Shown here: in pieces, positions 1-64,000 of the stretch
Position numbering within the stretch: position 1 is the first letter of the stretch
How the letters are laid out: every line of letters begins with the position of its first letter
Assembly: GCF_006345805.1 (NCBI RefSeq)
Contig: NC_043012.1
Coordinates: 8,680,001 to 8,744,000, forward strand
Direction: 5' to 3'
Origin: Octopus sinensis
Taxonomy: Eukaryota
Length of the DNA: 64,000 nucleotides
The notes under the pieces: generated by a model
Database searches by the model: none
Told to the model about the DNA's origin: nothing
The model's input: the letters and a program-made list of their open reading frames with translations, nothing else
Made by a program: the position numbers and the translations under genes

Positions 1-438
1 GTTAAAAGCAGCAATTCAAGGGAAACGTCCAGTATTGGCCAACAGGAAGGGTGTTGTTTTCCAACATTATAATGCAAGACTGCATGTTTCTTTGGGAACC
101 AGACAAAAATTACTGCAGCTCGGCTGGGATGTGTTACCCCACCTCCATATTCACCAGATATTGCTCCTTCAGATTCCCACTTATTCAGGTCTCTGCAGAA
201 TAGTCTTAATAGTAAAAATTTCAATTCCTTGGATGACATAAAAAGATACCTTGATGAATTCTTTGCCATTAAACCACCTCAATTCTGGGAAGAGGGTATT
301 TTCAAGTTAAAGGAAAGATGGAGACGCATTGTGCAACAAAATGGTTCATATATGGTTGATTAAAAATGTGATGGCAAGTACTTATTGACCTTTTTCTTTC
401 CTTTAAAAATTGGCATGAACTTTCTGGACAACCCAATA
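1..438 (+). mobile_element. Mariner transposon 3' remnant (frameshifted transposase C-terminus and right TIR)
   Basis: RKGVVFQHYNARLH...RQKLLQLGWDVLPH, then in another frame YSPDIAPSDSHLFRSLQN...KERWRRIVQQNGSY*; matches the mariner HDNARPH / YSPDLAPSD motifs. Ends in a TIR-like actttctggacaacccaata. Confidence 0.9.
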
Positions 439-749
439 CTAAAAACTATGTCATAGGATTATATGAACCACAACAATAAACAGACAGACTGGATGTCTCC
501 ATTACTCTTACCTGTCTAGATTCAACCTATCTGGGTTGATGGATTTTTCCTCAGCTGTTCTATAGAGCACTGGTACCCCTGGTGAGATAGGGTTCTCCAT
601 GGATAGAACTCGGTCCCCTTGCAGTCAAGAACAACAAAGTAAAACAATAACAACAATCACAAAGATTAGTTTTCAGATTTAAAGTTCAGGTTTACGTTCA
701 TCTTACCAATGCAAAATGGGTAGTATACGTTTGTAAATTCATATATATC

Positions 750-950
750 ATTATCATCATCATTTAATATCCATTTGCCATGCTGGCATGGATTGGACAG
801 TCTGACAGGAGCCAGTAAGGCTGGGAGCCACACCAGGCTCCACTGTCTGCTCGACATGGTTGCTATGGCTGGATGCCCTTCCTTGTGCCAGCCACTTTAC
901 AGAGTGTATTGGGTGCTTTTTATGTGGTACCAGCACTGACAGGGTCACCA
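750..950 (-). mobile_element. RTE-tail SINE / RTE 3' end fragment
   Basis: (ATC)n followed by ttccatgctggcatggattggac...ggatgcccttcct; the same family recurs many times in the window. Confidence 0.75.
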
Positions 951-1113
951 AATAACTTGCAATACAAAGACCCTGTCAGCTGAGAGGAGGGAGTAGTAGA
1001 GAGTGAGGGGGAGTGCTTGGTGACAGTCGATTAGAGGTTTAGAGGGACAGGGATAGATGTCATAGAGACATATATCATCGTTTAACGTCCGTTTTCCATG
1101 CTATCATGGGTTG

Positions 1114-1144
<31 letters not shown>

Positions 1145-2659
1145 GCATGCATACATACATAAATCCTTTCTATAATAGGCACAAGGTCTGAAATTTGGGG
1201 GGTGGGAGCTAGTCGATTAGATTGACCTTAGAACACAACTGGTATTTAATTTATCGATCCCGAAAGAATGAAGGGCAAAACTGACCTTGGTGGAATTTGA
1301 ACTCAGAACGTACAGACAAACCAAATGCCACTAAGCATTTTGCCAGCCATGCTAATGATTCTGCCAGCATACATACATGAACAGACACACACACACACAC
1401 ACACACGTATATATTTAATGTAATCTGCATAAAAATTTCTCGTGTTTCTCCTTCTGTCATGGAGCTGGCTATTCAGAAGGACTTTTGAAATTCTGTTGTC
1501 ACTCATTCTGACAACATGGCAAAGCCATCTTAATTGGGATTGCAAAAGAAAGGATTCAATACCACCAATTTCACATTAAGAGATAAGTTGGTATTCAAAA
1601 TTCTGTCATTCAGTCTGTCTCTGCAAATTGTCCAAAGACATCAATTATGACAGATATCATGTATGTGTGTGTGTGCCTGCGTGTTTGTGTATATACACAC
1701 ACATGCATGTGGCTGGAAAGCAAACGTCTTAACCACACATCCACACATGCTTATATAAACTTCTGTCAACTTGCGTTCAGAAGCAATGATGGATGTATCA
1801 CAAATTCCATTAATTATAAAATTCATTTGACATTATTCCCATTGTTCCAGATCTTTTAAAACAAATCTCTGTATATATAAACAGCAAAATGTCTGTCTGT
1901 GTGTGTGTATCCTTTATACAAATCCACAATTTTTCAGTTAGAGGGTTCGCACTTTCTATGGTCATTCAAAACCGTCCAAGGGTGGTCGTGCACATCTTTA
2001 CATTTCCCCAGTTATCCCACAAAGCAATTAAAAAATCGATAGAAGTGACTTTTTGGTGAATTTTCTATCCAAAACCCCAATCAAAATGCCCGAAACTTGA
2101 TACGCCAATTGAATGCCAGCTAGCTGCATGTGATTGGTCGGAGATTTGGACAGTACTCGCGTGTATGTGTGCACGCGCGCAGCTGTAGATGCATGCACCA
2201 GCACTATATAAAGTAGCAGCTCCCATACCAGTATTACTGATATTGTATATCACACATTATATATATGTTGTATATCACCAAGCTAAAGATATCAAACAGA
2301 CATATCAAACCTGGTGAAAATGTTGGGTAGTTTTTTTGTAGGTTCGATGTTTTGGGAGAGAATGATGTGTTTCTGCACGTGTGCTGTGGGTATCTGGCAT
2401 CTTCATCAACAGACAATGGTTCCGGACTGCTGTGTTCTGATGATAATGTGTTGCTTTGATAGAGATGCCGCTGTGAACGGGTTCGATGATAAAGTGGCAA
2501 TTTCTCTGGAGAAAAAAGAATATATATACACACATATACATATGTAAACAATTTTTTTTGTATCATTAAATTACTAGAATGGCTCTTCCATAATGATTTT
2601 AAAAATTATAGTTCTGGAAATATAAAGAGGTTAAATAGAAAGCAATGACATTTTCTTAC

Positions 2660-2773
2660 CTGCCAGGTGATTATAAGGATAATTACTGGACATCCAATAA
2701 CGCTTCATCATGAGGTCTGGAGCTAACTGGGCAGCTTTCAGTACAATGGTCTCTCGTCCTTGGTTAGCTGCCC
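2660..2773 (-). CDS. Candidate internal exon of an unidentified minus-strand gene (G-AANQGRETIVLKAAQLAPDLMMKRYWMSSNYPYNHLA-G)
   Basis: CAG acceptor, strong CAG|GTAAGA donor, 114 nt, phase 1/1, open in only one frame, non-repetitive; no homology recognised. Confidence 0.3.
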
Positions 2774-3672
2774 CTGACTTAGAGATGTAAAAATAACATT
2801 TCAAAACTGTGGATGGGAAAAATAACAGCATCTTTAGAAAAAAAAATTAACGGGAAAAGATGGACACAGAAGTGATTGTGTGGTTCAGAAGTTCATTTCG
2901 GGTTCAATCCCACGATACAGTACCATAGGTACTGTATTTAGGTACTTGATTATAGCAGTATGGGTATATGTAAACTGTGAAGAAACCCATCAAATAATCC
3001 ATTTTTGTTCTCAAGATTAATCCATTGTTAAGTTCATAACCACTACCTCGCCTTTATTTGGGTCAGCTATCTAAATCCTAAAAAAAAAGGATCAGAGCCA
3101 CAATTATTTCTCCTCTCATTAAACAATTTAACTGTCTCATTCTTGGGCCACTGGGTCTAACTTTACCCTCCACTAAGCTCCTGAGCAAAATAATAGATAG
3201 TTGCATACACATCTGAAGAGTAACAATTGCAGGCAAACTAACAGACGGAATTGGCTGCATCTTCTTTTCCTATGTGTGTTGTTTATTACCACTTTACAGG
3301 GAATCTGGCAGAGATGACATTTAACCTATACCCACTGCAGCAGGAATATGGTGTGACAGGGTTGAATTAAAATTTTCAGAACAAATTCAAAACAAGAAAG
3401 CTCAACTTCCAAGGAGTCAAGTATGCAATCTGGTCTCTATTTCAAATGATAATTATTTTCATTCACTTATATCACTAATGCTTTTCAGAAAAGCATGAAG
3501 ACCACATCAACCCACTCTCCTTTATGCATTTGAGACCATCTGTTTCTAGAGGAGGAGTAAGTTGATCCCAATGTTTGACCAGTACTTTATTTTACTGTCT
3601 CTAGAAGTATGAAAGGCAAAGTCAGCCTTGGCGGAATTTGAACCCAGAACGTAAAGACCTGGAAGAAATACC

Positions 3673-3889
3673 TATTTCTTTATTATCCACAAGGGGCTAA
3701 ACAGAGAGAGGACAAACGGATTAAGTCGATTATATCGACCCCAGTGCATAACTGGTACTTATTTAATCGACCCTGAAAGGATGAAAGGCAAAGTCGACCT
3801 CGGCGGAATTTGAACTCAGAACGTAACAGCAGACGAAATACAGCTATGCATTTCGCCCGGCGTGCTAACGTTTCTGCCAACTGGCCGCC
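3673..3889 (-). mobile_element. tRNA-derived SINE family A, young copy nested inside an older copy
   Basis: A/B-box-like head (tggcagaaacgttag...gagttcaaattcc) and tail ...aaagaaata; 13-bp TSD tggaagaaatacc at 3660-3672 and 3890-3902. Confidence 0.85.
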
Positions 3890-4355
3890 TGGAAGAAATA
3901 CCGCTAAGCATTTTGTCTGACTCGCTAACGATTTTCCCAGCTCGTCACCTTAAAATTGGAAAATAATAATTTTCGCCGTCTGCCACACGAAATCATATGA
4001 ACGACTGACCAATTGATGGAAGTGGAAGTGGAGACAAACTGGAAAGATCGCCTTATACTGGTGAACAATATCTCAAGACTAATTTTAGCAATTCCAACTG
4101 AAGACTTTAACACCAACCAACTTACACCAACACCACATTCACACACACTCTTCGACTCTGTATTTCTGTTGATATTCAATGGGCTTGCTGCAATAAATTT
4201 TGAAAAACGATCTTTTATCTTTTACTTATCTCAGTCATTAGTCTGCGGCCATGCTGGGGCATTGTTTTGAAGAATTTTTATTGAAGGAATCAAATCCAGT
4301 CCTTTTTTTTTTTTTCATTTTTAAACTCAGTACTTATTCTAAAGTGAAATTTGGA

Positions 4356-4793
4356 CAGACGTGAAGAATGTGGACCTTTGGTTGTTTTTTTTTTTTTTTT
4401 TTTTTTTTTTATTACAGAATCCCCCATTTTCGAGAACGGAGATTCTGATTCTGCGATCCCCCCCCCCCCCAAACCGCATTTTAAAATTTTAATTCCCACC
4501 ACCACCCATATTCTTCAAATATATGTGTTTTTTAAATTAAAATTTTACAATTTTTTTTTTCAGAATCATAATCTCCGTAATTTTCTACGTACTTCGGAAA
4601 AGAAAAAATTTTGAAGAAAGTGAAAATTGAAGAATTTGGTTGGGGGTAATAATAATTTTAAAATGCCGGGGTTTTTTTGGTTTTTTTTTGCAGAATCAGA
4701 ATCTCCGTACTCGAAAATGGGGGATTCTGTAACAAAAAAAAAGAAAAGAAAAAAACAAACAAAACTAAAATGGGTGCGGTCCACATACGCCTG
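4356..4793. mobile_element. MITE with long inverted arms
   Basis: 43-bp arms 4412-4454 and 4690-4732 are reverse complements with 1 mismatch. They are flanked by poly-T/poly-A and outer IRs (cagacg..atgtggacc / ggtccacatacgcctg); a third partial copy lies at ~4561. Confidence 0.75.
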
Positions 4794-5049
4794 AAGTTTG
4801 TATGGTAGAAAGAGAGTAAGTTTCACGGGATGCTGTCGTTTTCTTCTTGCGTTTTATGCGCGGAAGCACTTGTTTACTTCTCAATTATTTAACGTACGAC
4901 AGAGTTATCGGACTTGGAATCTTTGGGAAACGATATTAAAATTTAAAAAAAACATAACAAGTCACCTCTACAATAAAAATAAAATTTCTCAACTAAAAGA
5001 TGTTCGTTCTGCAGCAAAAAGGGGATGAGTTCTGGTTGATCATCAATAC

Positions 5050-5147
5050 CTTTCTGTCAATAAGTTTTTTAAATCTATTTCTTCGTCAACTTCTTTCCAA
5101 GACCAATTAAACTCTGAACACGTTTGAATTATCTGCCCTTGTTGCAT
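5050..5147 (-). CDS. Candidate first coding exon (MQQGQIIQTCSEFNWSWKEVDEEIDLKNLLTE) of an unidentified gene
   Basis: ATG at 5147 with an in-frame upstream stop, 98 nt open to an AG|GTATTG donor, in a CpG-bearing unique region; no homology recognised. Confidence 0.25.
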
Positions 5148-5153
5148 GGTAAC
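5141..5153. promoter_or_regulatory. RFX X-box-like motif GTTGCATGGTAAC
   Basis: Close to the X-box consensus GTNRCC(N0-3)RGYAAC; overlaps the candidate ATG. Confidence 0.3.
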
Positions 5154-6059
5154 AACAACACCACAATTTGAACGTCGATCACCACAGCTTTAATAGTCTT
5201 TCCAAATAAAAATCAAATGTTTTCAATTGAAAACTGTAAATTTTAATCGATATTAAATTAAGTGGGTGGTAGATGAAGATTGTCAAAAACCACATACACC
5301 CCCGCCTCTAAAATATTCAGTCACTCAGTAAACGTAGTAGTAGTTGTAGTGGTGGTGGTGGTAGTTTAGCCCAAGGTCAGCCTCTGATTGCTCAGGCTTG
5401 CGATCTAATCAATTGCAACGATCGATTTCAGTAAATAATCATTGTATATTTTCACACCATAAGTTAGATACCAATTTGAACCAGATATAACGAAACACAC
5501 ACACATATAAGATCAAATGGTTTGAGGGAAAGTTGGCTACTATTTCTAGCAGATTGAGCGACCAAATAGAGGCTCTCTAAACATCGTTAATAAGTACAAA
5601 ATTTAAGTATAAAATCATTTAAATTTTGTTTATTGTCGCTAATGTCATTGATACTATATTCGAGAAAGTGATCTCTCGCATTATGACAGTAGCAATGGAG
5701 TTTTTCTTTAAACTGAAGGCCAAATCGAAAGAAAATAGATGCTGAAATGTTAAGATCTCTCTACGCTGGTTACAAGAATCACACAACAATATGCAAACAC
5801 ACAACGGTATGTAAATACATACAGATGACATAAATATATATAATTAGTATTGACAAGGGACTGCAAGTTTCGCCCTTCATTTGAAGTCTCAGTCAACACG
5901 AGCTACGAACTCTACAATAAATTTGACTAGGACCCCTAGTGTTGAGTATTTTTTTTTCTCTTATTCTATTCTTAAAGTTAAAAAAAAATTGAATATATTA
6001 AAAATAACCTCAACTGAAAACACACACACACACACAAACATGCGTACATGAACTCAGAC

Positions 6060-6065
6060 ATAGAC

Positions 6066-6160
<95 letters not shown>
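6060..6160. repeat. Compound (GATA)n(GA)n microsatellite
   Basis: Directly visible. Confidence 0.95.
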
Positions 6161-6694
6161 TATAGATAGATAGATAATGTTATTGTAAGGATAATTTTTT
6201 AACAAGAGAACTAGATTCACGGAAGAGTTAAATGTAGTTTTCACATTAGTACCTAAGATACAAAACCAAAGAAAATGAAGCACAGGTGATATCTGCTATA
6301 TACATACATACATATATATATATGTGTGTGTGTGTATACATATATACTCACTTCTCTCGCACCGATCATCTTCTTCTGGCGATTAAACATGGTTGTCTGT
6401 CTAATTGAGCATTTAATCCCAGAGTTTAACGATGGCTGTGAGTAATTATGTAAGAGCCTGAGTGCTGCTCTTGTAGTGGTTTAAACTGGAGAGTGAGGTG
6501 CTCGCTGGTCGACGTAGCGATGGCGATAGTGTCACGACTGGTGCATTTATTGGTGTTGGTGATAGTGGATGCGTAAATACATCAAGCGGAGATACAGAGG
6601 TGTAGTCGTGGTTGTAGGTGAGATGTACATGGCTCAGAGCTTGCCGGTATGGGAAATGAACGAGTAGTAGTAGTAGTAGCTGTTACGATAAATA

Positions 6695-7050
6695 GGCGTA
6701 GGCGTGGTAAGAATTTTGCTTTCCAACCACGCAGTTTTGAGTTCGGTCCCACTGCAAGTCACTTCGGGCAAGTGTCTTCCACTGTAGCCTCTGGCTGACC
6801 AAAGCCGTCTGAGTGGATTTGGTAGACGGAAACTGAAACAAGCCTGTCATGTGTTTATGTGTGTCGGTTTTTTTTGTTTATCCTCCACTGCCGCTTGACA
6901 ACTGTTATTGGTGTGTTTACGTTTCTGTAATCTAGCAGTTCGGCAAAAGAAACCAATAGAATAAGTATAGATAGATCGATTTGTTCAGCTAAAATTCATG
7001 GCGGTGCCCCAGCATGGCCACAATCTAATGATTAAAACAAGTAAAAGAAA
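6695..7050 (+). mobile_element. tRNA-derived SINE family B
   Basis: ggcgtagg..gtggtaag head, gagttcggtccc B-box, central gggcaagtgtcttc domain, tail gcggtgccccagcatggcc..aacaagtaaaag. Confidence 0.8.
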
Positions 7051-7437
7051 ACATTGACAGAGAGAAATGTTTTTCACCAGATGTTTTGGTATATTCTTAT
7101 TCATAAAAATTTGACTTTACTGAATAATATACGATAAGTTACTGGACTGTTTGGACCCCATGGAAATCTCTTAAGTGATCTCCCTTTAATTTATCCACAC
7201 CCACTGCAGGATATGGGTTCTGTATTATAAGAAGGAAACACTTGCCATTTATATAGTGCTCCCACGACAAACAACAATGAACCCTGCCAGGGAAAGAACA
7301 GGAAAATAAACTGATGAGAGAAGAGAGAAGTGCTTGCAAAGATAAGACTTCTCGGGTGAATAGAAAGTGAAATAGCTGGACAGATAAGAAAAGTATGTTT
7401 ATAAACTAAATCATTTCATAATTTACAATGTTATTAT

Positions 7438-7846
7438 ATCATCATCATCGTTTAGCGTCCGTTTTCCATGCTAGCATGGGTTGGACGGTTCAACTGGGGT
7501 CTGTGAAGCCAGAAGGCTTCATCAGGCCCAGTCAGATCGGGCAGTGTTTCTACGGCTGGATGCCCTTCCTAACACCAACCACTCTGAGTGTAGTGGGTGC
7601 TTTTTACGTGCCAGACAGAGCTGGCAAACGGCCATGAACGGATGGTGCTTTTACGTGTCACCAGCACGGGGGCCAGGCGAGGCTGGCAACAGACATGAAC
7701 GGATGGTGCTTTTACGTGCCACCGACACGGGGGCCAGACAGAGCTGGCAAACGGCCACGAAACAGATGGTGCTTTTACGTGTCACCGGCATGGGGGCCAG
7801 GCGAGGCTGGCAACGGACACGAACGGATGGTGCTTTTACGTGCCAG
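7438..7846 (-). mobile_element. RTE-tail element with internal ~61-bp tandem array
   Basis: (ATC)n end plus family core; about 4 tandem units ...ctggcaa..cggatggtgcttttacgtg... Confidence 0.85.
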
Positions 7847-8689
7847 AACATATAAGTATTGAGTAGAGTATGATATTGTTGCACAGGGTACATGGTTATT
7901 GTATAGGGTACTTCTGCTATTGTATTTTTTATGGTAACAAAAAACCTTATTGAGGCCCAATCTTCAAACCTTGGTTTACTTACAGTAGATTTCAGCCTCG
8001 TTTCCTTATTATCAACATTTTTTCTGCCACAGAAACAAATTTTGCTCGACATTTCATGAGCTCTGTCTTATTAAATCATCTGCTTAACCCCCACAATAAA
8101 AGCTGAGACAAAGTTAATTCCTTCGTAACTCATTTCTACAACTGAACGAACTGGAGCAACGTGAAATAAAGTGTCCTGCTCAAGAACACAACACGCAGTC
8201 CGGTCTGGGATTCGAACTCACAACCTCGCAATCGTAAGCTTGATGCTCTAACCACTGAGCCATGCACTCTCACTCTGAATCAGTAATAATCCTAATATTA
8301 AATTTTGCAAACATTGGTGCATGCATGGCTGTGAAGTAAGAAGCTTGCTTCTCAGTCACATGGTTCCAGGCCCTGCCCCACAACATGGCATTTTGAATGT
8401 CATCTACTACAGCCTCAGGCAGACCAAAGACTTGTCAGTACTAGTTGTCAAGTGGTGGTGGTGTCAAACACAGATACACACATATATACGAGGGGCTTCT
8501 TTCAGTTTCTATCTACGAAATCCACTCTCACAAGGATTTGGTCTGCCTGGAGGACATACTATCAGACAGTTCCCCTATGTACCACACAGTGAGACTGAAC
8601 CCAGCACCATGTACTGGGAAGCGAACTCTTTACCACAGTCACACTCGTGTGTGTGTGTCCTTGTCTTGATAGTGTGATAGTTGTAAATG

Positions 8690-9045
8690 ACATTACTCTT
8701 TTACTTGTTCCAGCCATCTGATTGTGGTCATGCTGGAGCACATCGACCCCAGGATTTATTCTATCAGTCTCTTTTGCCAAACCGCTAAGTTACGGGGACG
8801 TAAACACACCAGCATTGGTTGTCAAGCGATGTTGGGAAGACAATCAGACATACAAACATACATACATATATAATATATAAATACATACGACGGGCTTCTT
8901 TCAGTTTTCGTTTATCAAATCCACTCACAAGGCTTTGGTTGGCCCGAGGCTATAATAGAAGACACTTGCCCAAGGTGCCACGCAGTGGGACTGAGCCAGG
9001 AACCATGTAGTTCATAAGCAAGCTACTTACCACACAGCCACTGCT
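8690..9045 (-). mobile_element. SINE family B copy
   Basis: Reverse complement of 19561-19949. Confidence 0.85.
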
Positions 9046-10189
9046 ACGCTTATTACAGTCATACGTCAATGTCATTCCTTTCGAATATTCTGTGAAAACA
9101 TGTCTGACCATGAGGCAATATATTACTTAGGTTCATAACAATTGAAGATTGATGCTAGAAAGGACATCTAGCTATGGAAAATCAGCCTCAATAAATTTCA
9201 CTCAATCCATGCAAGCAAGACAAAGTGAACATTAACTCTTTTAAAACATTCAGATCACTCATTTGATATCACTTAGTCATGCATTACTTTGTAGCTTTTA
9301 AGAATAACATTGCAGGGTAAGTGTGAGAGGCCAGACCTGGTCAATTTGATGATAAAACAGGTAGATTATTTTTGCTGGATATGACCAGCTTAAAATGATG
9401 ATGACCCTGGCAGAATGAAAGGTAAAGTTTGACCTCAGAACAAATAAAGCCATAACCAATTACTAATAATCCAATTAGCACAAGACTAATTAATTAACCC
9501 TTTCTACTAAGGGCACAAGGCCAGAAATTTTTTTTGGGGGAGGGACTAGTCAATTACACTGACCCCAGTGTTTCACTGGTACTTATTTATCAACCCTGAA
9601 ATGATGAAAGGCAAAGTTAACTTTGGCGGAATTTGAACTCAGAACGTAAAGACAAACAAAATGCATCTTGCTCGGCATGCTAATGATTCTGCCAGCTCAT
9701 TGCCTTTAGAAGACTAATTAATTAATGAAATGACAAAATGTTATGTAAGATTTGTATTAAATACATTGTCACACAGTACAGACTTCAGAACTTGGAAACT
9801 GTTGGCTTTGAAAAAATTCCAGGCTGGAGGTGTCTGAACATGGGGAAACGTTACTTTGCTTGGAAACAGGTGAGGGTTGGTGACGAGAAGGGCATCCAGC
9901 TGTAGAAAATCTGCCTCAAAAAATTCCCATTTGATCCAATATAAGCATAGAAAAGACACTAAAATAATGATGATGATGACATATTGCTAACAGAAAAAGA
10001 ACAGAGACAGACTTTGTTACAAATAACTTTTTGAATGGCTCCAATTAGATAGTCTTGGGTTCAGGCCCTCTGTGTGGCACCTTCAGCAAGTGAGTTCTAG
10101 TATATTCCTGGGCTAACCAAAGCCTTGTGAGTGGATCTGGTGAATAAAAACTAAAGAAAGTCCATTGTACATTTTTTTTTTATTTCATT

Positions 10190-10520
10190 TTGTCTAGTTT
10201 AAGCTCACGAGCTGTGGCCATGCTGGGGCACCGCTATTTGGTGTTGCTACATGATTTTACTTCATGAATGCTTTTTAGCAATTGACATTTGGTGCATGAG
10301 AGAGTTTGATGCAGCTGCCCTCATCTACATCTCCTGCTATGAAGTTGGTTCATCTGGGACACCTGACAGGAAGAGGTTCAGCTTTATTTTGAAGATATCT
10401 GCATCCACCCCATGCAGGTCTCTCAGGTCCTTCAAGAGGATATTGAAGAGCTGTGGGCCTCTGAAGCCCAGGCTATTGCAGTATGTTGTCCTACATCTTG
10501 ATGGCAAATTTGGAGTCCAT
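10190..10520 (-). mobile_element. 3' end of a CR1/L2-group LINE
   Basis: Minus strand translates as YCNSLGFRGPQLFNILLKDLRDLHGVDADIFKIKLNLFLSGVPDEP, typical of a post-RT C-terminus, followed by a 3' tail. Confidence 0.7.
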
Positions 10521-10884
10521 GTTGAAACAGGTGAAAAGTTAAGAAAACCATTGAAGCATGGAGCACTGAATTAGAAAATGTGGTTTATTTATCCCATTGG
10601 CATTAAACTGACCATATCCAGCACCATTTTATGTCCAAAATGATCAGATTCTAAAAATAAACAATCATATCAGTGAAATCTTAAAACTGAGATAATGTAT
10701 GATTAATTCAAAACAATGTGAATAAATAAGCCTTACATTTGAGAGAGAATCTGAATGCTAAAAGGCCAAAGTAAGTTGCAGATAGGTATGGGTGTTTTTG
10801 GCTAATTGATTAATGAACAAACTAAGGTATTCAAACAGGGCACTGTCTAGAATATGAGTGTAAGTATTCACATGGATGGTTGGT

Positions 10885-11230
10885 TCCCATCATCATCGTT
10901 TAACGTCTGTTTTCCATGCTAGCATGGGTTGGATGGTTCGACTGGGGTTTGGGAAGCCAGGAGGCTGCACCAGGCTCCAGTCTGATCTGGCAGTGTTTCT
11001 ACAGCTGGATGCCCTTCCTAACGCCAACCACTCCGTGAGTATAGTGGGTGTTTTTTACGTGCCACCGGCACAGGTGCCAGGGGAGGCTTGCAACGGCCAC
11101 GATCGGTTGGTGGATTTTACGTGCCACTGACACGGAAGCCAGTCAAGGTGGTGCTGGCATCGGCCACATACGGATGGTGCTTTTTACGTGCCACCGGCAC
11201 AGATACCAGGGTAGGCTGGCAACGGCTACG
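10885..11230 (-). mobile_element. RTE-tail element with internal tandem units
   Basis: Family core plus repeated ...ttttacgtgccacc... units. Confidence 0.8.
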
Positions 11231-12059
11231 TAGGCTCTCTTCTAATTAATTAAAAATCAAAATGTACAGGGCACAAAAAAAAAAACCTTTTATATCTTAT
11301 ACAGCCATTAGTGTGGCACTAGTAAAGTTAAGCAGGTCACAAATATAAAAAGAAAAAAAAACCCAAACAGTAATGTGTAATCGTCATCATCACCATTTAA
11401 CATCTGATTTCCATGTTGGCATGGGTTGGACAGTTTAATAGGAGCTGGCAAGCTGGAGAGCTACACCAGGCTTCAACTGTCTGTATTGGCATAGTTCCTA
11501 TGACTGGATGCCCTTCCTAACACCAACTACTTTACAGAGTGTACTGGGTGCTTTCTACGAGGCACTAGCACCCACAAGTTCACAAGACAAGAACCTCTCA
11601 GCTTAGAGGAAGAGTGTAACCCTGAAACAAAATCAGAACCCACTAGTTGAAGCCTAATGTGACCACCTTGAAGTTTGATATATTTACAAAGAAAAAAATA
11701 CAAATACAAAAATATGTAAATCAAATAGTTTTTATTAGTTATTGTCACAGATTGAAAGCTTAGATGATATACTGAGAATTGGTCAAACTACTGAAATTTA
11801 GAAAACTGAGGATCCAAACACCATACCTCAGTCTGGTACAAAACCACACAGGACAGAGAAACATAATGATGTTTATCACATGGGCTACTGAGTGATGATA
11901 ATAATACGAACATGTTACCTTTTTCCATTGTCCAATTAGTTCCTGTGTGAATACAGATTCTGGAGCTGGGCACAACAGAAATGGATCTGATCAACTTGGT
12001 TAGAACACAATAATTGCCATTCCTCTACACCTACCATCAATGGTATCATGTAACTTTGC

Positions 12060-12287
12060 GGCGAGCTGGCAGAATCGATAGCACGTCGGGCGAAATGCTT
12101 AGCGGTATTTCAGCTGCCGTTACGTTGTGAGTTCAAATTCCGCCGAGGTCGACTTTGCCTTTCATCCTTTCGAGGTCGATAAATTAAGTACCAGTTAAGC
12201 ACTGGGGTCGATATAATCGACTTAATACCTATGTCTGTCCATGTTTGTCCCCTCTGTGTTTAGCCCCTTGTGGGTAATAAAGAAATA
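12060..12287 (+). mobile_element. SINE family A, full length with TSD
   Basis: 18-bp flanking direct repeat ggta(t/c)catgtaactttgc at 12042-12059 and 12288-12305. Confidence 0.9.
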
Positions 12288-13555
12288 GGTACCATGTAAC
12301 TTTGCCCAATGCTGAAGGTTAACAAAGACACAGAAGCTACAATTGATTTTGTGGGTATGTGTGTTTTCATGAGTAGCAAAGATAATATTTATTAAAACTG
12401 AGTTATAGCAGTGTTCTGGAATGTTGCAGACGTGTCTGAGAGTTCTACCAGATTTCTCAAGGTTGGAGCTTGCAGTTCATGTGAATTCACTTGAATGTTT
12501 CTGCTAAAATTTCTCAAAAAAAATCACACACATATTGGATCTTACAATGTACAATGTGTGCATGTGTGTGTCTGTGATAACCATCCCTAAACCAGAAGCC
12601 AATGAGACCTGCATGTAAGGAATCGAAACCTTTAATATCTCTATGCTGGGCTGAACTGAATAGTAAAATCTGAAGTTATGATAAGTGTGTTTATGATATA
12701 TGATGTATCATAGTCATATCATATATAGAATATACAATGAAATGCAGATATGGCTGTGTAGTGTAGAAGCTTGCTTCCCAACCACATGGTTTTGGATTCA
12801 ATCCCACTGTATGGCACCTTGGACACGTGTCTTAAAAATCCCATGAGTGGATTTGGTAGATGGAAACTGAAGGAAGCCCATCTTGTGTGTGTGTGTGTGT
12901 GATTATCATTGTTTCCCTGTCATGAAATTGCATAATAGTTGAAAATGAGCATCATCATCATCATCATACAAGCAATTTTGTTCATTTCGAAACTGTTATG
13001 AAAACATGTCTAGCCATGAAGAAATTAGCTTACTCGGAAACAAGTGATGGTGGGTGGCAGAAAGAGCATCCAGCTATAGAAAATCTGTCTCAACAAATTC
13101 CATCTAACCCATGCAAGCATAGGAAAGTGGATGTTAAAAAAGATAATACATCATTTCACCATTCCAACTTCTATTCCACCCTACATAACCTAAGACTAAT
13201 CCAATTGTGAATGAAATTTGGTCAGGGAAACTGTGTGGAATCTTGTGGGACTTTTTACCCGTTCCTGGTTGGTGGATGACCCCAGTGAGTTACTTGCTTC
13301 AGCACCATCACCACATCATCACACGATGCTTGGGTGTTTCTGCGGAGGACATTCTGTTGCAGACATTTAGACCAAGACTCCAAACTAAGGATCCACCGTA
13401 GCAATCTATCATTTATGGTTCCTTCAGCTGAATAATATCGGTGACCTTAGAATAAGTTACGGAGCCTCATCCTCCTCATTCTGGTTATGCCAAATGAGTA
13501 CACACACACACTGTTGTAGGACAGTGAAATATTGACTGCTATCAATCGATATCAG

Positions 13556-13786
13556 GTGGCGAGCTGGCAGAAACGTTAGCACGCCAGGAGAAATGCTTAG
13601 CAGTATTTCGTCTGCCGTTACGTTCTGAGTTCAAATTCCGCCGAGGTCGACTTTGCCTTTCATCCTTTCGGGGGTCGATAAATTAAGTACCAGTTACGCA
13701 CTGGGATCGATCTAATCGACTTAACCCGTTTGTCAATCTTTGTTTGTCCCCTCTGTGTTTAGCCCCTTGTGGGTAGTAAAGAAATA
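13556..13786 (+). mobile_element. SINE family A, full length with TSD
   Basis: 8-bp TSD gatatcag on both sides. Confidence 0.9.
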
Positions 13787-14493
13787 GATATCAGTAATTT
13801 TGATAGTTCCATCTTCGGTTGGATTGTCAAGAGATTAATATCCCAACATGTGTCAGTTGTTGATTGTAGATTACAGACTACTGAAGGCATCCATTTCTGA
13901 AAGCACAAAGAGAAAAAGACGATGTTTAAATAATTACAGCCGCACATTCATATACAAATCTGTGTTAGAGTATATGTAGGTACATACACATACAGAGAGT
14001 ACCAAGTCTTTGTGAACACTATGTTAGTGGGTCATAAATGGGTAGGCAATCTAACATCATGTACCAAAATAAGCACCAAATTTTAATGTTCTCATTTCTC
14101 TCTCAGATCATCATCATCATCGTTTAGCGTCCGCTTTGCATGCTAGCATGGGTTGGACGGTTCGATTGGGGATCTGGGAAGCCAGAAGGCTGCACCAGGC
14201 CCAGTCTGATCTGGCAGTGTTTCTACAGCTAGATGCCCTTCCTAATGCCAACTACCCCGTGAGTGTAGTGGGTGCTTTTTATGTGCCACCGGCCACGATC
14301 GGATGGTGCTTTTTATGTGCCACCAGCACGGATACATCAACAAAATCAACATGGCAGATTCCAGCCTGACAAGAAATGGTAAGACAGGTTAGGCTTGTGG
14401 CTCCATCCAACAGCCAAAGTAATTCAGAGTTTATTAGCTTTTTGAACACAGTCAGATTATGTTGAAGGTCAGGAAAGAGCAGGAAGCCTTTGG

Positions 14494-15101
14494 AGATCTT
14501 TACCTTTTGACCGACAGATTTTAAAAAATAGTTTTTTTGTGACTAAACACTTTCAAACTTCGGACACTTGTAGAATGTGTCATGTAAAACATCTTTTACT
14601 CTTATCATTTTTGAGAAAAACTTAGATTTACGAAGTAATTGCACCTTAAAGTTCTTGTATTTCAGTAATTTCAACCAATCAATGACATGTATTCAGCAGA
14701 ATAAAATTACTGCCGTTGTTTGTCAACAACTATCGGCGGTGTATTTTTCGTTTATTTATGACATCGTTCATGCGTTTGTACTGGTTTTAAGGTTTTAGGG
14801 TTAGGGGGTTATGGTTAGGGTTGTCATAAATAACAATGACAAATGAAATATACACCGCCGGAAGTTCTTGTTGACAAAGAGCAGCAGTAATTTTATTCAG
14901 CTGATCAGCTGAATACACGTCAGTAATTGGTTGAAATTACCAAAATACGAGAACTTTAAGGTGAAATAACTTCGTAAATATAAGTTTTTCTCAAAAATGC
15001 TAAGAGTAAAAGATGTTTTATATGACATATTCTACCAGTGTCCAAAGTGTGTAGCTACAAAAAATCATTTTTTAAATCTGTAGGTCAAAAGGTAAAGATC
15101 C
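14494..15101. mobile_element. 608-bp foldback/MITE with ~290-bp inverted arms and a telomere-like centre
   Basis: Termini agatctttaccttttgacc / ggtcaaaaggtaaagatcc; arms stay complementary inward; 8-bp flanks gcctttgg / acctttgg; centre ggttttagggttagggggttatggttaggg. Confidence 0.85.
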
Positions 15102-15109
15102 ACCTTTGG

Positions 15110-15480
15110 CAGATCGTACCAACTGTGGCCAAGATGCAAGAAACATTCTCCTTGGTTAGGTACCATCAAGATGGTCAAGTTCCTTCAAGACATCGTCAAT
15201 GACAATCTCAGTAAGTTGAAGAGGGCCGTTTCCAAGTAGCTCAAGGTAACAGAGCCCACTGTCAGATATGTGGTGCATGAGTAGATCAAGTATAAGTCCT
15301 AAATAACGAAGGGAGAGCAGTTTAAGTCCAGCAAGATCAAGAGAATTAATGTGATCTTGTCAAAGTGTTTGCTAAACAAATCTACGCTCTGAGAAACCTA
15401 GCATGCTCTGGATCTTCTCTGATGATGAGAACGTCTACCAGAGCCAGATAAACAAGAAGACAGCTAGCTATGTGAGAGTC
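15110..15480 (+). mobile_element. Degenerate Tc1/mariner-superfamily transposase fragment
   Basis: Translates with stops as ..LKRAVSK*LKVTEPTVRYVVHE*IKYKS.. and MLWIFSDDENVYQ (HTH region plus WFSDE first-Asp motif). Confidence 0.6.
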
Positions 15481-17089
15481 CTCTATGGTAAGGTTTAGGG
15501 AACTTTTTTTAACACCAATTGCCCCAAAATACATTTATTTATGCTGTTACCCCCTTGATTTGAAAGGAAGAAAATCATAGATTCTTTGAATTCAAAAGGT
15601 TTTTCTTTTTATTCTTCAGTCATTTGACTGCAGCCATGCTGGAGCACCACCTTTAGGCTTATTGAATCTATTCATATGGAGAATACAGTTATAGATTAAA
15701 AAAGTATAAAACAAATGCAATAAAATAAAATATCATCATTATAAAGCAAAAGTTTTGATTTCTAGAAACTTTTTCGCTTCAGGTTTTGGAGAAATGATGT
15801 CTCGTTTTTGATACAGTTAGATCAAAATTGGGGCATTTTCATGCCAGGGCAATTTGGATACAGTCTTTGGGGTCCAATTGATTACTCTTTGCTTTTATGT
15901 TCATTAGAGTGGGTAATTCTTGTTTGCGAAAGGTAGTAACTATTTAACTGCCTTATCATGCCAGAAGAAAAATTGTATCTTTTCGGTTTGAAGGGCAGTT
16001 TTTAGCTGTTAGTTCAGTGGTATCATGAGCAAGAGAGCTATAACAACATGCCACATCACTTCCTGTAGGGATTCAAAATCAAAGCCCCTACCTATATTGA
16101 TGTACAACTTGGCATGGTGGTTAAGCCCTGGGTCATATTCCAACAAGACTCTACTCCCCACATGGCCCCTGCAACCCAGGAATAAATTAGCTGAGAATTT
16201 TCACTCGCTTTACTCCCAACTCTTGTCTGGACCATTATATCTGGGGTATAATCGTTGAGGGGGAGACAAACCACAATATAAGGACTGCTGAAGGCTGCCA
16301 TTGTAGACACAATGGGCAACAGGGATTAGAATCACTATTCTGGCACAGAGTCACTTCCATGGTCACATCAAGATCGAGGATGGTTTTACTGAATGACTGT
16401 TTTGTTAACATGTACTTTTCTTCAGTTTTTTTCTCCCTAATTACTTGTTGTACACACACACACTCAATAGTGTGAAATGCAGTTAAACAAAAGAAAATAC
16501 TCAATACTGATAGGCAGATTGATTATCACAGATATACATACATACACATACATCATGCCCTCTCATCTCACTGACACTCTCTCTCTCCTGTAATACTCAC
16601 CTACTTGTGCAATTAATCTCTTGGTTACACTGTCCTCAATGAGCTGAGACAACATAGTTGAGACTCTCTAGATTTGTGGGACACAAAGCAACGACTTGTG
16701 TTGATGGCATGATAAAATGCATGTGGTAAACTCTAAGTGATTGGCAAATGGATTGAGGAAATAGAGTCAAGTGGACCCGTTTAGTTTGGCTAAGAACATA
16801 ATATAAGTAATGTCTCTAGTGCTGGTGCCATAAAAAAATAAGTATACTCTGTAAAGAGGCAGATATTCAGAAAAGTATCCAGGTATATAGAAACCATGCT
16901 AAAAAGGGGATGCGTTGAGATGTGCCACCTAAGAAAGTACTAACATGAAATAAGAACTGGCTTGGATCCAGCCCAAGGAGTCAGCAGGGGAAGTGGTTGT
17001 TGTTTCACACATCCAGCAGATCTTAGCTTACTTTTCTTGAACCTCTCAGAGTTACCCACATGAAACTGGTATATAATCTCATTATTCAG

Positions 17090-17806
17090 GCATTGTGAAT
17101 AATGAGACCATAACCTGTGGCCTATGCCAGGAGCGTAACCAGCCCGCTTATGCGTACCTTTTCCTTCTTTGGTCACTAAACTCTGCTTGCAAAGACCTGT
17201 TGAGGCAAGTGAAATCAAAATCATTTCAATGACTGGCATTCGTGCTAGTGGGGTGCAAAGAGCACCATACAAGTGTGATCGTTGACAGAGCGGCTATTCG
17301 AGTATGATCGTTACCAGCGTCGCCTTACTGGCACTCATGCCTGTGCTAGTAGGGTACCAAGAGCACCATCCGAGTGTGATCGTTGACAGAGCGGCTATTC
17401 AAGTATGATCGTTACCAGCGTTGCCTTACTGGCACTCATGCCTGTGCTAGTAGGGTACCAAGAGCACCATCCGAGTGTGAGCGTTGCCACGCCAGAGCAG
17501 CCAACTGGCTTCTGTACCCAGGCACCATTCGAGTGTGATCGTTACCAACACCGCTCCACTGGCACTTGTAAAAAGATTCGAGCAAGGTCATTGCCAGTAC
17601 CACCTGACTGGCCCCCGTGCCAGCGGCACATAAAAAGCACCCACTACACTCTCGGAGTGGTTGGCATTAGGAAGGGCATCCAGCTGTAGAAACTCTGCCA
17701 GATCAAGATTGGAGCCTGGTGCAGCCATCTGGCTCGCCAGCCCTCAGTCAAAATCGTCCAACTCATGCTAGCATGGAAAGTGGACGTTAAACGATGATGA
17801 TGATGA
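17090..17806 (+). mobile_element. RTE LINE long 3' UTR with an internal ~93-bp tandem duplication, ending in (GAT)n
   Basis: Same core as the other RTE tails; duplicated block gtgtgatcgttgacagagcggctatt...agagcaccatccga. Confidence 0.8.
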
Positions 17807-19560
17807 TGTGATAGGAGAGAGGCACTAATGGCAGCTATTTCTCATAGGTTATGAAATCATGTAGAAACTTCCCCGTTGGCTTGATGTTAATTGGTAGTGA
17901 GACACAAGTTGTTCAATGTGGAAGACTTGTAGTCTCCACGGAATTGCTGACATTCAAAGACCTATGCCTTAAGCACGAAACTAACATTTCATATTCAGTA
18001 AATCACATCCATTTCTCTCTCGTCTCAACAGATCTTCCACATCCAATACTCCATGTTCAAGCAAATCATACTAACCCCATTCCTCCACAGATCTTCCACA
18101 GTGAATGACTCGTGTATCACTACCATGTAGCATCAAGCTAACAAGGAATTTTCTACATGATCTCTTAACCTACAGGAAACAGCAGCCATATCTCCCTCAA
18201 ATAACACCCCATTTGGATAATGTAGTTGTGCTTGCTCCCTCTCTCTCCTTCACCTGCAATTACTGCCTATCTCCCATCACAATACCTGAATAACGAGGGA
18301 TTACATCAGAACTCTTTATATCCAATGCATCTCACCGTTTACCCGACTCAGCTGCTTGCCATCACATCCTCTCTCACCCAAATTACTCTTTTACTGACAT
18401 TCACCACTTTTACCATTGCCAATTCAATTTTCTATCACTTGCACACACACACATACACACTCTCTCTCTCTTACTACTAATCATGTAATTGCCATTAGTG
18501 TGTCTCTTCCATAACCTTCTGCCATTACACACCTCATCATTCCTCTAGTACTATCTCTCCCATTTCTCCCTTCCACCTTAAATCATCTTTTGCAAATGCC
18601 CTATTTTTTCTATCCATTCTCTTGGTCATGTTGAAGACAACATTAAGCAGCGAAGATACTTTTGTCTAACAAAGCAACCTCATGTGCTGGTACCACATTA
18701 AAATGCACCCAGTAACTCTGTACAGTGGTTGGTTACAACAGATACCAATGGACGATTGAGAGAAGCCTTTAGTCTTACAGAGGACATGGTATTCCCTCTA
18801 ATGCTGGTGCCACATAAAAATGCACTCAGTACACTCTGCAAAATGGTTGACATTAGAAAGAGAATCATCCAGAAGCCATCATCATTTTAATGTCCGCCTT
18901 TCTATGCTTGCTTGCGTTAAAATTTAAGACAGATTTTCTACAGTCAGATGCTTTTCTAGTCATGAACCTCAACCGGTTTCCAAGCATTGGAAATGAATGA
19001 CACTGCTTCTATGACAGACACATTTACAACCAACACACGATGTCACGACAAGGAGGCATACACATGGAAGCCTTTTTTCAGTTTTCACCCACCAAATCTA
19101 CTGCAAGGACTATAGAAGACACTTCCACCAATGTGCCATGCAGTGGGATTGAACCCAAAACCATATGGTTGAGAAACAAGCCTCTTAACCACACAGCCAC
19201 GTCTGCACCTAAACTGTCCCAAAATAAAATGTACAAAACAAGACGTCATCCCTCGACCACACCTAAAAGGACAACAAGATTGAAAAAGAACTTTTAACAG
19301 ATCACGATATCCAGCTGAATCAATGGAAAATAGATGCAAGCTAATAATCATGATGATGGCCATGGGAAGAAGGTCTTTGATCAAAGTTAACATAAGTTTA
19401 CTTCATATGGTCAACCTCTTACAGAGAACACACTTTAAGATCAAAACAAATAAGTCTTGAAACTTTGATCCCTTCCTTACTCTCCCTACAATAGCATCAT
19501 TACAATTACCCCCAACATTAATGACAATGCCAGTGATTTATTCTCTAAAATACACTAATA

Positions 19561-19949
19561 GGCGCAAGAGTGGCTGTGTGGTAAGTAGCTTGCTAACCAA
19601 CCACATTGGTTCCAGGTTAAGTCCCACTGCGTGGCATCTTGGGCAGATGTCTTCTGCTATGGCTCCGGGCCGACCAATGCCTTGTGAGTGGATTTGGTAG
19701 ACGGAAACTGAAAGAAGCCTGTCGTATACATGTATATATATATATGTGTGTGTTTGTCCCCCTAGCATTGCTTGACAACCGATGCTGGTGTGTTTACGTC
19801 CCCGTCACTTAGCGGTTCGGCAAAAGAGACCGATAGAATAAGTACTGGGCTTACAAAGAATAAGTCCCGGGGTCGATTTGCTCGACTAAAGGCGGTGCTC
19901 CAGCATGGCCGCAGTCAAATGACTGAAACAAGTAAAAGAGTAAGAGTAA
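19561..19949 (+). mobile_element. SINE family B, full length
   Basis: tRNA-like head, internal (TA)/(TG) microsatellite, tail gcggtgctccagcatggccgcag...agtaaaagagtaa. Confidence 0.9.
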
Positions 19950-22900
19950 TATTTCATACCCACTCCTATACAATATTGCACTCTAGTCAATGATTTTTAA
20001 TCACTACTTTAATAAGTAAAGTGAAGTGCACGCTTCGCTGAAGAGATCTAACAAGACCAGAACATGTTCAGAGTGGTCTACCACACTTGTCAAAATTCAA
20101 ATAGTGTTTATCATTGAATTAATTCTGTCATTTCCTCATGACTTTCTCACAACATGATTATTTCTGATCACTTTTTTGAATAAGTTAACATTTGGCAGAG
20201 TTGAGAAGGACATCCCAGCCATAGAAACCATGCTAAAACAAAGAATGGACCTTGGTGCAGCTCTCCACCTTGCCCGCTCCAGTCAAACTGTCCAATCCAT
20301 GCCAGCATAGAAAATGGACATTAAATGATGATGATGATGCTACAATGAGTTCAAATCAGATGAGAACAACTTTGCCTTTCAGCTTCTGAACTTGATTAAA
20401 AGAAATACCAATCCAAGACAGTAGAATGAAGGAACTGTAAGGATGTCGGACCATATATCTTGTAGCATTTGTTTTGAGTTCAAATTTCACTTTGGCCCAG
20501 ATGGGAGCATATTTAACTCACTACCTGGTTTAACACCACAACAAGGAAACGTACAAGTTATAAGCACTATGCTGTTACTCATTGCAATGCCGCAGGTAAA
20601 AATAGTTATTAATCATGTATGTGCCATCATAAATTGTTCAAAGTAAAAGTCTTTTTTCTTTATTAAAGTCTGTGTTGCATTGTCTATATGTTGGAAAGCA
20701 TACAGAAACATATATACACACAAACATAAAAAAAAAATACTATTTATATACTCATAATGTTGCATTGTGTTGACAGACTTGCACTTAAAATTCCTACATT
20801 TTTAATCAAAACCTGTTAGTTACTAAGGTGACAACACTACCTATTCATCTATCTCTCAACAATAACCGTTTCCCCTCTCTACATAGATGTTGTTATGGAG
20901 AGACAGAGTTCAGCTTGTCTTTTATGATACAAGATTTGGGGTCAGTCTTGCAGCCCCTATTAAAGAATCATGGGCACTATTTCCTCTCACCCCAAAAGGA
21001 AAAAAAAAACAGTGGTACCCAAAGTTTTATAACCCAGTTTCTCTGAAACTGAGAATGGTACGGTTCCTCACGAAGCTTTGCAGGAAGAACATAGGCATTT
21101 AGGAAATTCCAAATATTCTTGGAAGAATTTGGTATAGTGGTTAGCATAGGGCTTTGGATGTGCACACATGTTAAGTGATAAGTAGCCTCAGAACACCTGA
21201 ATGGTCACAGCTGGAGACCAGCCAGCTCTGAGTAAAAGGGCAGTGATGCTAGATGAAGACATAAGGGTATCTACACATACTAAAACTTAGACACCATATG
21301 CAATTGGAAGGATTGCTGTTGTGTTTTTTTGATGCCATAAAAATTTCATGCCTTCCATTACTAAAACTCCAATGGAATGTAACTTGCTCAGACTGGACTG
21401 CATAAACTTTTAAATAAGAACCTAAACTGCAGCAGGTTCATATTTAAACTGGCCAAAATATTCTACCTGTTTTGCGTTCAAATCAGCTAGATCAGGTCTC
21501 TCACAGCTACTCTATAATGTCATTCTAAAAATAAGCCATCTCATCACTGAGATCTCAAAGCTACAAGATAATGCATGATTAATTCAAAACAATGTGAATA
21601 AATAAGCATTATATTTGACAGATTAATCTGAATTCTAAAAGGTTAAAGGGTTTGAGTTGTATAACCCCCAAAATGATTACAAAACATTCCAGATTTGTCA
21701 TTTGCCAAGGGATACAAAAGGAAGCAAAAGCAAAGCAACTTCCAACAGTTTGCTGATCCACAAATGCAAATCCTTGTCATTTAACATCCATTGTCCATGT
21801 TGGCAAGATGGAGAGCTGCACCGGACTCCGGACTGATTTGGCATGGTTTCTACAAGTGGATGCCCTTCCTAACACCAACCACTTTACAGAATGTGCTGGG
21901 TGCTTTTATGTAGCACCGGCACAGGACTCTTGCAGGCTGCCTTCATCAAGGGGAGAGGCCTTATCACTTCTGCTGCAGGGTAATAAAAGGAAGCAAAAAA
22001 AAAAAAACAAAGAAACATTGCACCCTTGGGTATACAGACAACACCCAACTCTGATTCTTTAGTTGTCATCCCCTCTATTCACCACATGTAGTTCCCTCCA
22101 TTCATTATCTATGTTTCACTATCATGCACCAGATTTCACATCACATACTCTCATGAAGCAGTGAATGGATAGAGTAAAAAGCAATCAAGCATCATTTCAG
22201 TATCCACTTTTCAATGCTTGCATAGATCAGATGGAATTTGTTGAGACAAATTTTCTGTGACTGGATGCTTTTCCTGTCATCAACTCTCAGCTGTTTCCAA
22301 GCAAGACATTCTTTGTAGCCCATGGCCAGGTATGTCTCTACTGAATATTGGAAATGAACAACATCATTTCTCATGAAGGGATACTCATTTACAACTAATA
22401 TGCAATGACAAAACAAGGAGACTCAAACACACACACACATCTGGGGGGGGGGCTTCTTTCTGTTTCTACCAGCCAAACCCACTCACAAAGCTTCTGTTCA
22501 GGTCTATAGGAAAATAGACAAGGTGCCATGCAGGGAGACTAAACCTGAAACCTATGGTTGGGAAACAAAACATCATAACCATACAAACATCCATGCATGA
22601 TGCTGTTTTAGCTACACTACTTAACTTTCAATCGGCCCAGTTCACTTAGCTGTAAGTCCTTGCTCTTTGAAGCAGTAACAATCTGTACAATTGACATAAC
22701 TGAGCTGGACTAAATGTCTAGTTCACTATTTTAGAGTCCCAAGTCCAACCCATGAAAGGATTTATACTCTCCGCAGGTTACGAAAATAAGTACTTGTATT
22801 ATGTTGGGATTCATTCAATGGACCCTAATCCCTGCATTACAAATTTTAATTAATTATGTACCATAGATGCCCCTCCATTTACCAACCAACACTTTTTAGA

Positions 22901-23007
22901 AATAGCACAAATACCTCACACTATACTGTATTATATTGTATTTGTTTCATTAGTAAAACACTGAAGTCTCACTGACCCAGCCTACTTCCTTATAAATAGA
23001 TATCATA

Positions 23008-23857
23008 TGAGACGATATCAAAAAGTTCCTGGACTAGTAATGTTTAATAAAAAAATAAACTTATTTACCTCAGGTTTAATACTATCTCCTTCAAAATAGT
23101 CACCTTGTGCAGTGATACACTGGTTCCAGCATTCCTGCCACTTTTGGAATCTGGTCTGGAAAGCATTTTCCACAAGCAAATCAAAGACCGTCTGCAATTC
23201 GCTCTGGATCTTGACAACCATTGAGCTGCCGTTTCATCTTGGGGAAGAGGTGGAAGTCTGCAGGTGCTAAATCTGGCGAATGGGCTCGGTGTGGAAGTGA
23301 TGCCATGTTGGTTTTGGCGAGAAACCCATGAGTGAGGAGAGCTCAATGAAAGGGCCCATTGTCATTGCAAAGAATGCAAAACTCAATTGACGATCTGGCG
23401 GGGGGGAGGTGGAAAATTCTCAATGGACTGTGGATGTCGAAAAAAAACGACGAGCATGCTCTTGATTGAAGTGCGGCCCTGTCATGCCTTCTTCGGTAGT
23501 GGAGATGAAGGCCTCTTACATTGCAATGACTGCTGCTTCATCACATGGTCACACCCATAGACCCAACTCTCATCACCGGTAATAATCCTTGGCATGAAGG
23601 ACGGGTCATCAGCAGCACACCAACAAGAGATCTTGATAGACTTTGATGGGATGTCCATGACAAAATCTCAGACTACACTACAGCATACACATGATCGCAA
23701 AGACACAAATTTCACAACTTGCAAAGTAAACACAGCAATGCCACTCGGTAGACTTCCTCATGAAGGTCACTGGTAGCTCTCACTGTGCATGCAACCGTGT
23801 GCTGTCACCTGTTGGTGTGCTACTTAAGTAGTTCAGAAACTTTTTAATACCATCTCG
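23008..23857 (-). mobile_element. Mariner element with both TIRs and TA target duplication; transposase degenerate
   Basis: ta|tgagacgatatcaaaaagttcctggact ... agttcagaaactttttaataccatctcg|ta; minus strand gives HHP.SPDLAPADFHLFPKMK and RFQKWQECWNQCITAQGDYFEGD. Confidence 0.85.
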
Positions 23858-23864
23858 TATGTAC

Positions 23865-24110
23865 AGTTTATTGTTGTGGCAACAGAAAGGAGTGCTATCA
23901 GCAGGATGAAAGTCAGCAATGAATATAGCATTGAATTTAGTGTGAAGGTAGGAGTTCACCAGGGCTTGGCTCTTAGTCCCCTTTTATTTACCATAGTTCT
24001 CCAACCCATGACAGGGGAGTTTAAGAAGGGTTGCCTGTGGGAGCTCCTCTATACTGATGACCTTGTTCTTATAGATGAATCTATAGTAGAACTGGAAAAG
24101 CACTTGGAGA
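23865..24110 (+). mobile_element. RTE reverse transcriptase fragment
   Basis: VKVGVHQGLALSPLLFTIVLQ...LLYTDDLVL (QG-SP and YADD motifs). Confidence 0.9.
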
Positions 24111-24829
24111 GTGCAGACCTCCACAAAGCAGCTCATTTCCACCAGTTTACATGCATGCTGAAAATTGCCCAATTTCCCAAACCGATGCCAGCAAAAACAT
24201 AACCTCCTTGGCGGGGGGTAAAAAAAAAAACCCTTTAAAAACAGGAATCATCTGAAGCAGTTCACAACCACCAACATCATCATCAGCATTGTCATTGCTT
24301 CCACTTCAACCACATACACTGCCATCAATATTATCACGACGGTTACCTTGACAGTCACTTTCACCACCACAACCAGTATAACCACTGCAATGCCACCATC
24401 ACACAACTAACACTATCATCAACACCACTATTACCACCATCATACTGCTCCTGTCGCCATTATAACTACTGATGCTATTTTATCCTCCTCCCATACTTAT
24501 CTCAACCATCATCATCATCAACACTGCCTCTAAACAGCAACGCCACCATAGGTTATGTGGAAACGATGAACATGTTTTCAAGGGAGATAATCAAAGAATG
24601 TAACATTGTAAAGTAAATACAGCAAATGAAAAATCCTTCAAGAATCCATAAAAATTCCCAGATCACTACCAAATTTTCATCATCTGTTCCTTGTGTCACT
24701 ACCAACTTTTCCTGCAAGTTTTATCAAATACCATTCACAAATTTTTGAGTTATTTTGTACAAAGATGGACAAACCAAGGCCAATGAAAATATAACCGCCT
24801 TCCTTGGCGGTGGGTAATTAGAGAAGAAA

Positions 24830-25250
24830 TTTAAGGTGTGGAAGTAAAGCCTAGAATCAATAAGCTTTGTGAGCAACAAAAGGCTTCTTCTCACAGTGAA
24901 ATACAGACTGTATGATGGCTATATGCTGACAGTTACGCTACAAGGCAGCGAAACACGAGTTGTGACTGCAGAAAACATGCTTCAAAGAAATGAAGCTAGG
25001 ATGCTCCCCACTGGATGTACAATGTCAGTGTGCATTTTTAACAACAAAGTGTGAGTTGAGAGAAAAACAGGGTATGAGAGGCATCAGATGTAGTGTGCGA
25101 GAAAGAAGACTGTGTTTGTATGGTCATGTAAATAATGCATAATGATGACAACAGCTGCATAACAAAGCAATGATTGCAAGTGGTGAAAAATGACCTCTAA
25201 ATTTTGAGCCTCACAGAGGAGATGACAAAGGACTGAGACAATTGGGATTT
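24830..25250 (+). mobile_element. RTE ORF C-terminal fragment, degenerate
   Basis: LLTVKYRLYD..LQGSET..LQRNEARML..; RTE-type C-terminus. Confidence 0.7.
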
Positions 25251-26102
25251 GTTGTGCTTGAGAAAACCCATCCAAGTAAAATTGAGGCCCTAAAGGTATG
25301 TCTGTGCACCTGTACACAATCTATCCCCAACTCATCTTCCTAACACCCGCTTACTCCACCCATGTTCACCATTCACTGCATTCCCCTCAACTTACCTGCA
25401 CATAATCCATCCCTGAAAAGTCTCTTCCGCTCCCACAATCTATGTTCCTAACACCCCTTCCCACCACCTGTGTTTACTCTCTGCACACCTCTTCCCCACC
25501 ACCTCCCACTTTCCTTTCTCTCGCTCACCTTATCCTTCACTTTTATACACCTCCCTGCAACTTGAGGGTAGACTCCTACAACAAGACACCTGTTTCTGTC
25601 CCTCTAATCATACTCACCACTTTGCACAAAGTCACCTCCTTCAATACTAGAACCCTTACTTAGCTAAGGAGTCATGTCTTGCAAATTACTTGGTCTCACT
25701 GGTGCTATATGAAAATGCACCCAGTACACTCTGTAGAATGGTTAGCATTAGGGAGAGCATCCAGCCACAGAAACCATGCCAAAACAGACAGTACAGCACT
25801 ACACAGTCTACTGGCTTGCGAGCTCTCATCAAACTGTCCAACCATGCCAGCATGGAAGGAGAACATTGAATGATTCAATTAGCATTCAATGCAAGGATTT
25901 ATTCAGTCAATAGGTCCCCTCTTTTGTTATATTACTGAGAAAGACCAAATCTTTGGCGGGACTTCAGCAGATTTCTGGTACCCCCAATATATACTACTGG
26001 CTACATCATGCTCATTAAGAAAATTGATAATTATAAAAACAAACAAGATCACATTAAATAGAAACAAAATTTTCCCAGTGTTTTTAAGAGAGAATTTGTC
26101 AT

Positions 26103-26108
26103 TTTATT
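26103..26108 (-). terminator. Distal AAUAAA poly(A) signal of snf/SNRPA
   Basis: Plus-strand tttatt; followed on the minus strand by a CA ~22 nt downstream and a U/GU-rich tract (ttttgtttct..tgtgatcttgtttgtttt). Confidence 0.6.
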
Positions 26109-26289
26109 GTCATTCTCTTATTTATATTTCAATATAAAAGAAAAATAAACAAATATCTCAGTTGGAAAAAACGAACAAACAAAAACTATGAAACTGAAAG
26201 GAAGAAATCTGTCAATGAGTTTTGGTAAGAATATTGTGAATTAGCTTCACCCCCACCACCCACCAAAATGAAGAATGTAAAATGAGAAT

Positions 26290-26317
26290 CCACCGTCGGA
26301 TGGTGCAATGACGATGG
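26290..26317 (-). promoter_or_regulatory. U1 SLII-like hairpin (U1A/SNF binding site) in the snf/SNRPA 3'UTR
   Basis: RNA CCAUCGUC-AUUGCACCAUCC-GACGGUGG: 8-bp stem (one G-U), C-G closing pair, loop starting AUUGCAC. Confidence 0.75.
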
Positions 26318-26326
26318 CATTAATGC

Positions 26327-26350
26327 TGCTTACCATTCCATCTGGTAGCA
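26327..26350 (-). promoter_or_regulatory. Hairpin containing a 5'-splice-site-like U1 site (G/GUAAG) in the 3'UTR
   Basis: RNA UGCUACCA-GAUGGAA-UGGUAAGCA: 8 bp with one bulged A. Confidence 0.55.
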
Positions 26351-26371
26351 AAGTTGTGCCGAATTTGATGG

Positions 26372-26377
26372 TTTATT
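26372..26377 (-). terminator. Proximal AAUAAA candidate, ~66 nt after the stop codon
   Basis: Plus-strand tttatt. Confidence 0.35.
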
Positions 26378-26442
26378 TTGTAAGTTTTACTGAAATGCAC
26401 CAAATCTCTTTCATCATATTTTTACTTGTCTCCTTCCTTGTC

Positions 26443-26602
26443 TTACTTCTTAGCAAATGTGATTTTCATTGCATTGTTTGGTGTAATCTTGAAGCCTTGA
26501 AGTGCATCCTTTGCAGCACCAGCTTGCATTTCATTTTCAAATTCAACAAACGCAATATCATGTCGACCAGGCACCAAACGAACCTCTTTGAAACCAGGAA
26601 AT
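26443..26602 (-). CDS. SNRPA: snf/U1A-U2B'' coding exon 6 (RRM2 C-terminal half, stop)
   Basis: [52 protein letters not shown]; ttttag acceptor. Confidence 0.98.
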
Positions 26603-27186
26603 CTAAAAGAAGAAAGGAAAAAACCCATTAAAAAAAATCACTAGATAACATAGCTATGGTATATTTTGATAGATTACCCTCAGTAAAAAAAAAAAATTTT
26701 TTTTTAAAAAAGCATGGTTTTGTAAGCCACAAAACACTTGCTAATTTCACAATGATGCCACAGTGGTACCTACTTACAGCAACATAGACTGAGCTGTCAA
26801 CAGTTAAGTGTCTTGGTCATACATACAGTGCAGTGAGCTACACCAGACTGTGGTAACTATTGACAGCCAGGTGGACTCTGGACTGTGCACCTAGCTGCAT
26901 CAATCTTGGTCATTGACACAGTATTGTAAAGTATACCATACTGTGGTACTTACAGTAAGGCTCATTGGGTTGATGACATTAGTCATAAACACAGTACAGA
27001 GTTACACAGCGCTGGTACCCGCCTACAGCTAAGTGGACTGGACTGTTGACAGTTAAGTGCCATTTCCACAGCAATAACAGGACATGAACAACTAATTAAC
27101 TTAACTGCCTGTCCCATTATCCAATCTGGTGACCTCTTGTCATAAGTGCATGAGTCAAATGCTTCCAATGTGAAACTAAGACTTAC

Positions 27187-27304
27187 TGATTGAACAACAT
27201 CGACAACATCATTTCGGTGGTTTCCTCGGGAAGGTTGGTTAAGAACAGAATTTGGTTAGGAGGCTGTTCTGGAATGGTATTTGGTGCTGCCAGATTTGTA
27301 GAAT
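27187..27304 (-). CDS. SNRPA: snf/U1A-U2B'' coding exon 5
   Basis: [40 protein letters not shown]; AG/GTAAGT; phases 1/2 fit the neighbouring exons. Confidence 0.97.
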
Positions 27305-27360
27305 CTGCAATAGAAAATGGGTTGAATTAGTTACTAAACACAGCTACATGGAAATTTTTA

Positions 27361-27740
27361 GGCGGCGAGCTGGCAGAAATGCTTAGCGGTATTTCGTCTA
27401 CCGCTATGTTCTGAGTTCAAATTCTGTCATGGTCGACTTTGCCTTTCATCCTTTCGAGGTCGATAAATTAAGTACCAGTTACGCACTGGGGTCGATGTAA
27501 TCGACTTAATCCATTTGCCTGTCCTTGTTTGTCCCCTCTTCGTTTAGCCCTTTGTAGGTAGTAAAGAAATAGGTATTTCGTTTACTGCTACGTTCTGAGT
27601 TCAAATTCTGCCAAGGTCGACTTTGCCTTTCATCCTTTCGAGGTCGATAAATTAAGTACCAGTTACATACTGGGGTCGATGTAATCGACTTAATCCGTTT
27701 GTCCCCTCTGTGTGTAGCCCCTTGAGGGCAGTAAAGAAAT
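27361..27740 (+). mobile_element. Tandem (dimeric) SINE family A in snf intron 4
   Basis: One head and two bodies; the second starts at ggtatttcg directly after the first tail. Confidence 0.85.
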
Positions 27741-29173
27741 ACATTGGAATTTTTTAGAGATAAAGATAAATACAGTGACAATGCCCAGCAAACAATAATG
27801 GAGGGGGGGGGGGTGTTCCTTCTAGAAACTACTGAAATATTCTATTTACTTCCATCTGACTAAGTTGTGGCTGTTTGGCTTGAACTTAAAACTATGAATG
27901 AGCAGACATGATCAAAGATGCTCCAGCCATGACCATTTATCAGATTTCTGTTGAAATATATTGGGTAGTCCACACTACTCTGTAAGGAGCATAGGGACAG
28001 TTTCCTGGTTTTTCTGGTGTATACATTCCTCTCTGGACAGGACGCCGGTCTATCACAGGACTACTTGATTTTACCAGCTGCATGGAATGGAGCAACAAGG
28101 AATGAAGTGTTTTGCCCAAAAACACAACACAATGCCCAGTCCAGGAACTGAAACCACAATCTTACAATCAGGAGTCCAACACCCTAACTACTAAGCCATT
28201 GCCTTCACATTGTTTAAATCAATTTTTTCTATTTGCTTATATCACAAATAAATAATGGATCAACCGATTAGGAACTGTCTTACAGATTCATGATCTCCTT
28301 TTTTTTTAAACTACTTTTGAGAAACTTCCAATGGTGATGGGCCTCCTATATCAGACTGGAGTAATATCTTAAGTCATACCAATGTAAAAAAAACAAGTGG
28401 AGCCTGTACTGAAGCTCAATCAGTGCAGGGGGAACCCCATCCTATCTTAGATGTTAGAAGCAAAATCTCATTAGAAATATTATGTAACCCTTCCGTCTAT
28501 TTTGTCATGTTTGCATGGGTCAGGGTGAATTCATTGAGGCAGTTTTTTAATGGCCGGGTGCTCTTCTTGTTACCAACACTCACTGGTTTCCATGGAAGGT
28601 AATATTTCCCCATGACCAGACATGCTTTACATGGAAGACTGGAAGCAAACGACATCACTTGTATGATGGGGATACGCATTTACAACCATCACAGGGTGTT
28701 GAGACATGAATACAAACACACACACAACAGGCTTTGAAGACATTTGCCTAAGGTGTTACGAAATGAGACTGAGTCCAAAACCAAATGGTTAGGAAGCAAG
28801 CTTCTTAACCACAAAGTGATGTCTACTCCTGCCAGCACTGGTTAACAGCCATTACTCGGCCAATGGTACTTTTATTGTGTTTTAATTGAAAGTTCCAAAC
28901 AAGGCAAGGAGCCACTCAGTGTAAGGGAATATGAAGAAGGAGAAATTAAGACGAAAGGAATGAATTTACTTTAGACTTGAAAGAGTATAGGTCATAAAAA
29001 TGGGGGAAAATAACGAGATGGAAGTTTGAGAAAAAAATAAAAGCTATGACCACAGGAACACTTCCTTATTCAAGGAAGCACAACAACATTTGGATGAAGA
29101 CACTGAGTTTCAAGTATTGATAACGATGATGATGATGATGATTATACAGCATGAATGACAAACAATCACTTAC

Positions 29174-29286
29174 TTTGAACAACTGGCTGCTGTAATTGTT
29201 GTAGTACAGGTTGTTGAGGAACCGGTTGACCAGCCATTGCTGAAATAGGTTGGATGGGAGGTGGTACTACACCAGCTGCCTGGGCC
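29174..29286 (-). CDS. SNRPA: snf/U1A-U2B'' coding exon 4 (Q/P-rich linker)
   Basis: AQAAGVVPPPIQPISAMAGQPVPQQPVLQQLQQPVVQ; ttccag acceptor, GTAAGT donor; 113 nt, phases 2/1 keep the frame. Confidence 0.9.
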
Positions 29287-29482
29287 CTGGAACATAAACA
29301 TAATTTACAATATCAGATCAATTAAAAAAAAGAAAAAAGGACATAACATTTGACAAATTTACTTCAATTTTTGTTCAGCCTCAAGTCAATCTTAACTCAG
29401 CAGGCGCTTTTAATCAAAGGCGTTCCACCCATGACAATCCCATGTCCTTTTTCTTTAAAACTGCAAGGTGTGATTAGAAGCA

Positions 29483-29850
29483 AAATTGATTGCTACTTTT
29501 AGTAGATCAAGGAACTATTAAGAGGTTCCTTTGTTGTGTTATTACTTGGTCTATACTGTGAGCTATAACAGCAGTAAAGAAAAAAAGAAAAAAACAGACT
29601 GCACAATGGAATTGAACGTGGGACCATGTGGTTGTAGAGCAAAATTCTTAACCAAACTGTAGTGTGATCAGAAGCAGAATTGATTGCTACATTTAGCAGA
29701 TCAAGCATCCATAAAGAGGTTCCCTTGTTAGTTTATTACTTGGTCTATATTGTGGGTTATAACAGCAGTAACAGAAAAAAAAAAAAACTGGAACTGCACA
29801 ATAAAATTGAACCAAGGATCAAGTGGCTGGGAAGCAAAATTCTTAACCAC
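29483..29850. repeat. Diverged ~195-bp tandem duplication in snf intron 3
   Basis: aattgattgctac...gcaaaattcttaacca occurs at ~29483-29652 and ~29678-29850. Confidence 0.7.
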
Positions 29851-29977
29851 ACAACTGTGATGCATTTGGGTCTTTATACAGACTCAACAATTGCTTACAG
29901 CTGGAAGTATTTGTTATCCCTGGAGAGAGAGGCCAGCCATCTTTGACGCTGTAAGATAAGATATAATATGAAGTGTA

Positions 29978-30376
29978 ACAGGAGTGGCTACGTGGTTGTA
30001 GCTTGCTTACTAACCACATGGTCCCGAGTTCAGTCTCACTGCGTGGCACCTTGGGCAAGTGTCTTCTACTATAGCCTCAGGCCGACCAAAGCCTTGTGAG
30101 TGGATTTGGTAGACGGAAACTGGAAGAAGCTCGTCATATATATACATATATATATATATATGTATATGTGTGTGTGTGTGCATATGTTTGTCTCCCCAAT
30201 ATCGATTGACAACCGATGCTGGTGTGTTTATGTCCCCATAACTTAGCGGTTCGGCAAAAGAGACCGATAGAATAAGTACTGGGCTTACAAAGAATAAGTC
30301 CTAGGGTCGATTTGTTCAACTAAAGGCGGTGCTCCAGCATGGCCACAGTGAAATGACTGAAACAAGTAAAAGAGTA
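29978..30376 (+). mobile_element. SINE family B, full length, antisense in snf intron 3
   Basis: Near-identical to 19561-19949; ends ~20 bp from the exon 3 donor. Confidence 0.9.
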
Positions 30377-30400
30377 TATATATGAATAACCCTGACTCAC

Positions 30401-30549
30401 TTAGCAGCAGCGGCAACAGCCTGTTGGGAAGCTCCCTTCTTGCGTTTCTTATTTTCTGGCTCATCATCTTTTTTCTTCTTTGGTCTTTCCATATAGGTAC
30501 CTTTCATCTTAGCAATGATATCAGAATCTTTCTTGGAATATTGTATTCT
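30401..30549 (-). CDS. SNRPA: snf/U1A-U2B'' coding exon 3
   Basis: RIQYSKKDSDIIAKMKGTYMERPKKKKDDEPENKKRKKGASQQAVAAAA; CAG/GTGAGT. Confidence 0.97.
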
Positions 30550-31777
30550 CTGGTAAAACAAATGGAAAAAAAAACACATTAGCAATTTATTATTATTTTT
30601 CAAATGATCATCATTTAACATCCGCTTTCCATGCTAGCATGGGTTGGATGATTTGACTGAGGTCTGGTGAACCAGATGGCTGCACCAGACCCCAATCTAA
30701 TCTGGCAGAGTTTCTACAGCTGGATGCCCTTCCTAACACCAACCACTCCGAGTGTGTAGTAAAAATACAAAATCAAGGATACATTCCACTTTGAAAGGAC
30801 AAAACTAAAGCTACATAATAGGATCCTTAGCCTCTTTATTTCAATTAATTTAGAAAAGAGAATTTAGTGAAATAACTTTATCATTCTTAAGCTGGTAGTT
30901 GGAAAATAAATGATCATAGAATTTTGATGGAATGGTTTTCATTCAGATCCTTTTAAATAGGAAGATTTTTTTTTAATCTCAGAAGTTGGAGTATCATCAG
31001 GTTCTTTTGGTATCAAAAGAGTTAAAAAAGAGGACAAATCCTGTATATTAACGATTTCATAAAGAAGGGCAAAACAAAGATTTTGACCAGACAGTGTAAT
31101 TCTATATGTGTATAGTGATTTCAAAATTTGGCACAGGGCCAGAAATTTCAAGGGAGGGGCATAAACTGATTATATCAACCTCTAAAGGGCGAAAGGCAAA
31201 GTCGACATCGGTGGAAATTGAACTCAGAACATAAAGATGAATGAAATGCTGCCGAGTATTTCGTCTGACATGTTAACAATTCTGCTAGCTCACTGCCTTG
31301 TTTATATGTATATAGTGAAAGTACAGACATGGCTGTGTGGTTGAAAAGATTGTTTTCAAAACATAAGTGGTCATGGGTTCAATCCTAATGCATGGTACCT
31401 TAGATGTCTTCTACAAGAGTCCCAGGCTGACCTAGGCCTTGTTGTATAGATTTGGCAGATAGCAACTGAAAGAGGCTGTCGTATGTGTGTACCCCTTGGG
31501 CTGACATTCTATGATGATTGCAAATGAGTATCACTGTCATATGAGCCATGTCGTTCATATACTGTCCTCTATGGTGATATATTACTTTGCTTAGAAACAG
31601 GTGAGGATTGGTAACAGGAAGGGCATCAGGCTGCATAAAATTTACCTCAACAAATTCTGCCTGACCCATGCAAGCTTAAAGAACCAGGCATTAATGACGA
31701 TTAAGAATTGATAAAATCTAGCCACATGTAGGAAATACACAAACACACATTAAGGAAACATGAAATGTTGATCTTAC

Positions 31778-31950
31778 CATTGGTTTGTCATAGAACGGGA
31801 AACCTTGCATTGACCGGAGAGCATTTGTGGCACTGTTGATGTCTTTAAAAATTACAAAAGCTTGCCCTCGACATTTCAAAGTTTTTAAGGCAACAATGTC
31901 AAGAATTTGGCCGAATTGTGAGAAAATTGCATATAAAGATTTCTTTAGTT
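31778..31950 (-). CDS. SNRPA: snf/U1A-U2B'' coding exon 2 (RRM1)
   Basis: [58 protein letters not shown]; CAG/GTAAGA; the DIVALKTLK loop is the SNF/ancestral type. Confidence 0.98.
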
Positions 31951-31989
31951 CTGGAAAAAAAGAAACAGTATAATCACAGAGAATTATAG

Positions 31990-32430
31990 AAATATACACA
32001 GGATTAGAATATATTGGAGAATAGAAAAGATTGGATGTAGGTCAAAAGCTGACCAGAAGAGAATTAATGCATTCGAGCTTTGGTGTTGGAGAAGACTTTT
32101 ACGGATTCCATGGACAGCGAGGCTCACCAATGGAGAAGTTCTTACCCAGATCAAGCCAAAACTGTCGCTAGAAGCTAGGATCACCAAGCATAGATTGGCA
32201 TACTTTGGTCATATTGTGCGGACAAAAATCCCTGGAGAAGGACATCATGCTCGGAATGGTCAGTGGTAAGAGAGGAAGAGACCAACCAAGAACCCGCTGG
32301 CTTGACACCATCAAGAGTGACACGGAAATGGCCATACCAATCTGAAAGAAGCAACCCGGGATAGAACTGGCTGGAGAACACTGATCCAATGAGTAACCAA
32401 GAGTCAACTTCGACTGAATGGACAGATAGA
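31990..32430 (+). mobile_element. RTE (BovB-like) LINE 3' end
   Basis: KRINAFELWCWRRLLRIPWTAR...LAYFGHI...EKDIMLGMVSGKRGR..PRTRWLDTIK...RLNG. Confidence 0.9.
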
Positions 32431-33081
32431 TAGGTCAAGAGTTAGCAGAAGTAAATTAAGGTTAACAAACATGACCAATGCTTAGCACGACAATAAAAGA
32501 AATGTTAAAGCAACACAATGTAGAATCATTATTATCCAATGTCTCCCCTTCCATCATGGCATGGGTTGGGCAGCGAGACAGGAAGTGAGAAAACTTGCAC
32601 CAATCTCTACTGCCTGTTTTAGCATACTTTCTACAGTTGGACGTTCTTCATAATGCCAACCACTTTACAGTGTACTGAATGCATTTTGCATGGCATCAGT
32701 AGCAGTGACATCACCAAGTAACTTGCAAAACTCCTTGACTATGGGGTAGCAGTATTGAAGGAGACGGCTTTGTGCCAGGCGATGAGGTTAATAGTATGAA
32801 GATGGACAGAAATAAAAGTCTTGCAGTAGAGGAGATATGTGAAGATGTGATGGGGCTCCAAATGAATTTATGAAACCAAAAATTCCAGGTTATTACATTA
32901 AATACACTTCAAGAGTTGTAGCAATCCATATTCTGGAATGTTATTACATAATGGGAACCTCTAATCACCACCCAAATTATTGGACCTGTAAAAGAAATCT
33001 AGTTTGTCTTTAGGTCCTTGTTAATCTGTTACCATCTGAATGATACTTCACTAAATTTCAAAGCAAAGCTAGTCAACTTAC

Positions 33082-33145
33082 CATCTTTCTTAATGCTTTC
33101 ATTCAAATTGTTAATATAAATTGTGTGGTTTGGTCTGATGTCCAT
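33082..33145 (-). CDS. SNRPA: snf/U1A-U2B'' coding exon 1 (exon spans 33082-33160 including 15 nt of 5'UTR)
   Basis: MDIRPNHTIYINNLNESIKKD + G; ttttccag acceptor at 33161-33163, GTAAGT donor; total CDS 777 nt = 258 aa. Confidence 0.97.
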
Positions 33146-33803
33146 AGTGGTTGAAAATGACTGGAAAAGAAATTTAAGAAATATTAGTAGAATTACTAGA
33201 GAATTTCAAGAAGTAGGGATTGTTGTTGTTGACTGTAGAATATATAATATTGATTTCAAATTTTGGTACAAGGCCAGCAATTCCAAGAGACGGGGGGGAA
33301 GCTAATTACATCAACCATAGTGCTCAACGATTACTTATTTTATTGAGCTCGAAAGGAAAGGTAAAGTTGACCTTGGCAGAATTTGAACTCAGAATGTAAA
33401 GATGGACAAAATGCCAATAAGCATTTTGTTTGGCATGCTAACGGTACAGCCAGCTTGCTGCTTTTGTTGAATATATATTAAGAGAAATGTAAATGACCGA
33501 AAAATTTATAAGTTGTCTGTCTTGTTTGCATATATAAAAAATATATAATAATAACAATACTTCTAGGATGGAATTTATAAATATTTAATACATCGCTATG
33601 CGTGTTTCCACAAATCACATGATTTTAACATCAGAGTCGGTATCCTTGGGATTAGTACAGTATAGCTCATATTAACCGCAGGCATCCAACTGATCATCAC
33701 TGATTCATTTCATCAGGCAATACTGCATTATTGGATGAATCAGAGGAATGTTTATCCCTTCTTACCAGTATGAAAGCCAAACTAGCTATAAAAAATACAT
33801 TAA

Positions 33804-34023
33804 CCCTTTCGTTACCAACCCGGCTGAAACCGCCTCTGGCTCTAAGTACAAATGTCTTGTTTTCATAAGTTTTGAATTAAAATCTTCCACCAAACCTTAG
33901 TTACAATTTATGTTCCTAACATTAGCTTAATGATAACCAAGTTATTTTACTAAATTCTTTGTTATATTTGAAGTAATTGAAAGAAACACAGAGCATCTCA
34001 ACAGAAATATGGTAAGAAAAGGG
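33804..34023. mobile_element. piggyBac-type MITE
   Basis: TTAA|ccctttcgttacc ... ggtaagaaaaggg|TTAA. Confidence 0.8.
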
Positions 34024-37000
34024 TTAAACACATGACAAAACTTTTCGCTTAATAAATCCATTACCATATTTCTATTGAAATATATTGCCTTAGTTTCAGC
34101 TAATTTTGTACCAATGAAGAATTTGGTAAAATAATTTTGTCATTACTGAGCTGGTCTTGAGAACATATTTTATCATGAAAATTTTATGGCAGGCGTTAAT
34201 TGAAATAATTTTAAGCCTCAATAGCACTCACCGGTGGGTTGGAATCAAAAAGGTTAGCAGCAGATTTTGAAAACCCAAGATCCATATATAATCCATGATG
34301 TGAATAGATTTAGATTTTGGTATAAGCTCATGAGTAAGATCTCTTTTTTTTTTCCCATATGTTTCACCCAAATACACGAAGCAAACCACTTTAACAATGA
34401 AGACACAGCTACACCTTGAGCCCCCCCCCTCCATTCAATATAGGTTTTTCTTCGACTGCATATGTCCTAAAATATCTTGTTCAAGCAAGATCTGACTTCA
34501 AGTAGCTCAGATCATGTTTGAGATGTCTTGGAAAGGAAGAACAAGGTGTAAACACCATGCAGGAAAGTGCAAAATGGCATGAAAATTTTATATTTATATA
34601 CAGCCACCTTCCCAAAGTACACCTGTCTTTATCCAATAATTTAGTGGATATGTAAGACCACCAATTTTTTGAAATATCACGTAAAAAGCACCATTCGTAT
34701 GTGGTCGATGCCAGTGCCACCTGACTGGCCCCCATGCCGGTGGTACGTAAAAAAGCACCCACTACACTCTCGGAGTGGTTGGCATTAGGAAGGGTATCCA
34801 GCTGTAGAAACCTCTGCCAGATCAGATTGGAGCTTGGTCCAGCCTCCTGGCTTGACAGTCCTCAGTCAAACCATCGAACCTATGCCAGCATGGAAAGCGA
34901 ACATTAAACGATACCAACAAAGTAGATGCATTACTGTGATTCTGTGATATATTTAAGTGTCTTTAGACACACATACAAGTATATTTAAGTGTCTTTAGAC
35001 ACACATACAAGTATAGGAAATCAAATGTGTATCAGATATTTTTTATTAAAATTATGTATGTGTTGAATGGGTCTTTTACCACACAATAAATATCTTAACA
35101 TTTGCTGTATTCCTTTGTCATTGCCATTGTGAAATTCAACAAATTTGAACTGACACCAATTCTGTCCATTTCTTGGTTTTATTTTGTTTCTCCCCCAGTT
35201 TCCTTCAACTCAGATCTCCCAACACTTTTTACCCATCTGTTGTCTATAGGCATTATATGTCCATACCAACACAGTTGTATCTTCCTTGCATGCTACAGCT
35301 GATTCCTCTATTACCAATTTTTCCCTCAGCTAGGTTCATTTCTCTCCAATCCTCAAGCCTCCTTAGTATTAGTATGCCAGCATCTCACTGCTATGTAGTA
35401 ACATAGTTTATAGACAAATAATGTACAATCTACCTTGCGGTCAACAGAGCAAAAATCTCCCTAAACTTTCTTCACCCAATTCTTAATCCAGTTTACTATG
35501 ATTTCAGAAAAACCTCCACTGTTTGATTAGGTTGCCTGGGTAACACAAGCTACTAAATACTTCTATGGAGTTTTTTGAACATAGCAAGGAATTTAGTTTA
35601 TTAGGGTTCTGATTGCCAGACTCCATCTATTCATCTGCCACAACTTAAGTATTTATTCACTGCCAGTCCATTTTTGATTCCCTAACCTCTTTACATCCAC
35701 AGATTGCATTGAGAATACTATATGGAATTTCTACCGACTTCTTTTTTTTAAACTGAGCATGCCATTTTCATGATGGCAGTAGAGGTCTCTCTTCTTTCCT
35801 ACTTTTTAAATCTAAATCTTTGCCAAGTTTATTCAGAGGACTCTCAATTTTTGGTTCCGCTTCCACACCTGGGATTTCATCTCTAAGTCTTCCAGATTAT
35901 TCTATAAGGACTAAGTCATTTCAGTTTCCATAAACAATCTTAAACTCTTCTATCAAAACTTGGAGAACTATAAACTAAAGAGCAATAACTATGATAATGG
36001 ATGAGTGGACTATTCAATATTGGGTCTGGAGTTCAAATCCTTTAGACACCAATCTTAAAGTCAAACAAAAGAGCAATAACAAGGAAGATGCCCGAGTGAA
36101 CTACTTAATTTGGGGTCTGGAGTTCAATGTTTATTGGAAAAATATTTTCCCAGAAAGAGAATGTTACAGGTTTGAAATTATAAAAACCTAATTATCTCAC
36201 CTGAGTTTCAATATAACTTTATTGTATTGAAACTCTGGTGGTTGTGTGCGATGCTTGACCCGCCAAAAGTGTGTATCTACACACACATATATATCGCGAT
36301 CTTTTTGCTTTAAAGTGCCAATCAAGTACTAAAATCGATTTAATCAAGTTACCTCCACTTCATCCGAAATTACTAGGCTTGTGCCTAAATGAAAACAATA
36401 CTTTGGTATTAGTAGGGGGAAAAATCATTCTAACTTTATAAACTAATTTACTTCTATTGCCGAATAAATACGTCACTTTCACTTTGTAATCCTAAAGCGA
36501 GATAGTTGACGGGAACTTTACAAATTTTGACTCAACTTTCAGTAAAGAAACATCGAAAGAATGCCGAATTATCTCATTAGTAAATGTTCCGTTGTTAACT
36601 TAAAATTTCCTTAAACGCACACGTACATGTGCTCGTGTATCAACTGTCTCAATACGGGGTCCCAGGGTTGACTAAAATGTCATAAGAATATCGGTGTTCC
36701 CCCTTGTATTACACGTATTACAATCGAGGATGTGAACAGACCTGTTTTATTTATTTAAAGATTTACCGATTTCTTCTCCCGCCACCCACTATTTTACCAC
36801 TTCTGTTTCGTGGGACACAAGGATGCCAACAGCATCCTCTGTGAATTCTTGAATCTAAAGAATACCGAAATATGCAAATTTCGCATTTTTCTTTTTAATC
36901 CGAGTCCCTTTGTATCGTTAAGTCAATATTTCGGGACCCTCGTATTCTACTAATAAGTTGCACTTTTTCGGTAAATATAAAATAATGGCTGTTTCAGACT

Positions 37001-37107
37001 TGGATTATGTAAAACAATGAAATTATAGACGAGATATACGCAGATCTCTGGACAAAATTTAGGATATACATGCACACACACGTTGCAGATCATATAAAGC
37101 TTATATA

Positions 37108-37151
<44 letters not shown>

Positions 37152-37429
37152 ATATATATAAATTGAAATCGACGCCATATCCCGGTAAATTCGGTTAATA
37201 GTTCAAAATTGCTGAATAAAATCTGATAAATGAATTAATTACTCACCTTTTAACAGAATATATGATGAACAACTGTACTTAAGATATTCAAGTGTATATC
37301 AGTAACACTATGTGCTCAATATATCTATATATATATATGTATATATATATGCGTATATATATATATATATGATTATAGACACATCTACGCAGAGAAGAGG
37401 AAATATACAAACAGCGGCTTTTCTCTTAC

Positions 37430-37470
37430 CTCGTGGGTCATTCGTTCACTTCCTGTTTGGTTAAAGTTTA
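37430..37470 (-). other. SNRPA: Probable non-coding first exon of snf/SNRPA (5' end unknown)
   Basis: GAG|GTAAGA donor at 37429; ETS-type CAGGAAGTG just upstream; a second strong donor AAG|GTGAGT at 37246. Confidence 0.55.
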
Positions 37471-37679
37471 TCGATTTCTGATGAGTTATTTAATTACTAC
37501 TATATTTTTAGGATTCTTCATTCAAATGAAAGAAATATATTTGGAATTTGATTAAAAATATAACGAGTTTGACAATCGAAAATTTGAAGGTGGCAGACGA
37601 TGAAGTCTCGTTACCGCGTGAGTTCAGATCAGCCATTTTGAGCAAGGTTTGATGGACAAACTCGACTTCTGGTCGCAAA

Positions 37680-37682
37680 ATG
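37680..37682 (+). CDS. VPS26: VPS26 exon 1 (ATG only)
   Basis: caaaATG|GTGAGT; phase-0 join gives M-SFLGFG. Confidence 0.8.
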
Positions 37683-39195
37683 GTGAGTGAAATTCTTGTC
37701 TTCTCTCTTGTTTCTCTTTCTAGAATCGACTTTACACCGACGCACACCACCACCACTACATTCTTTATTCATGTGAAACACACATTTTACCATTTAATCC
37801 GTGTCTTTATTAATTTAAAGGCTTCTATGTTCCAATTTTTGGAGGTGGGTGTTTGCTATTTTGTAAACAATTTGTGGGTGGGTTAACCTATCATGTGATG
37901 GTTTTGTCGGATATATCGAAATCGGGGACGAAACATGTAGCAACAGTCTCTCCCCTCTTCATGTTTCGCTAATATATTATCCAGCGCACACTTTACCAAC
38001 ATGTAACTTCACTAATTTTATTAATTACTTCGCCCCTGACCCCCTTCCTTTCACCTGACATAAAAGCCTAGGTTTTTTTTTTGTTTTTGTGTGGGTGGGT
38101 ATCGTCATCTCAGTCGACCCTGGAGTATTACTGGTACGTCGAAGTGTCGACATCTGAAGCGACAATGTAGGGTTTTAACTTGATTGATCTACATGTAATG
38201 TGAACCTTGACCAGTTTTTGTAACTTACTAGAAAAATCATGAAATGTAAAGTTTGAATGTATGTCACAGTCTACAAACCTCTACATCCATACATACTCAT
38301 ACAATCTATACTCTTCTAAGACTAATTGATATACAGACTACGTTGGCTACTCTTTCAGTGTACATTGGCCTTGGATTTATAGTTTTTGCTTCTTCAAGGC
38401 TTCTAAACATCTAACAATCATAAGACTGAATTTTTAAAATAATATATCCACATACAGTTGATTACATTTTAAATTATGTTGTGGTCATTAAGCTATATTG
38501 ATGCCACCTGGCTCTAAAATATTGCTTTAATCCTAACACCACGCTCTACTCCAAGTCGAAAATAGGTGTCTACACTTTGTTGGACACAGTGACCATTATA
38601 GAGACTTGGTTGAATCCGTTACAAACTGTATAATTGCTGGATTACGCCATAGAAACGGTTAGTCTTTGGATAACATTCCGACAGAATTGGGAAGTGTCTC
38701 GATGAGCAATGTTCTATATTTCTTCATTGAACAGACGTAATTATGTACGTGATGGTACAACTGGTGAAGAAGCAGTCGTACATTCGAGGGAACTATTAAA
38801 AGATTATGACTTATCAGATGAAAGTAATTTGCTATCATTCATTTATCGATAGAATTCGTTGTTCTGGAGCTCAAAGTGTGAGGTGGCGGTGGCGGAGACC
38901 AAGAAATACATCCGAGAATATTACTGCTATTTAGACTCTCGGGAAGCAATTAACAAGGCTAACCGGTGGCTTACACAACTGGTGGTTGTTTTATTCTTTT
39001 TTTTTATTTTTCTGTCGAACTTAAATTTATGAAGCACCGAACTAACCGACACTCCCACCTCTCTCTGTCTCTTTCACTCACATTCACGCCATGTCAATGT
39101 CTAATTAAGATACCCTCTATTAACAGTAACGATGCGATTGAAGTTTTCGTAGCTCAAAGAAGATAGTTTTATATAACATTTGTATAAAACTATTC

Positions 39196-39230
<35 letters not shown>

Positions 39231-42200
39231 CATGGCTATGCTGTGGTGTTCTTGCTTTTCCTCAAGGATGAAAGACACGATTTCTCTTACTAAACCTGCC
39301 GCCTATTTCAAGTTTATAATGGTAGTTGTAACGTCCGTAGGAGTTATTAAAATCCTTACGCTTAACGAGACTTTAATAACGAAAACCTCAATGAAATGGA
39401 ATCCTATGGCTTCTGTTTAACCCTCCCCCAATCCATTTTATATGTATGTCACAGATAACGATCACCGCCCTCTACTTAAAATAATGTTAAGTAACAATTA
39501 ATTTGACTGAATTAAAATTTTCTTTTTTCTCTCTTATTTCTCATATTTGCTTACGTTCTGACTTGCTTCCAACTAACTGTCTTTCCTATATTCGCTCAAA
39601 GACAGATATATTGTATAAAAACTGTGTTACATCACTGCCAGCTCATTTTATCTACTCCAGGGAAAGAGATAAGCAAAATCGATCCCATTTCGATCCTAAC
39701 TCAAGCTAGAGACATTTAAATAAATCTCTCCGTTCTCTGGTTCTAAATTGGTTCAATATTTGTAGCTAATGTTGTTACAGGATCATTTCAGTGTAGTATA
39801 TTTCAACGTCATGTAGTGATTTTCGACTTATACACACTCAGCGGCAACATTTGTGACATTCTCTTCAACAGCTGTCGACCAGATACTATAATTTCGGCAC
39901 CTTCCTACTGTATCTTTCCAATTTTGCGTCATAAAATGTGTCAAGTACTTCGGATAGTGGCCTTCCCGTTTTCCTAACTGCGAAGAGCTATTACACGAAC
40001 ACACACACACACACGTGTGTGTTAGTTAGCTCTGATTCCGTTCTAATTAACGCGTGGTATTGTTTAGCCCCAGGTCAGATATATAATCAAATGCGTTCCA
40101 GCCATGACCACTCTGAATTTTTTCCAGATTACCATTTCCTCTTAAGACGGAAGGATGGGAGATTTGGCTCCTATTTCTAGCGGCTCCAGCGACTTAGAAG
40201 AAGACTCATTTGCTGACTTTGTGTATATTTGTGCGCTGTTTATGTTCGTTCCCCGACAGTGTGACCCAAAGAAACGCCTACTTTTAATTGAATTCTTCTT
40301 CAAACATTTGTTACATACTTCTTCGAATTCCACTGCTTCTCCCCCCTCTCTCTGCCTGACTGTTCGTTTCTCTATCTTTCTGTCACACACATCGTGCACG
40401 ACAAACTAAAGAACTCGAACCTGTGTAGTAGCCGACCTGCTAGAAATATCAGCCAAATCACACTTGTCTTAAAAACAAGGTCATTATTAAACAGTGTAGT
40501 CTCTTACATACCTTACAGACGATGGGGTCACGGTTGGGACGTCTTTGGTCATAGATCTGCTGAGTGAGGAATGACCTGGGTCTAAACAACAACCACTAAA
40601 AGACTTTTTCCTAAACAAAGGAGCATAATGAAGGTCGTGTCTTTTTTTTTTTTTTTTTTAAGGATACTTTGGATAAGGTAGTCTCTGATTTCCGAAATAG
40701 ATAGGGTGGTTCTGGTTGGAGTGCCTTTTGGTGACATATTCCCTTCTGAATTAACTTCCAATAATACACTTGTGATCAATTCGCTTCTTCATTCCAATAA
40801 TAATAGTTCTTTCATTTATATATGATTTCAGTTGGGCACACACAAGACATCTTGTTTAAGATTGTAAGGAATGTGATGTTGTGACATAGGGGTTCTCTTT
40901 AAAAAGTCTCACCAATATAGGTGCAGGATGGCATTGTGGTTAAGTAGTTCACTTTCCACCCACATGGTTTCAGGCTCAGTCCCACTCTCTGGCACCTTGT
41001 ACAAGTGTTTTCTACAATTGCCCTGGTTCAAACAAAATCTTGTGAGGGAATTTAGTAGACAGCAACTATGTGGAAGCCTGTATGTATGTGTCATCATCAT
41101 TTCACGTCCGTTTTCCATGCTGGCATGGGTTGGACTGCTTGACATGTCTGTTTTGGCATGGTTTCTACAGCTGGATGCACTTCCTAACACCAATCACTTT
41201 ACAGAATGTGCTGGGTGCTTATATCATCATCATCATCGTTTAACGTCTGCTTTCAATGCTAGCATGGGTTGGACGATTTGACTGAGGACTGGCGAACCAG
41301 ATGGCTGCACAAGGCTTCAATCTTGATCTGGCAGAGTTTCTACAGCTGGATACCCTTCCTAACGCCAACCACTCTGAGAGTGTAGTGGGTGCTTTTACAT
41401 ACCACTGGCACGAAGGCCAGTCAGGCGGTACTGACAGCGGCCATGCCCAAATGGTGCTTGTTATGTGCCACCTGCACGGGAGCCAGTCCAGCGGCACTGG
41501 CAACTACCTCGCTCGAATGTTTTTTCACGTGCGACCAGCACAAGTGCTAGTAAGACGACGCAGGTAGCGATCACGCTCGAATGGTGTTTTTAACGTGCCA
41601 TCGGCATGGAGGCCAGCTTGTTGCTCTGGCCACGATCTCATTCGTATGGTACTCTTAGCGCTCCACTAGCACGGATGCCAGTCATCGAATTTGATTTCAA
41701 TTTCACTTACCTCAACGGGTCTTATGGATCTGGATTGGATTGGTGTTGCAGCATCGCTTGTGACTGACACAGCTAATGCATGAGTGACAGTTACGGCTGC
41801 AATGGTCGCAAATGTGGTTGGTCGTTTGTTGGTGGTTTGGTCTTCCTGTGCCTCCATCTGTCCTCTGCTGTTTGACATATGTGATCTTCTCCATCCCTCA
41901 GGGTGTTACTCAGCATCTGTCTCCAGCAGCAACTGTCTTTTGCCATGTTCTCTCAGGTTTTGATATTCATACTCATCGCTTCATGTCACGTTTGCACACT
42001 TCCTTGAAATGGGATGTGGGTCATCCACAATACCAAATATATATGTTTTATTTATTATTTTGCACATTAATTTATCATTGGTATATGTTTTATCTTATAC
42101 TTAATCTTTCTATAAGATGTAATTTTTCTAAATTGTATAATTTAATTTTTTCATTATTGAATTGATAAAAGGTGGGGGTTTTTTCTACTTTATATATATA

Positions 42201-42265
42201 ATATTGTGAAATTTGATATAGTATTTCTAAATTAAATTTTTCCCTGTAAGTTTGGAATAATATAT

Positions 42266-42296
42266 ACGTGTGTGTGTGTGTATATATATATATATA

Positions 42297-42336
<40 letters not shown>

Positions 42337-42579
42337 ATATATATATATATATGTGTGTGTGTATATATATATATATATGTGTGTGTGTATATATATATAT
42401 ATGTGTGTGTGTATATATATATATGTGTGTGTATATATATATATATGTGTGTGTGTATATATATATATGTGTGTGTGTATATATATATATGTGTGTGTGT
42501 GTGTGTATATATGTATGTGTGTGTGTGTATATATGTATGTGTGTGTATATATATATGTGTGTGTGTATATATATATATA

Positions 42580-42648
<69 letters not shown>

Positions 42649-42661
42649 ATATATATATATA

Positions 42662-42705
<44 letters not shown>

Positions 42706-42940
42706 CAATAAGAGGCTACCAAATAGGAAAGCCTTGTGCTAGAAAGAGCAGTAGAAAACTCAAAACCACCAAAATGGATAAATTTTTGGTGGTTTTGAGT
42801 TTTCTACTGCTCTTTCTAGCACAAGGCTTTCCTATTTGGAAGCCTCTCATTGTATTTCTATGTGAATAATTTATAGTCTAATGACTAATGCGTTTTTTGT
42901 GGTAGGCCACTGGTAATAATAATTTCTTATTACCCTATTG

Positions 42941-42971
<31 letters not shown>

Positions 42972-43022
42972 CAAGTGTGTATATATATATATACATGTGT
43001 GATATATATATATATATACATG

Positions 43023-43054
<32 letters not shown>

Positions 43055-44500
43055 GATATATATATATATATATTATATATATATATATAGATTATATATA
43101 TATATATATATATATAGATATATATATATATAACATGTGTACATAGGAAATATATATATATACATACATATATAGATATATATATATACATACATATATA
43201 GATATATATATATACATACATATATAGATATATATATATACATACATATATAGATATATATATATACATACATATATAGATATATATATATAATATACAT
43301 ATATATATGTATATATGTGTATACATTTGTATATATATACGTGTATATATATTTATATCTATATATGTGTGTATATATCTATATATATGTGTGTATATAT
43401 GTACGTGTATATATATATATGTATATACATGTATATATATATGTGTATCTATACATGTATACATGTATGTATATACGTGTTTACATAGGAACATATATAT
43501 ATATATGTGTGTATATATGTGTATCTATACATGTACGTATGTATATACATGTGTACATAGGAACATATATATACACATGTGTACATAGGAACATATATAT
43601 ATATACACATGTGTACATAGGAACATATATATATATATACATGTGTACATAGGAACATATATATATATTCATGTGTACATAGGAACATATATATATATAT
43701 ACATGTGTACATAGGAACATATATATATATTCATGTGTACATAGGAACATATATATATATATACACATGTGTACATAGGAACATATATATATATACATGT
43801 GTACATAGGAACATATATATATATACATGTGTACATAGGAACATATATATATATATACATGTGTACATAGGAACATATATATATATATACACATGTGTAC
43901 ATAGTAACATATATATATATATACATGTGTACATAGGAACATATATATATATTCATGTGTACATAGGAACATATATATATATATACACATGTGTACATAG
44001 GAACATATATATATATACATGTGTACATAGGAACATATATATATATATATACATGTGTACATAGGAACATATATATATATACATGTGTACATAGGAACAT
44101 ATATATATATTCATGTGTACATAGGAATGTATATATATTCATGTTCACATATGCACGTATATATAAACATGTGTACATATGCATGTATCTATACCTGTGT
44201 ACATATGCACGTATGTGTGAATGCATATGCATGTATATGTGTGTGTGTATATATACATGTATATGTATATATATGTATGTACATGTATATATGCATGCGT
44301 ATGTATATGTATATATATGTATGTACATGTATATATGCATGCGTATGTATATGTATATATATGTTTGTACATGTATATATGCATGCGTATGTATATGTAT
44401 ATATATGTATGTACATGTATATATGCATGCGTATATATATATATATATATATGCGTGTATATATATGCATATTAATGTGTGTATGTATGTATATATATAT
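42266..44500. repeat. Large compound (TA)/(TG)/(CA) satellite, including a ~30-bp minisatellite at ~43540-44130
   Basis: Directly visible; explains all the long Y/I/H/T/C/V ORFs. Confidence 0.95.
42700..42858. mobile_element. Hairpin MITE (74-bp arms, 9-nt loop), TA-flanked
   Basis: 42701-42774 is the reverse complement of 42784-42857 with 2 mismatches; TA on both outer sides. Confidence 0.75.
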
Positions 44501-45039
44501 AGTGCGAGAAGTTGAGGTTATAAGCAATAAAGGTGTCAGGTAATGCTGAATAAGTGCTATAGACAGACCATAGTTAAGTTCCAGATACGGTAGTATTGTG
44601 GAGTGACACAAACCAAGTCTTTGGTTGGTGTAAAGTCCCTTCCAGTCCTAGAGTTACGTGGTAGTGGAATAGTACAGTAGACAAAGCCATTAGAACAAAA
44701 AACAGGTCTGGAAAACCTAGGAGGGTAGAGGTAGCAGGGAACTATATCAGGTAGCCAAAAGGGAGGCTGGGCGGCAGGTATACATAGCCAAGAGTGAAGG
44801 ACCAAAGAACTGAGGTATTTCGGATTGTCAAACAGTGTGAGAGAAAATTTTGATGTCACAGGAGATAAATCTATCCGCATGGATGATGGTGCATAAATTA
44901 AGGGGTCGATAAATTAAGTACCAGTTACGCACTGGAGTCAATACAATCGACTTAATCTGTTTGTCCTCTCTGTGTTTAGCCCCTTGTGGGTAGTAAAGAA
45001 ATGGGTATGAAGCCAGGAAAAGCCCCTGGCCCATCATGA

Positions 45040-45465
45040 ATCACTGCTGAGATGCTTAAAACATCTGGTGGTTTGAGCTACGACCTAGTCACCTGCATTG
45101 TAAATCAGTTAGTTCATGATGGAGTCATAGCCAACGACTAGCATAGCAGCACCATAGTCAACTGCTACAAGGGTAAAGGTGATTTTCTAGTTAAAAATAA
45201 CTACAGGGGTATCAAACTGCTGGATCAGGTGATGAAGGTCACGGAAAGAGTCATAGCTCATCTCATCAGGGAGAGAGTCTGCTTAGATGAGATGCAGTTT
45301 GGTTTTGTGCCGGGTAGAAGCACCACTGATGCCATATTCCTGGTTCGACAACTGCAGGAGAAATACCTAGCTAAAGATAAACCCTTATACTTAGCTTTTG
45401 TGGACTTAGAGAAATCCTTTGACAGGGTCCTCCAATCCTTTATCTGGTGGGCGATGCGGAAAATG
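45040..45465 (+). mobile_element. RTE reverse transcriptase fragment
   Basis: KVTERVIAHLIRERVCLDEMQFGFVPGRSTTDAIFLVRQLQEKYLAKDKPLYLAFVDLEKSFDRV. Confidence 0.92.
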
Positions 45466-45639
45466 GATAAACAAAATTATAAACGGGGGATAGGTGGACC
45501 TGAAGATTGGGGTTGTATATAAGGGGAGGTTCTGTAAGAGACTGTCTCTCAAGAACATAGTATACAATTTTCTCCTAAAATTGCTACCCTTGTGCCAAAA
45601 TTTGAAACTATTATTATTATCATTATTTAAGGCATTGGG

Positions 45640-46270
45640 CTGGCAGAATCATCAGCATGCCGGACGAAATGCCTAGCAGTATTTCATCTGCTGCTATGTT
45701 GTGAGTTCAAATTCCACCAAGGTTGACTTTGCCTTTCATCCTTTCGGGGTTGATAAATTAAGTACCAGTCAAGTACTGGGATTGATGTAATCAACTATTT
45801 CCCTCCTACAAAATTGCTGCCCTTGTGGCAAAATTTGAGACCATTATTATTATTATTATTATTATTGTTGTTGTTGTTAAGATGGTGAGCTGGAAGAATT
45901 GTTAGCACACTGGATGAATTGCTTTGCGGCATTTCGCCTGTCACTACATTCTAAGTTGAAATTCTGCCACGGTCAACTTTGACTTTCATCCTTTCAGGGT
46001 CACTAAACTAAATACCTGTTGAACACTGGTGTCGATGTAAAATTTGAAACCAATGTTATTATTAAGACAGTGAGCTGGCAGAATTGTGAGCACACCAGGC
46101 AAAATGCTTAGCAGCATTTCGTCTGTCATCGGAGTTCAAATTCTGCCAAAATTGACTTTGCCTTTCTTCCTTTTGGGCTTGATAAAATAAGTACCAGTTG
46201 AATACAGGGGTCAACGTAATTGGCTTACTCCCTCTCACAAAATTACTGCTAGTGCCAAAATTTGAAACCA
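45640..46270 (+). mobile_element. Three consecutive degenerate SINE-A-related copies with (ATT)n tails
   Basis: Repeated head/B-box/ctttgcctttcatcc core, three times. Confidence 0.75.
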
Positions 46271-46335
46271 TTATTATTATTATTATTATTAGTGGCTTTG
46301 ATTCTAGTAACATTTTTTTTTCTTTGTTTTGCCAG

Positions 46336-46479
46336 AGTTTTTTAGGTTTTGGCCAGAGTGCTGAGATTGACATTGTATTAGATGGCCAAGAGAGCAGGAA
46401 AACTGCTGAAATTAAAACTGAAGAAGGCAAAAAAGAGAGACATTTTCTCTACTTTGATGGTGAAACAGTATCCGGCAAG
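46336..46479 (+). CDS. VPS26: VPS26 exon 2
   Basis: SFLGFGQSAEIDIVLDGQESRKTAEIKTEEGKKERHFLYFDGETVSGK; CAG/GTGAGT. Confidence 0.97.
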
Positions 46480-47011
46480 GTGAGTTTATTGTTTAGGTAT
46501 CTTTTCTAAGACATGTATTTGCTTTATTGTCATTTTTTTTTTTTTAATGCTCTCATAATTTGAGCATTATTTTACTATTCAAACTTTATTGTTTTAAAGT
46601 AATTGTTTCTAATTCGGGTACAATCTATAAATAGATGGTCACCATAGAACTTATATTAGATAAAAATAACAGTTTGTAAAACACGATCTCGTTATTGCGA
46701 GACAGAATAATAAACAGCATGTATTTAGAGCTTTCTGTGTATATAAAAAAAAAAAACCTGTCTTATTGTAAACTTGTTACATAAAGACAGCAGCTGAGGT
46801 TGTGATAAATCAAATGTCCAATTAGCTAAACACCTGTACATCTGTGTCACAGCAACCATTATTGACTGAAGTATGCTTTTCACTTCAGAGCACTAAGACA
46901 TCAACACCTTGTCAGTTATAACCTTTTTGTCTCTGTACCAATTCAACATTTGTTATCCCAGAATGGGAATTATGGATTACAGATATTGTTTTACACTGTT
47001 TATACTTTGAC

Positions 47012-47330
47012 AGGCTCATGGCTCAGTGGTTAGAACGTCGAGCTTACGATCATGAGGTTGTGAGCTCGAATCCCAGACCGGGCTGCGTGTTGTGTTCTTG
47101 AGCAAGACACTTTATTTCATGTTGCCCCAGTTAACTCAGCTGTAGAAATGAGTTGCAACGTCACGGGTGCCAAGCTGTATCGGCCCCTGTATCAGTGGCG
47201 TGCAGAAGGGAGGCCGGTATGCATGGGCGACTGCTGGCCTTCCATAAAACCACCTTGCCCAGACTTGTGACTAGGAGGGTAACTTTCTAGGTGCAATCCC
47301 ATGGTCGGTGTCGTGACCGAAGGGGGTCCC
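47012..47330 (+). mobile_element. tRNA-derived SINE, third family (partial minus-strand copies at ~8090-8275 and ~27960-28210)
   Basis: tggctcagtggttag A-box, gagctcgaatccc B-box, tgtgttcttgagcaagacacttt central domain. Confidence 0.8.
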
Positions 47331-47484
47331 AACCCGACTTTGACAGGGTTATTTGATTACTAATTAAGGTGTTCCTTGAATAGTTAACTTACAGAGTTAT
47401 TATTGAGAGAGCAGGAGTTCAGATGCTAGCATTACTCAATTAAGAAAATTATCTTTGATAATAAATTAACAAATCCTGGATTAC

Positions 47485-48714
47485 CTACTCAATGCTTTAA
47501 CTCTTTTGTTACTATATTTGTTGGAACATACTGTCTTTCATAATCGTCATTTAACGTCTACTTTTCCATGTTTGCATGGATCAGATAGCTTTTTGATAGA
47601 TTTGGGGCAGATGCCCTTCTTGTTGCCAACTCTCACTTGTTTCCAGGTAAAGTAATATTTTACCAAGACTAAAAACAAACACTGCTTGTATGATGGTGAT
47701 GCCCCAATTACAGTCATTACATGGTGTCAAGACAAGGGTGCGCACACACCCATACAGAGTTTCTTTCAGTTTTGTCCTCCAAAATCCACTCACAAGGCTT
47801 TGGTTGGCCTGAAGCTAAAGTAGATGACACTTGCCCAGTCTTGTAATTTAGCAACAACTGCCTGCTTCTCTAGTTTGGTTGTCTTTAGTTCTTCTTTGAT
47901 ATTTTCCACCTGGAGAAAAAAAAATAACAGTTGAAATATTGAAAACAGTGTTGTGTTTTGTTTTCATACAGTATATTTACTATAGCCTACAGATTATTGG
48001 GTCAAAAATATACTGTAAAATCCACTTGACAGGTAAAGTATATGACTAAGACATTTAACCTTCAACAACCCAGTACTTCTGACTACTAACAGAGAGTATA
48101 GATGACTGCTGTAGAAAGAGTAATGTCAGCACTGGACAACAGATGGATATTTTGTTGGTATCTAATACTTACGATATTTTCTGGGATATCTAACGTCGCA
48201 TAAGACCTATTTACCAAATATATTTTGTGAAAAAACAAAAAAACAAAAGACCCTATTTGCCGAATATATTTTGTGAAAAAAAAAAGTCAAAAACAAATTT
48301 AGTATGTTTCATCACACACTTATTGAAAGATATTTCAAATTAGTTTTGTAAGGGGAATAATATATGATTTATAACAGTTATGTGAGTTATAATTAGTTAA
48401 GAAGCTGGTAAAGGTGATATGCTCCCATGGTTACAGTTCAATGACCGAAACTCAGTAAAAGAAGAAAAAATTACCTCAGCAGATATATTTTCCTGCTTCT
48501 TTTTAAATATCTCTAACTCTTTGTGCGACTGGCCAAAGAAGTATTCATTTCTTCAGTGTTGGACAAAGTCTTGGTGTGATCTGTGATTAACTCTTGCTCT
48601 CTGCTGTGGAAAAAAAACTTCAGTGTTGCTGATCTTCTTTTTCAACTGCTGGTATTCTTCTCTAGCTTCATCTATGATGCTATTTAGTTTCTTAATCTCT
48701 TCCCCATGGTTTTC
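47485..48714 (-). pseudogene. Antisense, intron-containing coiled-coil gene fragment nested in VPS26 intron 2
   Basis: Exon 48475-48714 (240 nt, AG..GAG|GTAATT) joins in phase 0 to exon 47838-47909 (tttttttttctccag|VENIKEELKTTKLEKQAVVAKLQD). That exon is split by a SINE and resumes at 47485-47542. Two frameshifts and a stop are present. Confidence 0.6.
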
Positions 48715-49789
48715 CTAATGATAACATCATCATCATCGTTTGGCGTCCGCTTTCCATGCTGGCATGGGTTGGACAGTGCAACTGGGGTCTGGGAAGCCAG
48801 AAGGCTGCACCAGGCCCAGTCTGATCTGGCAATATTTCTATGGCTGGATGCCCTTCCCTAACACCAATCAATATTGGTAATAATAAAGATGATAATACGA
48901 ACTGATACACTGCTTTTTTTAAAATTTCCACTCAACCTTTCTTGATACAACCAAGCCTCAATCTTTTCAACCACTGAAAACGATTTACATTCACCAGGAA
49001 TCAAAAGGATTTTTTTTTTTTTTTTTTTTTTGAAAAATCAAACAAATGAATCTTTTCTTAAGAGAGATGAATCCAAGATGGCGGCCTCTGATCAATATGT
49101 GCTTTTTAAGCTCCTAGAAAATCGCCGAGAAATTTCAGAAAAGCTGCGAACGCTATTATAAATAAAACTCAAAAATCCTTGAATGTCTTCGTGAATGACT
49201 AAGTATTGACTTGAGGAAATATAAAGTGAAATATATTAAGCAGGAAGAGTCTTTTGCGAACGTAGTAATTATAAACAGTGCAAATAATGGATTTTACGAA
49301 ATTTCAAGATTAATTGCGATTTTCGATCGGAACAAAAGAATAAAGTAAAATAAAATCATCATCTGAATAACTTTTGAATGAAAGCGTAACAAGACATATT
49401 TAAAGAAAAAGAAAAACCATCTGAAATATATAGATGGGAAGAACAGAAAATATATACACGTATACAGCACATGGTATCACTTTAACTTGAAGAGAAGTTC
49501 GAAATCTTCCGCTGCCTTGGAAATACCCATCTCTTTGGAAAAACTAGATAAGCATCTGTATATATATTTATATATACATTCCTTGGATATTGGAACAGTA
49601 CCTTTAATGACTCTACAAAATGAAAATAACTGTGTCTCCTTGCCGTGAATTTGTGTTACCATGTGCAGCAACCACAATTGAAAACACGCCAACCTACTTC
49701 GTAATGATATCTGTGAGTACATGCTGAGTTCTAGAAAAACCATACACACAGTTCCTCTAGAACACCCATACACACAGTTTTATTTATCA

Positions 49790-52700
49790 GCACGCACCGC
49801 ACACAAATATATACACAAAGCGAATCTAAATCATACTTCCTTCTTCACCAACCATTATATCCTTACATCTTTTGATTGTACATATAATTGTATCGTTTTA
49901 TACACACACATAGAATTCAGGCATTCATTGGAAACACAGCTAGGGATCTCAGCTGTGTCCCTCCAAAAAGTGCTTCCCGCCTTGGCCGACTGGGATCCAA
50001 ACCCAGGCTGATCAGGCTGTTGTTTACAGGCTTTACTGAGGCGCGGACATTCCATCTAGCTGCTGATAGAGCTCGGCGTGACGACATAATCAACTTTAGA
50101 ACATGTCCTGGCCTACCACCCAATGTACGCCAAAAGCTAAGATCTGTAGCTTCCCTAAATCGCAACTCTGTGCCACAGGAGAGTTTTAGCCTCCGCGATG
50201 ATGGGCAAATCTGGAAATTTGTCAAGTTTGGTGAGTCGTGGATAAGGGATGCCAGTTGGACTGAGCAGACTACACCCACAACAACAACTGGCAAAAGAAA
50301 AATCTTGGGAAACTAACCAAGAACAATCAGCCATCCCCTGTATATCATCATCTGAAATCCAGATATAAACAGCTGTCCTTGAATGCCCGTAGTTTATGCA
50401 ACAAGTTGCATCCTTTTGACTCCTACGCCAAAAGTATCAACCCAGATTTCATCACAGTCATGGAAACATGGGCACACTCTGCACTCTGTGATGGAGTTTT
50501 CAGCATAGCCGGCTACAACCTTGACCGCAAAGACCACATTAATCGCCGTGGAGGGGGTGTGATAATTTATGTTCGATCAAATTTATCAGCAATCCCCTGT
50601 GATGATTTGAACCAATCTCAGCAGGAAGTATTTTTCTGCAATATACACATGACCATGTCAACACTTCTGCTCGGAGTCATTTACCGCCCCCCCCAAATTA
50701 TCGTCAAGACGCACAGCTTTTTGATATCCTCAGAGCTGCTGCCATGAAAACAGCCACGTATGTGTATATTGCGGGTGACTTCAATTTCCCTGAAATTGAC
50801 TGGGAGGCCTTCCGTTGGCCACAAAGTGCAGACGATTTCCTTGAACTGGTGCTGAATTCAAATTGGTCCCAAGTTGTTATCTCCCCCACAAGGAGTAACA
50901 ACACTTTGGATCTGCTACTTACCGCTTCTCCTGAAACAATCATTAGTGTCACTACCTACCGAAGAACCTTTAGGTGACTCTGATCATTCCATGATCATGG
51001 CCGACTTGTCTCTGATTGGTTGTAACAAAAAACACAACTGTCTTCAGACTGCCCGCTTTGACTGGAATAAAGCAGACTGGAGCTCTTATTGTACTGAGCT
51101 GCAACGCCCAAACTGGCTCGAATTTTATGCCTCTGGAGATGTGGACACTATACTCCAGAACATTCTGAATTCAATACGGGCAGCATGTGCAGCATCAGTA
51201 CCATGCAAGCACAAAAAACCACCCAATAGTGCAATTTGGGAGACTGCAGCAGTCCGACTTGCCAGGAAAGAACGCCGTAATGCTGAACAGGAATACAAAT
51301 TGCACAAATCAGAGAGCAACAGGATAAAGCGCAATAGGTCAGCCAACCACCTCAAGCAGGTGACAAAAAAGGCAGTGCTTGAATTTGAACAACGCATTGC
51401 AGCTAACCTTGACAGCAAAGTGTTCTGGAAGTATGTGCACTCAAAGCAGAGACCCCACTCTCCAGTTGGTCCCCTTCGCAATCCCCACACAGTACAGATT
51501 ACTGGCAATCCCGAAGAATGTGCAGAAATCATTGCTGGATGCTATGCCGGCATCTTTACTGTCGAAGACCAAAATGTTCCATCTTCATCACCTCTGACAT
51601 CGGACTCTATATCTACTATGCAATTTACACCAGCAATGCTACAACGCCACCTTAAGAATAAACGCAACTATGCCTCTCCTGGTCTCGATGGTGTTACATA
51701 CCTACTTCTCAAACGCGGTGGGTACTTTCTTCTAAGCCAACTTTCTCTATTCTTCCAATTCTGTCTTGACAACGGTGTTACTCCAGAACAGTGGAAAACT
51801 GCCAGTGTCATCCCTCTGTTCAAAAAAGGCGACCGCACATCGCCTGTCAACTATCGCCCCCGTTAGTCTCACTAGCTGCATCGCCAAACTGATGGAATCC
51901 TGTATCAGAGAAACCCTCTGGAACTTCTGGAAGTCTCACAGCCTCATCCAGCCGTCGCAATTCGATTTATTCCTAACTCCAGCTGCTGTAATCAACTCAT
52001 CAAGTTTCTTGAGGACGTTACCCAAATCACTGATCACGGATCCTGGGTGGATGTTGTTTACCTGGACTTTGCTAAGGCCTTTAACTCTGTGCCACACAAA
52101 AGACTTATGGTGAAGCTTTCTGCGTTGGGTGTAAGAGATGAACTCTATAACTTGTTGAAGTCCTTTATTTTCGGCCGAAAAGAGGTTGTCACAGTTCTAG
52201 GACAGCACTCTTCGCCCTATGAGATGACATCTGGTGTACCACAAGGATCTGTTCTTGGCCCCCTTTTATTTGTTGCATATGTTAATGACATAGATGCCAA
52301 CTTAAAGAATGCCACAGTGCTGAAATATGCAGATGACATCAAGCTGTACCCCGAAATAAAGAGATCAGATCCTGTACACTATAGATCTCTATTGCAAGCA
52401 GACTTGGACACAATGCAGCAGTGGATCATGGACTGGCAACTGAAGCTGGCTGTGGACAAATGTACCACCATGCATTTTGGGAGGAGAAACCCAGCGTCCA
52501 CCTACTCCCTCCACAACACTAGTCTCAAAAAGTCTTCATGTGAATGTGACCTGGGTGTTATTGTCGACAGTGATTTGCGTTGGACAAAACACATCGCTAA
52601 AATTGTCAAGAAGGCTGATGGTGTCTTGGCATCACTCACCAAATCCTTTGTGAGCCGCTCTCCGACTATCTATCTGCGGCTTTATATAGCTATGGTAAGA

Positions 52701-53268
52701 CCTCACCTGGAATTTGCATCACCGGTCTGGAACCCCTATCTTGCCCAGGATATCAATCATCTGGAAGCTGTTCAGCCAAAAGAATACCCTCCATCAGGCA
52801 TTTGCCATATCCTGAACGCCTTACTTCCCTGGGCATGGACACATTGAAACTCCGACATCTGGCAGCTGACTTGGCAGACACACATAAAATTATCAACCAT
52901 CGTACAAACAATAACTCTGAGCACCTTTTCAAACTCCACCCATCTAACACCCGTGGACATATTTACAAAGTCAGAAAACAGCACAGCTCCCATGACTTCA
53001 GGAAACATTTTTTCACGCTGAGAGTTGCTGAAGCCTGGAACAAACTGCCGGCATCAGTTGTTAGTTGTCGGAGCACTGCATCCTTCAAAACTTCCATGCT
53101 TTCTGAGATTCGCCAACACTACACCTGATTTTCTCCCCTCCATACACACACAAGCATGTATCTGACTCATGCATTGTTCGCTTTCCAGACATTTGTACAT
53201 TACTGCATATACTCTGACAAGTTGTGGTGCACCTGAGCACTGTATACAATAATTTCATTATTATTATA
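49790..53268 (+). mobile_element. Near-full-length CR1-clade LINE (ORF1 remnant; APE + RT ORF2 with 5 frameshifts; (TTA)n tail)
   Basis: APE: LNARSLCNK, ETW, GGGV, YRPP, AGDFNFPEIDW, LDLLLT, SDH. RT: NYRP-VSLTS, YLDFAKAF, GVPQGSVLGPLLF, YADD, DLGV, RPHLEFASPVWNP. The 5' boundary is approximate. Confidence 0.95.
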
Positions 53269-54992
53269 TAAATACCTTACAGAGGGAGTGAACCTAAAAC
53301 CACATAGTTGGGAGACAAGCTTCTAAATCACACAGCTATGCTTGTGTCTTTGTTTCAAAAAATGTTTTAAATAATAAAGGATTTAGTAAAATAACTGTCA
53401 TTATTAAGATGGTATTTGGAAAATAAATGAACATGAAATTTTAATGGTAGGTTTTAATTTAGATCACTTAAAAACAAGTTTGTATGATAAAACAAGGAGC
53501 AGATAGGTGGGTTAGTATCAGAAGGGTTAATAGGAAGACAAGATCACCAACCTTCTGGTCTTCTTGCCACTTTGGCAGTTCCTAATAATTATTCCACATG
53601 AGAAACAATCAGCTAGATTAGGCCAGTAAGTTGGTTACCTCTCCACCAATTAATATTAACCTCAAATGACTTGAAAATGTATTAAACTAATAAAGAAGTA
53701 TAAGTTATGGTGTGTTTGTTCATTCGTTTTACATGTATTTTTTTCTATGCTAGCCTGGGTTAAATGAATATATTATTGAAGTATTATTTTATAGCTAGAT
53801 GCCCTTTTTGCTAACCCATTCCTGTTTTATCAAGTAAGGGAAAGGATACCTTTAGCTCCATGTTTTTCAAAGGGGCAAAGTCAGCAGGTGACCTATCGAC
53901 AAGGGGAAATGACACTTATATCACCACTTATAGTTGAGTGGTTTTCAAAGAAACACAAATGTAAAAAACACACAACCATGTGTGTGTGTGCATTTTATTT
54001 ATTTTTTTTTGTGTGTGTGCTTAGCTTCTTTCAGTTTCCATCCACCAAATCTGTTCAATTTGGGTCTATAGTAGGTGGCCCTTGGTCAGGTCACCACAGA
54101 GTGAGACAGAACCTGACATGACATAACTGGGTAATGATCTGCTTAACCACACTGCCATGCCTGCACCTACACAACCTGGTGGTTATTATAAAACAGAATA
54201 ATACATGATTCCAAGAAGGTTCGTGTAAATCTCAACACAACTTTTGACTTGCGAACAGGGCTGTGGAGTCAAGACAAAAAACTTTGACTCCTCTATTATT
54301 GGTACCTCCGCCCCTGACTCCTCTTTATGTAATTAATTGTGGTCTACATATCTCATAAAGCATATGCTTGTACTTTGGGTTGGCCTATATGTTATAACTG
54401 GTTTATTATATTAAAGAATAAAGATATTGTGAGTCGGAGTTGGTTTGTTTTACCGACTCCAACTCCACAGCCCTGCTTGGGAGGCCACAAAATATCGAGA
54501 TATGGAAATGAATTCCATTCCAAGAAATATTTGGACAGAGGTGTTACTGTGCCAGGTAAAATGCTAATGGCATTTTGTCTGTTTTCGTTCCGAGTCTGAA
54601 TTCGGCCATGGTCGACTTTGCCTTTTGTCCTTTTGGGGTCAATAAAATAAGCATCAGTTGAACACTATGGTTGATGTAATCAACTTCCTGGCCCCACCTA
54701 AATTGCTGGCCTTGTGCCAAAATTTGAAACTATTATTTGGTTAATTGGTACTGGTTGATTTCTTTGTTACAGAGCTGGCAGATTTAATAGTATCTGTTGG
54801 AACGAGTGTTTTCACCATCTGTAATATCCATTATCTGGATAGCATTGTGCAATGACTTATATGTGGGTCTCATCTTTATGTTACCTGTGTGTTAATTACA
54901 TTTACAATTTTACTTTGTTTGTAAAAGTATTGTTTTCTGCTATTTCTGTTTTAATAGATTCTCTTTTAATTCTCACTTTTTTTCTGTATTAG

Positions 54993-55068
54993 GTGAATGT
55001 CACCTTGAAAAAGAGTGGCAATAAATTGGAACACCAAGGTATTAAAATAGAATTTATTGGACAAATTG
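54993..55068 (+). CDS. VPS26: VPS26 exon 3
   Basis: VNVTLKKSGNKLEHQGIKIEFIGQI + G; TAG/GTACGT. Confidence 0.97.
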
Positions 55069-55085
55069 GTACGTAATTCTTTTAA

Positions 55086-55306
55086 ACCTTTAGTGTACAG
55101 ATTACTCTGTTAAATGTAATACTTTTTCACTCAAATTGTTTTGAATTGATCATGCATTATCTTATAGCTTTGAGGTTTCAATGATGTGATTGTTTATTTT
55201 CAGAATGGCATTGTAGGTTAGGAGTGAGAGGCTAGATATCGCCAGTTTGAATATAAAACATGTAGAATATATTGGGCCGGATTTGGCCGGTTTAAACACC
55301 AAAGAG
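55086..55306. mobile_element. TTAA-flanked (piggyBac-type) MITE; related copies at ~10580-10770 and ~21420-21650
   Basis: ttaa|acctttagtgt ... acaccaaagag|ttaa; shared internal ttgttttgaatt(a/g)atcatgcattatc. Confidence 0.6.
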
Positions 55307-55699
55307 TTAAGGATTTTTACAATATTTACTAAAATGGTTTTTCTTATATCATTTTTCAATTTGTTTAATCAACAATTTCTCCGTGGTTCTGCTGTTAGAA
55401 TGCTTTAAATAAAACAAATAGTAACAGCGGTCATGTTATATGCAAAATTTCTCAGACTGGTGAGTTTATTACTGTTAATGTTCTCTGGAGAAGATAAATG
55501 AAAACTATATTGTACTACTTAGTTGAGAGGTTCTAATAGTCATGGCCAAAAAGCTTTACTAATGACAAAACTAATGACATTGCTTTCACTGAGTTGTTGT
55601 GTGATGTAGGACAACTTCAAGAAACCTCATTCTACAGAAACAGGAGTGGTGGTCACTGAGGTGGGAAAGAAGAAGAGATTTTGTCTTCACCCCCATTTA

Positions 55700-56500
55700 T
55701 GTTTGAAATGAGTGATAGATGTGTGTGTTACATTGGTAGTCATCGAGGTGAGTAAAGTTGTGCTTCATGGAAACGCTTTTGTATAGATCGAAGACTGATT
55801 GATCTAGCAAAGATAGGCACTAACTTTTGATGCCCATGAATGGAAGAGACATTGCCAAAACCAGTTGCCATTTTGGGTTGAAACAAACAAAATCATTGCA
55901 AACTAACAGAAACTTCTTTGGCAAAAGATCAGAAGGTTTGGTAGTAAGTTTGGAAATAATTTAGAGGCTGAGGAGAGGCTAAGTGATTTTGAAATGCTGG
56001 TTTTATAAGTATGGTGGTGGTGGTTGGGAGTTCTTCCTGGTGGTGTTGGCAATATTGTTGTCATTTTGTCCTGCAGAGTAGACCACCATGGTGGTTTTGT
56101 AGCTGTGTTAGTTGTATGAGATATGTGGAGGATCGTAACTCAGAAGATGGTATTCATCTCTGACAGCTGTGATAGATTGGTTACAGACGAACATTTGTTG
56201 CCAATGGGAGTCAGTGTAAAAGTAGCAGATAATTGACCAGTGGAGGGATTATGTGCTTTTTGGGTTAGGGGAGGTGAGGAGATTAACAACTGTCGATAGT
56301 TTAAGATGGTGGTAGTGAGGGGTTTACAGGAACCAAGATGAATTGATTAAATTCATTAAACGCACAAGTCGTTTGATTAACAGGTGGTGGTGGTTGTTCT
56401 GGAGAAGCTTGGTATGTAGAGGTAGGAGATGAACTTAAAACCAGAGTAACTGGATGTCTTTGTTGTTGATATTCTGGTGACAAAAATTGATGGTAGGGAA
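55700..56500 (-). mobile_element. Highly degraded retroelement, possibly Penelope-like RT
   Basis: Minus-strand fragments resemble G.AMG.K..P.FA and .LDD motifs, with many disruptions. Confidence 0.35.
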
Positions 56501-56553
56501 TGTGAAGGCACCACCTTTGAGTGAAGTTGAATTAAAAAGTGTGTCCTGAACAG

Positions 56554-56735
56554 TCATCATCATTTAACGTCCGCTTTCCATGCTGGCATGGGTTGGACGA
56601 TTTGACTGAGGACTGGCAAACCAGATGGCTGCACCAGGCTCCAATCTTGATCTGGCAGAGTTTCTACAGCTGGATGCCCTTCCTAATGCCAACCACTCCG
56701 AGAGTGTAGTGGGTGCTTTTTATGTGCCACTGGCA
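56554..56735 (-). mobile_element. RTE-tail SINE
   Basis: Family core. Confidence 0.85.
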
Positions 56736-57420
56736 GTGGAGTTAGTTATATGGGATGAGTATGTTATCGTCCGACAAATTTTTGTTGACGTTGTTGTAAT
56801 TTTATTGATAATCTAACACAAGTCCAACACCATCCAACTGTTACAAGTTATTTTCCACTAATTTTTCAGTTATAAGAGTTTGTTTACCATAGACACCAAG
56901 CCCATGCCTAATTCCTCATGATGGTAAATTGTTTCACCCTTTGATAGAAATATTAGTAAAAGAGCAAAGATTACTTGAATCTAAGATTGTAAAACTATCT
57001 TTATCACCACATACAGTACAGTGGTAAATATTTTGCAGTGTTGTTTGATGATGTTATCTCAGATAGATAAAGAAGTTTGTAACTGAGATAATACAAGTTG
57101 ATGTTTAAACAAGAGTAAAAAAGACTATAATTTATTTAATAAGCAGTTTTTTTAGGTGATTGTTAAAAATACATACAACACTAGATTAGATTGTTAAACT
57201 AGCTGCTGCTTGTTTTTAAGGCCAGGTAGAGGGGAATGAATAAGTTGGTAGTTCTGGGTGGATCTTGTGTGAAATGTCCTTGCGGCTAGATAGTGGTAAA
57301 TATGCAAGTTGATGCATTTTGGCAGAAAATTTATCTTTTGATAGATATAGTTAAATCTGTAATTATTACTACTTCATGCCTGATTTGAAACCTATTAATC
57401 CATTAATTGAACTATTTCAG

Positions 57421-57577
57421 AGTTGTATTATGACCGTGGCAATCACCATGAATTTACATCACTTGTCAAGGAATTGGCTCGACCAGGTATCCTAACCCAA
57501 AGTACCAGCTACAATTTTGAGTTTTTACAAGTTGAGAAGCCATATGAATCTTATACTGGTGTCAATGTTAGGTTGAG
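57421..57577 (+). CDS. VPS26: VPS26 exon 4
   Basis: ELYYDRGNHHEFTSLVKELARPGILTQSTSYNFEFLQVEKPYESYTGVNVRLR; CAG/GTATGT. Confidence 0.98.
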
Positions 57578-57684
57578 GTATGTACACTCTCTCTTTCTGT
57601 CTCTCTCTTTTTAGTCTTGTCAAGCGTATGGTAATCCTATCTAGTGACAGTGCCACTATAAAATACATCTGCTACATGGCAACA

Positions 57685-57908
57685 GGCGGCGAGAAACGTT
57701 AGCACGCCGGGCAAAATGCTTAGCGGTGTTTCGTCTGTCGTTACGTTCTGAGTTCAAATTCTGTCGAGGTCGACTTTGCCTTTCATCCTTTCGGGGTCGA
57801 TAAATAAAGTACCAGTTTCGCCTTGGGGTCGATGTAATCGACTTAATCCCTTTGTCTGTCCTTGTTTGTCCCCTCTATGTTTAGCCTCTTGTGGGTAGTA
57901 AAGAAATA
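57685..57908 (+). mobile_element. SINE family A
   Basis: 18-bp direct repeat tataaaatacatctgcta at 57657-57674 and 57909-57926. Confidence 0.9.
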
Positions 57909-58196
57909 TATAAAATACATCTGCTATTTTAAGAGTTGGGTTGTGACGATCCTTCAGTTTTGTCAAAGACACATCATCATGTCTGGTGGTGATGCCATGA
58001 TGTAATGCACCTCATGCACCCTGTACAGTGTTTGGTGTTAGAAAGGATGTGGTTCTGTTACCTGTCTAGGAGGATAGTCACAACCTGTCCAACTCCTGTC
58101 AGCATGGAAAGCTGACATAAAATCAATGGTTCGTGATGATGACAACAATACATATAATGAGCCTTTACCAGTAACACTTCACTGACTTTAGCAATA

Positions 58197-58425
58197 CCAC
58201 GTAAAAAGCACCATCCAATTGTGGCCGTTTGCCAGCCTCGTCTGGCACGTAAAAAGCACCCACTACACTCATGGAGTGGTTGGCGTTAGGAAGGGCATCC
58301 AGCCGTAAAAACATTGCCAGATCAGACTGGGCCTGGTGCAGCCTTCTGGCTTCCCAGACCCCAGTTGAACCGTCCAACCCATGCCAGCATGGAAAGCGGA
58401 CGCTAAACGATGATGATGATGATGA
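58197..58425 (+). mobile_element. RTE-tail SINE ending in (GAT)n
   Basis: Family core in the opposite orientation to 56554-56735. Confidence 0.85.
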
Positions 58426-58607
58426 TCCCATCTCTACTTCTCTAATTTCCATTTATATTGTCATTGAATGCAAACATCGAAATAAAACTCAAGTTTTAAT
58501 ATTGAACTTCGTCTTCGAAGAAATGACGATTTGTTCTTTTCTATTTTTCCTTTTTTTTTTTTTTCCTTCTGTTCATTTTAAATGAAGTTGTTTGTTGATT
58601 TGTGCAG

Positions 58608-58772
58608 ATACTTTCTGCGTGTGACCATTGTGAAGAGAATCACAGATGTAGTGAAAGAACAAGACATCATTGTACATACCCTCTCACAGTATCCTGATAT
58701 GAACAATAGCATCAAAATGGAAGTCGGCATTGAAGATTGCTTACATATAGAATTTGAATATAACAAATCCAA
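58608..58772 (+). CDS. VPS26: VPS26 exon 5
   Basis: YFLRVTIVKRITDVVKEQDIIVHTLSQYPDMNNSIKMEVGIEDCLHIEFEYNKSK; CAG/GTAAGT. Confidence 0.98.
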
Positions 58773-59705
58773 GTAAGTTTCTGCAGATGTCACTATCTGT
58801 CTATCTAGCTTGATTGCTATCTATCTATCTGTCTGTCTGTTTAGCTTGATTACTTTCTGTTTGTCTAGCTGTCAAGAGCAGCATTTCCAAACCAGAATTT
58901 CCTGGAGTCTTAGGGTTCTGTGAAGGATCACTTGGGACTCCATGATAAATAGTAATAAATATGCTAATTATATGCAAATGTCTTTTGGAGTAATTTATAT
59001 TTGTAATTTTAAATTTGTAGTGTTTAATTTTATATTTGTAATTTTATCATCTCTGCATGTTCATATTCAAAATCTAGGCATTTGTTGAAGTAAGGAGACC
59101 CTACAGGCAATTGGAGGGGAATTGTTTTAGACAAAATTTCTCAAACATTCTTTGTGGCATCTGATGGATTTAACACAAAGAGAAAGAAAAAGATTAATAA
59201 AGATACATTTTTCTATAGAGTTTCCTGAGATATGGAATTTACTCAATAAAATAGCTGGGAATTACTGGTTTGGAGAGACAGTTTAGCAAGATAATTACTT
59301 GTGAAATAAAACAAATTTATAAAGCAATGGGCCATCTTCAGTCTCCTTGGTAAAAATCCAATTGTTGACACAACACATTATGACTACTATTATTGTAATA
59401 GTCATGAGATGCAGACATGGCTATGTAGTTAAAACGTTTGCTTCCTAACCACATGGTTTCATGTTCACTCCCATCATGTGGTATCTTAAACATCTTCTAT
59501 TATAGCCTCAGATCAACCAAAGCCTTGTGAGTAGATTTGCTAAATGGAAACTGAAAGAAGTCCAAGTGATTGTTGTAAATGTGTGTTGCCGTCAATCAAG
59601 CAATGGCCTTCGTTTCCAATACTCCACAAAAACATGTCTAGCCATGGGGAAATATTACCTTGCTTGGAAACAGATGAGGTTTTGGCAACAGGCAGGCAAC
59701 AAGAT

Positions 59706-59934
59706 GGTGAGCTGGCAGAAATATTATCACGCCGGGCGAAATGCGTAGCGATATTTTGTGTGCCGTTACGTTCTGAGTTCAAATTCCGCTGAGGTCAACT
59801 TTGCCTTTCATCCTTTTGGGGTCAAGAAATTAAGTACCAATTATGCACTGGGGTTGATGTAATCGACTTAATCCCTTTGTCTGTCCTTGTTTGTCCTCCT
59901 CTATGTTTAGCCCCTTGTGGGCAATAAAGAAATA
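59706..59934 (+). mobile_element. SINE family A
   Basis: Full body; flanking aacaggcagg repeat. Confidence 0.85.
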
Positions 59935-60230
59935 ACAGGCAGGGCATCAAGCCTTATAAAAGCTACCTCAATAAACTTAGTCTAACAAAAGTAAGCATGG
60001 AAAAATGGACATTAAAATGATTATGATGATGATGAGTCATGTATAATAGTAATATTTTCAACAATTAGTAAATTCTGTAACTAAATTCTGGGCTTAAAAA
60101 AAAGGAGATCAAGTCTAGCTATTTTTGACATTAACCATCAGTGAAATATTAACTACAACTGGTTATTTCTGACTGTAAAATGGAATGATTACAAGAAAAA
60201 TGTCTATGTTGGTTGTGTTTGTTTTTCTAG

Positions 60231-60337
60231 GTATCATTTGAAAGATGTAATAGTGGGCAAAATATATTTCCTACTTGTCCGAATAAAAATCAAACACATG
60301 GAAATACAAATCATTAAAAGAGAGACCACAGGAACTG
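60231..60337 (+). CDS. VPS26: VPS26 exon 6
   Basis: YHLKDVIVGKIYFLLVRIKIKHMEIQIIKRETTGT; TAG/GTGAGT. Confidence 0.98.
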
Positions 60338-61402
60338 GTGAGTATTTGTCTAGTTGTTATTGCTTTTATGTAACCCCAGGTCTGTCCTGATCCAGCAGAT
60401 GTATGATCAAAGACATTCTAGGAGTGACCATTCTATCATTTTAATTTTATTTGTAAAGGTGATGAGCTGCCAGGAAAAATGCTTAGTGGCATTTTGTCTG
60501 TCTTTGTTCTGACTTCAAATTCTGTTTTGCCTTTCATCCTTTCGGGGTCAATAAAATAAATACCAGATGATCCCTGGGGTCAATGTAATCAACTTACTCC
60601 CTCTCCCAAAATTGCTGGCCTTGTGTCAAAATTTGAGATCAGTTTTATTTATTATGTTTAGAGTAACATTATCCAGTGAGATTTTTTTACCCTTAAGACA
60701 CCAGTATGTAATTTGTGGGGAGATTTGGTTGTTATTTCTAGCAGATAAAGCAACCACAGAATTTCCTTTTATCCTCATCAGTAATAAAATATAAATGGTG
60801 ATGAGTTTTGTAGATGTAAACTCTTGAGTTTTATCCTTGATTCAGTTTCAACTCCACGTATTAAACTTTTCAGTATGCCTTTGGAGACTGACCCACTCAT
60901 TTTAACTTCCATTGTTTGGACAGGCATAGCTTTGTGGTTAAAACATTTGCTTCACAATCATGTACGATCAGTTATATCATAGGCATGTGCTTTATAACCT
61001 TGCCTTGGGTCAATGTGATATTTACAAATACTAACTGGATTAACAAACTGTGGGGAAACATGTTGAATGACCTTGAGTAGGACAGTTAATTTATGTGCCC
61101 TGTTGAACACCACTACCACCATTACTACCTGGTTCTTCAGTGCCTCTGACAGGATCCATTGTCTTACAAAGTGTTCAGATCAGTTTTCTGGTCACAGGAT
61201 AACAAGACATCACCATACACTGCTTCCCATTGTATTTTGGTTTCTTGCTTCTTTGACTAGTCTTGATGATATCAATCACACAATGTCTTGGAGGGTCTCT
61301 AAAAGTTTTCCTCTTCAGTAAAAGATATTTGCCCAAGGTGTTACATAGTGGGGCTGAACCCTAAATCTTGTCTTGCCCACAAGACACCACATAATATATA
61401 TT

Positions 61403-61630
61403 TTTTTTACTACCCACAAGGGGCTAAACATAGAGGGGACAAACAAGGACAGACAAACGGATTAAGTCGATTACATCAACCACAGTGCGTAACTGGTACT
61501 TAATTTATCGACCCCGAAAGGATGAAAGGTAAAGTCGACCTCGGCGGAATTTGAACTTAGAACGTAACGGCAGACAAAATACGGCTACGCATTTCGCCCG
61601 GCGTGCTAACGTTTCTGCCAGCTCGCCGCC
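61403..61630 (-). mobile_element. SINE family A, young copy
   Basis: Reverse complement of the consensus-like copies; flanked by ataatata. Confidence 0.9.
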
Positions 61631-61824
61631 TTATAATATAATAATATAGATAGGTCTGAAACATCCCCTCCTCAATCTTCCTTGGTGAGGTAGTTATGGG
61701 TTTTTTTTTCTCTTGGTAATTTAATCTCTTATGTTTTTAATATTTTTTTTTCTTTTCTTCCTATAAAAATGGTAGTTTTTCTGTTTGACCCATAAGATGT
61801 AATGATATTTGTTCTACTTTCCAG

Positions 61825-61893
61825 GTCCCAATGTTTACAATGAGAATGAAACAATTGCAAAATATGAGATCATGGATGGTGCACCTGTCCGAG
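61825..61893 (+). CDS. VPS26: VPS26 exon 7 (gene continues beyond the window)
   Basis: GPNVYNENETIAKYEIMDGAPVR + G; CAG/GTATGA. Confidence 0.97.
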
Positions 61894-61964
61894 GTATGAT
61901 CAGTTTCATCAATGTTGTTTGCTGAATATCTGTTAAATATAATATGTTAGTAGACTCATGAATT

Positions 61965-62390
61965 AAAGTTGATAATTATTGGTCTCTTAAATGAAATATT
62001 GATAGTTATTGATTCTTTTAAATATCTAATTATTAATCTCATAAATAAATATAATTATTGATCTCATAAATAATATCTATAATTATTGATCTCGTAATTA
62101 AATATTGATCCCTTAAATATAATATCAATTTGTTGACCTCTTGAGTAAAATAATGATTATTGGTTTCTTAAATAAAACATCAAAAATTATTGATCTCTTA
62201 AATAAAAACATCAATAATTATTGGTCCCATGAATAAAACATAATTATTGATCTCTTGGAATAAAACATTAGTAATTATTGATCTCTTGAATAAATATCTA
62301 CACTTATTGGTTTTATGAATATAATTTTTTTTTATCTATGAATTGAATAAACTGATCTGTTTAATATCTCCAGTTATTGACTTGATTAGA
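61965..62390. repeat. Degenerate AT-rich minisatellite (~25-35 bp unit, aattattgatctct..aaata)
   Basis: Motif repeated about a dozen times. Confidence 0.7.
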
Positions 62391-63108
62391 TATATCATTT
62401 GAATAATGTTTTATATTGATTAGAAATATCAAAGCTAATTAAGAGAGAGAATGTGAGTAGTTGTACATTCAATCAAATATTGAACAATTTCTGATGAAAG
62501 GTTACAACTTACTATTTCATGAGATATTTATTATGGGGTTTCATGGAGCAGTAGTACATTTTGGTAAGGTTCCTTCCAAAGCTCTCACCTTTGCTTTAAT
62601 GAATTGTCTGCATGCGATAGTGCACCACCTCCTGGTCAGTGACATTTGGCAGTCTGGCCAAACTAGGTTGGTTGAAAGTGACTAATGAGTGCCAATGACT
62701 TTTTAAAATCTCTGTAAAATTCTGTAAGGGTTTGTCACCTTGCACACATGAACACTGGAAGTTTTAGTGTAGACAAGGGTAGTTGCAGTTACCCACCCGA
62801 CCCTGTCCTCTGCTAGTGATACTCTTTAAGATGAGTTGTCAATGTTCAAAAGGCAGAGGTCTTTGTCAAAACAAAGTGTATTTGCTATCAGCTTTGTTCA
62901 TCTAATGGTTGATTTTCTATGCTTGTATGGAGTAGATGAAGACTTATTTCAGGCAGGATTTTATGGCCAGATACCCTTCCTGTCATCAACCTTTTACCTT
63001 TCTTACAAGTAAGGGATTTCTTTATTCCACAGTTCTTCAAACAACCAACCAACAAGCAAAGCTGTGGAATATCAACATTTAAGCACATTCACATGCTCAC
63101 ACATACAG

Positions 63109-63144
<36 letters not shown>

Positions 63145-63337
63145 AGCTTCCTAGATACTAGATTCACTCACAACGTTGGTAAAGCCAAGACAATTGTTCA
63201 AGGTGCTGTACAGTAGGACTCAGATGCAAAAAGAATAAGGCTGTGATTATTTCAAATTTTATAAAACGGAAGTATAACTATTCTTGAAGAAACCAACTCT
63301 TTCGTCTCTCTAATACAAGAAGTATTAGGCTGATAGA

Positions 63338-64000
63338 TCATCATCATCATCATCATCGTTTAACGTCCGCTTTCCATGCTAGCATGGGTTGGACGGTTCA
63401 ACTGGGGTCTGGGAAGCCCGAAGGCTGCACCAGGCCAGTCAGATGTGGCAGTGTTTCTACAGCTGGATGCCCTTCCTAACGCCAACCACTCCGAGAGTGT
63501 AGTGGGTGATTTTATGTGCCACCGACACAGGTGCCAGACGAGGCTGGCAGACGGCCACGCTCGGATGGTGTTTTTTTTTATGTGCCACCGACACAGGTGC
63601 CAGACGAGGCTGGCAGACGGCCACGCTCGGATGGTTTTTTTATGTGCCACCGACACAGGTGCCAGACGAGCTGGCAGACGGCCACGCTCGGATGGTGTTT
63701 TCTTATGTGTCACCGACACAGGTGCTAGACGAGGCTGGCGGACGGCCACGCTCGGATGGTGTTTGTTACGTGCCCTCAGCACGGAGGCCAGTCATTGCGG
63801 TACTGGCTACGGTCACGTTCGGATGGTTTTCTTATGTGCCACCGGCACTGGTACCACAAGGATACAAATTCCATTGATGTTCATCTATTTTGATTTGGTT
63901 CGATTTGATTTGATACGATTCGATTCGATTCTCACTTGCCTCAACAGGTCTTCACAAGTGTCACAGAAGGAAGGTATGCACAGGTGGACTGACTACGTCC
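63338..64000 (-). mobile_element. RTE long 3' UTR with four ~62-66-bp tandem units
   Basis: (ATC)n end, family core, units tgccaccgacacaggtgccagacgaggctggcagacggccacgctcggatgg at ~63517-63760. Confidence 0.88.

What the first reader, a model, noticed from the sequence alone, without database searches (positions are those of the whole stretch)
26290..26317. snf/U1A mRNA carries its own binding site: a U1 stem-loop-II mimic in the 3'UTR
Seen: on the gene's sense strand, ~125 nt after the stop, the RNA reads CCAUCGUC AUUGCACCAUCC GACGGUGG. This is an 8-bp stem (7 Watson-Crick + 1 G-U) closed by C-G, with a 12-nt loop starting AUUGCAC, and it is GC-rich within a very U-rich UTR. Established: U1A/SNF RRM1 binds AUUGCAC displayed in a C-G-closed loop (U1 SLII loop AUUGCACUCC; U2 SLIV is similar but longer). 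Vertebrate U1A autoregulates through PIE, two internal-loop sites that bind two U1A molecules and inhibit poly(A) polymerase. Inference: this is an invertebrate autoregulatory element of different architecture, a single snRNA-like hairpin with loop length between SLII and SLIV, in a lineage where one protein serves both U1 and U2. I am not aware of it being described in molluscs.
Basis: partly seen in the sequence, partly recalled or inferred. Interest (0 to 1): 0.88.

Follow-up and report, generated by a model that had tools for sequence, protein, structure and literature searches.

The report
Self-binding hairpin in octopus snf 3'UTR
The octopus gene for the spliceosome protein SNF/U1A carries, just after its stop codon, a conserved copy of the RNA hairpin that this protein normally binds in U1 snRNA, next to a conserved splice donor; similar hairpins occur in the same place in many invertebrate phyla, which suggests the self-regulation known from vertebrate U1A is much older and more varied than described.

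Summary
Minus strand 26317-26290 reads CCAUCGUC-AUUGCACCAUCC-GACGGUGG: 8 bp, C-G closed, 126 nt after the stop of the O. sinensis snf/U1A gene. It is not chance: about 1% of simulated 64-kb windows hold such a hairpin anywhere. It is kept in Argonauta (identical) and Sepia (two pair-preserving changes) inside UTRs that otherwise do not align. Sepia RNA-seq contigs from two runs are spliced exactly there, and Sepia has a second hairpin with the U1 SLII loop AUUGCACCUC. C-G-closed AUUGCAC hairpins (1 to 7 copies) also follow the snf stop codon in oyster, Lingula, Owenia, Priapulus and many marine metatranscriptome contigs. A termite has none. A model built only from non-cephalopod hairpins ranks the octopus site first in the window, though weakly (E 0.2, 12-nt loop). 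Rfam's vertebrate PIE model misses all of them. The best reading is an SNF-binding autoregulatory site working with an adjacent U1 site, the same two parts as mammalian PIE plus its U1 site, in a different architecture. Binding, feedback and octopus poly(A) site use are untested. New variant of a known kind; I found no prior description.

The parts
26443..33145 (-). snf / U1A / U2B'' orthologue (O. sinensis U1 snRNP A). CDS exons: 33145-33082, 31950-31778, 30549-30401, 29286-29174, 27304-27187, 26602-26443 (stop TAA 26445-26443).
   Evidence: Spliced reconstruction with GT-AG boundaries translates exactly to P0001 = XP_029646304.1. Pfam finds two RRM_1 domains. It aligns end to end with human U1A, 3pgw_A.
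26284..26345 (-). Conserved 3'UTR island CCAGAUGGAAUG|GUAAGCAGCAUUAAUG-hairpin-AUUCUC. It is the only block that aligns between Octopus, Argonauta and Sepia UTRs.
   Evidence: MAFFT alignment A1: the invariant columns cluster here, while the rest of the UTRs are unalignable and Argonauta has a ~235-nt insertion upstream.
26328..26337 (-). 5' splice site / U1 snRNP site AAUG|GUAAGC (GU at 26333-26332). The hairpin begins at intron position +17.
   Evidence: G|GUAAG is identical in Octopus, Argonauta and Sepia, 20-25 nt upstream of the AUUGCAC box. Sepia RNA-seq contigs L004 (SRR8281681) and L005 (ERR4030425) diverge from the unspliced contigs exactly at GAAUG|GUAAGG and continue in another exon. 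Use in Octopus itself is indicated only by the O. vulgaris fusion annotation P0122, whose 'WN' codons match TGG AAT G|; that is weak evidence.
26310..26317 (-). 5' arm of the hairpin, CCAUCGUC.
   Evidence: all 8 pairs are kept in three cephalopod lineages.
26298..26309 (-). 12-nt loop AUUGCACCAUCC. The first 8 nt, AUUGCACC, match the Drosophila U1 SLII loop AUUGCACCUC.
   Evidence: AUUGCACC is invariant in Octopus, Argonauta and Sepia while loop positions 9, 10 and 12 vary in Sepia. SLII and SLIV loop sequences come from PMC5992148.
26290..26297 (-). 3' arm of the hairpin, GACGGUGG. The first G closes the loop with C26310.
   Evidence: Sepia has GAUGAUGG, which gives G-C to G-U and U-G to U-A; both changes keep pairing.
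26372..26377 (-). AAUAAA hexamer at +66, upstream of the donor and hairpin. It is specific to Octopus, and whether it is used is unknown.
   Evidence: It is absent at the equivalent place in Argonauta and Sepia.
26103..26108 (-). AAUAAA hexamer at +335, a candidate main poly(A) signal about 180 nt after the hairpin.
   Evidence: The spacing resembles Sepia, where contig L006 ends in a poly(A) run after AAUAAA +304 / AUUAAA +320, about 185 nt after hairpin 2. Use in Octopus was not tested.
25898..25903 (-). AAUAAA hexamer at +540, a further candidate poly(A) signal.
520..6390 (-). Context only: the 5' exons of the downstream same-strand LRRC49-like gene (6390-6352, 2780-2655 with an alternative start at 2807, 2506-2309, 618-520). 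This gene is a possible splice acceptor for read-through transcripts starting at the snf 3'UTR donor.
   Evidence: tblastn of P0121 and P0122; acceptor ccacag| at 2808.

Best explanation
The hairpin is a binding site for the protein encoded by its own gene. It mimics U1 snRNA stem-loop II, with a C-G closing pair and a loop starting AUUGCACC, so SNF that is not assembled into U1 or U2 snRNPs should bind it through RRM1 without needing U2A'. It forms one conserved unit with a 5' splice site (a U1 snRNP site) 16 nt upstream of the stem. When SNF and U1 snRNP are abundant, the two bound factors on the nascent snf transcript repress 3'-end formation at nearby poly(A) signals. Fewer productive polyadenylated snf mRNAs are then made, because transcripts fail to be polyadenylated, are retained in the nucleus, or are spliced from the donor into downstream non-productive exons. 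The result is negative feedback on SNF level. This is the same logic and the same order of parts (U1 site, then U1A sites, then poly(A) signal) as the mammalian U1A 3'UTR. The U1A sites here are plain terminal-loop hairpins: one in octopods, two in cuttlefish, three to seven in other phyla. In mammals they are two internal loops of one folded PIE. What is shown: the sequence, structure, conservation, donor use in Sepia, and phyletic spread. What is inferred: SNF binding, the direction of regulation and the molecular output. My confidence is about 0.85 that it is a selected SNF/U1A-type site, about 0.7 that it mediates autoregulation, and about 0.45 that the output is mainly a block of 3'-end processing.
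For: (1) It has the binding-site determinants. Weber et al. 2018 (PMC5992148) show that a C:G loop-closing pair and C at loop position 7 distinguish U1 SLII, which SNF binds alone, from U2 SLIV, which needs U2A'. The octopus hairpin has both. (2) It is conserved. It is identical in Argonauta and kept in Sepia with two pair-preserving changes, inside UTRs that otherwise do not align. (3) It has a partner element: G|GUAAG sits at a fixed 20-25 nt upstream of the box in all three lineages and is used as a donor in two independent Sepia RNA-seq runs. (4) Sepia has a second hairpin, CCAGC-AUUGCACCUC-GCUGG, whose loop is identical to Drosophila U1 SLII. Both hairpins fold (z = -2.8), and both are present in a polyadenylated contig (L006). 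(5) Phyletic spread: sense-strand ATTGCAC counts in the first 600 nt or less after the stop are 1, 1, 2, 3, 3, 5, 3, 2, 3, 3, 0, 3 in 12 taxa. That is 29 in 6.4 kb, against 16 in 159 kb elsewhere in the same loci, about 45-fold. Nearly all sit in C-G-closed stems of differing sequence with 10-11-nt loops. In 11 such hairpins, 96% of cells pair, 3 of 5 pairs show changes on both sides, and the closing C-G is invariant (these sites were pre-selected for a stem). (6) Covariance model R1, built without any cephalopod sequence, ranks 26316-26291(-) first in the 128 kb searched and scores Sepia hairpin 2 at 31 bits, E about 1e-6. Every R1 hit with E up to 0.05 in 13 loci, and all 13 hits with E < 0.1 in 43 metatranscriptome contigs, are sense-strand and downstream of the stop. 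(7) There is precedent. In mammals, PIE binds two U1A molecules and inhibits poly(A) polymerase (PMC2874999; PMC5071671), and an 11-nt 5'ss-like U1 snRNP site just upstream of PIE acts with it to repress the poly(A) site (PMC3157836 citing Guan et al. 2007). (8) Octopus SNF RRM1 aligns with human U1A at near-identity through the RNP motifs.
Against: No binding or expression data exist for any of these species. R1 scores the octopus hairpin only 13.5 bits (E 0.22) because of the 12-nt loop and its different stem, so by that model alone it is not significant. Octopods have a single hairpin, whereas vertebrate poly(A) polymerase inhibition needs two U1A molecules. The distance to the nearest downstream AAUAAA is about 180 nt, far more than in mammals, and an AAUAAA lies upstream of the hairpin at +66. 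I could not retrieve any octopus transcript contig, so poly(A) site choice and donor use in Octopus are unknown. Cephalopod SNF has Ser at the position of human Lys20 / fly Lys17, a position where K17A lowers affinity tenfold in fly, and Cys at the position of Met51, so its RNA preferences may differ somewhat. Covariation within cephalopods is only one-sided, with no double compensatory change. The GTAAG partner is not significantly enriched outside cephalopods (14 observed, 8 expected).
Confidence: 0.6

Rival explanations
1. The protein and the site are the same, but the output is splice-donor control. The hairpin lies 17 nt inside an intron that begins in the snf 3'UTR. SNF bound there promotes or blocks U1 snRNP use of the adjacent donor, switching between the normal polyadenylated mRNA and isoforms spliced to downstream exons. 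Those isoforms would have a long 3'UTR or an exon junction after the stop, and would be degraded or non-productive.
For: The donor is really used in Sepia: 2 of 10 contigs, from different runs, are spliced exactly at GAAUG|GUAAGG into an exon with a long untranslated tail. The donor-to-hairpin spacing is fixed across cephalopods. In Octopus the junction would lie 109 nt after the stop, a distance that would allow junction-dependent decay. A same-strand gene lies downstream, and one O. vulgaris annotation joins the two genes through this donor. RNAalifold proposes a weak 5-bp helix that could sequester GUAAG. There is precedent in the U11-48K and U11/U12-65K feedback through snRNP-binding elements that change 3'UTR isoforms (PMC5473595, listed).
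Against: Most Sepia contigs (8 of 10) are unspliced and keep the hairpins in polyadenylated mRNA. In Sepia the junction is only 25 nt after the stop, too close for the classical junction rule. The O. vulgaris fusion needs 8-nt and 15-nt micro-exons and looks like a predictor artefact. Taxa such as oyster have hairpins right before AAUAAA and no GUAAG at all, which fits poly(A) control better. The sequestering helix is short, AU-rich and broken in Sepia.
Confidence: 0.22
2. The hairpin binds SNF on the mature cytoplasmic or exported mRNA and controls its stability, translation or localisation, or simply buffers free SNF. Nuclear processing is not the target.
For: In Sepia the hairpins are present in polyadenylated mRNA (L006). 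One paper in the library reports that recruiting U1A to transcripts can increase expression (PMC9136276, abstract listed).
Against: To my own knowledge SNF/U1A is mainly nuclear. The conserved coupling to a splice donor, and in several taxa the closeness to poly(A) signals, point to nuclear events. No supporting data exist for invertebrates.
Confidence: 0.08
3. The hairpin is a conserved structure recognised by some other factor, and its resemblance to U1 SLII is coincidental.
For: No binding data exist. The 12-nt loop differs from SLII, and R1 gives only E 0.22.
Against: The part of the loop that is invariant across cephalopods and across phyla is exactly the heptamer read by U1A/SNF, plus the C-G closing pair, while the stems and the 3' part of the loop vary freely. 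The sites occur specifically in the mRNA of that protein, about 45-fold enriched. AUUGCAC is the seed of the miR-92 family itself, not its target complement, so it is not a microRNA site (plus own knowledge).
Confidence: 0.05
4. It is a chance hairpin or a fragment of a U1/U2 snRNA pseudogene inserted in the UTR, with no function.
For: The heptamer alone is at background frequency in the window, and the local fold is not exceptionally stable (z -1.3).
Against: Simulations give an expected 0.01 such hairpins per 64-kb window. It is conserved across octopod and decapod lineages inside unalignable UTRs. No U1 or U2 similarity in the flanks even at E up to 10. The stems differ between taxa, which repeated insertion of one snRNA would not produce.
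Confidence: 0.02

Closest known systems
Vertebrate U1A polyadenylation inhibition element (PIE, Rfam RF00460) together with the adjacent 5'ss-like U1 snRNP site of the U1A 3'UTR (Boelens 1993; Gunderson 1994, 1997; Guan 2007)
   Same: It lies in the 3' region of the orthologous gene. It uses the same recognition heptamer, AUUGCAC, presented next to a C-G pair. The order of parts is the same: a U1 snRNP site upstream, then U1A sites, then poly(A) signals (PMC3157836). The presumed purpose, negative feedback by protein not held in snRNPs, is also the same.
   Different: PIE is one folded stem with two internal loops that bind two U1A molecules cooperatively, close to the poly(A) signal. The octopus element is a single terminal-loop hairpin with a 12-nt loop, about 180 nt from the next AAUAAA. 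Related taxa have 2 to 7 independent hairpins. The upstream U1 site here is a genuine, used splice donor, whereas the best-studied 5'ss-like polyadenylation inhibitor, in BPV-1 late mRNA, is reported not to be spliced (PMC5071671); I could not read whether the mammalian U1A site is ever spliced. The Rfam PIE model does not detect the octopus site and gives only 23-25 bits (gathering score 50) on two other invertebrate clusters.
U1 snRNA stem-loop II
   Same: C:G closing pair and a loop starting AUUGCACC. Sepia hairpin 2 has the exact Drosophila SLII loop AUUGCACCUC.
   Different: The octopus loop is 12 nt, not 10, the stem sequence is unrelated, and the hairpin lies in a pre-mRNA rather than an snRNA. 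There is no U1 similarity in the flanks.
U2 snRNA stem-loop IV
   Same: AUUGCA core; the loop is longer than in SLII.
   Different: SLIV has G at loop position 7 and a U:G or U:U closing pair, and needs U2A' for tight binding. The octopus hairpin has C and C:G, which makes it U1-type.
U1A control of the IgM secretory poly(A) site, and U1 snRNP / U1-70K inhibition of polyadenylation or nuclear retention through 5'ss motifs in terminal exons
   Same: U1A bound near a poly(A) site, or U1 snRNP bound to an unspliced donor, represses 3'-end formation or export (PMC2874999; PMC5071671; PMC9074902 and PMC4380460, abstracts listed). The octopus AAUAAA at +66 lies upstream of both the donor and the hairpin, a layout like the IgM case.
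   Different: Those targets are other genes or viruses, so they are not self-regulation, and the IgM sites are non-consensus.
U11-48K and U11/U12-65K feedback through the U11 snRNP-binding splicing enhancer
   Same: The mRNA of an snRNP protein carries a conserved binding site for its own snRNP, and this changes 3'UTR isoforms to give homeostasis (PMC5473595, abstract listed).
   Different: It belongs to the minor spliceosome, uses tandem U11 5'ss-like motifs, and has no protein-binding hairpin.

Membership tests
U1A PIE (Rfam RF00460) | Located in the 3'UTR of the U1A/SNRPA-family gene, upstream of a poly(A) signal | tested here: met
   It lies at +126 to +153 after the snf stop. AAUAAA hexamers follow at +335 and +540. 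Their use was not verified.
U1A PIE (Rfam RF00460) | Two heptamer boxes (AUUGCAC / AUUGUAC) in internal loops of one stem structure that bind two U1A molecules | tested here: not met
   Only one AUUGCA[CG] occurs in the 700 nt after the stop, and it is in a terminal loop.
U1A PIE (Rfam RF00460) | Match to the Rfam covariance model at or above its gathering score (50 bits) | tested here: not met
   No hit at gathering threshold in the window, and none at E up to 10 in 25800-26700.
U1A PIE (Rfam RF00460) | Adjacent upstream 5'ss-like U1 snRNP site that acts with the U1A sites | tested here: met
   AAUG|GUAAGC at 26337-26328 is conserved in three cephalopod lineages. The functional synergy itself is not testable here.
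U1A PIE (Rfam RF00460) | Inhibits poly(A) polymerase through bound U1A and lowers the gene's own mRNA | not testable with these tools
   This needs in vitro polyadenylation or reporter assays.
U1 SLII-type SNF/U1A RRM1 site | Loop begins AUUGCAC, with C at position 7 | tested here: met
   Loop is AUUGCACCAUCC; the rule comes from PMC5992148.
U1 SLII-type SNF/U1A RRM1 site | Watson-Crick C:G loop-closing pair on a stable stem | tested here: met
   C26310 pairs with G26297. The 8-bp stem is kept in Argonauta and Sepia.
U1 SLII-type SNF/U1A RRM1 site | 10-nt loop | tested here: not met
   The loop is 12 nt in all three cephalopods. To my own knowledge the three 3' loop nucleotides of SLII act mainly as a spacer, so a longer spacer may be tolerated, but this was not tested.
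U1 SLII-type SNF/U1A RRM1 site | High-affinity binding by RRM1 without U2A' | not testable with these tools
   Needs EMSA or ITC with octopus SNF.
U2 SLIV-type site | AUUGCAG loop with a U:G or U:U closing pair | tested here: not met
   The hairpin has C at position 7 and a C:G closing pair.
Invertebrate snf 3'UTR hairpin set defined here (model R1, from 11 non-cephalopod sites) | Significant match to R1 on the sense strand downstream of the snf stop | tested here: inconclusive
   It is the top-ranked hit of the window but scores only 13.5 bits, E 0.22. The neighbouring Sepia hairpin 2 scores 31 bits, E about 1e-6.
Functional 5' splice site | Transcripts joined exactly at the G|GU boundary | tested here: inconclusive
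   Met in Sepia (L004 and L005). For Octopus there is only an annotation model of doubtful quality, and no octopus RNA contigs could be retrieved.

The most novel reading that the evidence does not exclude
Self-regulation of U1A/SNF through snRNA-mimic hairpins in its own 3'UTR is ancestral to bilaterians, or at least to protostomes and vertebrates, and predates the vertebrate U1A/U2B'' split. The vertebrate PIE is then a derived, fused form of an older array of independent SLII-like hairpins. In cephalopods the array was reduced to one or two hairpins welded to a real splice donor, so that SNF and U1 snRNP levels together choose between polyadenylation and splicing into downstream exons. Insects such as the termite sampled here would have lost it.
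Probability: 0.45. Interest if true: 0.85.

Novelty: new variant of a known kind. Interest (0 to 1): 0.72.

Why it matters
U1A autoregulation through PIE is a textbook case of an RNA-binding protein controlling its own pre-mRNA, but it is described as a vertebrate feature and Rfam models only the vertebrate form. If the sites found here are functional, the feedback is hundreds of millions of years older and exists in lineages where one protein serves both U1 and U2 snRNPs. It would also come in a natural series of architectures, from one hairpin to seven, with or without an adjacent donor, close to or far from the poly(A) signal. That series makes old questions directly testable. Are two bound molecules really needed to block poly(A) polymerase? 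Can a U1 snRNP on a neighbouring donor replace the second molecule? Does the system sense free SNF, U1 snRNP, or both? It also gives genome annotators a simple, specific signature that current models miss, and it flags a likely source of read-through or fusion gene models downstream of snf.

Tried and rejected
(1) Rfam at gathering threshold on the whole window, and at E up to 10 on 25800-26700, gave no U1, U2 or U1A_PIE hit; only chance-level snoZ5 and mir-33 matches appeared further downstream.

(2) The heptamer count alone is not enriched in the window, so the argument cannot rest on it.

(3) A second protein search with the C-terminal 93 residues, meant to find octopus RNA-seq fragments carrying 3'UTRs, returned none closer than 91% identity. 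The P0001 cluster holds no octopus Logan contig. Octopus poly(A) site and donor use therefore stay open.

(4) The O. vulgaris fusion protein P0122 (snf + LRRC49-like) at first looked like proof of donor use in Octopus. It requires an 8-nt micro-exon and a 15-nt micro-exon that matches the window only with 2 mismatches, so I treat it as a probable predictor artefact.

(5) I proposed by eye a PIE-like long stem with two opposed boxes for contigs L013 and L018. The MFE fold did not reproduce it and the segment is not unusually stable (z -0.7), so I dropped it.

(6) A general donor-plus-hairpin rule for all phyla is not supported: GTAAG is only 14 observed against 8 expected.

(7) A helix sequestering the donor is too weak to claim.

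(8) The microRNA-site reading is rejected, because AUUGCAC is the miR-92-family seed itself and not its complement (plus own knowledge).

(9) Pfam found nothing in the ORF of the exon that Sepia splices to.

(10) Guan et al. 2007 (PMC2080603) could not be read; its content is taken from papers that cite it.
Full report
**1. The observation**

On the minus strand the window reads ...AUGCCAUCGUCAUUGCACCAUCCGACGGUGGAUUC.... The stem-loop CCAUCGUC / AUUGCACCAUCC / GACGGUGG occupies 26317-26290, exactly as reported. It has 7 Watson-Crick pairs and one U-G, a C-G closing pair, and a 12-nt loop.

The host gene is real. Six GT-AG exons on the minus strand translate exactly to Octopus sinensis U1 small nuclear ribonucleoprotein A, XP_029646304.1:
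- 33145-33082
- 31950-31778
- 30549-30401
- 29286-29174
- 27304-27187
- 26602-26443

This 3' region of the window is identical to the O. sinensis assembly. The stop codon is at 26445-26443, so the hairpin spans +126 to +153.

The hairpin is present in both the MFE and centroid folds, although the 71-nt context is not unusually stable (z = -1.3).

**2. Is it more than chance?**

ATTGCAC alone is not enriched: 9 sites in the window against 12.7 expected. But this is the only one of the nine that sits on a C-G-closed stem of at least 4 bp. In 400 simulated 64-kb sequences, a site with at least 8 bp occurred 0.01 times per window counting both strands. The real one lies in the one 3'UTR where it has a biological meaning.

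**3. Conservation in cephalopods**

- **Argonauta hians (L002).** It carries the identical hairpin at +362, in a UTR that otherwise does not align and has a ~235-nt insertion.
- **Sepia.** The cuttlefish orthologue P0003 shares a 90% cluster with a Sepia pharaonis protein, and one of its runs, SRR20545808, is S. esculenta (PMC9538352). Its hairpin reads CCAUCGUC-AUUGCACCGCCU-GAUGAUGG.
- **What changes and what does not.** The 5' arm and AUUGCACC are unchanged. Loop positions 9, 10 and 12 differ. The two 3'-arm changes turn G-C into G-U and U-G into U-A, so all 8 pairs survive in all three lineages. There is no double compensatory change.
- **A second Sepia hairpin.** About 35 nt further on, Sepia has CCAGC-AUUGCACCUC-GCUGG. 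Its 10-nt loop is identical to Drosophila U1 SLII. Both hairpins fold (z = -2.8).

**4.

The conserved island starts upstream of the hairpin with GAAUG|GUAAG (26337-26328 in the window). This is identical in Octopus, Argonauta and Sepia and sits 20-25 nt before the AUUGCAC box.

It is a real splice donor. Of ten Sepia RNA-seq contigs encoding the identical protein:
- Eight run straight through it. One of these (L006) ends in a poly(A) run after AAUAAA +304 / AUUAAA +320.
- Two (L004 from SRR8281681 and L005 from ERR4030425) diverge exactly at G|GUAAGG and continue in an unrelated exon.

The hairpin therefore begins at position +17 of an optional intron that starts in the 3'UTR.

In Octopus the only hint of donor use is the O. 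vulgaris model CAI9733970.1 (P0122). It fuses snf to the downstream same-strand LRRC49-like gene through codons that match TGG AAT G|. That model needs 8-nt and 15-nt micro-exons, and I regard it as unreliable. No octopus transcript contigs could be retrieved.

**5. Beyond cephalopods**

I used the remaining look-ups on more distant orthologues. C-G-closed AUUGCAC hairpins with 10-11-nt loops follow the snf stop codon in:
- Saccostrea: three hairpins, the last 20-45 nt before AAUAAA
- Lingula: three or four
- Owenia: four or more
- Priapulus: a cluster of boxes, two of which sit on a clear stem
- Two unidentified Logan transcriptomes
- A marine metatranscriptome contig, L021, with six or seven tandem CCAAC-AUUGCACNNN-GUUGG units

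Pomacea has two boxes with offset stems. The termite Cryptotermes has none.

Sense-strand ATTGCAC totals 29 in 6.4 kb of post-stop sequence, against 16 in 159 kb elsewhere in the same loci on both strands. That is about 45-fold.

The stems differ in sequence between taxa but always pair. In 11 ten-nt-loop sites, 96% of cells pair, three of five pairs change on both sides, and the closing C-G is invariant. These sites were chosen for having a stem, so the fairer statistic is that almost every ATTGCAC in these UTRs has a stem, whereas none of the other eight in the octopus window does.

A covariance model built from those 11 non-cephalopod sites (R1) gave these results:
- It ranks the octopus hairpin first in the whole window, but at only 13.5 bits, E 0.22.
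- It scores Sepia hairpin 2 at 31 bits.
- All of its hits with E up to 0.05 in 13 loci are sense-strand and downstream of the stop.

A scan of JGI metatranscriptomes added 43 full-length snf-like contigs:
- 13 of 20 with at least 60% identity and at least 130 nt of UTR carry ATTGCAC in the 3'UTR.
- 1 of 21 with under 60% identity does.
- All 13 R1 hits with E < 0.1 are sense-strand and downstream.

Rfam's U1A_PIE model gives only 23-25 bits (gathering score 50), exactly on the clusters of L021 and Owenia.

**6. What it most likely is**

Weber et al. 2018 show that SNF binds U1 SLII on its own and U2 SLIV only with U2A'. The features that favour independent binding are the C:G closing pair and C at loop position 7 (PMC5992148). 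The octopus hairpin has both, so it is a U1-type site.

In mammals two U1A molecules on PIE contact the C-terminus of poly(A) polymerase and block tailing (PMC2874999; PMC5071671). A conserved 11-nt 5'ss-like U1 snRNP site just upstream of PIE acts with it (PMC3157836 citing Guan et al. 2007).

Cephalopods show the same order of parts: U1 site, then SNF site or sites, then poly(A) signals. I therefore read the island as the cephalopod form of that feedback module. In octopods the single hairpin may rely on the U1 snRNP on the neighbouring donor for the second inhibitory unit.

The alternative output is control of donor use, and so of splicing into downstream exons. It is a serious rival because the donor is used in Sepia. 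The two are not exclusive.

Where octopus transcripts end is unknown. AAUAAA hexamers lie at +66 (upstream of the island, Octopus only), +335 and +540.

**7. Prior knowledge**

Six of my seven full-text searches were aimed at this question: U1A/PIE/autoregulation, SNF, invertebrates, 'bipartite U1 site', AUUGCAC, and PIE-like/U1A-binding. They found only vertebrate PIE work and structural studies of SNF. None described self-sites in invertebrate snf mRNAs. The library lacks most subscription papers, so this is not proof of absence.

**8. Verdict**

This is a real, selected element, almost certainly an SNF/U1A-type binding site. It is coupled to a conserved splice donor and is a member of a widespread but apparently undescribed set of snRNA-mimic hairpins in invertebrate snf 3'UTRs. 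It works like PIE plus its U1 site, but it fails PIE's structural and model-based membership tests, so I file it as a new variant of a known kind.

Noticed in passing
window 520-6390 (-), with P0122: An LRRC49-like gene lies about 20 kb downstream of snf on the same strand. The O. vulgaris protein CAI9733970.1 (1090 aa) is a snf + LRRC49-like fusion that skips the snf stop codon through micro-exons. The 90% protein cluster of octopus U1A therefore also contains 'LRRC49-like' entries. This is probably a mis-merged gene model, though it could reflect read-through transcripts.
   Followed up: partly
window 13882-13896 (-): Candidate 15-nt micro-exon, tttcag|AAATGGATGCCTTCA|gtagtc, matching the fusion model's 'EMVAF' codons with 2 mismatches. 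It is the only such match between snf and LRRC49-like.
   Followed up: partly
window 46294-61895 (+); L002, L003, L024, L027, L028: Vps26 lies head-to-head with snf. This divergent gene pair is conserved in Octopus, Argonauta, Sepia (where the two transcripts share one RNA-seq contig), Pomacea, Lingula and Owenia, so it is an old spiralian microsynteny.
   Followed up: partly
window 33097-33095 and 31873-31871 (-), codons 17 and 48 of SNF: Cephalopod SNF has Ser where human U1A has Lys20 (fly Lys17, where K17A costs tenfold in affinity) and Cys where human has Met51 in loop 3. Both are RNA-contact positions. These changes might go with the unusual 12-nt loop or with altered cephalopod snRNA loops.
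   Followed up: no
window 42273-44501: A 2.2-kb (TA)n/(TG)n and 30-94-nt-period microsatellite array (GC 0.21) between snf and the first Vps26 exon matched here.
   Followed up: yes
L005 901-1356 (Sepia contig): The exon that Sepia splices to from the snf 3'UTR donor carries a 151-aa ORF with no Pfam match. It may be a transposon remnant or a 5' exon of the next gene.
   Followed up: partly
L002 6290-6530 (Argonauta): The Argonauta snf 3'UTR has a ~235-nt insertion rich in GTCAGTCGG and CAACAACAG-type short repeats between the stop codon and the conserved island. An AUUAAA hexamer sits between the donor and the hairpin, where Octopus has AUUAAU.
   Followed up: no
L013 945-1170 and L018 (unidentified spiralian transcriptomes): Boxes AUCGCAC, AUUGCAC, AUUGCAU and AUUGCAC lie within long complementary segments (CAGUUGAGC...GCUCAGCUG). 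These might present the boxes as internal loops, closer to vertebrate PIE. The MFE fold did not confirm this.
   Followed up: partly
L028 9474-9603 (Owenia, about 2 kb after snf): A long perfect-looking inverted repeat hits plant microRNA precursor models at 60 bits (below their gathering scores). It is probably a MITE-like foldback element.
   Followed up: no
L022 2743-2815 (-) (Saccostrea): A tRNA gene above the Rfam gathering score lies on the opposite strand, just inside the 5' end of the oyster snf gene span (2501-5643).
   Followed up: no
L029 / L030 (Cryptotermes): The termite snf 3'UTR (832 nt of transcript) has no AUUGCAC at all. This could be a loss of the self-site in insects and would fit the lack of any report from Drosophila. 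Only one insect was sampled.
   Followed up: no

What the first reader, a model, noticed from the sequence alone, without database searches (positions are those of the whole stretch)
26327..26350. Base-paired (masked) U1 snRNP site directly upstream of the SNF hairpin
Seen: 9 nt upstream of the AUUGCAC hairpin the RNA reads UGCUACCA GAUGGAA UGGUAAGCA. This second hairpin (8 bp, one bulged A) has AUG|GUAAGCA as its 3' arm, which can pair with the U1 5' end at -1 to +5 and at +7. A perfect palindrome GCAUUAAUGC (26317-26326) separates the two hairpins. Established: the human U1A 3'UTR has a U1 site repressed by base-pairing within a bipartite element that synergises with PIE to inhibit polyadenylation. 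Inference: the same two-part logic (masked U1 site plus U1A site) is present here, either ancient or convergent. Alternative inference: the site is a 3'UTR splice donor 109 nt after the stop, whose use would create an NMD target. The site is only moderately strong, so chance occurrence is possible.
Basis: partly seen in the sequence, partly recalled or inferred. Interest (0 to 1): 0.75.

Follow-up and report, generated by a model that had tools for sequence, protein, structure and literature searches.

The report
Conserved U1 splice-donor site beside SNF hairpin
In the 3'UTR of an octopus U1A/SNF spliceosome-protein gene, a strong 5' splice-site (U1 snRNP) motif sits just upstream of a hairpin that should bind the protein itself; the pair is conserved across octopus, argonaut and cuttlefish and is spliced in cuttlefish RNA, so it looks like an invertebrate version of the self-regulating switch known from vertebrate U1A.

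Summary
On the minus strand, 26350-26327 reads UGCUACCA-GAUGGAA-UGGUAAGCA (8 bp plus one bulged A, -7.4 kcal/mol). It lies 9 nt upstream of a U1-stem-loop-II-like hairpin, CCAUCGUC[AUUGCACCAUCC]GACGGUGG (26317-26290), in the 3'UTR of an Octopus U1A/U2B''/SNF gene, 109 nt after the stop.

The motif AAUG|GUAAG is invariant in three Octopus species, Argonauta and Sepia. It pairs with U1 as well as the gene's own donors do. It is a real donor:
- two Sepia RNA contigs join ...AAUG to an exon of another gene;
- a deposited O. vulgaris model splices from this G|GUAAGC into the downstream LRRC49-like gene.

Between Octopus and Argonauta, the 74-nt block 26350-26278 is the only alignable 3'UTR sequence. 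At 90.5% identity it is more conserved than any coding exon.

The "masking" stem is kept only in octopods (one A-U to G.U change, no covariation). It is absent in Sepia, where a different pairing is predicted. The palindrome is not conserved.

Best reading: a functional U1 site that works with the SNF hairpin in negative autoregulation, by poly(A)-site suppression with read-through splicing. This is a new variant of the vertebrate U1A PIE plus U1-site module. The function itself is untested.

The parts
26443..26602 (-). Last coding exon of the U1A/U2B''/SNF gene (second RRM). The stop codon UAA is at 26445-26443.
   Evidence: tblastn and a manual splice model give a 258-aa protein that is 100% identical to Octopus sinensis U1 snRNP A.
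26278..26350 (-). Conserved 3'UTR block: hairpin A, spacer, hairpin B and 12 nt beyond.
   Evidence: It is the only 3'UTR segment alignable between Octopus and Argonauta: 74 nt at 90.5% identity, higher than any coding exon (74-85%). It is unique in the window.
26343..26350 (-). 5' arm of hairpin A (UGCUACCA). Its 3' end plus the first loop base (26342) reads ...CCAG, which is used as a 3' splice site in the O. vulgaris model.
   Evidence: fold. A26346 is G in O. bimaculoides and Argonauta (A-U to G.U). 3'ss use in P0240.
26336..26342 (-). Loop of hairpin A (GAUGGAA).
   Evidence: One change in Argonauta (G to C) creates UGCAAUG, the complement of CAUUGCA.
26327..26335 (-). 3' arm of hairpin A (UGGUAAGCA), which carries the 5' splice-site core.
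26329..26337 (-). Invariant AAUG|GUAAG, the U1 snRNP site and 5' splice site. The exon ends at 26334 and the intron starts at 26333.
   Evidence: Invariant in 5 cephalopod species. U1 duplex -8.0 kcal/mol. Used as a donor in Sepia RNA contigs L003 and L004 and in O. vulgaris model P0240.
26317..26326 (-). Palindrome GCAUUAAUGC (spacer). It is not conserved.
   Evidence: GCAUCAAUGC in O. bimaculoides, GCAUUAAAAGC in Argonauta, absent in Sepia.
26290..26317 (-). Hairpin B, a U1 stem-loop-II-like SNF/U1A site: stem CCAUCGUC/GACGGUGG, loop AUUGCACCAUCC closed by C-G.
   Evidence: -10.1 kcal/mol, z = -2.5. 100% of cells paired across cephalopods, with two one-sided compatible changes in Sepia.
26103..26108 (-). 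Likely distal poly(A) signal AAUAAA, about 225 nt downstream of the U1 site. A second AAUAAA at 26377-26372 lies upstream of the module.
   Evidence: Sequence. In Sepia, RNA contig L005 runs through the U1 site and both hairpins to a poly(A) run after AAUAAA. The octopus site is inferred.
13882..13896 (-). 15-nt exon (AAAUGGAUGCCUUCA) that receives the 26333 donor in the orthologous O. vulgaris model.
2655..2806 (-). Exon 2 of the downstream LRRC49-like gene, with the upstream alternative acceptor CCACAG| (2812-2807) used in the conjoined model.

Best explanation
The element is a functional U1 snRNP-binding 5' splice site in the terminal exon (3'UTR) of the cephalopod U1A/U2B''/SNF gene. It lies 12-16 nt upstream of a hairpin that mimics U1 snRNA stem-loop II and should bind free SNF protein. 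Together the two form a negative-feedback module.

Proposed mechanism: U1 snRNP bound at AAUG|GUAAG, helped by SNF bound at the adjacent hairpin, interferes with cleavage/polyadenylation at the SNF poly(A) site and/or with export of the mRNA. Transcripts that escape 3'-end formation read through, and the same site then acts as a donor, splicing into exons of whatever gene lies downstream. These conjoined RNAs are unproductive.

In octopods a local stem (hairpin A) can sequester the site and may tune its accessibility.

Shown: sequence, conservation, U1 complementarity, predicted folds and donor use in RNA. Inferred: U1 and SNF binding, the effect on polyadenylation or export, feedback, and any role of the stem.
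For: - The gene is the U1A/SNF orthologue.
- AAUGGUAAG is invariant in Octopus (3 species), Argonauta and Sepia, while the rest of the 3'UTR is unalignable. The local shuffle test gives 26 of 20000.
- The U1 duplex energy equals that of the gene's real donors.
- Sepia RNA contigs L003 and L004 come from two samples. One is 100% identical to the S. pharaonis genome and the other about 98-99%. Both leave the genome exactly at AATG|GTAAGG and continue with an exon whose 5' boundary is confirmed by L025, where a different upstream exon precedes it.
- The other six of the eight Sepia contigs shown keep the site unspliced. One of them (L005) runs to a poly(A) run about 320 nt downstream, so the site normally sits in the terminal exon.
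- The O. vulgaris deposited protein CAI9733970.1 can only be reproduced by splicing from this exact G|GUAAGC into downstream LRRC49-like exons. That annotation was built from Iso-Seq/RNA-seq PASA assemblies (PMC10700109).
- Hairpin B keeps the C-G-closed AUUGCAC loop and full pairing in all species.
- Precedents: mammalian U1A has a conserved 5'ss-like U1 site upstream of PIE that represses its poly(A) site (PMC3157836), and that site sits in a stem (PMC3694450). A conserved U1 site upstream of the RNPC3 (U11/U12-65K) poly(A) site causes read-through and conjoined RNPC3-AMY2B transcripts (PMC5473595).
Against: - No functional data exist. No octopus RNA reads were available, so donor use in the window's own species is unproven.
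- The poly(A) signal is about 225 nt from the U1 site (about 195 nt from the SNF hairpin), much further than PIE is from its signal in vertebrates (from memory).
- Octopus has one AUUGCAC hairpin, whereas PAP inhibition by vertebrate U1A needs two bound molecules.
- The vertebrate PIE covariance model does not match.
- A U1 site is absent from the U1A/SNF 3'UTRs of chiton, abalone, scallop and an annelid, although these carry AUUGCAC hairpins. The hairpins can therefore work without it.
- The masking stem lacks covariation and is not shared with Sepia.
Confidence: 0.55

Rival explanations
1. The main output is regulated unproductive splicing. The site is the donor of a 3'UTR intron, local or into the downstream gene, and its use makes the SNF mRNA an NMD or decay target. 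SNF bound at the hairpin, 12-16 nt into the intron, promotes or blocks U1 recruitment. Polyadenylation inhibition is not involved.
For: - Donor use in Sepia RNA and in the O. vulgaris model.
- The octopus junction would lie 109 nt after the stop, beyond the 50-55 nt rule.
- Good branch-point, pyrimidine-tract and AG candidates lie 75-140 nt downstream in Octopus (26219-26194), Argonauta and Sepia.
Against: - The acceptor partners differ between lineages: an unnamed 151-aa ORF gene in Sepia and LRRC49-like in Octopus.
- No locally spliced isoform appears among the Sepia contigs shown.
- In Sepia the stop is only 25 nt upstream of the junction.
- The candidate local CAG is lost in O. bimaculoides.
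- Most contigs are unspliced.
Confidence: 0.2
2. The constrained element is only an SNF-binding or structural platform (hairpins A and B). GUAAG is conserved as part of that structure or protein footprint, and is used merely as an opportunistic cryptic donor in read-through RNA, without a U1-dependent regulatory role.
For: - In octopods the conserved block starts exactly at the 5' arm of hairpin A.
- Other lophotrochozoans have AUUGCAC hairpins without a U1 site.
Against: - Sepia has lost hairpin A but keeps the exact 9-10 nt 5'ss word.
- The conserved word is the U1 consensus core itself.
Confidence: 0.15
3. Hairpin A delimits an 8-nt micro-exon (AUGGAAUG, 26341-26334). Its 5' arm provides the 3' splice site (CCAG|) of a 104-nt intron that starts in the stop codon (AAGAA|GUAAGA). 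Removing the stop yields SNF-LRRC49 fusion proteins or C-terminally altered SNF.
For: The O. vulgaris model P0240 is reproduced only with this exon structure. CCAG| is conserved in Octopus and Argonauta.
Against: - An 8-nt exon in an automatic annotation is a typical alignment or ORF-bridging artefact.
- The stop-codon donor is weak (U1 duplex -4.5) and differs between species: GUAGGA in O. bimaculoides, GUAAUA in Argonauta, GUAGUC in Sepia.
- Sepia has no such acceptor.
- The extended reading frame is not conserved.
Confidence: 0.05
4. Chance 5'ss-like word and chance hairpin with no function.
For: GGTAAG is at chance frequency in the window. The 101-nt fold has z = -0.83.
Against: Cross-species invariance, shuffle test of 26 in 20000, block identity above that of the exons, and use as a donor.
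Confidence: 0.03

Closest known systems
Vertebrate U1A (SNRPA) 3'UTR autoregulatory module: PIE plus upstream 5'ss-like U1 site (Boelens 1993; Guan et al. 2007, as summarised in PMC3157836 and PMC3694450)
   Same: - Same gene family.
- AUUGCAC-type U1A sites in its own 3'UTR.
- A conserved 5'ss-like U1 site just upstream of them, in the terminal exon and upstream of the poly(A) signal.
- In mammals the U1 site is also drawn in a stem.
   Different: - Here the protein site is a U1-SLII-like hairpin loop (one in Octopus and Argonauta, two in Sepia), not the two internal loops of PIE. The Rfam search found no family match, which includes the PIE model if Rfam holds one.
- The poly(A) signal is about 200-300 nt away.
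- The U1 site has a full consensus core and is demonstrably splice-competent.
- The stem partner is not conserved across cephalopods.
[quoted passage not shown]
   Same: - An snRNP protein gene is regulated by snRNP binding to 5'ss-like elements in its own 3' region.
[quoted passage not shown]
   Different: That system uses the minor-spliceosome U11 and tandem U12-type sites that are not spliced. It has no binding hairpin for the encoded protein, and the gene family is different.
Viral U1-dependent poly(A)-site suppression with structural gating (HIV-1 and foamy-virus major splice donor; BPV late 3'UTR element) (PMC3694450; PMC5071671)
   Same: A 5'ss upstream of a poly(A) site represses it through U1 snRNP, and local RNA structure determines whether U1 can bind.
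   Different: Those are viral LTR or late-UTR contexts with no autoregulatory protein hairpin.
5'ss-motif-dependent nuclear retention and decay of mRNAs (PMC4380460; PMC9074902)
   Same: A consensus 5'ss retained in a terminal exon reduces export and stability through U1-70K and ZFC3H1. This would apply to the unspliced, polyadenylated Sepia and Octopus mRNAs that keep AAUGGUAAG.
   Different: That is a general quality-control pathway shown in human cells, not a gene-specific conserved element.

Membership tests
U1A-type autoregulatory 3'UTR module (U1A sites + U1 site) | Host gene encodes a U1A/U2B''/SNF protein | tested here: met
   The 258-aa spliced product has two RRMs and is 100% identical to O. 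sinensis U1 snRNP A.
U1A-type autoregulatory 3'UTR module (U1A sites + U1 site) | AUUGCAC heptamer(s) presented single-stranded in a structured element of the gene's own 3'UTR | tested here: met
   A C-G-closed 12-nt loop AUUGCACCAUCC on an 8-bp stem; -10.1 kcal/mol; fully paired in all cephalopods.
U1A-type autoregulatory 3'UTR module (U1A sites + U1 site) | PIE architecture: two heptamers in two internal loops that bind a U1A dimer | tested here: not met
   Octopus has a single hairpin-loop site (one ATTGCAC in the 3'UTR). No Rfam family matched at the gathering threshold or at E<=10.
U1A-type autoregulatory 3'UTR module (U1A sites + U1 site) | Conserved 5'ss-like U1 site upstream of the U1A site(s) | tested here: met
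   AAUGGUAAG is invariant in 5 species, 12-16 nt upstream of hairpin B. U1 duplex -8.0 kcal/mol.
U1A-type autoregulatory 3'UTR module (U1A sites + U1 site) | U1 site embedded in a conserved stem | tested here: inconclusive
   - The stem is predicted in Octopus with P(paired) about 0.9-1.0 outside the bulge region, where +3/+4 are 0.4-0.5.
- There is one G.U-compatible change and no covariation (117 of 500 shuffles reach the observed values).
- Only 4 of 8 pairs form in Sepia, where a different downstream partner is predicted.
U1A-type autoregulatory 3'UTR module (U1A sites + U1 site) | [quoted passage not shown] | not testable with these tools
   This needs reporter, binding or 3'-end sequencing experiments.
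Functional 5' splice site | GU at +1/+2 with U1 complementarity comparable to authentic donors | tested here: met
   -8.0 kcal/mol against -5.7 to -9.1 for the gene's five donors.
Functional 5' splice site | Exon-exon junction observed in RNA | tested here: met
   - Sepia contigs L003 and L004 join ...AATG to ATGGCTGAC..., while the genome continues GTAAGG.
- The acceptor boundary is confirmed by L025.
- The O. vulgaris model uses the orthologous donor.
- Not tested in the window's own species, because no RNA was available.
NMD-triggering 3'UTR intron | Junction more than 50-55 nt downstream of the stop codon | tested here: inconclusive
   Octopus 109 nt and Argonauta 344 nt meet the rule. Sepia, at 25 nt, does not meet it for the first junction.
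NMD-triggering 3'UTR intron | Spliced isoform stabilised when NMD is blocked | not testable with these tools
   This requires an experiment.

The most novel reading that the evidence does not exclude
The adjacent pair (a 5' splice site, then an SNF hairpin 12-16 nt into the would-be intron) is a dedicated sensor that reads free SNF and assembled U1 snRNP side by side. It switches the SNF pre-mRNA between polyadenylation and read-through/conjoined splicing. In octopods hairpin A acts as a riboswitch-like gate whose two arms are themselves a 3' and a 5' splice site around an 8-nt micro-exon. The 'U1 site + U1A site' logic would then predate the protostome-deuterostome split, or have evolved repeatedly, as part of a lophotrochozoan-wide and so far undescribed U1A/SNF autoregulation through AUUGCAC hairpins.
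Probability: 0.2. Interest if true: 0.8.

Novelty: new variant of a known kind. Interest (0 to 1): 0.6.

Why it matters
U1A autoregulation through PIE, with its synergising U1 site, is a textbook case that has been described for vertebrates. I found no paper in the searched library that describes an equivalent in invertebrates.

Here the same two-component logic appears in cephalopods with a different architecture: a U1-SLII-like hairpin instead of PIE, next to a full-consensus and demonstrably splice-competent U1 site. AUUGCAC hairpins also turn up in the U1A/SNF 3'UTRs of chiton, abalone, scallop and an annelid.

This makes the origin of snRNP-protein homeostasis circuits testable. The pair of elements may be ancient in bilaterians or convergent. 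It also offers a compact natural example in which a 5' splice site in a terminal exon, a protein-binding hairpin and a poly(A) site interact. That is relevant to U1 telescripting, read-through conjoined transcripts, and the mis-annotated gene fusions they cause in cephalopod genomes.

Tried and rejected
- Rfam at the gathering threshold on the whole window, and at E<=10 on 26050-26460: no family matched, and only three chance-level hits appeared.
I reached them through homologue ids instead.
- Searching the octopus window and the Argonauta locus for the Sepia acceptor exon or ORF: absent. It is also absent within 10 kb downstream of Sepia SNF, so cis versus distant location is unresolved.
- Pfam on that ORF: nothing.
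- Global MAFFT alignment of the whole 3'UTRs mis-aligned Sepia. I replaced it with shared-word analysis and a local alignment.
- A whole-UTR shuffle for 'any shared 10-mer' was uninformative because of A/T runs (27% of shuffles). I replaced it with the local test.
- Short ENA members of the Octopus protein cluster turned out to be non-cephalopod last exons and were not pursued.
- The palindrome as a functional element: rejected, not conserved.
- A repeat or transposon origin of the block: rejected, since it is unique in the window and orthologous in position.
- The Guan et al. 2007 paper itself is not held. Its content is cited only through PMC3157836 and PMC3694450.

Full report
**Context.** The finding lies on the minus strand, in the 3'UTR of a six-exon gene. 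The coding exons are 33145-33082, 31950-31778, 30549-30401, 29286-29174, 27304-27187 and 26602-26443. The 258-aa product is a two-RRM U1A/U2B''/SNF protein. It is 100% identical to Octopus sinensis U1 snRNP A and 92% identical to the Argonauta hians protein. At the DNA level the window is about 92-94% identical to O. vulgaris and about 85% to O. bimaculoides, so it comes from an Octopus of the vulgaris/sinensis group. Vps26 lies head-to-head upstream. An LRRC49-like gene lies about 20 kb downstream on the same strand.

**Observation.**
- Hairpin A is UGCUACCA (26350-26343), GAUGGAA (26342-26336), UGGUAAGCA (26335-26327), with 8 bp and one bulged A.
- The palindrome GCAUUAAUGC is at 26326-26317.
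- Hairpin B is CCAUCGUC[AUUGCACCAUCC]GACGGUGG at 26317-26290.
- The G|GUAAG boundary is at 26334|26333, 109 nt after the stop.
- RNAfold returns both hairpins as the MFE of the local region. Hairpin A alone is -7.4 kcal/mol (z = -2.5) and hairpin B is -10.1 kcal/mol (z = -2.5).
- The U1 duplex of the site is -8.0 kcal/mol, inside the range of the gene's five authentic donors (-5.7 to -9.1). One label in that call was offset by 1 nt, but the same 6-bp duplex was found. The site is therefore a strong 5' splice site rather than a moderate one.
- Taken alone, a GGUAAG is unremarkable: 23 occur in the window against 24.5 expected.

**Conservation.** I retrieved the orthologous loci or transcripts of O. 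vulgaris (L019), O. bimaculoides (L021), Argonauta hians (L001), the Sepia pharaonis genome (L020) and Sepia RNA contigs (L002-L009).
- AAUGGUAAG is invariant in all of them and always lies 12-16 nt upstream of the CCAUCGUC-AUUGCACC hairpin.
- Between Octopus and Argonauta, only the coding exons, a Vps26 exon, two short intronic pieces and one 3'UTR segment align. That segment is window 26350-26278, 74 nt at 90.5% identity, which is higher than any coding exon (74-85%). It starts exactly at the first base of hairpin A.
- Between Octopus and Sepia the 3'UTRs are otherwise unalignable. Their two longest shared non-repetitive words are CCATCGTCATTGCACC and GAATGGTAAG, and these are collinear.
- A shared word of 10 or more in the 37 nt upstream of the hairpin arose in 26 of 20000 shuffles.
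- The palindrome is broken in O. bimaculoides and Argonauta and absent in Sepia, so I discard it.

**The masking stem.**
- In O. bimaculoides and Argonauta the 5' arm has A to G opposite the U of GU. This turns A-U into G.U and preserves pairing.
- Argonauta also loses the closing U-A pair. Its MFE instead pairs UGCAAUGG with CCAUUGCA of the SNF site.
- Sepia, whose stop codon is only 25 nt upstream of the donor, forms 4 of 8 of these pairs. It is predicted to pair GGUAAGGAAGG with a downstream CCUUCUUUGACUA, a stem that encloses hairpin B.
- The pair-count test shows no covariation for helix A: 117 of 500 shuffles reach the observed values. Helix B is 100% paired, with two one-sided compatible changes.
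- Sequestration of the site is thus plausible in each lineage, but the specific stem is an octopod feature and is unproven as a regulatory mask.

**The site is used as a donor.**
- Two Sepia RNA contigs from different samples follow the SNF mRNA to ...AAAAAGAATG and then continue with ATGGCTGACACAAGC..., whereas the genome continues GTAAGG. L004 is 100% identical to the S. pharaonis genome. L003 is about 98-99% identical and presumably comes from another Sepia.
- A third contig (L025) carries the same downstream sequence, identical over 952 nt, preceded by a different upstream exon. The common part starts exactly at ATGGCTGAC. That position is therefore a true exon boundary, and the joint is a splice rather than an assembly chimera.
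- The acceptor exon encodes a 151-156-aa ORF with no Pfam family and only unnamed relatives. It is not within 10 kb downstream of Sepia SNF.
- The other six of the eight Sepia contigs shown keep the site unspliced. L005 continues through both AUUGCAC hairpins to a poly(A) run after AAUAAA about 320 nt downstream. The element therefore normally resides in the terminal exon.
- In Octopus, the cluster of the SNF protein contains an O. vulgaris entry (CAI9733970.1, 'LRRC49-like isoform X4', 1090 aa) that is SNF fused to the downstream gene.
- The junction peptide ITFAKK-WN-EMVAF-VLK... is reproduced only by a specific exon chain:
  - a donor in the stop codon (AAGAA|GUAAGA);
  - a 104-nt intron ending at the CCAG of hairpin A's 5' arm;
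  - the 8-nt exon AUGGAAUG;
  - the donor G|GUAAGC of this finding;
  - a 15-nt exon (window 13896-13882);
  - an upstream alternative acceptor of LRRC49-like exon 2 (window 2807|2806).
- That annotation was built from Iso-Seq and RNA-seq through StringTie, PASA and EVM (PMC10700109). The conjoined transcript is therefore probably evidence-based. The 8-nt exon and the stop-codon intron may still be artefacts. The stop-codon donor is weak and varies between species.

**Wider taxa.** AUUGCAC hairpins of the form (C)AGC-AUUGCAC-NNN-GCU(G) occur in the 3' regions of the U1A/SNF genes in several other groups:
- the chiton Liolophura, with about 17 tandem 50-nt repeats;
- Haliotis, with 3;
- Pecten, with 3;
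- a Paralvinella-like annelid, with 3;
- two unidentified lophotrochozoans (P0124 and P0125), with 3-4 exact AUUGCAY motifs plus variant AUCGCA-type copies.

A six-base match to the U1 consensus upstream of the first hairpin is present only in the cephalopods and in the P0124/P0125 clade. In that clade, AAGCUGGGUAAGCUU sits in a perfectly conserved 37-nt block. The protein-binding hairpins therefore look ancient and general, while the U1 site is patchy. Whether the two-part logic is inherited from the bilaterian ancestor or is convergent with vertebrates cannot be decided from these data.

**Mechanism.**
- Established knowledge (PMC3157836; PMC3694450; PMC5071671): in mammals a conserved 5'ss-like U1 site upstream of PIE, drawn within a stem, cooperates with U1A-PIE to repress the U1A poly(A) site.
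- 5'ss motifs in terminal exons inhibit polyadenylation through U1-70K. They also cause nuclear retention and decay (PMC4380460, PMC9074902).
- The cephalopod data fit this pattern closely. There is a consensus U1 site in the terminal exon, next to a binding site for the encoded protein. The mRNAs are mostly unspliced, and a minority of conjoined transcripts are spliced from that very site into whatever gene lies downstream (a different gene in Sepia and in Octopus).
- I therefore favour a U1-plus-SNF negative-feedback element acting on 3'-end formation or export, with read-through splicing as its by-product and signature (confidence 0.55).
- The chief rival is that unproductive splicing or NMD is itself the regulated output (0.2). 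It is weakened by the non-conserved acceptors and by the 25-nt distance between stop and junction in Sepia.
- A purely structural or SNF-platform role with opportunistic donor use (0.15), the micro-exon/fusion model (0.05) and chance (0.03) are less likely.

**Comparison and novelty.** The element works like the vertebrate U1A PIE plus U1-site module, but it fails the PIE architecture test. It has a single hairpin-loop site in Octopus, and no Rfam family matched. It also differs in its distance to the poly(A) signal and in being an active donor. Two literature searches found no description of U1A/SNF 3'UTR autoregulatory elements in invertebrates; this is absence in that library only. I rate it a new variant of a known kind, with interest 0.6.

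**Limits.**
- No octopus RNA reads could be examined.
- The Guan et al. 2007 paper was not available and is cited second-hand.
- The identity of the P0124/P0125 species and the genomic position of the Sepia acceptor exon remain unknown.

Noticed in passing
L022 (Liolophura sinensis) 6640-7480, i.e. +258 to about +1100 after the U1A/SNF stop: About 17 tandem 50-nt repeats, each carrying a CCCAGC-AUUGCAC-AUU-GCUGUG hairpin. This is a large array of putative U1A/SNF binding sites downstream of the chiton gene.
   Followed up: partly
L023 (Haliotis) +284/+311/+339; L024 (Pecten) +407/+670/+706; L018 (annelid) +134/+162/+232; L010-L017 +173 to +308; L020/L005 (Sepia) +46 and +107: U1-SLII-like AUUGCAC hairpins recur in the 3' regions of U1A/SNF genes across molluscs and in an annelid. 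This suggests lophotrochozoan-wide autoregulation. No paper describing it was found in the library.
   Followed up: partly
window 26404-26393 (-); L001 +231 and +338; L024 +14; L010/L015 +77: Words complementary to the SNF site (GGUGCAAU, UGCAAUG, GUGCAAUGA) occur upstream in several 3'UTRs. In Argonauta one abuts the 5'ss, and in P0124/P0125 it lies 17 nt upstream of GGGUAAGC. Octopus has the imperfect UUUGGUGCAUUU. This may be an alternative pairing that hides the AUUGCAC loop, but the per-UTR shuffle P values are only 0.008-0.08.
   Followed up: partly
window 26444-26334, 13896-13882, 2812-2655 (-); L019 12416-12527, 24094-24108, 35466: The deposited O. vulgaris protein CAI9733970.1 fuses SNF to the LRRC49-like gene through an 8-nt and a 15-nt exon. 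It is either a real conjoined transcript or an annotation artefact. The O. sinensis LRRC49-like protein is clustered with SNF for the same reason.
   Followed up: yes
window 26229-26223 (-): CUUACCA resembles the U1 5' end and is an exact complement of UGGUAAG. It lies about 100 nt downstream of the 5'ss and is conserved in three Octopus species. It is predicted to pair locally with UUUUGGUGGG instead.
   Followed up: no
window 26219-26186 (-): A branch-point-like CUCAUUGAC, then the pyrimidine tract UUCUUCCUUUCAG and UUUCAUAG, lie 115-150 nt downstream of the donor. This is a possible local 3'UTR acceptor. The first AG is lost in O. bimaculoides. No RNA evidence is available.
   Followed up: no
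L002/L003 1-1610; L001 1-1704; L019 1-762; L020 1-9708: Vps26 lies head-to-head upstream of SNF in Octopus, Argonauta and Sepia. Two Sepia RNA contigs contain both genes in opposite orientation only about 125 nt apart, which points to a shared bidirectional promoter with overlapping transcripts.
   Followed up: no
window 23876-24202 (+) and many dispersed repeats (e.g. 14288-14100, 13750-13570): A reverse-transcriptase-like ORF fragment and SINE-like repeats with dozens of copies across the window. The intergenic space between SNF and LRRC49-like is largely repeats.
   Followed up: no
window 30748-30699 and 30648-30614 (-): Two short intronic segments upstream of SNF coding exon 3 are conserved between Octopus and Argonauta at 80-86% identity. 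They are the only conserved intronic pieces in the gene.
   Followed up: no
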